Part shown: piece by piece, positions 1 through 39,423 of the stretch
How positions within the stretch are numbered: position 1 is the first letter of the stretch
How the letters are laid out: the number at the start of each line of letters is the position of its first letter
Assembly (NCBI GenBank): GCA_050178385.1
Contig: JBFXGD010000014.1
Location: 1 to 39,423, forward strand
Origin: Calditrichaceae bacterium
GTDB lineage: Bacteria; Calditrichota; Calditrichia; Calditrichales; JBFXGD01
Reading direction: 5' to 3'
Length of the DNA: 39,423 nt
Translations under genes and position numbers: made by a program
The notes under the pieces: generated by a model
Told to the model about the DNA's origin: nothing
The model's database searches: none
What the model saw: the letters and a program-made list of their open reading frames with translations, nothing else

Positions 1-164
1 TTCCCTATATGATGTTATATGTATTCAGCGGTCTGATCCGGTTTTTATATAAACTTGGATCAGCTTCGGATCCGGATGAAAAATCGAAAGTGAAACAAGG
101 GAAATAAACTCCCACAAATGGTAATACGCGAAATGTGCAATATCCAATATCTGTGAGGAACATT

Positions 165-428
165 ATGAAGAAGAAGAGCCTGGGTTTTATTATAACCGTT
201 ATTTTTATCGGCGCGCTGATTGGTTCTGCTTTGGGGGAAATAGTCACTTATCTGGTTCCTGCGGGGGTTGTGAAAGATTTTTTTCTGAAATCGGTAACCG
301 CTTCCATAGGGCCCGGTACACTAAACATCATCATCGTAACGTTGACTCTTGGATTTACGCTCAAGCTGAACGTGATGGGTGTTATAGGCATATTAATTGC
401 CGCGTATGTATTACGCTGGGTTGATTAA
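165..428 (+). CDS. Small two-TM membrane protein (DUF4321-like)
   Basis: ATG at 165 after GAGGAA. Two hydrophobic segments ([37 protein letters not shown]) match the DUF4321 pattern. Confidence 0.7.
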
Positions 429-451
429 CTTTATTTAAGAGGTGCCCAAAC

Positions 452-691
452 ATGTTTGGAATTGGAACGACAGAATTGCTGGTGATTCTTTTTATTATAT
501 TACTGGTTTTTGGTTCAAAAAAATTACCTGAGCTTGCTCAGGGCCTCGGCCGAGGTATCCGCGAGTTTAAAAAAGCCACAAATGAAATACAGGATGAACT
601 GGATCTGAGTAAACCGGCTGTTAAAGAGAAGAAAAAGGATCAAACAGAAAAAACCGGAAACGCTGAACAGGAAAAAGACGAGAAAGAATAA
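452..691 (+). CDS. tatA: Twin-arginine translocase subunit TatA/TatE
   Basis: [42 protein letters not shown] signature; GAGGTG RBS. Confidence 0.95.
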
Positions 692-2119
692 ATGACTTTA
701 AATGAAAAAGTAGCGGCGATTAAGAATGGTCAGATCAAGGCTGTCGATAAATTAGAAAAGTATCTGGAACAATCACAAAAAAATAAAGAGCTGAATGCCT
801 TTATAAATATCCTCGAAGATGGCGCCCGCAAAAGGGCAGAAACTATCGACCAAAATATTCAGAATGGCATAGATCCCGGACCACTCACGGGAGTTGTGAT
901 GGCCATTAAGGATAATATTAATATAAAAAATGAAAAAACGACCTGCGGCAGCAAAATTTTACAGCCGTTTAAGTCGCCCTATAATGCCACAGTGATCAAT
1001 AAACTCGAAAAGGCCGGCGCTATTTTCATCGGTAAGACGAATATGGATGAATATGCCATGGGCTCTTCCAATGAAAATTCAAGTTTTGGCCCTGTTCGAA
1101 ATCCAGTCGATAAAACCAGAGTTCCGGGTGGTTCAAGCGGCGGCTCCGCTGTAAGCGTGGCGGCAGGCATGGCGGATGCGGCGCTCGGCAGCGAAACGGG
1201 AGGATCTATCCGTCAACCCGCTTCTTTTACGGGAGTTGTCGGTTTAAAACCTTCCTATGGACGTGTTTCAAGATATGGCTTGGTAGCGTTTGCTTCTTCT
1301 CTTGATCAGATAGGAGTATTTGCGCCAACCGTAAGCGATAACGCGCTGGTTTTTGGTCAGATTGCCGGACACGACATGAATGACTCCACCTCGGCGGATG
1401 TGGCTGTTCCTGATTATTCAGAATATCTGGGCCGTGATGTTAAAGGTGTCAGAATAGGTATTCCTGATGAGTATTTTGGGGATGGCCTTGATGAAAACAT
1501 TCGTGACGGTGTTCTCGGTATGGTCGACAGGCTGCGGGAACAGGGCGCGGAAGTCAAAAAAATAAAGATGCCGACTTCTCAATACGGGATTTCGGTTTAC
1601 TATATTATCGCAACCGCGGAAGCATCATCAAATCTTGCCCGATATGATGGCGTAAGATACGGGCTGAGTATAAGAGAATCGGGTGATGACCTTATCGATA
1701 TGTATTCGAAAACACGCAGCCAGGGATTCGGTGACGAAGTCAGACGCCGGATTATGCTGGGTACGTATGTACTTTCGTCCGGTTATTACGATGCCTATTA
1801 CAAAAAAGCTCAAAAGGCGCGCAGATTAATTAAAAATGAACTGGATGAGGCGTTTAAAAATCTGGATGTAATAGTTACACCCACCACACCGACAACAGCA
1901 TTCGGTTTAGGGGAAAAAATAGATGATCCGCTGGCCATGTATCTTTCTGATATCTATACTGTTTCGGCAAATCTGGCCGGCATTTGCGCGATGAGTGTTC
2001 CTGTGGGCAAGCATCCGAATGGTCTGCCGTTCGGAATTCAGCTTCTTTCAAACGCTTTCAACGAAGGTATGCTGTTCCGCGTAGGCGATTATATCGAAAA
2101 GATTGTGGAAAAACAATAA
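692..2119 (+). CDS. gatA: Asp-tRNA(Asn)/Glu-tRNA(Gln) amidotransferase subunit A
   Basis: Amidase signature GKTNMDEYAMGSS, PGGSSGGSA, GSETGGSIRQPAS; RRIMLGTYVLSSGYYDAYY. Confidence 0.97.
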   Translation: MTLNEKVAAIKNGQIKAVDKLEKYLEQSQKNKELNAFINILEDGARKRAETIDQNIQNGIDPGPLTGVVMAIKDNINIKNEKTTCGSKILQPFKSPYNATVINKLEKAGAIFIGKTNMDEYAMGSSNENSSFGPVRNPVDKTRVPGGSSGGSAVSVAAGMADAALGSETGGSIRQPASFTGVVGLKPSYGRVSRYGLVAFASSLDQIGVFAPTVSDNALVFGQIAGHDMNDSTSADVAVPDYSEYLGRDVKGVRIGIPDEYFGDGLDENIRDGVLGMVDRLREQGAEVKKIKMPTSQYGISVYYIIATAEASSNLARYDGVRYGLSIRESGDDLIDMYSKTRSQGFGDEVRRRIMLGTYVLSSGYYDAYYKKAQKARRLIKNELDEAFKNLDVIVTPTTPTTAFGLGEKIDDPLAMYLSDIYTVSANLAGICAMSVPVGKHPNGLPFGIQLLSNAFNEGMLFRVGDYIEKIVEKQ

Positions 2120-2176
2120 TTGCTTTACCCCCCGCATGTCAAATGATGAATTTATAAATAGGCTTAGATATATTAA

Positions 2177-3646
2177 ATGGATGATAAGATGAATTATGAA
2201 GCGGTAATCGGACTGGAAGTTCACGCGCAGCTTGCGACAAAAACTAAAATTTTTTGTAACTGTAGTACGCAATTCGGAGCTGAACCGAATTCCCAAACAT
2301 GTCCGGTCTGTCTTGGAATGCCCGGGACGCTGCCGGTTTTAAACAAAAAAGTAGTGGAATACGCAATCAAAATGGGTCTGGCTACGGATTCGGAGATTGC
2401 GCGATTCAATAAATTCGCGCGAAAAAACTATTTCTATCCTGATCTTCCAAAGGGCTATCAGATTTCACAATTTGACGAACCTATCTGTGAACACGGCCAC
2501 ATAACGATCGATATTGATGGAAGCAAAAAGCGTATTGGGATTACAAGAATTCACATGGAAGAGGATGCGGGTAAATCGATACATGATGAAACCTATGTGA
2601 ATGATGATGAAACACTGGTAGATCTGAATCGCTGCGGAGTTCCGCTCATTGAAATCGTCAGTGAACCGGATCTGCGGTCACCGCGTGAAGCTTATGAGTA
2701 TCTCACCAAGATCAGACAGCTTGTCCGTTATCTGGAAATTTGCGATGGCAATATGGAAGAAGGCAGTCTCCGGTGTGACGCCAATGTCAGTATGCGTCCG
2801 GTGGGGCAGGAAAAATTTGGTGTTAAAACCGAATTAAAAAACATGAATTCATTTAGAAATGTTGAGAGAGCGCTTCAATATGAAATGGACCGGCAGACGG
2901 AAACTCTGAGAAACGGCGGAACAATTCAGCAGGAAACGTTGCTTTGGGATCCGGTCCAGAATAAGGCCATCTCAATGCGAAGTAAAGAAGAGTCTCATGA
3001 TTACAGGTATTTCCCGGAACCGGATCTGGTGCCGGTAGTTATCAGCGTGGAATGGATTGAAGAAATTAAAAAATCCATGCCGGAGCTTCCGAAAGCAAAG
3101 ATGGCCAGATTCATCGAACATTATGCAATACCGGTTTACAATGCCGAAGTCATAACAGCGTCCAAAGATGTGGCGGATTATTTTGAAGCCGTAACGGAGC
3201 ATTGCGCCGATCCCAAACTGGTCAGTAACTGGATTATGGGTGAAGTGATGCGTGTGATGAAAGATCAGAAAAAAGAAATCAATGACCTGGGGCTTCCTTC
3301 GGCAAAATTGGCTGACCTTCTGAATGCCGTAATCAAGAACACGATCAGCGGAAGCGCGGCTAAGACAGTTTTTGAAAATCTATTGGTTTCTAAGAAATCA
3401 GTGGATAATCTGATAGATGAGCTTGGATTAAAACAAGTGTCTGACAGCTCTGTGATTGAATCAATCATCGACCGGATTTTTGATGAAAATTCGGAACAGG
3501 TTGACGCTTATAAAAACGGAAAGACACAACTGTTCGGTTTTTTTGTCGGACAGGTGATGAAAGCATCAAAGGGGAAAGCTAATCCTGTGGTTATTAACGA
3601 AATACTCAGGAAAAAATTAGAAAGTGTCTCCCCTGATAAAAGTTAA
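2177..3646 (+). CDS. gatB: Asp-tRNA(Asn)/Glu-tRNA(Gln) amidotransferase subunit B
   Basis: [47 protein letters not shown]. Alternative start at 2189. Confidence 0.97.
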
Positions 3647-3649
3647 GAT

Positions 3650-3677
3650 TCAGGCGTCATTCAGACGCCTGATATTT
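3650..3677 (+). terminator. Hairpin after gatB (putative intrinsic terminator)
   Basis: 9-bp perfect stem TCAGGCGTC/GACGCCTGA with a 5-nt loop, followed by a short TATTT tail. Confidence 0.55.
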
Positions 3678-3700
3678 CCATACGAAGTTAGGTGTATGGT

Positions 3701-4465
3701 ATGAAACGCCTGCTTTTATTCTATATTCTATCCTTATCTCCCGTAATTGGCCAGGATTTTTCCGTATTTAATATAAAGAGACAGCCGATGGGGGGCGATT
3801 CAACCCAATTTTCATCTCCGCTGGGGCTGAAATATTCATTTAAAAATATGAAGTCGGTACCTTTTATCCAGGATACATTTTATATAAAGCTGGATTATGA
3901 AACAGCCGATGACCGTACGCTTTATTACAGTCCGGAAAATATCATTCCGGCGAATCCTCTTTTTCTGGACACCCGCAGCAGTTCCTATTATACACCGCGT
4001 ATCGTAAGTGACAGGATGGATCAGATAATGAACCGGCCCCGGGCCGATAGTTTTGTGCCCTTACCTGTAGCGGCGGTACTGGCTGCGAGGCTTGCGGCGA
4101 AGTACATTGATATTGGGAAGAAGATAGAAATTTCCGCGCGCGATTATATTATAGAAAATGAACACATACTGATATTAAATGCTTTATGGAAAAATCCGGG
4201 ATGTTCGGCAGCGGATATTTATAGTGACAGCCTCTTTAAATATCAGGGGACACTCAATACTCTGGAATCTTCAATCGGCGCTTTGCAGAATAAAAAACTG
4301 GTTAAAGTCAGAAAAGTTGAGAATGAAAACGACCGGTATTATGCAGCCCAAAGTAAGCAGGTTGTAATAAATTTGATAGAGAATGGGATGCAGTCACCTG
4401 ATTTGACACAGGCTGAAAAGAATTCCCTTTATCAGTTTTTGAAGATAATCCGGGATGAGAGCTGA
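3701..4465 (+). CDS. Hypothetical protein with signal peptide and C-terminal BlaI/MecI-like winged-helix region
   Basis: ATG 3701 after AGGTG; MKRLLLFYILSLSPVIG-Q signal-like N-terminus. ILNALWKNPGCSAADIY...LQNKKLVKVRK...YYA resembles a wHTH. Confidence 0.6.
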   Translation: MKRLLLFYILSLSPVIGQDFSVFNIKRQPMGGDSTQFSSPLGLKYSFKNMKSVPFIQDTFYIKLDYETADDRTLYYSPENIIPANPLFLDTRSSSYYTPRIVSDRMDQIMNRPRADSFVPLPVAAVLAARLAAKYIDIGKKIEISARDYIIENEHILILNALWKNPGCSAADIYSDSLFKYQGTLNTLESSIGALQNKKLVKVRKVENENDRYYAAQSKQVVINLIENGMQSPDLTQAEKNSLYQFLKIIRDES

Positions 4466-4518
4466 TTACCGGAGTTAGCTATATCTTAAGAAAATCTTCT
4501 CCTTCCATCGCCATTTTA

Positions 4519-4547
4519 TTGATCAGCCAGGGCTTTCTGTTTAAATT
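4519..4547 (+). promoter_or_regulatory. Putative sigma70 promoter
   Basis: TTGATC-17 bp-TAAATT ending 30 bp before the ATG at 4577. Confidence 0.5.
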
Positions 4548-4576
4548 AAATCAGGATACTTAAAAAAGGATTTTAA

Positions 4577-5548
4577 ATGACCGGACAGAAAACAAATCCA
4601 GTAATTATTGTTCACGGCGGAGCATGGGATATACCGATCAGCGCCCATCAGGATCATGTAACAGGCATAGAAAACGCGCTGCAGGCAGGGCAGAAGTATC
4701 TAAAAGAGACGAATGACCCGGTTGAAACAGTTATAGAAATAATCAAAATACTCGAAAACGATCAGGCGTTTGACGCCGGCACCGGTTCATTTTTGAATGA
4801 TATGGGTGAGGTGGAAATGGACGCGGGAATCATGAACGGAACAGACCTGTCCATTGGAGCGGTCGCCGCAATTCAGCATGTGAAGCACCCCATTGAAGTA
4901 GCGGAACTGGTTCGTGTAAAAACGCAGCACGTGATGCTTGCCGGAGAGGGGGCGACAAACTTTGCCGTGAAGAATGGCATCGAGCCGGTGAGGACCGAAT
5001 CCCTCTTAACCGGTCGTGAGAAAGAACGTTACCTGGAATTAAAATCACAGGGAAAAGTCAGGATACAATCATTTTTTGAAAACAAATCGACTCCACCTGA
5101 TACGGTGGGAGCCGTTGTCATCAATAGCAGGGGCGAGATGGCTGCCGGAACATCCACAGGCGGAACACCTTACAAAATGCAGGGGCGTATCGGTGATAGT
5201 CCGATCGCCGGCGCCGGATACTATGCTGATAATACCATAGGCGCGGCATCCACCACCGGGTGGGGAGAAAGTATTATGCGAATAATGCTCGCGAAAACCG
5301 CGCTTGACTATCTAAAGGCCGGAAATGATGCGGCCATTGCCGCGGAATCGGCGATTAAGGATCTGGAAACCCGTGTTTCAGGAAACGGTGGCATCATTCT
5401 TCTTGATAAAAATGGCAACTGGGCCTTCGCTCATAATACGCCATTCATGGCCGTGGGAGTCGCCACCATTGAAAAACTACTTTTTGTATCCATGGGCAGC
5501 CGGCCTTCGAATGAAAAAGAACCATCTTACATAGTATCAGGAAAATAG
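4577..5548 (+). CDS. iaaA: Isoaspartyl peptidase/L-asparaginase (Ntn hydrolase)
   Basis: IIVHGGAW, FDAGTGS, nucleophile DTVGAV, GTSTGG, GRIGDSPIAGAG. Confidence 0.9.
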   Translation: MTGQKTNPVIIVHGGAWDIPISAHQDHVTGIENALQAGQKYLKETNDPVETVIEIIKILENDQAFDAGTGSFLNDMGEVEMDAGIMNGTDLSIGAVAAIQHVKHPIEVAELVRVKTQHVMLAGEGATNFAVKNGIEPVRTESLLTGREKERYLELKSQGKVRIQSFFENKSTPPDTVGAVVINSRGEMAAGTSTGGTPYKMQGRIGDSPIAGAGYYADNTIGAASTTGWGESIMRIMLAKTALDYLKAGNDAAIAAESAIKDLETRVSGNGGIILLDKNGNWAFAHNTPFMAVGVATIEKLLFVSMGSRPSNEKEPSYIVSGK

Positions 5549-5549
5549 C

Positions 5550-6395
5550 GTGAAAAGCGGTATCACCTACCTCAGAAATTACTTCAGAATTATTCGTCCG
5601 CTGAATGTGCTGATCTCAATCATAAGTATTTGGGTGGCTGCCCTTATATCCAGCCAGTTTCATGTCAACATGAGGTTAGTTCTTGGAGGATTGGTCGCGG
5701 CATTAATTACGGGCGGAGCGAATATCATAAACGATATTTATGATATTAAAATTGACCGGATCAACAAACCGGGCAGGATGCTTCCATCAGGAGTTATTAC
5801 AGTAGAGACGGCCTGGAAATATTTCTACTTCTCCTACGGACTGGCTATCATAGTGTCTGTTTTTTGCGGCTGGGATATGTTTTTTGTCGCATCTGTGGTC
5901 GCTATTAGTCTTTACTGGTACAGCGTGGTATTAAAGAGAACAATTCTGTGGGGAAATATTCTGGTGAGTTTCTCGACGGGAGTTGCTTTCATTTATGGAG
6001 CTATGGCGGTTAATGACTGGCCGGCGGGGGTTATTCCGGGAATATTTGCGTTTTTCTTTCATTTTGGCCGGGAAATCATCAAAGATATGCAGGATATAAA
6101 AGGGGATCTTTCCGAAAACGCGGTGACATTTCCAGGACAAAAAGGGATGAAGAGCTCAATCGCCCTGGTTAACCTAATTTTTATTTTATTGATAATACTT
6201 ACCATAGTTCCTTATATTTTAAATATATACAATCTGACCTATCTGTTTGTTGTATTAATTGGCGTGGATCTGATACTGCTGATGGTCTCCATTTCAATCT
6301 GGAAATGGAATGATCCTTCGGCGCTGGGGAAATTTAGTCATCTGTTAAAATTAGATATGGTAGTCGGTTTAATCGCAATATATCTGGGATCGTAA
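5550..6395 (+). CDS. UbiA-family prenyltransferase, digeranylgeranylglyceryl-phosphate synthase-like
   Basis: Polytopic membrane protein with NIINDIYDIKIDRINKPGRMLPSG and REIIKDMQDIKGD, the motif pair of the DGGGPS clade. GTG start. Confidence 0.8.
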   Translation: MKSGITYLRNYFRIIRPLNVLISIISIWVAALISSQFHVNMRLVLGGLVAALITGGANIINDIYDIKIDRINKPGRMLPSGVITVETAWKYFYFSYGLAIIVSVFCGWDMFFVASVVAISLYWYSVVLKRTILWGNILVSFSTGVAFIYGAMAVNDWPAGVIPGIFAFFFHFGREIIKDMQDIKGDLSENAVTFPGQKGMKSSIALVNLIFILLIILTIVPYILNIYNLTYLFVVLIGVDLILLMVSISIWKWNDPSALGKFSHLLKLDMVVGLIAIYLGS

Positions 6396-6396
6396 A

Positions 6397-7005
6397 ATGA
6401 TATTTTCATTAATCGAGAACCTTGACAAAGTCGATGTTGTTTTGGCATCGACATCTCCCAGGAGATATGAACTTCTAAAAACGATCGGTCTGGAATTTAA
6501 AGTTGTAGTCAGCGGGGCAAATGAATCAAACGATGATAACCTGGATCCGGTGAGTTTCGCGCTTGAGAATGCCAGAAAAAAGGCTTGCGCGGTGGCAGAG
6601 AAACATCCGAATTCCTTAGTCATATCAGCGGATACCATTGTTGTTCTTAATGGGATTATGATGGGCAAACCTGTTGATGAAGAAGACGCATACAAAATGA
6701 TCTCCGCCTTGAGCGGCCAGACACATAAAGTTTGTACTGCGTTCGGACTGACATTTAAACGGTACGATAAATCATTTTTTGACACTGTCGAAACCGAAGT
6801 CACTTTTCGACAGCTCACAGAAGAGGAAATCTGGGAATATATCAATACCGGGGAGCCTTTTGATAAGGCAGGCGCTTATGCCATTCAGGGGCAGGGCTCC
6901 ATTCTCGTCGAAAAAATCAACGGATGTTTTTTTAATGTAGTTGGCTTCCCGCTCTCCAAATTTTTTACGGATCTTGATAAATTTCTTGCCGGCCTGGTAC
7001 TTTGA
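6397..7005 (+). CDS. maf: Maf-family nucleoside triphosphate pyrophosphatase
   Basis: VLASTSPRRYELL, SADTIV, GKP, DKAGAYAIQG, NVVGFP. Confidence 0.93.
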   Translation: MIFSLIENLDKVDVVLASTSPRRYELLKTIGLEFKVVVSGANESNDDNLDPVSFALENARKKACAVAEKHPNSLVISADTIVVLNGIMMGKPVDEEDAYKMISALSGQTHKVCTAFGLTFKRYDKSFFDTVETEVTFRQLTEEEIWEYINTGEPFDKAGAYAIQGQGSILVEKINGCFFNVVGFPLSKFFTDLDKFLAGLVL

Positions 7006-7024
7006 TAGTGACCTGGGGAGATGA

Positions 7025-7471
7025 GTGAAAAAAACTGTAGAAAAGCATACACGAATTCTGCTTGTGGATGATGATCCCAATGTACAAAGAATGGTCGGGC
7101 TGTTTCTCAATAGAGAAAAGATGGATGTTGAATGCGTCGGCAACGGACGAATCGCGCTTCACAAACTGACTACTGAATCCTTCGATATAATATTATCAGA
7201 TATTCAAATGCCGCAGATGGATGGTATTACGCTCATGAAAGAAATCAAAACCCGGAAGTTCAATATTCCGGTAGTTGTGCTTTCCGGATTTGGGCTGGAA
7301 AACATGGCGATGGAGGCGATGGAACTTGGTGCCTATGAAGTCTTACAGAAGCCTTTTGACAGCAGCTGTCTTATCGATGCAATCCGGCGTACACTTAAGG
7401 AGCATCTCGAGAGAACGCGCGAATTGGTTTTGAAGTCTCATTCACGAAAAACAAAAACTAAACGCAAATGA
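7025..7471 (+). CDS. Single-domain response regulator (receiver)
   Basis: ILLVDDD, ILSDIQMPQMDG, LSG, QKPF form a canonical CheY-like active site. GTG start after GGGGAG. Confidence 0.88.
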   Translation: MKKTVEKHTRILLVDDDPNVQRMVGLFLNREKMDVECVGNGRIALHKLTTESFDIILSDIQMPQMDGITLMKEIKTRKFNIPVVVLSGFGLENMAMEAMELGAYEVLQKPFDSSCLIDAIRRTLKEHLERTRELVLKSHSRKTKTKRK

Positions 7472-7665
7472 TGCTCATCCGGAACTTTAAGAGATATTAG
7501 CTATATCGGTTAATTGGTAAAATTACAAAAAGCTTTCAAAAAAAATGAATTAATGATAAATAAAATGTCGCTGCCGATTATATTTGCAAATACCTTTTCG
7601 ATGATTAAATTGAAATATCATAATTTATTTACTGTGTCCTCATACGAGAATGAACGGAAACCTCC

Positions 7666-8874
7666 GTGGAACTTTATTTAACAGTCATAGGCCTCTTGCT
7701 GTCATTTTTTTTTGCAGGGGCTGAAGCAACCTATACCGGTTTCGATAAAATGCGGCTTGAAGTCTGGAAAAGGCAAAAGCTGAAATTTGTTGATTATACT
7801 GTAAGATATGTGAAACATCCCGAGCACTTTTTTGCCACCATATTAATCGGTAATAATGTAGCCAATATCCTTTATTCCACATTTGCGACAGTATTTTTGC
7901 TGGCATATCTTGATGAAACCTTAGCCTGGTTAATTATAACAGTGGTTGTACTGTTTTTTGGCGAAATATTTCCAAAAAATTATTTTCGATCTATCGCGGA
8001 TCTTATTGTACTGCGCGTTATGTTCATGGTACATATTTTTTATATACTTTTTCATCCCCTCGTAAAAATTGTCAACAGCTTAATTGAATGGATCCTCAGG
8101 TTATTAAAAATCAATCATGAAAATGTTGCCAGTTTTTTTTCCAGAGAGGAGTTGGAAATGCTGCTTCTCGAAGGTCATAAGGCGGCCTTTGTCCAGCAGG
8201 TTGATCAAAAACTATTATCTAATATACTGGATTTTTCAAGCGCGCGGGTGCGGGAGGCAATGACCCCCAGAACTGAAATTATAGCTGCGCCGGATAATAT
8301 TTCATGGGATAGTTTTCAGGGTTTAATGATTAAAAGCGGAAAAAACAAAATACCGGTGTATCGCAAAATGCTGGATGATATTACAGGTGTGATTTTTATA
8401 TTTGATATGCTGGATGACCGTGAAAATATAGAAGAAATAATTCGCCCCATTCACTATGTACCTGAAACAAAATCATGCGCTGAGCTCCTTCGCGAATTTC
8501 AGGAGCAGAATATTTCAATCGCCGTTGTTATTGATGAATATGGCGGAACCGAAGGCCTGGTAACGATGGATGACCTGATAGAAGTTGTGTTTGGAGAGTT
8601 TGAAGAACTATTTGAAAGACAGCCGAAAATCAAGGCGTTAAATGATCACTCCTGGATCGTTGACACACGAATCGATATCGAAGAACTAAGCGAAATTGTA
8701 AAAATTAAGTTTCCCGATGGTGAATATGAAACATTCGCCGGATTTATTCTGGAAAAAATGGGACATATTCCTGAAATTAATGAAAAAGCGGATTTCAAGA
8801 AGTACCGTATCGAAATAACAAAGGCGAATCCTAAGAAAGTTTTACAGGCAAAGCTGATTCGCAAAAGGCGATAG
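7666..8874 (+). CDS. Hemolysin-family/CNNM protein (DUF21 + CBS pair + CorC_HlyC)
   Basis: SFFFAGAE, TILIGNN, FFGEIFPK, AMTPRTEI, VVIDEYGGTEGLVTMDDLIE. Confidence 0.9.
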   Translation: MELYLTVIGLLLSFFFAGAEATYTGFDKMRLEVWKRQKLKFVDYTVRYVKHPEHFFATILIGNNVANILYSTFATVFLLAYLDETLAWLIITVVVLFFGEIFPKNYFRSIADLIVLRVMFMVHIFYILFHPLVKIVNSLIEWILRLLKINHENVASFFSREELEMLLLEGHKAAFVQQVDQKLLSNILDFSSARVREAMTPRTEIIAAPDNISWDSFQGLMIKSGKNKIPVYRKMLDDITGVIFIFDMLDDRENIEEIIRPIHYVPETKSCAELLREFQEQNISIAVVIDEYGGTEGLVTMDDLIEVVFGEFEELFERQPKIKALNDHSWIVDTRIDIEELSEIVKIKFPDGEYETFAGFILEKMGHIPEINEKADFKKYRIEITKANPKKVLQAKLIRKRR

Positions 8875-8902
8875 TTTTGTCAAAAGAGGACTTGAATAGA
8901 TT

Positions 8903-10231
8903 TTGGCAAAAAAGAATCATTTTCTGCTATGGCTCTTGATTGTTCTTGTCAACCCGGCCATCAAACAGTTAAATGCTCAGACCCGCTTAAATTTTGATGA
9001 ATACGATTCTTCATCGCTTGTTGATTACTCTTCTTTCTATCCTCTGATGTTGTTAAAATTTGAGTACAGTCCATTTTATAAAGTTTACAAAAACCCTGTT
9101 CTCGATATTTCACCGCGGAACTGGGACGGACAGGATGCGGCCGATCCATTTGTGCTTGTTACCGCGGATTCGGTGACGATGTATTATGACGGTGACAATC
9201 ATTCGGGGTATGGAATCGGATACGCGGTTTTGGATTCGTCGGGCTGGTTTTGGCAAAAGAGAAACAACCTGGACATCACAAGCGGTAATGATTGGGATGC
9301 TTATCATTCGGTCGGCCCGTCGATTGTTAATGATGGCAGTCGCCTTCTCATGTTCTACAGCGGAAACAGCAAAGATTCTGAACTGGGTTACCAGATCGGC
9401 GCGGCAGAAAAATCACGATTAGGCAAATGGATTCATCAGGGTGGAGATCCGGTTTTGGAATTGAAGGATGATTTCTGGGATTTTGCCGGAAATGCCTACG
9501 CGGATGTCGTGTATATGCCGGATCAAAAAACATTCAGGATGTGGTACACAGGATTCGGCAATCTGTTTACAGGAATCGGGCAGGCTGTATCGAACGACGG
9601 AATCCATTGGAAGAAAGAAAACGAAAAAAACGTGTTTGAAATCGCGCCCGGTGTCATTGCTCCGGATGTTGTCTTTGACGGAGAAAGTTACCGGATGTTT
9701 TTTACCAGGTTGTATATAGAAAACGGACTGAAAACCAAAATATGTATGGCTGAATCGGTTGACGGAACCGATTGGAAAAATGTACAGGATGTGCTTATCC
9801 CTTCTGAACGCTGGGAAGGGCGGCGGTTGATGAAGCCGAATATTTCTTTTTATGACGGGAAACTGCATCTTTTCTATTGCGGTCAGAACGGATCAACATG
9901 GAGAATCGGCGAGGCTGTAGCTGAAGCGATTTTTGAAAAAGAAGGTGAGTGGATTTCGCCTCTGATCAGGGGGGATTATAAAAATTTAGTGCTGCAATTC
10001 GAAACCCCGCCTGAAACTTCTGTCTCTATAGAGATCGTTGGTGAAAATGAAAAACTGATCACACGTCTCACGAGTCCCTTTGCCAATGTCGAAGTTTTAC
10101 GAAATGGCGCCGGCAAAAGTATGATACCCCTAAATATTCCGGAAGATACTGATTTCCGGATCAAGCTGAAGTTATCCACCGCTTCACAAAATCGATCACC
10201 GGTCATATATGATCTGTACCTTGTGCCATAA
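8903..10231 (+). CDS. Secreted five-bladed beta-propeller glycoside-hydrolase-like protein (GH32/43/130 superfamily) with C-terminal beta-sandwich
   Basis: Signal-like N-terminus. Repeated blades: WDGQDAADPFV, WDAYHSVGPSIV..LMFYSG, WDFAG..RMWYTG..AVSNDGIHW, AESVDGTDW, LHLFYCG. Confidence 0.65.
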   Translation: MAKKNHFLLWLLIVLVNPAIKQLNAQTRLNFDEYDSSSLVDYSSFYPLMLLKFEYSPFYKVYKNPVLDISPRNWDGQDAADPFVLVTADSVTMYYDGDNHSGYGIGYAVLDSSGWFWQKRNNLDITSGNDWDAYHSVGPSIVNDGSRLLMFYSGNSKDSELGYQIGAAEKSRLGKWIHQGGDPVLELKDDFWDFAGNAYADVVYMPDQKTFRMWYTGFGNLFTGIGQAVSNDGIHWKKENEKNVFEIAPGVIAPDVVFDGESYRMFFTRLYIENGLKTKICMAESVDGTDWKNVQDVLIPSERWEGRRLMKPNISFYDGKLHLFYCGQNGSTWRIGEAVAEAIFEKEGEWISPLIRGDYKNLVLQFETPPETSVSIEIVGENEKLITRLTSPFANVEVLRNGAGKSMIPLNIPEDTDFRIKLKLSTASQNRSPVIYDLYLVP

Positions 10232-10305
10232 AAAATCCTTAATCTTTTTGAAGCCGAAAATGAGGACAGACAGCTTTTTGAATATCCAAAATACTTCTTT
10301 TAGCC

Positions 10306-10334
10306 TTGATTTTAAATGACGCAAGTTCTAAATT
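10306..10334 (+). promoter_or_regulatory. Putative sigma70 promoter
   Basis: TTGATT-17 bp-TAAATT in the intergenic region upstream of 10492. Confidence 0.45.
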
Positions 10335-10491
10335 TAATTTGATGTTTTATGACTTTTCAATAACAAAATTATATTGTTTTATTTGTTATCTCATCGAAAC
10401 TGTCTTTTTGGGATTTGGAGTTTGTTCTATATATAAGTAGATAAATATTCGCTTGGAAAGTACTTATTAAAATATCTGATGGGGAGAGAGA

Positions 10492-11694
10492 ATGAGTAAA
10501 GCCAATATGAAAAAGGCACATTTTGCAACCTTATGTGTTCACGGTTCCGGTGGGATTGATCCGTTAACCGGAGCGGTGGGAATTCCTATTTATCAGACAT
10601 CGACATTCGCTTTTGAAAGCGCGAAGGCCGGCGCGGAAATATTTTCCGGAGAAAAAGAAGGATATGTATATACCCGTATCGCGAATCCTACCCAGGGCGC
10701 GTTCGAAAAGGAAATGGCCTTTTTGGAAGGCGGTGAAGCGGCGCTTGCTTTCGGGTCGGGTATGGCGGCTATAAGTGGTATCATCTTGTCTCTATGTGAG
10801 GCGGGCGACAATTTTGTGTCATCTGATACTTTATACGGCGGTACGCATAATTTATTCAAGGAAACACTTCCCCGCTACGCGATCGATGCCAGGGAAGTGA
10901 ACGCGTTAAAGTTGGAAACTATCGTTGATGCGATTGATGAAAAAACAAGACTAATCTATATCGAAACCCCTGCAAATCCGACCCTGACGATTATAGATAT
11001 CGCGGAAGTTGTGAAAATTGCAAAGAAACATCATATTCCGGTTGTGGTGGATAATACCTTTTCAACCCCGTATTTTCAAAGGCCGCTTGAATTGGGTGCA
11101 GACATTGCTGTTCATTCAGCGACAAAATACATCGGCGGTCATGGCGATACCGTGGCGGGTGTGGTTGTCGGGAAAAAAGAATACATTGACGAGTTAAGGG
11201 CAAAATATCTCAGGGATTTTGGCGGTATTATTAGTCCGCTTAATGCCTGGCTGCTTGTGCGCGGATTAAAAACACTGGCGATCCGTATGGAAAGGCATCA
11301 GGATAATGCCTTTCTGGTGGCTAAATTTTTACAATTTCATCCAAAGGTAGAGCATGTCTGGTTCCCGGGATTAAAGACGCATCCGCAGTATGAAATCGCA
11401 AAAAAACAGATGAGCGGATTTGGCGGTATGGTAAGTTTTGAGCTAAAAGGCGGCAGAAAAGCAGGCGAACAGCTTATGAATTCCGTTGAACTCTTTACGC
11501 TCGCGGTTAGTCTCGGTGATGTGGATTCACTAATCGAACATCCGGCGTCCATGACGCATTCGACTTATTCCGCTGATGAATTGAAAGATGTCGGTATTTC
11601 CGAGAGTCTTGTCAGGCTTTCCGTGGGTATTGAAGATCCGAATGATCTTATAGATGATTTGTCACAGGCTCTTAGAAAAATAAAAGTTTGCTGA
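10492..11694 (+). CDS. PLP-dependent trans-sulfuration enzyme, methionine gamma-lyase-like
   Basis: YTRIANPT, ETPANP, VDNTF, HSATKYIGGHGD (PLP Lys), LAVSLGDVDSLIEHPASMTHS. It has LYGGT rather than the LYGCT of classical MGL, so specificity is uncertain. Confidence 0.85.
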   Translation: MSKANMKKAHFATLCVHGSGGIDPLTGAVGIPIYQTSTFAFESAKAGAEIFSGEKEGYVYTRIANPTQGAFEKEMAFLEGGEAALAFGSGMAAISGIILSLCEAGDNFVSSDTLYGGTHNLFKETLPRYAIDAREVNALKLETIVDAIDEKTRLIYIETPANPTLTIIDIAEVVKIAKKHHIPVVVDNTFSTPYFQRPLELGADIAVHSATKYIGGHGDTVAGVVVGKKEYIDELRAKYLRDFGGIISPLNAWLLVRGLKTLAIRMERHQDNAFLVAKFLQFHPKVEHVWFPGLKTHPQYEIAKKQMSGFGGMVSFELKGGRKAGEQLMNSVELFTLAVSLGDVDSLIEHPASMTHSTYSADELKDVGISESLVRLSVGIEDPNDLIDDLSQALRKIKVC

Positions 11695-11789
11695 TTATTA
11701 TTAATGGATATATTCCGGATTACGATAATTAGAATGGTGTTAATCCTGAAATTTGAAATGGATATAGTCAAAAACAACTTGGAGGCAGT

Positions 11790-12725
11790 GTGCGGAGTTT
11801 AGTTACGGGCGGCGCGGGATTTATAGGTTCATATCTTTGCGACCGGTTAGTGCGGGAAGGACATGATGTCATATGTCTGGACAATTTTTTCACAGGCAGC
11901 AAAAAAAACATAGAGCATCTCAGGGATTATGCGAATTTTGAGTTGGTAAGACATGATATCATCGAGCCAATCCTTCTTGAAGTAGATCAGATTTATCATT
12001 TTGCCTGTCCGGCTTCTCCTGTTCATTACCAGTATAATCCGGTTAAAACTACAAAAACAAGCGTCATGGGGACAATTAATATGCTTGGGCTTGCAAAAAG
12101 GGTACATGCCCGAATCCTTCTGGCGAGCACATCCGAAGTGTACGGTGATCCGGTAGTCCACCCGCAAAAGGAAGATTACTGGGGAAATGTGAATCCGATC
12201 GGCATCCGAAGCTGCTATGACGAAGGTAAGCGTGTGGCGGAAACTCTGATGATGGATTATTACCGGCAAAATAAAGTGGATATCAAAATCATACGTATAT
12301 TCAATACATACGGTCCGCGTATGGCTCCGAACGACGGACGGGTGGTCAGTAATTTTATCATTCAGGCTTTGAAAAATGAAAATATTACTGTATATGGTGA
12401 CGGGAGCCAGACACGCTCCTTTCAGTACATTGATGATCTGGTTGAAGGTGTGCGACGAATGATGGACAAAGAGAATTTTATCGGACCGGTGAATATTGGC
12501 AACCCGGATGAATTTACGATCTTCTCCCTGGCGGAAAAAGTGATTCAAATGACCGGTTCCGGTTCTAAAATTATCAAGATGCCTCTACCGGCGGATGATC
12601 CATCGCAGCGGCAGCCCGATATCAGTCTGGCAAGAGAAAAACTCGGCTGGGAACCTAAGATAAATCTGTCTGATGGTCTGGTTAAAACCATTGAATATTT
12701 TCAGGGCATGTTGAAGCAGAACTGA
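11790..12725 (+). CDS. UDP-glucuronate decarboxylase (UDP-xylose synthase), SDR family
   Basis: [53 protein letters not shown]. Confidence 0.93.
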
Positions 12726-13033
12726 ATATAAGCCGCTGCTAATGGAAACGAAGTTTTGATTAAAGTCAGGATATTTTTTTAAAAATTTTTAAATGCTGAT
12801 TAACAGCCGTGTGAATTATGATTTATGTGTCACACGGTCGCTTGTCAATAATCATTTTTAGCAATCTGATGAATTATATTCGGACTGCTTAAACTCGTAC
12901 ATCATAAAAAATCTTTCGAAACACCGCCTTCATTTCAGGCCGGCGCGGACGACTCCGGTCAGAGTATTATTTCGTCAAATAATTCAATTCAGAGATGCTC
13001 TTTTCTTCCTGTCTGATACCCGTCTAAATATTT

Positions 13034-13062
13034 TTGAAAACCCGCAGGAATTTTATTAAATT
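13034..13062 (+). promoter_or_regulatory. Putative sigma70 promoter of the yebC-ruvCAB operon
   Basis: TTGAAA-17 bp-TAAATT, then AGGAGG RBS and ATG 13092. Confidence 0.55.
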
Positions 13063-13091
13063 CATATTCTGTAATATTTAGGAGGAAATAT

Positions 13092-13844
13092 ATGTCAGGT
13101 CACTCCAAATGGCATTCAATTAAACATAAAAAAGCAAAAATTGATGCTGCAAGGGGCAGGGTTTTTACAAAAATTATTAAAGAATTGACTGTATCCGCAA
13201 GAATGGGTGGAGGGGATCCCGAAGCTAATCCGCGGTTACGCTCAGCGCTGGCCGCCGCAAAAGCGGCAAATATGCCGGCTAAAAACATTGACAATGCGAT
13301 AAAAAAAGGAACGGGTGAAATGCCCGGTGTTGTCTATGAAGATATGGTGTATGAGGGGTATGGACCCGGAGGCGTGGCGCTTTATATTTCCGCGGTAACC
13401 GACAACAAAAACCGCACCGTAGCTGAAGTCCGTCATCTTTTAAGCAAATATGGCGGCAACCTGGGTGAATCCGGAAGTGTGGCCTGGATGTTTGACAGGA
13501 AAGGTATGATTACCGTCCCCAGAGAAAACTATACGGAAGAAGATCTCATGGAGATGGTGCTGGAATGCGGTGGCGAAGATATGATCACCGAGGAAGAATA
13601 TTATATCATTTACACATCTTATGAAGATTTCAATCAGATTCGGTCCCATCTTGAGGAAAAGAGTATCATCATCGAAGAGGCGCAGATTAGCATGATTCCG
13701 CAGACCACGGTCAATCTGGAAGGAAAGTCTGCCGAGCAGATGATGAAATTAATGGATATTTTGGACGAACACGATGACGTACAAAATGTGTTTGCTAATT
13801 TTGATATTGAAGATTCCGAACTGGAACGGATTCTGGATGAATAA
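13092..13844 (+). CDS. yebC: YebC/PmpR family protein
   Basis: MSGHSKWHSIKHKK, YEGYGPGG, TDNKNRT, DDVQNV. Confidence 0.96.
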   Translation: MSGHSKWHSIKHKKAKIDAARGRVFTKIIKELTVSARMGGGDPEANPRLRSALAAAKAANMPAKNIDNAIKKGTGEMPGVVYEDMVYEGYGPGGVALYISAVTDNKNRTVAEVRHLLSKYGGNLGESGSVAWMFDRKGMITVPRENYTEEDLMEMVLECGGEDMITEEEYYIIYTSYEDFNQIRSHLEEKSIIIEEAQISMIPQTTVNLEGKSAEQMMKLMDILDEHDDVQNVFANFDIEDSELERILDE

Positions 13845-14348
13845 ATGTCAAGAATAAAAATTCTGGGTATTGATCCCGGATTGAACGTCACCGGATATGG
13901 AATGATAGAAATAGCTGAGAATGAAAATCCTCAGCTATTTACGTATGGGCATATTCGAACAAATGCCCGGAAAAGTTTGTCAGAAAGGCTGCATCAGATA
14001 TACAGCGGATTAAATGAAGTGATTATTGAGCATCAGCCGGATTTTATGGCGATTGAAGATCTTTTCTATGCTGAGAATGTCAAAACCGCCATCATTATGG
14101 GCCACGCGCGCGGCGCGGCGATTGTTGCCGGTATGAATAACGGAGTTGATGTTACGGAATACACGGCGCGTGAAGTAAAAATGTCGGTTGTGGGGAATGG
14201 CGCCGCCGCTAAGTCTCAGGTGCAGTTTATGGTGCGGAATATTCTTGGCGTGAAAGAAAAAATTGAACCGGACGATGCTTCCGATGCCCTGGCTGTCGCG
14301 TTATGCAAATGGCACAGACTCGGAAAAGAAAAAAAGTTGGGTAGGTAG
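13845..14348 (+). CDS. ruvC: Holliday junction resolvase RuvC
   Basis: ILGIDPG, AIEDLF, GHARG, K..QVQFMV, DDASDALAVA. Confidence 0.96.
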   Translation: MSRIKILGIDPGLNVTGYGMIEIAENENPQLFTYGHIRTNARKSLSERLHQIYSGLNEVIIEHQPDFMAIEDLFYAENVKTAIIMGHARGAAIVAGMNNGVDVTEYTAREVKMSVVGNGAAAKSQVQFMVRNILGVKEKIEPDDASDALAVALCKWHRLGKEKKLGR

Positions 14349-14354
14349 TCCGAT

Positions 14355-14954
14355 ATGTTTGAGTATATTTCAGGAAAACTCGTGGTAAAGCGGGCCACCG
14401 ACGCGGTTGTCGATGTGGGGGGATTAGGATATCACCTGAAAATTAGTTTATCCACATCTCAGCGACTGCCCGGTGAAGGTGAAATGGTTGTGCTTAAGTC
14501 CTATTTGCATGTTCGCGAAGATGTGATGCAGCTGTACGGATTCGCGGATGACAATGAGCGGGAGATATTTCTTGGACTCCTTTCCATCTCAGGAGTGGGG
14601 CCAAAACTGGCGCAGACTATTCTCTCCGGTTTTTCACCGGAAAAACTCGTGTTTTCCATACGTCAGGGTGACGAGAAATCGCTTAGCTCGATCTCGGGTA
14701 TTGGCAAAAAAACCGCACAGCGCCTTATCGTGGAGTTGAAAGATAAATTTGGCAAAATGATTCTTAACGAAGACTCCGGAACCGAAAAAGCTGAAGCTGC
14801 ATCGCTGAATGATGTAGAACGGGAAGCGGTTCTGGCTCTGGTTTCGCTGGGATATCCGAAACCTTCCGCAGAAAAAGCAATCGGACGCGCTCAGAAAGCA
14901 GGAAAAATTCTGACCGTTGAGGAAATGATTAAAAAAGCACTCCAGACAATTTGA
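14355..14954 (+). CDS. ruvA: Holliday junction branch migration protein RuvA
   Basis: HVREDVMQLYGF, ISGVGPKLA, GIGKKTAQRLIVELKDK, ALVSLGY. Confidence 0.96.
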   Translation: MFEYISGKLVVKRATDAVVDVGGLGYHLKISLSTSQRLPGEGEMVVLKSYLHVREDVMQLYGFADDNEREIFLGLLSISGVGPKLAQTILSGFSPEKLVFSIRQGDEKSLSSISGIGKKTAQRLIVELKDKFGKMILNEDSGTEKAEAASLNDVEREAVLALVSLGYPKPSAEKAIGRAQKAGKILTVEEMIKKALQTI

Positions 14955-14965
14955 AAATATAAATT

Positions 14966-15991
14966 ATGAATGAGTTAATAAGACCCGATCGAATCGATGA
15001 AGATGATGATATAGACATCAGTCTCCGTCCGCAGAAATTGGCTGATTTTGTGGGTCAGCAAAAGGTGAAAGATAACCTTGCGGTATTTATCGAAGCCGCG
15101 AAACAGAGGGGGGAAGCGCTTGATCATGTCTTGTTATACGGGCCTCCGGGATTAGGAAAAACTACCCTGGCGATTATTCTCAGCAAAGAGCTGAATGTTG
15201 ATATAAAAACCACATCGGGGCCTGTTCTTGAACGCGCCGGCGATCTCGCGGGCTTGCTTACAAATTTGAATGAACTTGATGTCCTGTTTATCGATGAAAT
15301 TCATCGCGTTAATAGCGTGGTGGAAGAATATCTTTATTCCGCCATGGAAGATTATTATATATCGATTATCATCGATAAGGGGCCGAGTGCGCGATCCGTT
15401 CAGCTGAATTTAGCGCCCTTTACCCTGGTTGGTGCTACTACCAGAGCGGGATTATTAACATCGCCCATGAGAGCCCGTTTCGGCGTCGTGTTGAGGCTGG
15501 ACTATTATCTTCCGGAGGATTTGTTCAAAATTATAAAGCGTTCGGCAAAAATACTGAATGTGGAAATCGAAGATGAAGGGGCTATGGAAATCGCCAGGCG
15601 GTCGCGCGGAACACCCAGAATTGCAAATCGTCTTTTGAGAAGAACCCGGGATTTTGCCCAAATCATTGCTGATAATAAGATAACAAAAGATGTGGCGAAT
15701 CATGCTCTGGCACGACTCGATGTCGATGAGAATGGTCTGGATGATATGGATAAACGGATCCTGCTCACGATTATTGAAAAATATCAGGGTGGACCGGTGG
15801 GTTTGAACACAATCGCGGTCGCTGTAGGAGAAGAAAGCGATACCATAGAAGAAGTATGTGAACCTTTTTTGATTCAGCAGGGTTACATCAAACGGACGCC
15901 TAGAGGGCGTGTCGTGACGGCCCTTGCCTACGAGCATTTCGGCAAAAAGCCGGATGATAAGGATTCATTAAACCAGGCTTCACTTTTTTAG
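14966..15991 (+). CDS. ruvB: Holliday junction branch migration helicase RuvB
   Basis: [41 protein letters not shown]. Confidence 0.98.
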
Positions 15992-16018
15992 AGCGAATAT
16001 GATTAAGAGGAGTAATAG

Positions 16019-17050
16019 ATGAAATTATCGGAGTTTAAATTTGACATTCCTGAGGAACTTATCGCCCAATACCCTTTAGAAAATCGCGATGGGTCACGAT
16101 TAATGGTAGTTGACAGAAAAGAAGGAACTTCGGTCAGCAAAGGATTCAAAGATCTGCTCGAATATCTCAACGAAGGTGATGCTCTCGTTGTAAACGAGAC
16201 CAAAGTATTTCCGGCAAGATTGTTCGGTACTAAGGAAAAAACAGATGCTCAGGTTGAATTGTTATTGTTAAGACAGCTCGAAAAGAGCATGTGGGAAGTG
16301 CTGGTTAAACCGGCCAGAAAGGTAAGAGTGGGGAATCGCATCCAGATCACAGATAATTTCGGGTGTGATGTTATTGATAACACAACTTCCGGTGGGAGGG
16401 TTGTCCGGTTTGATTATAACGGTCAGGATTTTTTTGATCTGATCACCGAAGTCGGAAAATCACCCCTGCCCCCTTATATCAAAAGGGAAGCGGAAGAAGT
16501 TGACCGTGAAAAATATCAGACCGTTTACGCCAATAAAATAGGGGCGGTAGCGGCACCGACCGCCGGATTGCATTTCACTGAAGAATTCCTTGGAAAAATT
16601 AAAGAAAAAGGTGTCAAAATTATTCCGGTGGTACTGCATGTGGGGCTTGGAACTTTCCGTCCGATTCAGGTGGAGGATATTACCCGTCATCAGATGGATT
16701 CCGAATTCTTTGAAATTACCGCGGAATCTGCCGAACGGATAAATCAGGTAAAAACGAACGGTGGAAAGATTGTGGCGGTTGGCACTACAACGGTTCGGGC
16801 TCTTGAATCCGCCGCTAACGCGGATAAACTTGTCAGAGCCGAATCCGGATGGACAGACAAATTTATTTATCCCGGCTATCAGTTTAAAATTATTGATTCT
16901 CTTGTGACAAATTTTCACATTTCCGGATCGACTTTATTTATGCTTGTTTCGGCCCTTGCCGGTAAAGATCTTATGATGAATGCCTATGAAATGGCAGTAA
17001 AAGATAAATACCGGTTTTACAGTTACGGTGACGCGATGTTAATCCTGTAA
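16019..17050 (+). CDS. queA: S-adenosylmethionine:tRNA ribosyltransferase-isomerase
   Basis: LIAQYP, PLPPYI, YQTVYA, AAPTAGLHF, LHVGLGTF, YRFYSYGDAM. Confidence 0.97.
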   Translation: MKLSEFKFDIPEELIAQYPLENRDGSRLMVVDRKEGTSVSKGFKDLLEYLNEGDALVVNETKVFPARLFGTKEKTDAQVELLLLRQLEKSMWEVLVKPARKVRVGNRIQITDNFGCDVIDNTTSGGRVVRFDYNGQDFFDLITEVGKSPLPPYIKREAEEVDREKYQTVYANKIGAVAAPTAGLHFTEEFLGKIKEKGVKIIPVVLHVGLGTFRPIQVEDITRHQMDSEFFEITAESAERINQVKTNGGKIVAVGTTTVRALESAANADKLVRAESGWTDKFIYPGYQFKIIDSLVTNFHISGSTLFMLVSALAGKDLMMNAYEMAVKDKYRFYSYGDAMLIL

Positions 17051-17113
17051 AGATTGAATAAAGCATTAAAGAAACCGGCTCTGTATTAAACTGATTAATG
17101 GCGGGGATATTCT

Positions 17114-17560
17114 TTGAGAATCGGTAATGGGTATGCTCAAATCAAATACGACGCCGCTCAAAACATTGTGATTGGCGGAATCGATATTATTTCCGGAGAC
17201 ACGACTCAGGTTGTCTGGATGAGAGATGCCGTGGCAATGGCGGTTTCGGATTCACTTTTGGGAGCAGCCGCGCTGGGCGATTTGAACACAATTCAAGGCA
17301 GAGAAAAGGGCAGCTTCCATCTTCTTCGAGAAGTTGAGAAGAAAATCCATTATGCCGGATGGAAGATAAGTAATATTGATCTTACCATCATAATAGAAAA
17401 AGACCGGTTGATCGGTCTTAAAAAGAATATTGCTCAAAATCTGGCGGAAAATCTGTTCATAAATGTCGAGCAGGTAAGTATAAAAGTTGTGGATCAGGAA
17501 AAAAGTGAACCGGCATACGGGGTCTGCTATTGCTCGGCCTTGTTAGAGTCCCGGGAGTAG
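17114..17560 (+). CDS. IspF-like protein lacking catalytic residues (degenerate MECDP synthase homolog)
   Basis: MRIGNG, IVIGG, DSLLGAAALGDL, NIDLTII and VSIK match IspF, but DVH, HSDGD and the His of DVxxH are replaced. TTG start. Confidence 0.75.
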   Translation: MRIGNGYAQIKYDAAQNIVIGGIDIISGDTTQVVWMRDAVAMAVSDSLLGAAALGDLNTIQGREKGSFHLLREVEKKIHYAGWKISNIDLTIIIEKDRLIGLKKNIAQNLAENLFINVEQVSIKVVDQEKSEPAYGVCYCSALLESRE

Positions 17561-17574
17561 GATCAGAGAAGCGT

Positions 17575-18192
17575 ATGTTAAATTCATTACTGGCATTCTT
17601 CGAGCAGATAGATCCCGTACTTGCATATTCGGTTCTTTTTGTTAGCGCGTTTATCGAAAATACATTTCCGCCTATACCGGGCGATACGTGTACAGTCCTT
17701 GGCGCCTATTTAATCAGTTCGGGAAAGCTGGATTTCTGGGGTGTTTATCTTTCTACGACTTTCGGAAGTGTATTTGGATTTTTTACAATGTTTCTTCTGG
17801 GCAAAAATTTCGGGAGATCTTTACTCGATTCAAAACTGGCGGCGAAAACTTTCAAACCTGATCAGGTTAAACGTGTTCAGGTTTGGTTTAGCAGTTATGG
17901 TTATTGGGTGATCGCCGGAAACAGGTTTCTAAGCGGAACAAGAAGTGTTATATCGCTGTTTGCGGGATTTTTTCATCTTAAGTGGATTCCTGTTATTCTG
18001 CTGGCTACATTGAGCGCATTAATTTGGAACGGATTGCTGATTTACGGCGGTTATCTTCTGGGAATTAACTGGCAGATGATTACAGGAATTCTCGGCCAAT
18101 ATAATAAAATTGTAATCGGTTTGACGGTATTAATTATTTTGTATATCATATATCGGAAAAAATTGAAAAAAAAGAAAAAAGAACTCTCTTGA
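17575..18192 (+). CDS. DedA-family membrane protein
   Basis: FIENTFPPIPGD, GNRFLSGTRSVIS, ALIWN. ATG at 17575. Confidence 0.9.
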   Translation: MLNSLLAFFEQIDPVLAYSVLFVSAFIENTFPPIPGDTCTVLGAYLISSGKLDFWGVYLSTTFGSVFGFFTMFLLGKNFGRSLLDSKLAAKTFKPDQVKRVQVWFSSYGYWVIAGNRFLSGTRSVISLFAGFFHLKWIPVILLATLSALIWNGLLIYGGYLLGINWQMITGILGQYNKIVIGLTVLIILYIIYRKKLKKKKKELS

Positions 18193-18216
18193 ATCGAACT
18201 ATAAAACGGGAAAATT

Positions 18217-19659
18217 ATGTCAGAAGTAAGAGTTAGGTTTGCGCCGAGTCCGACCGGTTTTGTGCATGTCGGCAGTTTACGGACGGCTTTATATAATTAT
18301 TTGTTCGCAAAAAATCATAATGGCAAATTCATTCTTAGAATAGAAGATACCGATCAAAACCGCTATGTTGAAGGAGCGGTCGATAATTTGCTCGAAACGT
18401 TAAAATGGGCGGGGCTTGAATATGATGAAGGCCCGGAAAAAAGCGGAGATTACGGGCCATATTATCAGTCTCAGAGGCAGGATATTTATAAAGAACACGT
18501 AAATAATTTATTGGAAACAGACCATGCGTATCCTTGTTTCTGCACGTCAGAACATCTTGAAAAAATGCGTGAGAAGCAGATCGCCGGAAATCTTCCTCCA
18601 AAATACGACGGTACCTGCCGCAGTATTGAGAAAACTGAAGCGCAAAAGCGTATGCGGTCTGAACCATATGTGATCCGCCTGAAAGTGCCTGAAGAAGGCG
18701 AGACGGTTGTAAATGATATTGTCCGGGGAGAGGTTACATTTCAAAGCAATCTTCTTGATGATCAGGTTCTGATCAAGAGCGACGGATTTCCAACGTATCA
18801 CATGGCAAATGTTGTGGATGATCATCTGATGAAAATAACGCATGTCATCAGAGGTGAAGAGTGGCTTCCGAGTACGCCTAAACATATCATTCTTTATCAG
18901 GCTTTTGGATGGGAAGCGCCTCAATTTGCGCACCTTCCGCTTCTTCTGAATGCTGACCGGTCAAAACTAAGCAAGCGTCAGGGGGATGTGGCCGTTGAAG
19001 ACTATCGCGACAAAGGCATTCTGCATCAGGCACTGATCAATTTTGTGGCTTTACTCGGCTGGCATAAGGGTGAAGGAAATGAACAGGAAATATTTTCGCT
19101 CAAGGAATTGATTGAACATTTTTCACTGGATCGGGTAAATAAGGCCGGCGCTGTTTTTGATATGGGAAAACTCGATTGGCTTAACGGCATGTATATACGC
19201 TCAATCCCGGAAAATGAATATCTGGATGAGGGATTTAAATGGTTAAAAAAAGAACTCCTTGATACGGGTGATTCAGATAAGAACCGTGATATTCTGCTCG
19301 CGGTAAGAGATAGTCTGAATAAATTTTCTGAACTTAAAGATAAATCTAAACTTTTCTTTGCGGAAAGCATTGAATCATATTCAGACTCCGCCAAAGAATG
19401 GATAATGCTGCCGGAAAGCCGGAATATATTCATTGAAATGTTAAAACTCCTGGATTCATATAAGGAGCTCAATCTGGACAATTTCAGGGTTCTCATGAAA
19501 GATGTTCAAAAATCTACGGGTGTAAAAGGGAAGAATTTGTGGATGCCGGTACGTTCGGCTATCACAGGTTTGACTGAAGGACCCGAGCTGCCCGCGGTTA
19601 TCAGTGTTTTTGGAATAGATAAAGTTAAACGATTACTGCAACAAGCGATTAAAAATTAG
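18217..19659 (+). CDS. gltX: Glutamate--tRNA ligase
   Basis: RFAPSPTGFVHVGS (HIGH variant), LRIEDTD, HVIRGEEW, KLSKR. Confidence 0.97.
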   Translation: MSEVRVRFAPSPTGFVHVGSLRTALYNYLFAKNHNGKFILRIEDTDQNRYVEGAVDNLLETLKWAGLEYDEGPEKSGDYGPYYQSQRQDIYKEHVNNLLETDHAYPCFCTSEHLEKMREKQIAGNLPPKYDGTCRSIEKTEAQKRMRSEPYVIRLKVPEEGETVVNDIVRGEVTFQSNLLDDQVLIKSDGFPTYHMANVVDDHLMKITHVIRGEEWLPSTPKHIILYQAFGWEAPQFAHLPLLLNADRSKLSKRQGDVAVEDYRDKGILHQALINFVALLGWHKGEGNEQEIFSLKELIEHFSLDRVNKAGAVFDMGKLDWLNGMYIRSIPENEYLDEGFKWLKKELLDTGDSDKNRDILLAVRDSLNKFSELKDKSKLFFAESIESYSDSAKEWIMLPESRNIFIEMLKLLDSYKELNLDNFRVLMKDVQKSTGVKGKNLWMPVRSAITGLTEGPELPAVISVFGIDKVKRLLQQAIKN

Positions 19660-19667
19660 GAAGCGTT

Positions 19668-20672
19668 ATGAAAATTGTTGTTTTGATGGGCGGTGATTCT
19701 ACCGAGCGCGACGTTTCTCTTGTCTCCGGTGACCATATTGCACAAGCTTTGAGCGAAAATGGCCACACAGTCATAAAAGTTGATCCCGCGGGAGACAAAG
19801 AGAGCCAGGAAAATCTCAACAAAGAGCATCATCACTTTATCACCCTTGATCATCCGGATGATTTTACATCATCACTAAACAAAGGTGATCTTTTGTTCAG
19901 GAATATGATGCTGATCAGACGTCTTAAACCGGATTTGGTCTTCAATGCGCTTCATGGAGGCAAGGGTGAAAACGGAATCATTCAAAGTATGCTGGATTCC
20001 GCTGAGATTAAATATACGGGATCAGGTCGAATCGCAAGTATGATTGCCATGGATAAGGATCTCACAAAAACCCTTCTAAGAACAGCAAAATTACCTACCC
20101 CCAGATCACATACCCTTGAGCGTCCGGAAGCATCGAGGAAAAGAATCAAGAAACTCGAATACCCGCAGGTCGTAAAACCGAATGACCAGGGCTCCACAAT
20201 TGGATTGGGAATAGTTAATAATTACGAAGAACTTGAGAATGCGATCGATGAGGCATTCAAATATAGTTCAAAAGTGATCATCGAAGAGTACGTTCCGGGA
20301 AGGGAAATTACTGTCGGTGTAGTTAAATCAAGAATATTGCCGGTGATTGAAATAGCTCCTAAGCACGGGCTTTATGATTATGAATGCAAGTATTCAAACG
20401 GTATGAGTGAATATATAGTCCCGGCGGAATTAAGTGATGAACAAACGAGAAATCTGCAAAATATTGCTTTTAAGGCTCATATCCTTTTAGGTTGCAAAGG
20501 GTATTCCAGAGTTGATTTCCGTCTCACACCGGATGGAGAGCCGTACATACTTGAAGTCAATACACTGCCGGGAATGACCGGCACAAGCCTTTTACCGAAA
20601 GCGGCAAAAGCAGTGGGTATAAATTTTAACTCGTTGGTTGAAATGATCATTGAAGAAGCAATATCCGCCTGA
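19668..20672 (+). CDS. ddl: D-alanine--D-alanine ligase
   Basis: GGDSTERDVSL, ALHGGKGENG, MDK, YDYECKY, RVDF, LEVNTLPGMT. Confidence 0.94.
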   Translation: MKIVVLMGGDSTERDVSLVSGDHIAQALSENGHTVIKVDPAGDKESQENLNKEHHHFITLDHPDDFTSSLNKGDLLFRNMMLIRRLKPDLVFNALHGGKGENGIIQSMLDSAEIKYTGSGRIASMIAMDKDLTKTLLRTAKLPTPRSHTLERPEASRKRIKKLEYPQVVKPNDQGSTIGLGIVNNYEELENAIDEAFKYSSKVIIEEYVPGREITVGVVKSRILPVIEIAPKHGLYDYECKYSNGMSEYIVPAELSDEQTRNLQNIAFKAHILLGCKGYSRVDFRLTPDGEPYILEVNTLPGMTGTSLLPKAAKAVGINFNSLVEMIIEEAISA

Positions 20673-20708
20673 TCAATTAGCCTTTACAAAATTCAAAGAT
20701 GGTTATAA

Positions 20709-22166
20709 ATGAGTAAATTAGAAATATATAATACATTAAGCAGAAAAAAAGAAACTTTTAAACCGATACATCCGGGTTTTGTCGGTATTTATGTTTGCGG
20801 CCCGACTGTGTACGGACATGCTCATCTGGGGCACGCAAAAAGTTACATCAGTTTTGATATTGTGGTGAGATATCTGCGCTATCTGGATTACAGAGTGCGT
20901 TATGTACAGAATATCACTGATGTCGGTCATCTGGTAAGCGACGCCGATGAAGGTGAGGATAAAATTATCAAACAGGCGAGACTAGAGAAACTTGAACCGA
21001 TGGAAATTGCCGAATTATATACCCGAAGTTATTTTGAAGATATGGATGTTTTAAATGTCCTGCGGCCGGATATATCACCCAGGGCCACAGGTCATATTCC
21101 GGAGCAAATCGATTTGATAAATGACCTTATGGAGAAAGGATTCGCTTACGAATCCGGTGGCAATATCTATTTCGATGTGAGCAAATTCAGTGATTACGGT
21201 AAATTATCCGGCAGGAAGGTCGATGAGCTCATGGCCGGTGTCAGGATTGATCTTAATGATGAAAAAAAACATCCCGCCGATTTCGCGTTATGGAAAAAAG
21301 CGGAAAGCGGACATATTATGCAGTGGAACAGTCCCTGGGGTAAAGGTTATCCGGGATGGCATCTTGAATGTTCATCAATGTCCACTAAATATTTAGGGGA
21401 GACGTTTGATATACATGGCGGTGGTCTGGAAAATATTTTTCCGCATCATGAGTGCGAAATCGCTCAAAGTGAAGCTGCTAACGGAAAGTCCTTCGCGCGC
21501 TATTGGATGCACAACAATATGGTTACCGTCGATGGTGTTAAAATGGGAAAATCTTTGGGGAATTTTATTACCATCAAGGACGCGGTGAAAAAATATCCGC
21601 CACTTGCCATTCGTTTTTTTATCCTGACAAGTCATTACCGTTCGCCCCTCGATTTTAGTGCTCAGGCCTTGGACGCCGCGCAGAAAGGCCTTGAAAAAAT
21701 TCACGGTAACTTTGTAAGAATATCGAAAATTAAAACCACAGATGATTCCGATGGCGGTGAATTCCAAAAGAGCATAGACGCTTACCGCAAGGCATTTGAA
21801 GAAGCAATGAATGATGATTTCAATACGCCGCGCGCGATTGCCGCTCTGTTTGATTTCTTCAGAGATATAAACAGCCGGCTCGATCAGACACGGGACGCCT
21901 TGAATAGGTCTGATGCTGAAAAACTAAATACGATTATCAATAAAACCGCCGGCGATGTATTAGGTCTGCTTCCCGACCGCGATATTCAGGCTGAGCATTC
22001 TGGAAATGGTGATATTTCCGGGATAATGAAGATTATCCTTGATATCAGGCTTAAACTTCGCAAGGAAAAGAATTTTGCCTTATCTGATGAGATCAGAGAC
22101 CGTCTGGCGGATATAAATATTGAAATAAAAGATACTCCCACAGATACGGAGTGGGAACAAAAATAG
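20709..22166 (+). CDS. cysS: Cysteine--tRNA ligase
   Basis: CGPTVY..HLGH, DFALWK, PGWHLECS, FPHHECE, KMGKS. Confidence 0.97.
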   Translation: MSKLEIYNTLSRKKETFKPIHPGFVGIYVCGPTVYGHAHLGHAKSYISFDIVVRYLRYLDYRVRYVQNITDVGHLVSDADEGEDKIIKQARLEKLEPMEIAELYTRSYFEDMDVLNVLRPDISPRATGHIPEQIDLINDLMEKGFAYESGGNIYFDVSKFSDYGKLSGRKVDELMAGVRIDLNDEKKHPADFALWKKAESGHIMQWNSPWGKGYPGWHLECSSMSTKYLGETFDIHGGGLENIFPHHECEIAQSEAANGKSFARYWMHNNMVTVDGVKMGKSLGNFITIKDAVKKYPPLAIRFFILTSHYRSPLDFSAQALDAAQKGLEKIHGNFVRISKIKTTDDSDGGEFQKSIDAYRKAFEEAMNDDFNTPRAIAALFDFFRDINSRLDQTRDALNRSDAEKLNTIINKTAGDVLGLLPDRDIQAEHSGNGDISGIMKIILDIRLKLRKEKNFALSDEIRDRLADINIEIKDTPTDTEWEQK

Positions 22167-22181
22167 CAGAGTAGAGCAAAT

Positions 22182-22211
22182 AAAAAACCCCGGTATGACC
22201 GGGGTTTTTTT
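22182..22211. terminator. Bidirectional intrinsic terminator between cysS and the convergent cytochrome gene
   Basis: AAAAAACCCCGGT-ATG-ACCGGGGTTTTTTT: GC stem with an A-tract on one side and a T-tract on the other. Confidence 0.9.
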
Positions 22212-22245
22212 GTTTCTTACGTTTTATCGGCCTTTTGGAAAGCGG

Positions 22246-23982
22246 TTAAAAATTCCTTACAGCTTTATCACGTGAACTTAGTAAAGTCAAAGTTGAATAT
22301 GATGACTTTTCCGGGATCTGGGACTGCATGTAAAGAATGGATTGTTGCAGAATCTGAATCGCGTATTCAGGATTATGAATTCCGCGGCTTCCATCACCCA
22401 AAACGAATGCCAGATTGTAACCTCCGGTTCTCAATATCTGCGCCTGGGTGGTTGGTTCACCCGCGGCTGTAGTATCATTGATGGTTTCAGACAGAGCAGT
22501 AACAATATCCATACCTACCGTATCCAAACCTGCCGTGACCAATTCTGAAGTTAGGTTATCCATCAGACCGTCAATTTCCAGCTGTAAACCTTCGGTTGTG
22601 CCGTCACCATCAAAGTCATTGTTTGCCATAATATCCTCAAAATCACTGACCGTTCCGTGGCATTTCCCGCAGGAGCTTGTAGTCGCTTCAAATGTATGAC
22701 CGGTATTGGCGTTTGGATAAGGAGTGGCGTTCATATGACAGGTTGTACAGCCGTTTTCGATCACATAATGGTTTGTAAATTTGCCGCTGAATTCAAAATC
22801 AAATCCTTCATAAGCGCTGATTCCCGCCAGCATATCACCCTGAGGTGATTCGTGAGGACCAAAATGGGCATAACCGGTCTCAATTTGAGTATCGGCTGAA
22901 CGGCGCGCGTGATGGCACTGTACGCAAAGCTGGCCGTTTCCGGCAATCGCGATGGTCTGAGTTTCCATATTGGCTTCTACGGAAGTGACATCAGCGAGTG
23001 TACGCAACTGGAACGCATTTTCATCACTGTGCGGATTATGACAGGTTGAGCAGGAAACATTGCCGGGATCCGCTGGATCATGAGCAACACCACCACCGAA
23101 TGCGGCTATAAATCCGGAACCGCTATGGCAAGGCTGACAAAAACTGTTTGCGGGCGCACCGTGCGCGGCGGTCGCGGGATCGAAATTATGTTTGGAATCA
23201 ACCCAGTCTGAATTGAATGGATGATGTTCGCCGGAATGGCATGTGGTGCAGTTTTCCGCGCTGATATCAACATTTATAGCTCTGTCCTCAGCGGTGAAGT
23301 CCGGATGTTTTGAACCGGGACCATGGCAGTTTTCGCACTGTACATTTTCAAACATGGCGATTGGCGCGTCATCATATCCCGCATTTCCCGGAACCTGGTC
23401 AAAATCAACCGTATGGCATGGATTACAGTAAGAAGCGGGATGAGCGCTGGCCTGGAGTGTTGCCCAGGCGTGAGCATGACCGGTTTCCTGCCATTCCGCG
23501 GCCTTACCGCTATGGCAGGTGGCGCATTTGGCGCCGCCGACATAGAATGTATCTGTAATGGCGGCATACATTCCGACACCGATATTTCTTGAACCAACTC
23601 CTATATAAGTGCCGTCAGTAATATGCACGGAAATCACATAAGTACCGGCATCATCCGGTGCTTTCCATGTGACTGTATCACCTTCGGTCTTATCAAATTT
23701 TCCATCGTTTGATACCCAGAAGTATTTTAAAGCACCTACTTCGGATACAACATCAGTTTCGGCGGTAAGTGTGATTGTACCTCCGACAGCGATGGAATCC
23801 GGATTTGTAACGATATCATTTACGACAACCGGAATCACATTCACAAATATACTGTCATGAACCGTGACGGTATCCCTTACAGTTACTTCTACAATCTTTT
23901 CCGTTTCGTCTGTACAGCCTCCAAAGAACAGCGTACCAAGAAATAACATTGGCATAACGACAGAAATTAATCTCCTTAACAT
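22246..23982 (-). CDS. Nonaheme cytochrome c lipoprotein with N-terminal Ig/PKD-like domain
   Basis: ATG 23982 after AGGAGGGG; lipobox LFFGG-C23. Nine CxxCH (CATCH, CNPCH, CENCH, CTTCH, CQPCH, CSTCH, CVQCH, CTTCH, CGKCH); C-terminal DGSRGIHNPEY helical region. Confidence 0.92.
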   Translation of the reverse strand: MLRRLISVVMPMLFLGTLFFGGCTDETEKIVEVTVRDTVTVHDSIFVNVIPVVVNDIVTNPDSIAVGGTITLTAETDVVSEVGALKYFWVSNDGKFDKTEGDTVTWKAPDDAGTYVISVHITDGTYIGVGSRNIGVGMYAAITDTFYVGGAKCATCHSGKAAEWQETGHAHAWATLQASAHPASYCNPCHTVDFDQVPGNAGYDDAPIAMFENVQCENCHGPGSKHPDFTAEDRAINVDISAENCTTCHSGEHHPFNSDWVDSKHNFDPATAAHGAPANSFCQPCHSGSGFIAAFGGGVAHDPADPGNVSCSTCHNPHSDENAFQLRTLADVTSVEANMETQTIAIAGNGQLCVQCHHARRSADTQIETGYAHFGPHESPQGDMLAGISAYEGFDFEFSGKFTNHYVIENGCTTCHMNATPYPNANTGHTFEATTSSCGKCHGTVSDFEDIMANNDFDGDGTTEGLQLEIDGLMDNLTSELVTAGLDTVGMDIVTALSETINDTTAAGEPTTQAQILRTGGYNLAFVLGDGSRGIHNPEYAIQILQQSILYMQSQIPEKSSYSTLTLLSSRDKAVRNF

Positions 23983-24051
23983 AAAACCCCTCCTAAATAA
24001 TATGAACAATTAGACATAATGATTTTTGTTTAGTGTTGAACATCCCGTTGA

Positions 24052-24417
24052 TTAATAATTTAATTTTTTTTCGCCCAGATACCTTTGTAGCTGCTCATGA
24101 AACTCGTTCTGTGCAACAGGTTTCATTAAATAAGCCAGTATTCCCATTGGCAGAGCCTTTTTACATATCGTAATATGTTTATCAGAGAGTACCAGGATCA
24201 CAGGCACCGATCTTTTTAATAATTTTATAATTTTAAGAACATGAATAACCCGTTGTTCCAGTAAATCGATATCGAGAATAACCAGCTCGTAATGATTTGA
24301 AAGAAAACTTTCGAGAAATGTACAACAGGCTCTATAAGACTGGATCTCAAAATTAAAATCCGAATCCGGCTGTCCCTTGAATGTCTCTTCTGCTGTAAGT
24401 ATAATTACATGTTTCAT
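24052..24417 (-). CDS. Atypical stand-alone receiver-domain protein (copy 1)
   Basis: ATG 24417 after AGGA. LVILDIDLL, ILVLS and AYLMKPV receiver pattern; lacks the beta1 DD pair; YRACC. Confidence 0.8.
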   Translation of the reverse strand: MKHVIILTAEETFKGQPDSDFNFEIQSYRACCTFLESFLSNHYELVILDIDLLEQRVIHVLKIIKLLKRSVPVILVLSDKHITICKKALPMGILAYLMKPVAQNEFHEQLQRYLGEKKLNY

Positions 24418-24447
24418 TTCATTCCTAACTTTTAATAGAAATGTAAT

Positions 24448-24464
24448 TACATAAATTGTGCCAA
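24448..24464 (-). promoter_or_regulatory. Sigma54 (-24/-12) promoter of module 1
   Basis: Minus strand TTGGCACAATTTATGTA: TGGCAC -24 box with correctly spaced TG(T) -12 box. 16/17 identical to the copy at 27398-27414. Confidence 0.75.
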
Positions 24465-24540
24465 GAATCACAATGTTGGCTATCTTGTTAATAAACAAGT
24501 GGATAAGAGAATTCATAATTATGCGTTTGAATTCCAGATA

Positions 24541-24556
24541 GAGACAAGATTGTCGC
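24541..24556. promoter_or_regulatory. Palindromic activator site (proximal UAS, module 1)
   Basis: GAGACAAGATTGTCGC, fitting GnGACA-N4-TGTCnC. Confidence 0.7.
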
Positions 24557-24628
24557 GGTAACGGAAGTGAATTATTCTAAATGGTTGTTATTATGGGGTA
24601 TAGCTATTCGTGACAATAAAAAAGTGGT

Positions 24629-24644
24629 GGGACACATTTGTCAC
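24629..24644. promoter_or_regulatory. Palindromic activator site (distal UAS, module 1)
   Basis: GGGACACATTTGTCAC, 88 bp from the proximal site. Confidence 0.68.
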
Positions 24645-24816
24645 AGTACAGGTCTGAAATAATAAAAGAAATTATTAGACAACTGAAAATATAGATAAAA
24701 GTGTATATTTTTATTTATATCAGTGTTTAAACTGATGATAAGAAAATACAGTATTCATACTTTTTGCTTAATATCAGAATGTGGATTGAATATTTATTCG
24801 AAATAATAAATATTTT

Positions 24817-24849
24817 AAAAAGCCTTTCCGCCCGGAGGCGGAAAGGCTT
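24817..24849 (-). terminator. Intrinsic terminator after the T9SS-tagged cytochrome
   Basis: 13-bp perfect stem AAGCCTTTCCGCC/GGCGGAAAGGCTT with a 4-nt loop; U-tract on the minus strand. Confidence 0.88.
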
Positions 24850-24867
24850 AATCTGAATCGAGGTTTC

Positions 24868-26898
24868 TTACTTCATCAATATCATTTTCTTCATCGATTC
24901 AAATTGTTTACCATCGTTAGCTGTTACTGTTAGTCGATAGAAATATACACCGGATGAAAGATTTGACGCGATGAATTTTGTGTCATGCGCGCCGGCATTC
25001 ATGTTATCATCAATAAGAGTAGCCACTTTTTGTCCAAGTGTGTTGTAAACCACGAGATTAACATGACCGGATTTCACAAGTGAGAAATGAATGTTTGTTT
25101 TCGGATTGAACGGGTTTGGATAGTTCTGTGACAATGCATAATTCATTGGAATAATATTTACTTCGTCTGAGATTCCCGTTGCATTTAAGGCAGCGATGGA
25201 TTCATTTAGAAGAGCGATAGTATATGCCGGATTGTGGATACCAAAACTTCCGTCTTCCTCAACAAAGAAATAATTGTAACCGGCCTGAGCTTCTACCAAT
25301 GTGACTGATGAGTCATCAATAGCGACTGTCGGTTCACCTTTTGGGGGGAGAAGAAGCGCGAGTTCTTCCAGCAGTCCCTCTACTTCCTGCTGCAATCCTT
25401 CGGCTGTTCCATCACCGTCATGATCAGCGTTTCCGTTGATGTAGTATTTTTTCTCATCAAATGAAGTTCCCACATTGCCATGGCAATCGGCGCACGCGGC
25501 GACGTTGTCCACACCATCAGGTGTGCTCATTGCAAATGAGTGGGATCCGCTTAATATAACTTCACCGCTTTCATCGGCATGTCCGGGATACATATGACAA
25601 TCAACGCAGGCGTTTTCCGTGGCTGCCAGATGCGGAGATGAAGGTAAATCTTTACCAAAAGTCACCGTATTTGTTCCAATGAGCATATCTCCCTGCAAAC
25701 TGCCATGTGGTCCGAAATGGCTGCTCAGATTAGCCAGATAGTCGTTCGTATAAATCTCCGCATCCTGACGGCTTTTATGGCAGTTCATACAAAGTTTGCC
25801 AAGCCCGCCCTGTGTGACAACTTCACCATTGGTTAAAGTTGCTTCAATCGTTCTTACCTGATGCTCATTTGTCACATTATGCGGATCATGACAGGCCGCG
25901 CAGGTAATAGGCAGGTAATCCGTGTTTATGGGAGTGACACCTTTTAAACTTTGGACAAATCCTATACCTGTATGGCATGGAACGCAGGATTCACGATTGG
26001 CACCGGATGGATAGGTGGTGGCGTTGCCATGCAATGAGACATCCCACTGCTCTGGATAGACATGGTGAGTGCCTGAATCATGGCACCAGGCGCAGTTATC
26101 TGCCTTAAGATCAACAATCATCCTGGCGTCGCTGGTATTGCCGTTATGGCGATCACCGGGACCATGGCAGCTTTCACACTGAATTCTTGCCAGTTTCATT
26201 GAATTTGGATAAAGCGCTTCGAGTGCGTCCCAAGTTCCGGGAGCAAGTGAATCAGGGAATGCCCACACAGAATCAATGTCGTCGATTAGCTGAGTGCGGT
26301 CATCAAAGCCGTCGTTTTTGGCCATTAGATCATAGCCGGTTGTATGGCAGCTGACGCAATCCGGGCCATAATGATCACTGGCGGTTCCCATCATTGCTTC
26401 TTCAAATAACCAATAGTGGCCGGTCTGTTCCCAAGGTGTAACCACATCATCCAAAAATGTATCAGGCCCATGGCAATTGGTACAATTTTCATAAACACCG
26501 ACATATTTGCCGGCATTGATGGTCAGTTCGGCTGAAAATGCTCCGTCGGCGAAAGTTATTTTGTATGTACCGGCGATGTCAGGTGTAAAGACAATAACTT
26601 CTGATGAAGTATCCATTACCGCCATCGCGCCGAAGTCAGCCATTGAACCGTTAGGTTTAACGGTGACGCTCCATACAGGATTTGTCAGACTGGCTCCGCT
26701 AAGCGTTCCCTTTAAATACATCTGTGTCTCAATACCGACATTGTTCAATCCGTTAAAAGCCCGGTCAAATATATCTTCCGTATCAGCAACAACATCACGA
26801 GGCGAGACACCATAGGTTTCCAGTTTCATAGTCTGCGCGAAAACCTGTGCAGCGCAGATCAGAAACATGGCCAGAACTAAAAGTAATTTTTTGTTCAT
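24868..26898 (-). CDS. Nonaheme cytochrome c with Sec signal peptide and C-terminal T9SS type-A sorting (Por secretion tail) domain
   Basis: GGAGGGG RBS; signal peptide ending VFA-Q. Nine CxxCH (CTNCH, CVSCH, CESCH, CAWCH, CVPCH, CAACH, CMNCH, CVDCH, CADCH). Tail YALSQNYPNPFNPKT...VYNTLGQKV...LSSGVYFYRL...KKMILMK. Confidence 0.93.
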   Translation of the reverse strand: MNKKLLLVLAMFLICAAQVFAQTMKLETYGVSPRDVVADTEDIFDRAFNGLNNVGIETQMYLKGTLSGASLTNPVWSVTVKPNGSMADFGAMAVMDTSSEVIVFTPDIAGTYKITFADGAFSAELTINAGKYVGVYENCTNCHGPDTFLDDVVTPWEQTGHYWLFEEAMMGTASDHYGPDCVSCHTTGYDLMAKNDGFDDRTQLIDDIDSVWAFPDSLAPGTWDALEALYPNSMKLARIQCESCHGPGDRHNGNTSDARMIVDLKADNCAWCHDSGTHHVYPEQWDVSLHGNATTYPSGANRESCVPCHTGIGFVQSLKGVTPINTDYLPITCAACHDPHNVTNEHQVRTIEATLTNGEVVTQGGLGKLCMNCHKSRQDAEIYTNDYLANLSSHFGPHGSLQGDMLIGTNTVTFGKDLPSSPHLAATENACVDCHMYPGHADESGEVILSGSHSFAMSTPDGVDNVAACADCHGNVGTSFDEKKYYINGNADHDGDGTAEGLQQEVEGLLEELALLLPPKGEPTVAIDDSSVTLVEAQAGYNYFFVEEDGSFGIHNPAYTIALLNESIAALNATGISDEVNIIPMNYALSQNYPNPFNPKTNIHFSLVKSGHVNLVVYNTLGQKVATLIDDNMNAGAHDTKFIASNLSSGVYFYRLTVTANDGKQFESMKKMILMK

Positions 26899-26973
26899 AC
26901 TAACCCCTCCGTAATTTGATATGGTAAACCACTTATCTATGATCTTTAATAGCTGTGTAATCGCAGCTATTCA

Positions 26974-27363
26974 TCATATGTCTTTTTCAAGCCTACTGTT
27001 TCCATGTTGTAAGATCGGATCCAAAATTCTGAATAATTCCTTACCGGAGACCGGTTTTATAAGATAGGAATGGATTCCCAGTGGCAATGCTTGTTTACAG
27101 ATCGAGATGTGTTCTTCCGACAGGATTAGAATAATTACGATAGAATTTTTAATCAGCTTGAGTACGTTAATAAGATGAGTCACCCGTTCCTTTAAAAGAT
27201 CGATATCCAGCATAATCATATCAGTATGCAGGGTCAGAAATCCCTCCATAAGTTCGCAACAGCTCTGATAACAGGTCACTTCAATTTTGCAAAGGCCATC
27301 CAGAGTGCTTTGAAAATCCTCAACTAGTCCGTGCTCGGAGGACAAAACCAGGAGTCTTTTCAT
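26974..27363 (-). CDS. Atypical stand-alone receiver-domain protein (copy 2)
   Basis: ATG 27363 after AAGGGA; MIMLDIDLL, ILILS, SYLIKPV, YQSCC. 40 of 78 residues identical to copy 1 in an ungapped hand alignment. Confidence 0.8.
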   Translation of the reverse strand: MKRLLVLSSEHGLVEDFQSTLDGLCKIEVTCYQSCCELMEGFLTLHTDMIMLDIDLLKERVTHLINVLKLIKNSIVIILILSEEHISICKQALPLGIHSYLIKPVSGKELFRILDPILQHGNSRLEKDI

Positions 27364-27397
27364 GTTATCCCTTTTTCTGACCAGTATAAATATTTTA

Positions 27398-27414
27398 TAC
27401 ATATATTGTGCCAA
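27398..27414 (-). promoter_or_regulatory. Sigma54 (-24/-12) promoter of module 2
   Basis: Minus strand TTGGCACAATATATGTA. Confidence 0.75.
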
Positions 27415-27489
27415 ATATCATAAAAAGACTAAGCTCAATATTTACAATTAGTTAGCCGTGCCTGTGATTATGTGTATTAGTACTGTGGC

Positions 27490-27505
27490 GAGACAATTTT
27501 GTCGC
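27490..27505. promoter_or_regulatory. Palindromic activator site (proximal UAS, module 2)
   Basis: GAGACAATTTTGTCGC, 14/16 identical to 24541-24556. Confidence 0.7.
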
Positions 27506-27578
27506 ATAATATTTTCTTATTTATTGATAAGTTATTGTTTATTAATGAGATACCAAACCGTAACCAACCTGCGACATT

Positions 27579-27594
27579 GGGACAAAATTGTCCC
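27579..27594. promoter_or_regulatory. Palindromic activator site (distal UAS, module 2)
   Basis: GGGACAAAATTGTCCC with perfect 7-bp arms, 89 bp from the proximal site. Confidence 0.7.
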
Positions 27595-27690
27595 TGAAAA
27601 TCAATGTTTTTTATGTAATTAGTCCTAAATTATCACCGAAATGATTCTGTTTGGGGAAGAACTGTCAATATCAGAAATAAAGCGGACGGT

Positions 27691-27719
27691 TTGACATGAT
27701 TCCTATTTTTTAATAAACT
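27691..27719 (+). promoter_or_regulatory. Sigma70 promoter of the sensor kinase/activator operon
   Basis: TTGACA-17 bp-TAAACT, then AAGGAA RBS and ATG 27746. Confidence 0.7.
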
Positions 27720-27745
27720 TATACATCGGTAAGAAGGAATTTTTT

Positions 27746-29221
27746 ATGTTCAAATCCCTGAAAACATTGTTTATTTCTTTTACTACGGTTTTAATCCTTG
27801 TGACTGTCGGCATTCCAACCTATGTGTTGATTTCAAAATTGAGAGATAATTTTCAGGAAACATATAATTATATGGTAAAGTTGACCGTTGATATGATTCG
27901 CTGTGATATTTCACATGCCATGATGGACGGCAAACCTGAAAAACTATCATTTTTTGTAAACAAAATATCGCAGCTGAGTAGTGTGTACAGGGTTAGTATT
28001 ATTAATCCTGAGGGCGTTGTGACTCACTCAAATCATACTTCAGTGATAAGCAAAAATATCAACGATGTACAAGACCACGAAAATCTTACAATAGAACCGG
28101 ACACATCACTCACCCAATTTTATCATAACGGGTCGGTCTATTCCGCCATGTTTCCGATCATTAATAAAAAAGAATGCCATACCTGTCATGATGCCGGCAA
28201 AAAGATTATCGGTTTTGTTGATGTTGATCTCAATCTGACTAAGGCGGAATACAGATTCAGGGATACAGTGAGAATGACTCTGGTCAGCGGCGTTTTATTG
28301 ATTCTGATCCTTGGTAGTGTTTTGTATATCATGTTCAACCGCTATATCAACCGACCCATTAAGGACCTTGCAGGAGCCATGGACGAGGTTGAAAAAGGAA
28401 ATTTTACGGTCCGGTTATATGTAAGCAGATCCGCAGAGATCAAAACACTTCAAAACCAGTTCAATCATATGGTTAAAAAACTTGACGAATCCCGGAAGAA
28501 GATAGATGATTACCATCTGGAGCAGTTACAAAGGGCTGATCGTCTTGTAACACTGGGTGAATTGACGGCAGAACTTGCTCATGAAATCAATAATCCATCA
28601 GGGATAATACTTACAAGGGCTGATTATCTAAGAAGTGTATTTCATGATCTGGATAATTACAAGGAATATGAAGAGGATCTGGACGCCATTGTTAATCAGA
28701 TCGAAAAAGTTTCAAAAATAACCTCCAGCATATTAAAATACAGTAGAAAATTACCCAAGAATTTTCAGTCGATTAACCTTAAGGAAACATTACTTGAGAG
28801 TTTGAAAGTATTACAGCCGCGTCTTGATAAATATGATATTAAAGTAAACATTATTGATGACGGCGGAGACTGGATCAGATGGGGCGAGGCCATGCAGATG
28901 GAGCAGGCATTCACCAATCTTATTAACAATGCCGTTGACGCTTCTGGAAAGGGGTCTTCTATTGATGTGATTTTTAAACATAAGGAGCATGAAAACGGAA
29001 AAATAATTGAGATAGAAATCAACGATAATGGCAGCGGAATCGGGCCCAAAAATATATATCAGATATTTGAACCGTTTTATTCATCCAAACCGCCCGGCAA
29101 AGGCACGGGGCTTGGATTATATATTGTAAATAATATCATAAAAAATCATAATGGCAAAATAGAAGTTTCCAGTGAACTAGATAAAGGGACTTCATTTAAA
29201 ATAACATTTCCGGCGGATTAA
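27746..29221 (+). CDS. Membrane sensor histidine kinase with periplasmic heme c motif, HAMP, HisKA and HATPase domains
   Basis: Two TMs flank a domain containing CHTCH (28175-28189). HAMP RPIKDL..EIKTL; H-box LAHEINNP; NLINNAVDA; DNGSGI; FEPFYSSK..GTGLGL. Confidence 0.93.
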   Translation: MFKSLKTLFISFTTVLILVTVGIPTYVLISKLRDNFQETYNYMVKLTVDMIRCDISHAMMDGKPEKLSFFVNKISQLSSVYRVSIINPEGVVTHSNHTSVISKNINDVQDHENLTIEPDTSLTQFYHNGSVYSAMFPIINKKECHTCHDAGKKIIGFVDVDLNLTKAEYRFRDTVRMTLVSGVLLILILGSVLYIMFNRYINRPIKDLAGAMDEVEKGNFTVRLYVSRSAEIKTLQNQFNHMVKKLDESRKKIDDYHLEQLQRADRLVTLGELTAELAHEINNPSGIILTRADYLRSVFHDLDNYKEYEEDLDAIVNQIEKVSKITSSILKYSRKLPKNFQSINLKETLLESLKVLQPRLDKYDIKVNIIDDGGDWIRWGEAMQMEQAFTNLINNAVDASGKGSSIDVIFKHKEHENGKIIEIEINDNGSGIGPKNIYQIFEPFYSSKPPGKGTGLGLYIVNNIIKNHNGKIEVSSELDKGTSFKITFPAD

Positions 29222-29222
29222 A

Positions 29223-30596
29223 ATGATTCGTTTAATGATCATTGACGATGAAAAAGAGATGCTGATCAGCCTGAAGAAAGTGCTTTCCAGGAACAATCAG
29301 TATGAAATTGAACTTTTTCAGGATGGCAGAAAAGCCCTGGATGCCCTACTCACCGAAAAGTATGACGGTGTGATTTGCGATCTGAAGATGCCTTCCATTT
29401 CGGGCCTGGACATTCTAAAAAAGGTTAAGTCAGATTACCCTGATATCTTTGTGATTGTCATATCCGGATATGGTACCATAGAATCGAGTGTGGAAGCGAT
29501 GCGTCTGGGCGCATTCGATTTTATCGAGAAACCTTTTCCATCAAAGAAATTGATGGATTCACTTTCCAGGGCGTTAAACGGTAGAATCGGATCAAATTCC
29601 GATTCTTTGGAAATCGACCAGCTCCAAAAAGAATTTCCGGATATCATTTTTATTAGTGAAAAAATGAAAGACATCCTTGTGATGGTCAGAAAAGTGGCAT
29701 TGGGGAAGGCGAATGTTTTGATAACCGGTGAGAGCGGAACGGGAAAAGAACTGATTGCCAGAAGTATCCACCGCATGAGTAAGCGTTCTGAATTTCCGTT
29801 TATTCCTGTGAATTGCGCAGCGCTGCCGGAAAATTTATTTGAAAGCGAACTTTTTGGATATGAAAAAGGGGCTTTTACCGGCGCCAACAGGACAAAGCCG
29901 GGACTTGTGGAGTTTTCTGATAAAGGATCATTTTTTCTTGATGAAATAGGAGATTTAGGGCTTAATCTTCAGGTGAAATTGCTCAGAATGCTCGAAGAGC
30001 GAAAAATCCGCCGTGTTGGCGGCAAGGAAGAAATAGCGGTTGATGTGAGAGTGATCAGCGCGACAAATAAAAATCTGGAAGTCATAGTTAGTGAGAAAGG
30101 GCTTCGAAAAGATCTACTATACCGGTTGAACACCATTAACATTGAAGTGCCCCCGCTGAGAGAGCGGCCGGAAGATATCCAGTGTCTCGCGGAATATTTT
30201 CTTGATGAGTTGAGAAGAAAAGAGGATAAAACGATCTATAAAATCGCTGAAGATGCCATGGAGTCATTGACAAATTATCACTGGCCGGGGAACGTCCGTG
30301 AACTGCAGAATATCGTGACCAGGGCATTTTATCTTTGCCAGGGAAATGATATTCGATTGGAAGATCTCCCGCCCGTTCTCTATAAAAATGCTGAAGCGAT
30401 TTTGGACAAGATTTTACATATGCCGTACCGGGAAGCAAAAGAGCAGGTTCTTGAAACATTTGAACAAAAATATATCACAAATTATTTAAAAAAATATAAT
30501 GGAAATATAACACGGGCCGCGGACGCTTGCGGAATAGACCGGCGGACCATGCACAGGTTAATAAATAAATACGGTATCATCTATTCCGATAAATAA
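29223..30596 (+). CDS. NtrC-family sigma54-dependent response regulator (REC-AAA+-Fis HTH)
   Basis: IIDDE, CDLKMP, GESGTGKE, intact GAFTGA (29868-29885), LDEIGD, WPGNVRELQN, NITRAADACGIDRRTMHR. Confidence 0.96.
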   Translation: MIRLMIIDDEKEMLISLKKVLSRNNQYEIELFQDGRKALDALLTEKYDGVICDLKMPSISGLDILKKVKSDYPDIFVIVISGYGTIESSVEAMRLGAFDFIEKPFPSKKLMDSLSRALNGRIGSNSDSLEIDQLQKEFPDIIFISEKMKDILVMVRKVALGKANVLITGESGTGKELIARSIHRMSKRSEFPFIPVNCAALPENLFESELFGYEKGAFTGANRTKPGLVEFSDKGSFFLDEIGDLGLNLQVKLLRMLEERKIRRVGGKEEIAVDVRVISATNKNLEVIVSEKGLRKDLLYRLNTINIEVPPLRERPEDIQCLAEYFLDELRRKEDKTIYKIAEDAMESLTNYHWPGNVRELQNIVTRAFYLCQGNDIRLEDLPPVLYKNAEAILDKILHMPYREAKEQVLETFEQKYITNYLKKYNGNITRAADACGIDRRTMHRLINKYGIIYSDK

Positions 30597-30717
30597 TTCC
30601 TGATAATTTCCGGGCCGTATTGATTAGCAGTGAAAAAAGAAGCGTAAATCGTATCATAAATGTAATTATTTTATTATATTAATAACTGATTAAAAAAAGA
30701 GAGCCGGCAGGAAAGCG

Positions 30718-31272
30718 ATGAAAATATATACGGGATACGGGGATGAGGGAAATACCGCTTTATTCGGCGGGGATGTGGTGCAAAAAGATCATCCGCGTGT
30801 GGAGCTTTACGGTACGCTGGATGAATTAAACAGCATCATTGGCTTGCTGAGATCAAAGAACAGCCATTCAGGGATTGATGAGCTTTTATTTCGAATCCAG
30901 TATGAATTGTTTGTTTTTTCGGCAGAGATTGCGACACCGGATGAAAAGGCGCGAAAAAAATTCAGCAGACAAATTGCTCAGGAACATGTAAACGCGCTGG
31001 AAGATGCAATCGATTTTTATGAAGCTGATCTTGAACCGCTGAAAAATTTTATACTCCCGGGAGGAAGCGAAGCAGCGGCGATCGCGCATCTGGCCCGGAC
31101 CGTATGCAGAAGAGCGGAACGTATTTTTGTAAAACTGAGAAACGAAGCGGATTTGCGGAAACAAATGCTGATCTATCTGAACCGGCTGAGTGATCTGTTG
31201 TTCATAATCGCAAGATTTGAAAACAAGCACCATGGTACTGACGATGTGAAATGGGAAGGAAACAGAAATTAA
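30718..31272 (+). CDS. pduO: ATP:cob(I)alamin adenosyltransferase, PduO type
   Basis: MKIYTGYGDEGNT, GTLDELNS, FILPGG, ARTVCRRAER, YLNRLSDLLF. Confidence 0.92.
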   Translation: MKIYTGYGDEGNTALFGGDVVQKDHPRVELYGTLDELNSIIGLLRSKNSHSGIDELLFRIQYELFVFSAEIATPDEKARKKFSRQIAQEHVNALEDAIDFYEADLEPLKNFILPGGSEAAAIAHLARTVCRRAERIFVKLRNEADLRKQMLIYLNRLSDLLFIIARFENKHHGTDDVKWEGNRN

Positions 31273-31472
31273 TTAAAATTCAATATTTCAGATATATAAT
31301 ACCTTGTAATTTTAGTTGATAGTTTTGCTGCTTCCCACAAATGATAAAAATGATCGGCTGGTTTTCAGATTTTAGAAAAGTCGTTATTGCCGAAAAAAAT
31401 CCGGTTTAAGCTAAAGCATTGTTTATAATTTGATTAGCTTGTGCCAGTTGTTATGTTTTATGATTAATAAAA

Positions 31473-31488
31473 TGGCATGATAATTGAA
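31473..31488 (+). promoter_or_regulatory. Putative sigma54 promoter of the 2-oxoacid:ferredoxin oxidoreductase operon
   Basis: TGGCATG-ATAA-TTGAA with correct -24/-12 spacing, about 70 bp upstream of the start. Confidence 0.5.
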
Positions 31489-31556
31489 CTTTATTATTGC
31501 CAGAGTAGTTTTGTGATTTAGAAAAAATTTATATTTATACATCAGATAAAGAAGGG

Positions 31557-31820
31557 ATGGTTATGGAAAGGAAAATCTTGGACAAACCATTTGTTAAAGT
31601 TGAACCTGAGCTATGTAAGGGTTGTGGTCTCTGTATAGACGCCTGTCCGCCTGATGTTTTGGAGTTTAATTCCAAATTTAATAGCAAAGGGTATCATTTT
31701 GCCTATTATTTGGGTGAGAACTGCACCGGATGCGGGGTCTGTTTTTATGCCTGCCCTGAGCCTGAAGCGATAATTGTGTATAAAAAGGGATATGAAATGC
31801 TTGCTGAGGAGGTGGCCTGA
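31557..31820 (+). CDS. 2[4Fe-4S] ferredoxin / delta subunit of 2-oxoacid:ferredoxin oxidoreductase
   Basis: [12 protein letters not shown] and [15 protein letters not shown] overlaps the next ATG. Confidence 0.9.
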
Positions 31821-32866
31821 TGTCGAAGATATTGCTGAAAGGGAATGACGCTGTTGTTCGGGGAGCCATACTCGCCGGATGCCGGGTATATTTCGGCTAT
31901 CCGATTACACCCGCAAGCGAAATAGCGGAAACAGCGGCGAAATATATGCCGGCCGTTGGAGGTACATTTTTACAGGCTGAGAGTGAAGTAGCTGCGATAA
32001 ACATGGTTTACGGCGCAGCCAGCGGCGGTGTGCGATCGATGACTGCCTCTTCAAGTCCGGGAATCAGTCTGAAGCAGGAAGGCGTCTCTTACGCCGCCGG
32101 GGCTGAATTACCCTGTGTCATTGTCGACGTAATGCGTGGCGGCCCGGGTCTTGGAAATATTGCTCCTGAACAGTCAGATTACAATCAGGTGGTTAAAGGC
32201 GGGGGGCATGGAAATTATAAATGTCCGGTTCTGGCGCCAAACAGCGCACAGGAGATGTCTGATCTGACTCAGCTGGCATTTGAACTGGCTGAAAAATATC
32301 GTACTCCTGTGTATGTGCTTGCGGATGGTTATACCGGGCAAATGATGGAGCCGGTTGAATTTGGTGAACCGGTCACAAAATTGCCCCGTCATGAATGGGC
32401 GCTTTATGCCGATAAAGAAAGTAAGAAAAATCTTATTTCGAGTATATATCTTGATCCGGAAGAACTGGAAGAACATAACAGGCGTTTACAGGATAAATAT
32501 CGCAAGGTTGAGGAAAATGAACTTAGGAAAGAAGAATTCATGCTTGAAGATGCCGAATATGTGGTTATGGGTTATGGAATTATTTCCAGAATTCTCAAAA
32601 CTGTTGTCGAGAAGCTTCGGAAAGATGGCGTGAAAATTGGTCTTCTGCGGCCGATCACATTATTCCCTTACCCATCAGAACGAATAAACGAACTGTCCCG
32701 CAAGGTCAAGAAATTTCTTGTTGTGGAATTAAGTAACGGTCAGATGGTGGATGATGTCCGGTTAGCGGTGAGCGGAAACTGTCCGGTCGAGTTTTATAAC
32801 AGGATGGGCGGAGTTGTCCCTTCAACTGAAGAATTGCTGGAACGTACCAAATTACTCCTGAAGTAA
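31820..32866 (+). CDS. vorB: 2-oxoacid:ferredoxin oxidoreductase alpha subunit (VorB-like)
   Basis: [42 protein letters not shown]. Confidence 0.85.
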
Positions 32867-32890
32867 TGAAAATATAAGAGGTAGATAAAT

Positions 32891-34330
32891 ATGGCATCGA
32901 AAGTATTGCAAAAACCGACAAGTTTTTATGAACAATATGATAGAAATCCAAGTTCGGACAAAAAAATGCCTCATTACTGTCCGGGATGCGGTCATGGTAA
33001 TGTTCACAAATTTATTGCTGAGGCTCTGGATGATTTCGAAGTGGCGGACAAGACAATCCTGATCAGTCCTGTAGGATGCAGTGTGTTCGCCTACTATTAT
33101 TTTAATACCGGTAATATTCAGGCTGCGCACGGTCGCGCGCCCGCAGTAGCCACCGGTATAAAACGCGCTCATCCTGAGAGTGTTGTTATCAGTTATCAGG
33201 GAGACGGCGACCTTGCCGCTATCGGAACAGCTGAAATCCTTCATGCGGCAAACCGTGGTGAAAACATCACTGTCTTCTTTGTCAATAACGCTATTTACGG
33301 TATGACCGGCGGACAGATGGCTCCGACAACTCTGGTAGACCAGCGTACGACTACAACGCCCCGCGGCCGTAATCCTCATAACGAAGGTTATCCCATAAAG
33401 GTAGCGGAATTAATCAGTCAGCTTCAGGCTCCGGTTTATGTGGAACGTGTGGCTCTCTTTGATAATAAACACAGGGCTCAGGCCAGACTGGCAGTGCGGA
33501 AGGCTCTTAAAAATCAGATAAACAATCTTGGTTTTTCATTGATAGAAATATTGTCACCATGTCCATCCGGGTGGAAAATGGATCCCGTGGATTCAATGAA
33601 ATGGATAAAAGATGTTATGCTCCCGCAGTTCCCGTTAGGGGTTTACCGTGATCTTACAAAAGAAGTCGAACCCTATAATTTTGAGCAGATCAATCCATCG
33701 GCTGATGAAATTAAAAAACTGATTGACATTGTACCGGACACCGACAAAAATTTCGGGAAACCCGAAATTCCGGTGAAATATCAGAATCCCGCGATTAAGG
33801 TGGCGGGTTTTGGAGGTCAGGGCGTACTGCTGTTGGGCGCGGCAATCGCACAGGCGGGTATGCTGGCCGATTATCATGTTTCATGGCTTCCTTCATACGG
33901 ACCGGAGATGCGCGGCGGTACAGCAAACTGTCATGTAAATATAAGAGACATTGAAGTGGGTTCACCGATGGTAAGTAATCCAACCGTCCTTATCGCGTTA
34001 AACAGGCCTTCGCTTGAAAAGTTTGAAGCGGACGTGACTGCAGGCGGACTGATCATTTATGACAGCTCGCTTATCGATATCGATGTGAAACGCAAAGATG
34101 TGGAAGTAATGCCCATTCCTGTGACTCAGATGGCTGACGAACTGGGAAATACGCGTATGGCCAACATGATTACCATGGCAGCTTATGTCGCTTATACCGG
34201 ATTGTTTACAAAGGAAACCCTTTACGAAACATTGAAGACAGCGATCAAACGTAAAAAATTAATCGATATGAATAAAAAAGCGGTTGATGCCGGTTTTGAA
34301 TTTGGATTAAAACATAAAAACAAGAAATAA
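32891..34330 (+). CDS. 2-oxoacid:ferredoxin oxidoreductase fused beta (TPP-binding) + gamma subunit (VorA-like)
   Basis: HYCPGCGHG, GDGD...NNAIYGMTGGQ, SPCP, then gamma domain AGFGGQG, PSYGPEMRGGTA. Confidence 0.88.
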   Translation: MASKVLQKPTSFYEQYDRNPSSDKKMPHYCPGCGHGNVHKFIAEALDDFEVADKTILISPVGCSVFAYYYFNTGNIQAAHGRAPAVATGIKRAHPESVVISYQGDGDLAAIGTAEILHAANRGENITVFFVNNAIYGMTGGQMAPTTLVDQRTTTTPRGRNPHNEGYPIKVAELISQLQAPVYVERVALFDNKHRAQARLAVRKALKNQINNLGFSLIEILSPCPSGWKMDPVDSMKWIKDVMLPQFPLGVYRDLTKEVEPYNFEQINPSADEIKKLIDIVPDTDKNFGKPEIPVKYQNPAIKVAGFGGQGVLLLGAAIAQAGMLADYHVSWLPSYGPEMRGGTANCHVNIRDIEVGSPMVSNPTVLIALNRPSLEKFEADVTAGGLIIYDSSLIDIDVKRKDVEVMPIPVTQMADELGNTRMANMITMAAYVAYTGLFTKETLYETLKTAIKRKKLIDMNKKAVDAGFEFGLKHKNKK

Positions 34331-34353
34331 CGATTCCCCCCAAAAGAATCGGG

Positions 34354-34393
34354 AAGCGGTGTGAGATATGTTTTTCTTACGCCGCTTTTTTTT
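34354..34393 (+). terminator. Intrinsic terminator after the oxidoreductase operon
   Basis: Stem AAGCGGTGTGAGA/TCTTACGCCGCTT (with G-U pairs) ending in an 8-T tract. Confidence 0.8.
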
Positions 34394-34534
34394 GATATGG
34401 ATATATTCCAATATATGGGAAAATGTTCACTAAAAACTTCATAAATGAGAAATCACCCGCCTGTATATTTTTTAAAATTCCGATGAAAGCTTGATATTAC
34501 AGTATTAAAATGGTGAGGCGCTTGTCTTCGGCAC

Positions 34535-34550
34535 TGGTACAATATTTGTA
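34535..34550 (+). promoter_or_regulatory. Putative sigma54 promoter of the rseC-rnf operon
   Basis: TGGTACAATATTTGTA, 14/16 identical to the module 2 promoter TGGCACAATATATGTA, 40 bp upstream of ATG 34590. Confidence 0.5.
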
Positions 34551-34589
34551 TTTTGATCCTGAACTTATAAATAAAGACAGGATTTGCTA

Positions 34590-35012
34590 ATGACGTTGAG
34601 CTGTGTATATGGCAGAGTGGCGGAGATCAATGATACGACTTATACAATCGAGCTGGAGGAAAACAGCGCCTGCGGCAGCTGCGGAATGCAGGGGATGTGT
34701 TCGAAAGAATCTATTCATATTGAAAAAAAACAGGTAGCATTCCCTTTAAAACAATCTCAGAGAGTACGCCTGGAATTTGACCGGGTTATTCAGACCTCCG
34801 TAATTTTATATCTAATACCCGTTTTTCTTTTTTTTGCGGGGATCGCTCTGGCGCGAATCTTATTCGACTCCGCGAATGAACCGGTACAATTAGGTTTCGG
34901 CATTGCGGGTTTAGTCATTTCTTTATTCCTGATCCGGTTTATAGACCATCGCTACAGTGATAAAAATGATACGATTCAAATTAAACTAATTGAGAAGTAC
35001 CAGGAGGATTAA
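34590..35012 (+). CDS. RseC/MucC (SoxR-reducing system) family membrane protein
   Basis: SACGSCGMQGMC, LYLIP and two TMs; first gene of the rnf cluster. Start is ATG 34590 or TTG 34584. Confidence 0.82.
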   Translation: MTLSCVYGRVAEINDTTYTIELEENSACGSCGMQGMCSKESIHIEKKQVAFPLKQSQRVRLEFDRVIQTSVILYLIPVFLFFAGIALARILFDSANEPVQLGFGIAGLVISLFLIRFIDHRYSDKNDTIQIKLIEKYQED

Positions 35013-35821
35013 TGCCTGCGGAATTATTGATTCCCGGAATGATATTGGGGGGATTTGCTCTTCTCTCATCGACCGGCCTGCTTATCGCCTCGAAAAAATT
35101 TCATGTGGATGAAGATCCGAGAATAGAACTGATAACCAACCTTCTGCCCGGAGCGAATTGCGGAGGATGCGGATTTGCCGGATGTACAAATTATGCCGAA
35201 AATGTTGTTACCCAAATGAAGATTGATTCTCCCTGCCCGGTGGCCGAATCGGAAATCATGAAAGAAATTGGAAAGATTCTCGGGCTGGATGTCAGTGTGG
35301 GGACAAAACAAGTTGCCTCTCTCATGTGCAACGGGACAAATCATAATTCCCCTTCCGTCATGGACTATAAAGGTATTCAGGATTGCTGGGCAATGTCGCT
35401 TGTTGCAGACAGCTCAAAATCATGCGTGTTTGCCTGTATGGGGCTTGGTTCCTGTGTGAGAGCCTGTCCTTTTGGCGCCATGAGGATTGAAGAGGGGATT
35501 GTCGTCATTGACGATCAGGTTTGCAGCGGCTGCGGAATCTGTATTGACAGCTGCCCAAAACATCTCCTGCATATGCGGCCTGTCTCAAAAAATATTACCG
35601 TAACATGCAGCAATACCGATAAAGGCGCGGACGCGAAAAGGGCGTGCGAAACAGCCTGCATCGGATGCCAGAAATGTGTTAAAGTATGTGAGCATGAGGC
35701 AATCACCGTTGAAAATTTTCTCGCCAAAATAAATTATGAAAATTGTGATCTGTGCGGAAAATGCGTAGAGGCATGCCCGACCGACTCGATTGAGATCAGG
35801 AGGCTCTATGCAGATGCTTAA
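35012..35821 (+). CDS. rnfB: Rnf electron transport complex subunit B
   Basis: N-terminal TM, LPGANCGGCGFAGC, multiple CxxCxxCxxxCP motifs. Confidence 0.93.
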   Translation: MPAELLIPGMILGGFALLSSTGLLIASKKFHVDEDPRIELITNLLPGANCGGCGFAGCTNYAENVVTQMKIDSPCPVAESEIMKEIGKILGLDVSVGTKQVASLMCNGTNHNSPSVMDYKGIQDCWAMSLVADSSKSCVFACMGLGSCVRACPFGAMRIEEGIVVIDDQVCSGCGICIDSCPKHLLHMRPVSKNITVTCSNTDKGADAKRACETACIGCQKCVKVCEHEAITVENFLAKINYENCDLCGKCVEACPTDSIEIRRLYADA

Positions 35822-37139
35822 AACCTTCGCAATGGGCGGGGTTCATCCTCCTCAGGAAAAACGGTCTTCAGATCAGTCCATAATATACGGAAATATCCCA
35901 GAGCAGCTTTGGATCCCGGTAAATCAGCATATCGGAAAACCGTGTGAAGTTGTTGTGGAAAGAAGGGCCGTTGTAAAAAGGGGTGATATCCTCGCTAAAT
36001 CAACCGGATATGTATCTTCAAACGTACACGCGCCTGTTGACGGGATAGTGGATAAAATTATACGATTTCCACAGCTGGGCGGGCAGTCCGGTGATTGTAT
36101 TTTACTCAAACCCAGTGAACCGGGCCGGAGTTATAAAGAGATCATTGAATCAGAAAATACTACTGATATTGATATTGATTCGATGACGCCGAAACTGATT
36201 AGATCCAAAATAGAAGAAGCCGGTATTGTGGGTATGGGCGGGGCGGGATTTCCGACACATGTAAAATTATCACCGCCGGCGGATAAGGTCATCGATACGC
36301 TGATCATAAACGGCGCGGAATGTGAACCTTACATCACTTCTGATCACCGGGTAATGCTTGAAAAATCAGATGAATTATTTTTGGGCATTCAGGTACTTCA
36401 AAAAATGTTTAACGGGGTGCCGGTTTATATTGGTGTTGAAGTAAATAAACCGGATGCTATTCGCCTCCTTGAGCGTAAATCAAAAAATTACAACAATATT
36501 TTTATTTCCCCTTTAAAAGTCAAATATCCGCAGGGTGGTGAGAAACAGCTGATCAAGGCAATTTTAGACAGAGAAGTGCCTTCAAAAAATCTTCCGATGG
36601 ATGTGGGGGTTGTGGTTCAGAATGTTTCTACAGTGATAGCAATCCATGATGCTGTTTATTATAATCGACCGCTTACCGGCCGCGTGGTGACAATTGCCGG
36701 TAATCTTGTTCATCATCCCGGGAATATTATGCTTCCCGTCGGCACACCGGTTTCAACCATTATAAAAGATTTTGAAATTGATTCCGATCGCGTAAGAATG
36801 TTCATAAGCGGCGGACCAATGATGGGTAAAACATCATTTTCTTTTGAAAGCCCCATCACCAAAACCACGTCTGCTTTACTTTTCTTTGATGAATCGAATT
36901 TTGTTAATCGCGTTGAAAATCCATGTATACGCTGCGGGAGCTGTATCACAGTTTGTCCGATGGGGCTCACCCCGGTCACATATACGGATATGATCCGCGC
37001 GAACAAGATGGATAAATCCGCAAAGGAAGCGATTCTTGATTGCATTGAATGCGGAAGCTGTTCCTATAATTGTCCGGCAAACCGAAAGCTCGTTCATTGG
37101 ATGCGTCTTGGAAAAAATATGATCAGGAGAGAAAATTGA
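35808..37139 (+). CDS. rnfC: Rnf electron transport complex subunit C
   Basis: ATG 35808 after AGGAGG; GGVHP, GMGGAGFPTHVK, NGAECEPY, YPQGGEKQL, GGPMMG, two 4Fe-4S motifs. Confidence 0.95.
   Translation: MQMLKTFAMGGVHPPQEKRSSDQSIIYGNIPEQLWIPVNQHIGKPCEVVVERRAVVKRGDILAKSTGYVSSNVHAPVDGIVDKIIRFPQLGGQSGDCILLKPSEPGRSYKEIIESENTTDIDIDSMTPKLIRSKIEEAGIVGMGGAGFPTHVKLSPPADKVIDTLIINGAECEPYITSDHRVMLEKSDELFLGIQVLQKMFNGVPVYIGVEVNKPDAIRLLERKSKNYNNIFISPLKVKYPQGGEKQLIKAILDREVPSKNLPMDVGVVVQNVSTVIAIHDAVYYNRPLTGRVVTIAGNLVHHPGNIMLPVGTPVSTIIKDFEIDSDRVRMFISGGPMMGKTSFSFESPITKTTSALLFFDESNFVNRVENPCIRCGSCITVCPMGLTPVTYTDMIRANKMDKSAKEAILDCIECGSCSYNCPANRKLVHWMRLGKNMIRREN

Positions 37140-39423: not shown

Follow-up and report, generated by a model that had tools for sequence, protein, structure and literature searches.

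What function is served by two nine-heme cytochromes whose genes adjoin those of a heme-bearing sensor kinase and a transcriptional activator, and are they regulated by these neighbours? The question is posed by a six-gene locus in a 39,423-nt window (the whole stretch of Calditrichaceae DNA that was analysed), which was read for open reading frames and motifs, with genome scans covering 3.89 Mb. Two minus-strand cassettes follow the same plan, each with two palindromes, a -24/-12 element, a receiver gene of ~120 aa, a cytochrome gene with nine CxxCH motifs and a terminator, and they stand back-to-back with a kinase/activator operon. The initial annotation had described these twin cassettes, and every structural detail was found again. 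From sequence, we put the probability at roughly one half that the locus is a regulon for OcwA-type cell-surface cytochromes, conserved and under sigma-54-dependent two-component control; in each target operon a stand-alone receiver gene is predicted to be co-transcribed with a nine-heme cytochrome. The module is a new variation assembled from known parts. The six-gene arrangement had not been recognised as a described system, and the literature searched likewise contained no account of this kinase/activator/receiver/cytochrome module, nor of T9SS-sorted multiheme cytochromes.

The sensor histidine kinase (27746..29221, plus strand) consists of TM1, a putative periplasmic heme-c sCache/PAS-like domain containing the protein's one CxxCH (C144), TM2, HAMP, HisKA (H279) and HATPase. 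Its Pfam matches are PF21563, HAMP, HisKA and HATPase_c. PF21563 scored 28.6 bits (cut-off 27; 31.2 bits in the genome scan) and occurs once in the genome; PF11845 gave no match in the kinase at E < 0.01. The CxxCH is present in 20/20 orthologs, and across 16 there is no variation at M59, C144, C147 or H148. When a profile of the sensor domain was compared with the PDB, it matched 3b42 (E 1.9e-8) and 3b47 (2e-6), and 3b42 was also the top Foldseek match of the kinase model (pLDDT 81.3). Profile and model thus place the periplasmic domain with Geobacter GSU0935/GSU0582 in the family of heme-c sCache/PAS-like sensors, and it is predicted to carry one covalently bound heme c, in keeping with the heme-sensing role first proposed for it.

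The adjoining activator (29223..30596, plus strand; REC, AAA+ with GAFTGA, HTH_8) matches PF00158 (224.8 bits), PF00072 (93.4 bits) and PF02954 (37.1 bits), and has a Walker A motif at 169, GAFTGA at 216 and "CDLKMP" at residues 52-57. Its best NCBIfam likenesses are AtoC, a PEP-CTERM regulator and NtrC, each below its own cut-off. By its sequence it is a complete NtrC-type protein, and with C144 in the kinase and GAFTGA at 216 the operon has the make-up originally ascribed to it.

Both cytochromes, cytA (22246..24009) and cytB (24868..26898), are encoded on the minus strand, and each contains nine CxxCH motifs. The best PDB sequence match of both is OcwA, 6i5b (E 6.2e-14 for cytA, 8e-7 for cytB), a surface iron-oxide reductase according to the accessible part of PMC6703420. 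An AF2 model of cytB (pLDDT 83.7) also had 6i5b as its top Foldseek match (E 1.8e-6, prob 1.0), and VIA-align gave Z 13.9 to OcwA over 328 residues (model 130-572) and 13.6 to OmhA (6qvm). The model includes a C-terminal three-helix bundle (helices 502-516, 534-549 and 557-573) and an extra N-terminal beta-sandwich (residues 23-130). Among 30 aligned homologs, the nine CxxCH motifs and seven other histidines are all invariant, and an HH motif that aligns with the OcwA HH near heme 2 is found in at least 90% of rows. In the portions of PMC6703420 and PMC9250108 available, HH281/282 and HH380/381 of OcwA flank two penta-coordinated hemes. The first of these motifs aligns with H278-H279 in cytB and H262-H263 in cytA, and at least 90% of rows have H279. 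At the second position cytB reads H394-F395-G-P-H398, in which one histidine of the pair aligns and H398 is invariant; cytA contains HH262/263, HFGPH382, CHM and GIHN. On the evidence of sequence and predicted fold, cytA and cytB are homologs of OcwA/OmhA, surface reductases of Gram-positive iron reducers, and the mention of Thermincola in the initial annotation was apt. Clusters of proteins (90% identity) that match the heme core at E < 1e-10 number at least 1122, suggesting a cytochrome family that is both widespread and unnamed. PF22113 (MtrC/MtrF domain II/IV) matches 132 residues of cytB (179-310; 42.6 bits); with nine hemes and no MtrC/OmcA among the fold matches listed, cytB was not filed with the MtrC/OmcA decaheme family.

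Export signals differ between the two proteins. cytB has a Sec signal peptide and a C-terminal T9SS sorting domain (PF18962, 38.4 bits, cut-off 27; TIGR04183, 39.4 bits, cut-off 23), and T9SS machinery is encoded in the genome (PorU, 818 bits; SprA, 886 bits). cytA, which has no T9SS sorting domain, contains a lipobox and is a predicted lipoprotein; its translation probably begins at the ATG at 23982, reading MLRRLISVVMPMLFLGTLFFGGC and then TDETEK. One membrane-tethered and one secreted cytochrome had been proposed. The lipobox and the sorting domain agree with this; T9SS cargo often stays on the cell surface instead of being released. The description of the system as self-contained is not supported: none of the six genes encodes a quinol dehydrogenase, a periplasmic carrier or an outer-membrane conduit, and genes of the NapC/NirT type are located on other contigs. 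The lack of a conduit in the module weighs against a surface-reductase reading, as does the finding of no MtrB/PioB porin in the 94%-complete genome.

The same wiring could also serve a different chemistry. The cytochromes might be enzymes for soluble N or S compounds (nitrite, NO, hydroxylamine, sulfite, polysulfide), with the heme sensor detecting NO or a related ligand and inducing an envelope reductase that serves detoxification or respiration. Their fold family is the NrfA/ONR/MccA/OcwA superfamily, and NrfA (Z 12.2-12.4) and the octaheme nitrite reductase ONR (12.1) come near OcwA and OmhA in the VIA-align comparison of the cytB model. That these scores are nearly as high is also an observation against surface reduction. 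One homolog (P0043) is named "ammonia-forming cytochrome c nitrite reductase subunit c552" in its NCBI record, and sCache_heme sensors, the heme-c Cache family to which the kinase domain belongs, bind NO in Pseudomonas proteins according to the section of PMC12889525 at hand. As far as the excerpts of PMC6703420 and PMC9250108 go, nitrite and hydroxylamine are both reduced in vitro by OcwA, whose two open, penta-coordinated hemes lie beside His-His motifs; the first of these motifs is conserved in cytA and cytB. However, the second is replaced by HFGPH, neither cytochrome has a CxxCK motif, and OcwA itself turns nitrite over very slowly (kcat 1 per min, in the same part of PMC6703420). The nearest solved relatives are two surface iron reductases and not NrfA, and the T9SS signal and lipobox put the proteins outside the periplasm, a placing that a soluble, membrane-permeant substrate does not need. 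We regard this explanation as unlikely, while giving it more weight than any other competitor.

Electrons might instead flow inwards, with the cytochromes taking them up at the surface by oxidising Fe(II), reduced humics, cathodes or a syntrophic partner, and with an oxidised periplasmic pool as the trigger for their induction. Surface-export signals would be equally expected in that case, and multiheme chains are generally reversible. Hydroxylamine is also oxidised by OcwA (PMC6703420, as far as its text was available), but the available parts of PMC6703420 and PMC9250108 describe none of the characterised OcwA/OmhA-group proteins as serving uptake, and we consider this direction improbable.

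The stand-alone REC domain proteins are encoded by recA (24052..24417, minus strand, 121 aa) and recB (26974..27363, minus strand, 129 aa). Longer receiver ORFs (24052-24516 and 26974-27414) include the promoter elements, so that translation probably begins at the ATGs at 24417 and 27363. recA matches PF00072 at 36.1 bits (cut-off 30.2) and recB, its sole close paralog in the genome (44% identity), falls just short at 29.0 bits; the Atlas structure of recB has TM 0.81-0.86 to REC domains. At least 90% of 34 aligned receiver rows (one row was wrongly extracted and one truncated) retain the acceptor Asp, the Ser and the Lys-Pro. The N-terminal acidic pair is degenerate (TAEE in recA, SSEH) and is absent in orthologs L052, L148 and L154; because the acidic pocket is degenerate, and in some orthologs lacks any acidic residue, receiver phosphorylation is uncertain.

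Sigma-54-type -24/-12 elements precede both receiver genes on the minus strand: TGGCACAATTTATGTA in cassette A (24448..24463), whose position is conserved in orthologous loci, and TGGCACAATATATGTA in cassette B (27398..27413). The genome encodes RpoN (419.6 bits). The sigma-54 consensus is TGGCACG-N4-TTGCW, with GG at -24, GC at -12 and fixed spacing. The form common to both cassettes, TGGCAC-N5-ATGTA, has the GG, but its -12 is GT where the consensus has GC, a point against the reading adopted here; in orthologous loci the -12 is mostly TTGC and in some TTGT. The loose -24/-12 pattern is not rare by itself, with three matches in the window and at least three in 14/100 shuffles.

The candidate activator sites are palindromic. 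In cassette A, a proximal palindrome, GACAAGATTGTC (24543..24554), matches GACAA-N2-TTGTC and a distal one, GACACATTTGTC (24631..24642), does so with one mismatch; in cassette B both the proximal GACAATTTTGTC (27492..27503) and the distal GACAAAATTGTC (27581..27592, inside GGGACAAAATTGTCCC and 154 bp upstream of the kinase start) match it. Allowing up to one mismatch, the window contains eight such palindromes against 1.5 expected, a number reached in 0/100 shuffles, and half of the eight lie in the two cassette upstream regions (24543, 24631, 27492, 27581). By arithmetic on the coordinates, their centres fall at ~-111 and ~-199 from the inferred start in both cassettes alike. Across 3.89 Mb, a sigma-54-like element with a palindrome 40-300 bp upstream occurs in four cases, and the two-palindrome form at these two cassettes only. 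In Ignavibacteria loci, the upstream regions repeatedly contain half-sites of GGGACA/TGTCCC type.

Terminators close both cassettes. A bidirectional intrinsic terminator between cytA and a convergent cysS-like gene (22182..22210) has a 13-bp stem, in which 6 pairs are GC, and is flanked by T-runs on either strand (U6 tail after cytA; -23 kcal/mol, z -4.0). Another follows cytB (24815..24849, minus strand), where a 13-bp hairpin (-25.7 kcal/mol, z -5.8; as stable in 0/200 shuffles) is followed by UUUUU. No terminator was found in the receiver-cytochrome gap of either cassette.

Conservation of the unit was assessed in other genomes. A search with cytB yielded 43 loci; in 18 a kinase and activator adjoin the cytochrome, and 16 of these are divergent as in the window. 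A receiver ORF of ~120-140 aa lies between kinase and cytochrome in 17/17 loci examined, and the intervening spacer contains TGG[CT]A-N7-T[GT][CT] in 14 of the 17 (2.5 per kb vs a background of 0.24 per kb), the other three having one-off variants found by eye. Each of the four newly found full-length kinase orthologs adjoins a receiver gene and a multiheme cytochrome gene. In other Calditrichota, cytA orthologs share 39-59% identity, and the 18 cytA-type loci comprise six with the full module, two with kinase and activator only and three with the receiver only. A sigma-54-like element was found upstream in 13/19 loci, vs ~2.3 by chance. The kinase/activator/receiver/cytochrome unit, with a sigma-54-type promoter preceding the receiver gene, is present in Ignavibacteria, Calditrichota and one Rhodothermales MAG; the synteny search suggested at the outset thus revealed co-conservation across phyla. 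Many uncultured bacteria from sediments and landfills have this gene module too, whereas the twin-cassette form is confined to this genus. Against the reading adopted here, many homologous cytochrome genes (Marinimicrobia, KSB1, others) have no adjoining regulators. That the adjacency is incidental, the kinase/activator controlling other genes and the cytochrome operons answering to another sigma-54 activator or a sigma-70 promoter, could draw on the non-canonical -12 element and on loci with a sigma-54-like promoter and no adjoining two-component genes (L036-L038, L041, L142, L149, L151, L152), but is very hard to credit given a divergent arrangement held from Ignavibacteria and Calditrichota to the Rhodothermales MAG at 31-56% protein identity, paired palindromes with a promoter at these two cassettes alone and a single PF21563 domain in the genome.

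Extracellular electron transfer is, we infer, the best-supported function. In such a scheme the sensor heme would report periplasmic redox poise, or bind a small ligand such as NO, and the kinase would phosphorylate the activator, which would oligomerise on the palindromes and open sigma-54 closed complexes. The small receiver, first product of each transcript, would feed back on the phosphorelay, in the simplest form as a competing phosphate sink. The cytochromes would leave via Sec and be loaded with heme in the periplasm, cytB then reaching the cell surface through T9SS and cytA being lipid-anchored. There they would act as terminal reductases like OcwA/OmhA, with Fe(III)/Mn(IV) minerals, humics or electrodes as acceptors and electrons supplied by quinol oxidases and conduits whose genes lie elsewhere in the genome. 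More tentatively, and at somewhat less than even odds, FCB-group bacteria (Ignavibacteria, Calditrichota, Marinimicrobia, KSB1, others) may display OcwA/OmhA-type nonaheme reductases on their surface via T9SS or a lipid anchor. In many lineages, control would be exerted through sigma-54 by a kinase with a periplasmic heme-c redox sensor, and an atypical receiver, co-transcribed, would provide built-in feedback. If true, such display would be an unrecognised extracellular electron transfer route in diderm bacteria.

Each part of the module has a known counterpart. Like OcwA (Thermincola potens), cytA and cytB have nine CxxCH motifs, and the HH after heme 4, the CHM after heme 8 and the G(I/V)HN in the helical bundle align; the match in sequence and fold to OcwA and OmhA (Carboxydothermus ferrireducens) spans the whole heme core and three-helix bundle, and an extracytoplasmic surface location is predicted here as well. 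Unlike those proteins, which associate with the S-layer or cell wall, the present ones belong to diderm FCB-group hosts, have a T9SS sorting domain (cytB) or lipid anchor (cytA), an extra beta-sandwich (cytB) and HFGPH as second motif, share just ~20-26% identity with them and come with a dedicated sigma-54 two-component regulator. The kinase domain resembles GSU0935/GSU0582 (3b42, 3b47), a type for which a 2026 preprint (PMC12889525, in the part available) uses the family name sCache_heme: two TM helices enclose a Cache/PAS-like fold, one CxxCH sits on a short helix within it, and the invariant first-helix M59 is aligned to the Geobacter MM. The Geobacter proteins have a chemoreceptor output, whereas here a HAMP-histidine kinase acts on an NtrC-type activator. 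NtrB/NtrC, ZraS/ZraR and AtoS/AtoC share the REC, AAA+ with GAFTGA and HTH_8 domains and palindromes ~100-200 bp upstream of a -24/-12 promoter, but not the heme-c sensor, the surface-cytochrome targets or the extra stand-alone receiver gene heading each operon. MtrC/OmcA, which work with MtrAB conduits, share the proposed role of surface terminal reductase and, in cytB, the PF22113 match; they differ in having ten hemes instead of nine, in export by T2SS instead of the T9SS of cytB, and in a porin of the MtrB/PioB type, which was not found in this genome.

Two receiver-cytochrome cassettes on the minus strand lie back-to-back with a plus-strand operon encoding a kinase and an activator. Cassette A consists of cytA (22246-24009; 587 aa, 9 CxxCH) and the stand-alone receiver gene recA (24052-24417), and cassette B of cytB (24868-26898; 676 aa, 9 CxxCH) and the receiver gene recB (26974-27363). 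The operon encodes a histidine kinase (27746-29221) with one CxxCH at C144, whose start lies 154 bp past the last palindrome, and an NtrC-type activator (29223-30596) with REC, AAA+ and HTH_8 domains. The long receiver ORFs listed mechanically (to 24516 and 27414) extend across promoter elements, and the ATGs at 24417 (MKHVIIL...) and 27363 (MKRLLVL...) are therefore most likely the true starts.

The upstream regions of the two cassettes could be aligned in register. Each carries a distal palindrome (24631-24642 in A; 27581-27592 in B), a proximal palindrome (24543-24554; 27492-27503) and a minus-strand TTGGCACAAT(T/A)TATGTA promoter element (24448-24463; 27398-27413). With a start assumed 11 nt downstream of the -11 base, both cassettes have palindrome centres near -111 and -199, as computed from these coordinates. 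Eight matches to GACAA-N2-TTGTC (at most one mismatch) were found in the window against 1.5 expected, a count reached in 0 of 100 shuffles, and four of the eight are the cassette upstream sites. Unlike the loose promoter pattern by itself, which was not significant (3 window matches, equalled in 14 of 100 shuffles), the combination of promoter and palindrome was significant; a sigma-54-like element with a palindrome 40-300 bp upstream occurs four times in the 3.89-Mb assembly, and the two-site form is found genome-wide only at cassettes A and B. Promoter-plus-site matches on two other contigs (C71:1-300 and C205:1-300) were rejected as regulon members, each being a single imperfect site in a duplicated contig end before a MerR-like gene. 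These ends are near-identical, with a TTGGCATCATTTTTGTC element preceding the MerR-like regulator gene, and probably represent one split locus or an assembly-breaking repeat.

Both cassettes terminate in a strong hairpin followed by a U-run. The hairpin after cytB has a folding energy of -25.7 kcal/mol (z -5.8), and that after cytA has a 13-bp stem common to the convergent neighbouring gene. No terminator-like structure was found in the receiver-cytochrome spacer of either cassette. Taken together, the ORFs, the 9+9 CxxCH motifs, the in-register upstream regions and the terminal hairpins confirm the arrangement of genes, promoters, palindromes and terminators described in the initial annotation. 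The recB-cytB spacer (26899-26973, minus strand) could form a 22-nt hairpin (AUAGCUGCGAUUACACAGCUAU) with no U-run, and the entire spacer folds at -15.5 kcal/mol (z -2.1); the recA-cytA spacer has no comparable hairpin. The recB-cytB hairpin might be a processing site, an attenuation site or chance. By eye, from translations, the flanks (19668-22166 and 30718-34330) look housekeeping, with genes named without family search as D-Ala-D-Ala ligase-like, cysteinyl-tRNA synthetase-like, cobalamin adenosyltransferase-like and 2-oxoacid:ferredoxin oxidoreductase-like subunits. Coding GC content is similar in the module and the flanks.

The kinase comprises TM1, a periplasmic domain of about 135 aa, TM2, HAMP, HisKA (H279) and HATPase. 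Its periplasmic domain matched Pfam PF21563 at 28.6 bits (cut-off 27), and in a scan of the genome, where it scored 31.2 bits, it was the only match to this family. When 16 orthologous sensor domains were combined into a profile, it retrieved 3b42 (E 1.9e-8) and 3b47 (E 2e-6), which are heme-c sensor domains from the Geobacter chemoreceptors GSU0935 and GSU0582. With the domain modelled (pLDDT 81.3), Foldseek placed 3b42 at the top, followed by the Cache domains of WalK, CitA and PctD. The CxxCH motif was present in 20/20 kinase orthologs, and among the 16 aligned sensor domains the only invariant positions were N35, M59, C144, C147, H148 and D159. M59 corresponds in alignment to the MM of the Geobacter domains and may be the distal heme ligand. 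The activator is complete, with REC, AAA+ (GAFTGA at 216) and HTH_8, and the assembly encodes rpoN (419.6 bits, above cut-off). Kinase paralogs adjoin multiheme ORFs elsewhere in this genome (C2:11289-13886 and C166:3-2473): one, 25% identical over residues 1-408, lies beside a 13-heme ORF on C2, and that on C166 lies beside a 4-heme ORF.

The receivers RecA and RecB share 44% identity and are each other's sole close paralogs in the genome; neither matched the activator's REC domain at E < 1e-3. A CheY-like fold was indicated by an Atlas structure with TM 0.81-0.86 to REC domains. In an alignment of 34 orthologs, including one mis-extracted and one truncated row, at least 90% of rows retain the acceptor Asp (LD-x-D), the beta-4 Ser and the beta-5 Lys-Pro. 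Ignavibacteria have a DD-like N-terminal acidic pair, which is reduced to TAEE/SSEH in the window and absent in three homologous loci (L052, L148 and L154). Fold and residue pattern together identify both proteins, at the level of sequence comparison, as divergent single-domain receivers whose phosphorylation is putative.

A pattern search with cytB recovered 43 loci, hosted by Calditrichaceae, KSB1, Ignavibacteria, Melioribacteraceae, Marinimicrobia, Latescibacterota, Gemmatimonadota, Rhodothermales and others; a contig end cuts the upstream side in at least three of them. Orthologs of both kinase and activator adjoin the cytochrome in 18 of the 43 loci; the Marinimicrobia loci and most KSB1 loci have no adjacent regulators. 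The divergent arrangement of the window was seen in 16 of the 18; the activator frame is split in L016, and L022 is collinear. The spacer held a receiver ORF of 120-140 aa in all 17 loci examined. Just upstream of this ORF, TGG[CT]A-N7-T[GT][CT] was present in 14/17 loci, and the density of this pattern was 2.5 per kb versus 0.24 per kb when both strands of these loci are counted in full. The remaining three carry, by eye, TGGCAC-N5-TTGA, AGGCAC-N5-TTGC and TGGCAC-N5-TTGG. About 150 bp further upstream, many of the 17 have palindromes with TGTCCC/GGGACA or TGTGAC/GTCACA half-sites. A reverse search with the kinase drew on generic kinase-core patterns, and unrelated kinases matched in part accounted for 75 of its 79 loci; all four new full-length orthologs (L049-L052) lie beside receiver and multiheme cytochrome genes. 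The L052 cytochrome is shorter, with 8 CxxCH and a sorting domain. Between it and the kinase, a stretch of about 1.5 kb (L052:4400-5900) contains ORFs with recurring peptides (for example RGATVWLPF and KGQNMIARG), which suggests tandem or dispersed DNA repeats.

A single-sequence locus search with cytA gave two real relatives and was replaced by a profile-based search covering 86 genomes of Calditrichota. Matches at E <= 1e-40 were present in 43 of these (28 of the 53 high-quality ones) and fell into two size classes, a cytB-type with a sorting domain and a cytA-type of about 580-615 aa. Twenty regions were examined, 18 cytA-type and 2 cytB-type. The full four-gene module was found in six cytA-type regions, kinase and activator with no detectable receiver in two, a receiver only in three, a receiver with a REC-less activator in one, a REC-less activator only in two and neither regulators nor receiver in two, and a contig end cuts the last two. 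Both cytB-type regions had the full module. A sigma-54-like element was present within 900 nt upstream in 13/19 loci, versus about 2.3 expected from the loci's own background. Since modules of either type occur elsewhere with their own regulators, the window unites both under one kinase/activator pair. Among the loci found, this twin form occurs only in the window and in a same-genus genome (L001 in G038).

Several variant cytochrome loci were observed. In L032 the cytochrome occurs as a tandem pair with frame breaks. The cytochrome of L004 (401-3619) is a single 1072-aa ORF with one sorting domain and 18 CxxCH, apparently a head-to-tail fusion of two OcwA-like cores, and forms of about 1055-1098 aa, close to it in length, occur among metagenome proteins (P0002, P0003, P0011, P0029, P0060 and P0067). 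An Ignavibacteriales variant starts at 8001 in L036, L037, L038 and L041; it is 782 aa long in L036-L038, and its frame is interrupted at 375 aa in L041. All four loci have a canonical TTGGCA-N7-TTGCA element 52 nt before the cytochrome start and lack a receiver gene and an adjacent kinase or activator. A search of public sequencing runs gave DNA runs and no RNA run; most carry landfill or generic metagenome labels.

Pfam and NCBIfam searches gave generic multiheme matches for the cytochromes, the sole specific one being the T9SS sorting domain of CytB, above curated cut-offs (PF18962, 38.4 bits, cut-off 27; TIGR04183, 39.4 bits, cut-off 23). Among all PDB sequences, the top match of both cytochromes was 6i5b (CytA, E 6.2e-14; CytB, E 8e-7), the entry for OcwA, a nonaheme cytochrome from the cell wall of Thermincola potens. 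CytB was modelled with AlphaFold2 on 30 homologs (pLDDT 83.7, pTM 0.70); the model has a signal helix, a beta-sandwich (23-130), a heme core with three long C-terminal helices and a beta-sandwich sorting domain (588-674). Foldseek ranked OcwA first (E 1.8e-6, 399-457 columns). The independent VIA-align search gave Z 13.9 to OcwA over 328 residues (model 130-572), 13.6 to OmhA of Carboxydothermus ferrireducens, 12.2-12.4 to three NrfA structures and 12.1 to one octaheme nitrite reductase; rows ranked below these match the sorting domain only. CytA matched PF02335 below threshold (18.8 bits, cut-off 24.1). An Ignavibacteriaceae homolog (P0043) is named "ammonia-forming cytochrome c nitrite reductase subunit c552" in NCBI, probably a misnaming that probably derives from a partial PF02335 match over the C-terminal helices.

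In the 30-sequence CytB alignment the nine CxxCH motifs are invariant, as are H161, H251, H290, H340, H398, H453 and H555; at least 90% of the sequences retain H279 and M436. HMMER aligned CytB H278-H279 with an OcwA His-His pair which, by the offset of the second pair, corresponds to HH281/282; in the published passages on OcwA this pair lies beside the open-coordination heme 2 (PMC6703420). Opposite the second OcwA pair CytB has H394-F395, with the invariant H398 shortly after, so this second His-His site is preserved only in part. CytA shares the CytB motifs (HH262/263, HFGPH382, CHM and GIHN) and lacks the sorting domain. Its N-terminal segment contains FFGGC, which we take to be a lipobox by the usual rule, and then TDETEK, an acidic stretch after the Cys whose resemblance to the surface-export signal of Bacteroidota lipoproteins is no more than a lead. 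Of the T9SS machinery, the genome encodes the sortase PorU (818 bits) and the translocon SprA (886 bits summed), and about 40 more sorting-domain ORFs are present. From these targeting signals, both cytochromes are predicted to reside at the cell surface. In a heme-core tree, a quick tree only, a long branch leads to the CytA clade, which does not group as sister to the CytB of the window.

In the proposed circuit, the heme sensor kinase would signal to the NtrC-type activator, which would act at the sigma-54 promoters to drive the receiver and cytochrome genes. This regulatory chain is well supported by comparison and very probably correct. As to the reaction, the passages on OcwA describe iron-oxide reduction and FMN binding together with slow nitrite reduction and hydroxylamine turnover (PMC6703420), and a 2026 preprint assigns the heme-c sensor domains to the "sCache_heme" family, two Pseudomonas members of which bind NO (PMC12889525). 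The main rival explanation, a reductase or detoxifier of soluble N or S compounds induced via NO sensing, seems unlikely to us. As the nearest characterised relative reduces iron oxides, terminal reduction of extracellular acceptors is favoured. We assign a probability of roughly 0.5 to the whole chain with the cytochromes as terminal reductases of such acceptors, a chemistry drawn by analogy from the nearest characterised relatives.

The system does not appear to be self-contained, as had been proposed: candidates for NapC/NirT-type quinol dehydrogenases are on contigs other than that of the window, and a search of the 94%-complete assembly for an MtrB/PioB porin gave no match. The genome has 27 scattered ORFs with at least three CxxCH (up to 22), including those at C84:7415-10815 (adjacent 22- and 20-heme ORFs), C7:13342-22017 (a cluster of 19-, 12-, 11-, 9- and 3-heme ORFs), C4:42599-50079 and C6:39207-47313; these multiheme ORFs may provide the electron path to the surface that the module lacks.

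All parts of the module are of known kinds, while its combination, delivery route and breadth appear undescribed. Literature searches returned no paper combining T9SS with multiheme cytochromes, or T9SS with both cytochromes and extracellular electron transfer. The matching passages of papers on Ignavibacteria and Caldithrix (PMC7399161, PMC11495043 and PMC5317091) do not describe the module, and PMC11475568 contains none of the searched terms. At least 1122 related protein clusters exist, publicly named "T9SS type A sorting domain-containing protein", "hypothetical protein" or similar. The module offers a concrete candidate for mineral, humic or electrode interaction of abundant uncultured Ignavibacteria, Calditrichota and Marinimicrobia; the cytochrome and its regulators form a marker set for metagenome surveys. 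With its promoter, binding sites, sensor heme and accessory receiver, it is also a compact, testable circuit for finding the signal that induces surface cytochromes. In the relevant passages of earlier work, the OcwA/OmhA group is treated as Gram-positive surface proteins that reach insoluble electron acceptors (PMC6703420, PMC9250108), and a text search of PMC9250108 found no mention of Ignavibacteria or Calditrichota. The present comparison reveals a large OcwA-homologous family in diderm FCB-group bacteria; its members bear signals for T9SS or lipoprotein targeting, and sigma-54 links the family to a sensor that carries heme.

Follow-up and report, generated by a model that had tools for sequence, protein, structure and literature searches.

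The window analysed here (the whole stretch of 39,423 nucleotides, from a Calditrichaceae genome that is 94% complete and assembled in 320 contigs) carries a gene for a nonaheme cytochrome c that ends in a type IX secretion system (T9SS) sorting domain. It is accompanied by a tandem paralog with a lipoprotein signal, by two stand-alone receiver-domain proteins and by a sensor kinase and response regulator on the opposite strand (Table 1). The closest homolog of the tailed cytochrome (92%) is labelled Calditrichaceae.

Table 1. Features of the nonaheme locus, in positions of the window
Feature	Position	Strand	Basis
Nonaheme cytochrome c gene with type A T9SS tail, 676 aa	24868..26898	-	ORF, motif counts, profile matches
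Sec/SPI-type signal peptide, residues 1-21; mature start would be Q22	26836..26898	-	sequence; Q22 in 103/110 homologs; model helix 2-20
N-terminal all-beta domain, residues 22-130	26509..26835	-	model strands 23-130; barely covered by fold searches
OcwA/OmhA-type nonaheme core and C-terminal helices, residues 131-574; OcwA H282 and H381 correspond to H279 and H398 in the alignment	25177..26508	-	profile, fold, alignment
Flexible linker where PorU may cleave, residues 575-585	25144..25176	-	pLDDT <50 in 575-583 only
Type A T9SS C-terminal sorting domain, residues 586-676, seven strands, invariant K671 in last strand	24871..25143	-	profiles, model, alignment
Terminator-like hairpin and T run directly 3' of tailed gene	24817..24849	-	sequence
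Tandem nonaheme paralog, 578 aa, 33% identical, with a lipoprotein signal (Cys at nt 23916) and without T9SS tail	22246..23982	-	sequence
Stand-alone receiver-domain protein, 129 aa from likely ATG, upstream of tailed cytochrome	26974..27363	-	domain scan
Stand-alone receiver-domain protein, 121 aa from likely ATG, upstream of paralog	24052..24417	-	domain scan
Sigma-54-type -24/-12 element, unit 1	27398..27414	-	comparison of two upstream regions
Near-identical sigma-54-type element, unit 2	24448..24464	-	comparison of two upstream regions
Two 16-bp palindromes, 27490-27505 and 27579-27594, 89 bp apart; candidate sites for an activator	27490..27594		
Two 16-bp palindromes, 24541-24556 and 24629-24644, 88 bp apart; candidate sites for an activator	24541..24644		
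HAMP sensor histidine kinase, divergently oriented, whose sensor domain has one CxxCH (residue 144)	27746..29221	+	
Sigma-54-dependent response regulator (receiver, AAA+, HTH)	29223..30596	+	

The preliminary description of this DNA had pointed to a Sec signal peptide, nine CxxCH motifs and a sorting tail at about 24868-25140, all of which are found. The signal peptide is recognised in the sequence itself, rather than by a predictor, from a basic start, a hydrophobic stretch and the residues VFA before Q22. The CxxCH motifs number exactly nine (residues 139, 181, 241, 269, 305, 333, 370, 431 and 469), and a motif scan of the 676-aa protein returned no CxxC motif followed by a residue other than His, CxxCK included. 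Such a number is improbable by chance, as 549 of the 562 ORFs of at least 500 aa in the genome are devoid of CxxCH. The tail, in agreement with its earlier placement, is marked by YPNPFNP from residue 593, LSSGVYFYRL from residue 647 and the C-terminus KKMILMK, and scores above the cut-offs of both TIGR04183 (39.4 bits versus 23) and PF18962 (38.4 bits versus 27).

An AlphaFold2 model built with 110 homologs (mean pLDDT 91.6) resolves the signal helix, a beta domain at residues 22-130, the heme core, helices at 502-573, the linker and the terminal domain, whose seven strands span residues 588-674; modelled by itself from one sequence, the tail came out poorly (pLDDT 45.7), and that model was left aside. 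K671 is invariant in all 110 homologs, and a last-strand Lys is among the features named for T9SS tails (PMC11285876). A separate FlgD-like function was also considered for the tail and rejected, PF13860 (FlgD_ig) being unmatched in this protein at E<=0.001; in the genome, the same profile cross-matches the tail of PorU itself and many tailed hydrolases.

The heme core and the spread of its family

The core was compared with known structures by several routes. A single-sequence search of the PDB with the cytochrome returned one match, 6I5B (OcwA), which was also the top match of a profile search (E 2e-19), followed by NrfA and 6QVM. The two best Foldseek matches were OcwA (E 6e-8, TM 0.37 by query) and OmhA (E 3e-7, TM 0.35 by query), and VIA returned OmhA (Z 15.1) and OcwA (Z 14.8), with rows covering only the tail at Z 9-10.7. 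OcwA is a distant match (TM 0.37/0.50, identity of about 20-26%). In its profile, its fold and its counterparts of the two catalytic histidines, the core resembles OcwA/OmhA, of the NrfA superfamily, and is not MtrC-like; thus, the comparison with Shewanella MtrC/OmcA drawn in the preliminary description concerned the wrong family. In particular, an MtrC/OmcA decaheme was discarded on the count of nine hemes rather than ten, on the absence of a TIGR03507 match and on a PF22113 match that is only local (residues 179-310), while NrfA and octaheme nitrite reductases were set aside for want of their CxxCK active-site heme motif.

OcwA is described as a nonaheme reductase at the cell surface of Thermincola, in which hemes 2 and 5 are open; it acts on electrodes, shuttles, iron oxide and, at a slow rate, nitrite (kcat of only 1 per min) and turns over hydroxylamine (PMC6703420). 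OmhA is an S-layer relative, reported as a surface protein enriched on ferrihydrite (PMC7829351). H282 and H381 are named as catalytic in OcwA in a study that reported no more than 2 and 4 closely related sequences and that presents the NrfA superfamily as made mostly of soluble-substrate enzymes (bioRxiv 2022.02.24.481543). In our sequence alignment, the counterparts of these two residues are present in 105 (H279) and 109 (H398) of 110 homologs. The first His-His pair, with OcwA H281, is kept as well (H278 in 91/110), and the second, with OcwA H380, is replaced here by P397-H398. Seven further histidines outside the motifs (161, 251, 290, 340, 423, 453 and 555) occur in 109-110 of the 110 homologs, which is the number needed for seven six-coordinate hemes and suggests, on a heme-free model, all-His ligation.

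The tailed form is widespread. With a tail profile derived from 33 non-heme tails of the source genome, 116 of the 120 top homologs of the tailed cytochrome were found to carry the tail, two of the four exceptions being labelled partial; the core itself was matched by 840 proteins out of 8000 candidates scored. The top 120 homologs of the paralog, which the preliminary description had overlooked, include none with a T9SS tail and 102 with a lipobox, as judged by a heuristic. The acidic residues that follow the paralog's Cys recall the lipoprotein export signal of Bacteroidota, K-(D/E)2 (PMC5080379), which is not exactly matched. The family occurs in 42 of the 86 Calditrichota genomes searched; in the 30 loci examined in this phylum, the tail is present in 13 of 14 close forms, the other frame stopping early, and in none of 16 paralog-type forms. 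Matches were found in 83 of 151 Ignavibacteria genomes, the best 30 being all tailed, and in 1 of 401 genomes of Bacteroidia, as a 357-aa frame. A profile search of 1.84 billion representatives yielded 1313 clusters at E<=1e-30, for a core earlier described from a handful of Gram-positive sequences (OcwA/OmhA); the best 150 of these clusters comprise 67 with a type A tail, 20 with a lipobox and 63 with neither, some of them fragments.

The terminal module itself varies. Among 133 full-core proteins, 12 end in F/Y-R-V tails, 11 in W-x-x-Y-like tails and one, P0051, in a type B T9SS tail (TIGR04131, 35.3 versus a cut-off of 35). In a tree of 51 hand-picked rows (FastTree and a quick IQ-TREE run), the type B protein falls within the clade of the query (SH-aLRT 100) and one type A protein lies among the F/Y-R-V proteins (SH-aLRT 95); the one genome with an F/Y-R-V homolog that was tested has no PorU. 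We tentatively read this pattern as tails having been exchanged to fit the host. A search of one genome (G098) with the 60-aa non-T9SS tail of its own homolog, L005, matched only that protein, so a general sorting role of this tail is unsupported, and a related-locus search of genome contigs covered the heme core in 2 of 72 loci, the rest being mostly unrelated tails.

The secretion machinery of the host

The genome encodes SprA (2066 aa, 885 bits versus a cut-off of 200), PorU (817 versus 420), with its His/Cys motifs present, PorV (273 versus 250) and PorQ (229 versus 220), all above their NCBIfam cut-offs, together with a full-length PorZ-like protein (186 versus a cut-off of 260); CcmB/C/E/F-type genes for heme attachment are clustered on another contig (C116). 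Thus, of the genes to which the preliminary description had tied its proposal, sprA, porV, porU and the ccm set are all present, and the genomic part of its refuting case, in which translocon components are missing and the tail is just an FlgD-like domain, does not apply to a genome with SprA, PorV, PorQ and PorU and to a tail that is a type A sorting domain. The porK-N part fared differently. GldM, GldL and GldN gave no match in this 94%-complete genome, the GldN search having no positive control and very divergent versions being possible, and the only GldK candidate is a 302-aa FGE-family protein below the cut-off.

The same pattern extends beyond this genome. SprA is found in 83 and PorV in 84 of the 86 genomes of the phylum, and both in 53 of 53 high-quality ones, PorV being 54-95% identical across the phylum; PorU is found in all 13 Calditrichota and all 13 Ignavibacteria genomes picked (26/26). 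GldL was detected in none of these 26 genomes versus 7 of 9 controls, the two negative controls being labelled Chitinophaga-like, and GldM exceeded its cut-off in none of 16 Calditrichota genomes, where one partial frame of 262 aa was seen, and among 13 other genomes in just one, which was the Flavobacteriales control. With SprA, PorV and PorU present and GldK/L/M/N unrecognised, Calditrichota and Ignavibacteria thus have a translocon and a sortase without a recognisable motor. In parallel, a motif scan of the source genome found 35 tailed proteins, of which only this cytochrome bears heme; the 20 that were scanned include a subtilase, an amylase, GH31 and GH26 enzymes, a nuclease, an esterase and adhesin-like proteins.

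Export by a T9SS-like machine is, in our assessment, likely. The tail scores, the host's SprA, PorV and PorU, the tailed hydrolases and the matches of the core to surface proteins count for it, while the lack of a recognisable motor, the PorZ-like score below its cut-off and the near absence of the family from Bacteroidia, where the T9SS is proven, count against it. The protein would be exported by Sec and cleaved before Q22, and its hemes would be attached in the periplasm by a Ccm system I; the tail would then be recognised by PorV/SprA and the folded protein exported without a GldLM-type motor, after which PorU may cleave the linker, leaving the cytochrome anchored at the surface or released. 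The lumen of SprA is about 70 Å. An OcwA dimer measures 180 x 81 x 45 Å (PMC6703420). The preliminary interpretation is partly borne out: its checks on the tail, the translocon and the heme-maturation genes come out in its favour, its check on the motor and its MtrC/OmcA comparison do not, and we infer, as it did, the export and, in addition, the cleavage of the tail.

The lack of a recognisable motor leaves room for a second reading, in which the CTD-type fold is genuine and the motor-less system leaves the bulky holo-protein in the periplasm, perhaps as a reductase or relay docked at the outer membrane. In F. johnsoniae, cargo is reported to stall on the translocon when the motor is absent (PMC10994853). 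In line with periplasmic retention, GldK/L/M/N are unrecognisable in the lineages that carry the family, our searches found no paper showing T9SS export in Calditrichota or Ignavibacteria, and the tail fold alone is a generic Ig sandwich with many ties at Z 9-10.7. We nevertheless hold this reading to be improbable, given the nearly universal SprA, PorV and PorU, the conservation of PorV across the phylum, the use of the same tail on polymer-degrading hydrolases, and the several clades in which the tail was swapped for other terminal modules and not simply lost.

A third route to the surface would be a type IV filament or secretin machine, the tail being incidental. The outer cytochromes MtrC and OmcA of Shewanella are exported by the type II secretion system (T2SS), and a locus on contig C17 holds secretin, PilC/GspF-like, pilin and PilM-like genes. 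However, that locus has a PilT-family ATPase above the cut-off, its secretin scores better as PilQ than as GspD, both below the cut-off, and a secretin route leaves the tail in the great majority of the top homologs unexplained, which makes it very improbable.

A proposed surface conduit and its regulation

Twenty-seven proteins of the genome have at least three CxxCH motifs, and clusters on contigs C7, C4 and C84 hold a large non-heme protein between multiheme genes. The nearest Atlas cluster of the C7 protein is named porin (score 0.99, no Pfam), C4 being a weaker lead; the C7 protein has no Pfam or NCBIfam match, and homology to OmbB/MtrB is unsupported. The locus of the tailed cytochrome has no porin homolog, and the earlier remark that no porin gene lies in the window is borne out for the 36 of its ORFs that were scanned, the porin-like gene sitting on C7 instead. 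Sixteen relatives, chosen for their long contigs, were compared. In five of them, the nonaheme gene has beside it, on the same strand, 11-14-heme genes and a gene homologous to the C7 porin. Three of these carry the tailed form: in L208 the C7 operon itself is present (porin 45% identical), in L209 the porin is split over two frames and lies 6 kb off, and in L218, which has a second, six-heme tailed gene, the porin match is weak (E 7e-11). In the other two (L213 and L221), lipoprotein forms lie directly upstream of the porin. No porin homolog was found in the remaining 11 of the 16 extended loci. Pcc-like systems have been predicted for Caldithrix and Ignavibacteriales, Fe(III) reduction by Caldithrix being then still unassayed (PMC6137239).

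We favour, with moderate confidence, the view that the T9SS-delivered nonaheme acts as the outer terminal reductase of a porin-cytochrome conduit at the cell surface. Electrons would pass through a C7-type porin and periplasmic multiheme cytochromes to extracellular acceptors such as Fe(III) oxides, quinones or humics and flavins, hemes 2 and 5 being the putative open sites. The porin-free loci, the distant likeness to OcwA and a superfamily made mostly of soluble-substrate enzymes are counted against this role. In a further reading, the cytochrome is likewise exported by a T9SS-like machine and serves mainly as an enzyme for soluble substrates or as a shuttle (extracellular reduction and detoxification of nitrite, hydroxylamine or NO, or electron uptake) rather than as a terminal reductase for solids. 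In its favour, the two open-site histidines are conserved, nitrite reduction and hydroxylamine turnover are activities of OcwA as well, a kinase with a heme motif suits gas or redox sensing and most loci have no porin. We consider this reading unlikely, as the nitrite turnover of OcwA is slow, CxxCK is absent from the tailed cytochrome, octaheme and HAO-like enzymes of periplasmic type are encoded separately in the genome, and the nonaheme is linked to porin-cytochrome operons in the five relatives named above.

In the mechanism that goes with a conduit reductase, the heme-motif kinase and the sigma-54 activator would activate the two nonaheme genes, with the paralog as the lipid-anchored counterpart of the tailed protein. 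The kinase and the regulator are kept in 7 of the 16 extended loci. A strict scan of the window for the sigma-54 consensus was at chance level (5 matches versus 5.6 expected), and the palindrome pattern, which was drawn from these very sites, has 4 matches in the genome, all of them here, versus 1-2 in shuffled sequences. Related loci, three of which were dropped for short flanks, lend these elements independent support: a sigma-54 motif in the correct orientation lies no more than 800 nt upstream in 16 of 27 loci of Calditrichota and in 6 of 29 of Ignavibacteria, with none on the opposite strand and 0.1 expected; palindromes occur upstream in 12 of 27 and 2 of 29, respectively. The C7 operon has a sigma-54 site and no palindrome, so its co-regulation with the nonaheme genes is unsupported.

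More tentatively, at somewhat less than an even chance, we propose that in Calditrichota, Ignavibacteria, KSB1 and Fidelibacterota, which are deep-branching relatives of Bacteroidota, a motor-less T9SS threads a fully heme-loaded nonaheme through SprA and fixes it outside the cell, where it serves a porin-cytochrome conduit as terminal reductase, the OcwA core being a mobile surface module that takes on the sorting tail of its host.

Comparison with known systems

The tailed nonaheme is real and widespread, and it unites two known systems, the T9SS and the OcwA-type cytochromes. No paper was found in literature searches that combined multiheme cytochromes with T9SS or Por secretion; a 2024 review of T9SS function has no mention of 'cytochrome' or 'heme', term searches in PMC11285876, PMC10434189 and PMC12133095 likewise gave no match, and the C. 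abyssi genome paper gave no match for 'secretion'. If the proposed route is true, the T9SS would join the T2SS/lipoprotein route and Gram-positive wall display as a way of bringing cytochromes to the surface, which would be a new way of building extracellular electron-transfer chains, and SprA, PorV and PorU would be able to export large folded cargo without GldLM. An OcwA core combined with TIGR04183 would then be a signature that flags extracellular respiration in abundant uncultured bacteria of sediment and groundwater. A coloured, easily tracked cargo also makes motor-less SprA-PorV-PorU secretion testable.

With the type A T9SS cargo of Bacteroidota (the CTDs of RgpB, PorU and mirolase) the cytochrome shares a signal peptide, a flexible linker, a seven-strand end domain and the last-strand Lys. 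The modelled tail matches the PorU CTD (6za2) with Z 10.1 and rmsd 2.2 over 88 residues at 23% identity, a score that generic Ig folds share, and the mirolase CTD (8qb1) with Z 9.4. In contrast to that cargo, the passenger here is a covalent multiheme redox protein, in a host without recognisable GldK/L/M/N. As in the porin-cytochrome conduits of Geobacter (Pcc) and Shewanella (MtrCAB), a porin is flanked by multiheme genes, both on C7 and in the five relatives; the outer cytochrome is a lipoprotein in those conduits, whereas the outer cytochrome proposed here is of the OcwA type, in tailed or lipoprotein forms. OmhA of Carboxydothermus ferrireducens (PDB 6QVM) superposes with an rmsd of 7.4 over 351 residues (range 99-576), and differs in its eleven hemes, its Gram-positive S-layer setting and the lack of both a porin-complex link and a T9SS tail. 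OcwA of Thermincola potens JR (PDB 6I5B), with an rmsd of 4.1 over 335 residues, has the same nine CxxCH motifs, c554-like and NrfA-like halves and C-terminal helices. The protein described here differs from it in its diderm host, its added N-terminal beta domain, its T9SS tail and its Pro-His second pair and, since one heme of OcwA (heme 9) is His/Met, perhaps also in an all-His ligation.

Secretion machinery and PorV-family genes

SprA, PorV and PorU are retained across the Calditrichota and Ignavibacteria genomes surveyed, and no recognisable GldL or GldM was found in them (GldL in 0/26 genomes; GldM over the cut-off in 0/16 Calditrichota). The T9SS of these lineages is apparently motor-less. 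In the genome of this stretch (G000), porV is followed by an inactivated, T9SS-tailed M6-like protease, which matches NF052323 over the cut-off, and by a TolB-like propeller protein of 1047 aa, both being candidates for lineage-specific T9SS parts. Large tailed proteins adjoin each of the further PorV-family genes, one of which also lies next to a second C25 peptidase, PorU2-like and 1664 aa long.

Features discussed, by contig (C) and locus (L); P, homologous proteins with a nonaheme core
Feature	Contig	Position	Remark
T9SS-related loci	C6, C1, C12, C2, C8 (G000)	L107, L108, L109, L113, L124, respectively
porV, M6-like protease, TolB-like propeller protein	C12 (G000)	L109:8721-16038
Further PorV-family genes	C49, C72, C232, C149 (G000)	L116, L117, L118, L119, respectively
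cysS		window 20709-22166	flanks nonaheme locus
2-oxoacid:ferredoxin oxidoreductase genes, rseC-rnfBCDGE operon		window 31820-39286	just past two-component genes
Multiheme operon	C7 (G000)	L110:7343-17383	sigma-54 site in front
Type IV filament locus	C17 (G000)	L176:8737-18139
Second T9SS-tailed cytochrome (Ignavibacteria)		L218:5438-8134	six hemes, 899-aa frame
Nonaheme homologs with non-T9SS tails		L005:9667-14167	also P0242, P0265-P0269, P0277, P0299, P0300

Tails and cores of nonaheme homologs

Some nonaheme homologs combine an F/Y-R-V ending with DTDGDG repeats; in others the tail is either W-x-x-Y-like or rich in Trp. None of these tails is named by an NCBIfam model, and they may be sorting signals for secretion systems not yet known. 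The homologs P0002, P0003, P0053, P0057, P0107 and P0241-P0247 contain two or three cores in tandem, with 15-24 hemes, and several of them bear the T9SS tail.

Gene neighbourhoods and other multiheme clusters

Besides the window, cysS flanks the nonaheme locus in the same-genus genome and at several Ignavibacteria loci (L126, L127, L130-L133). The oxidoreductase and rseC-rnfBCDGE genes represent ordinary anaerobic energy metabolism. The C17 filament locus comprises PilT, secretin, PilM-like, pilin and PilC/GspF genes, and likely encodes a prepilin peptidase as well. The C7 operon encodes a rhodanese lipoprotein, a 9-heme cytochrome, a porin-like protein, a 12-heme cytochrome, two cytochrome-b fusions with 11 and 19 hemes, and a lipoprotein with three hemes. 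Other porin-like/multiheme clusters of G000 lie on C4 (L111) and C84 (L112), the latter including multiheme genes with 20 and 22 hemes. In the Ignavibacteria relative, the six-heme tailed cytochrome is placed between the nonaheme and the porin.
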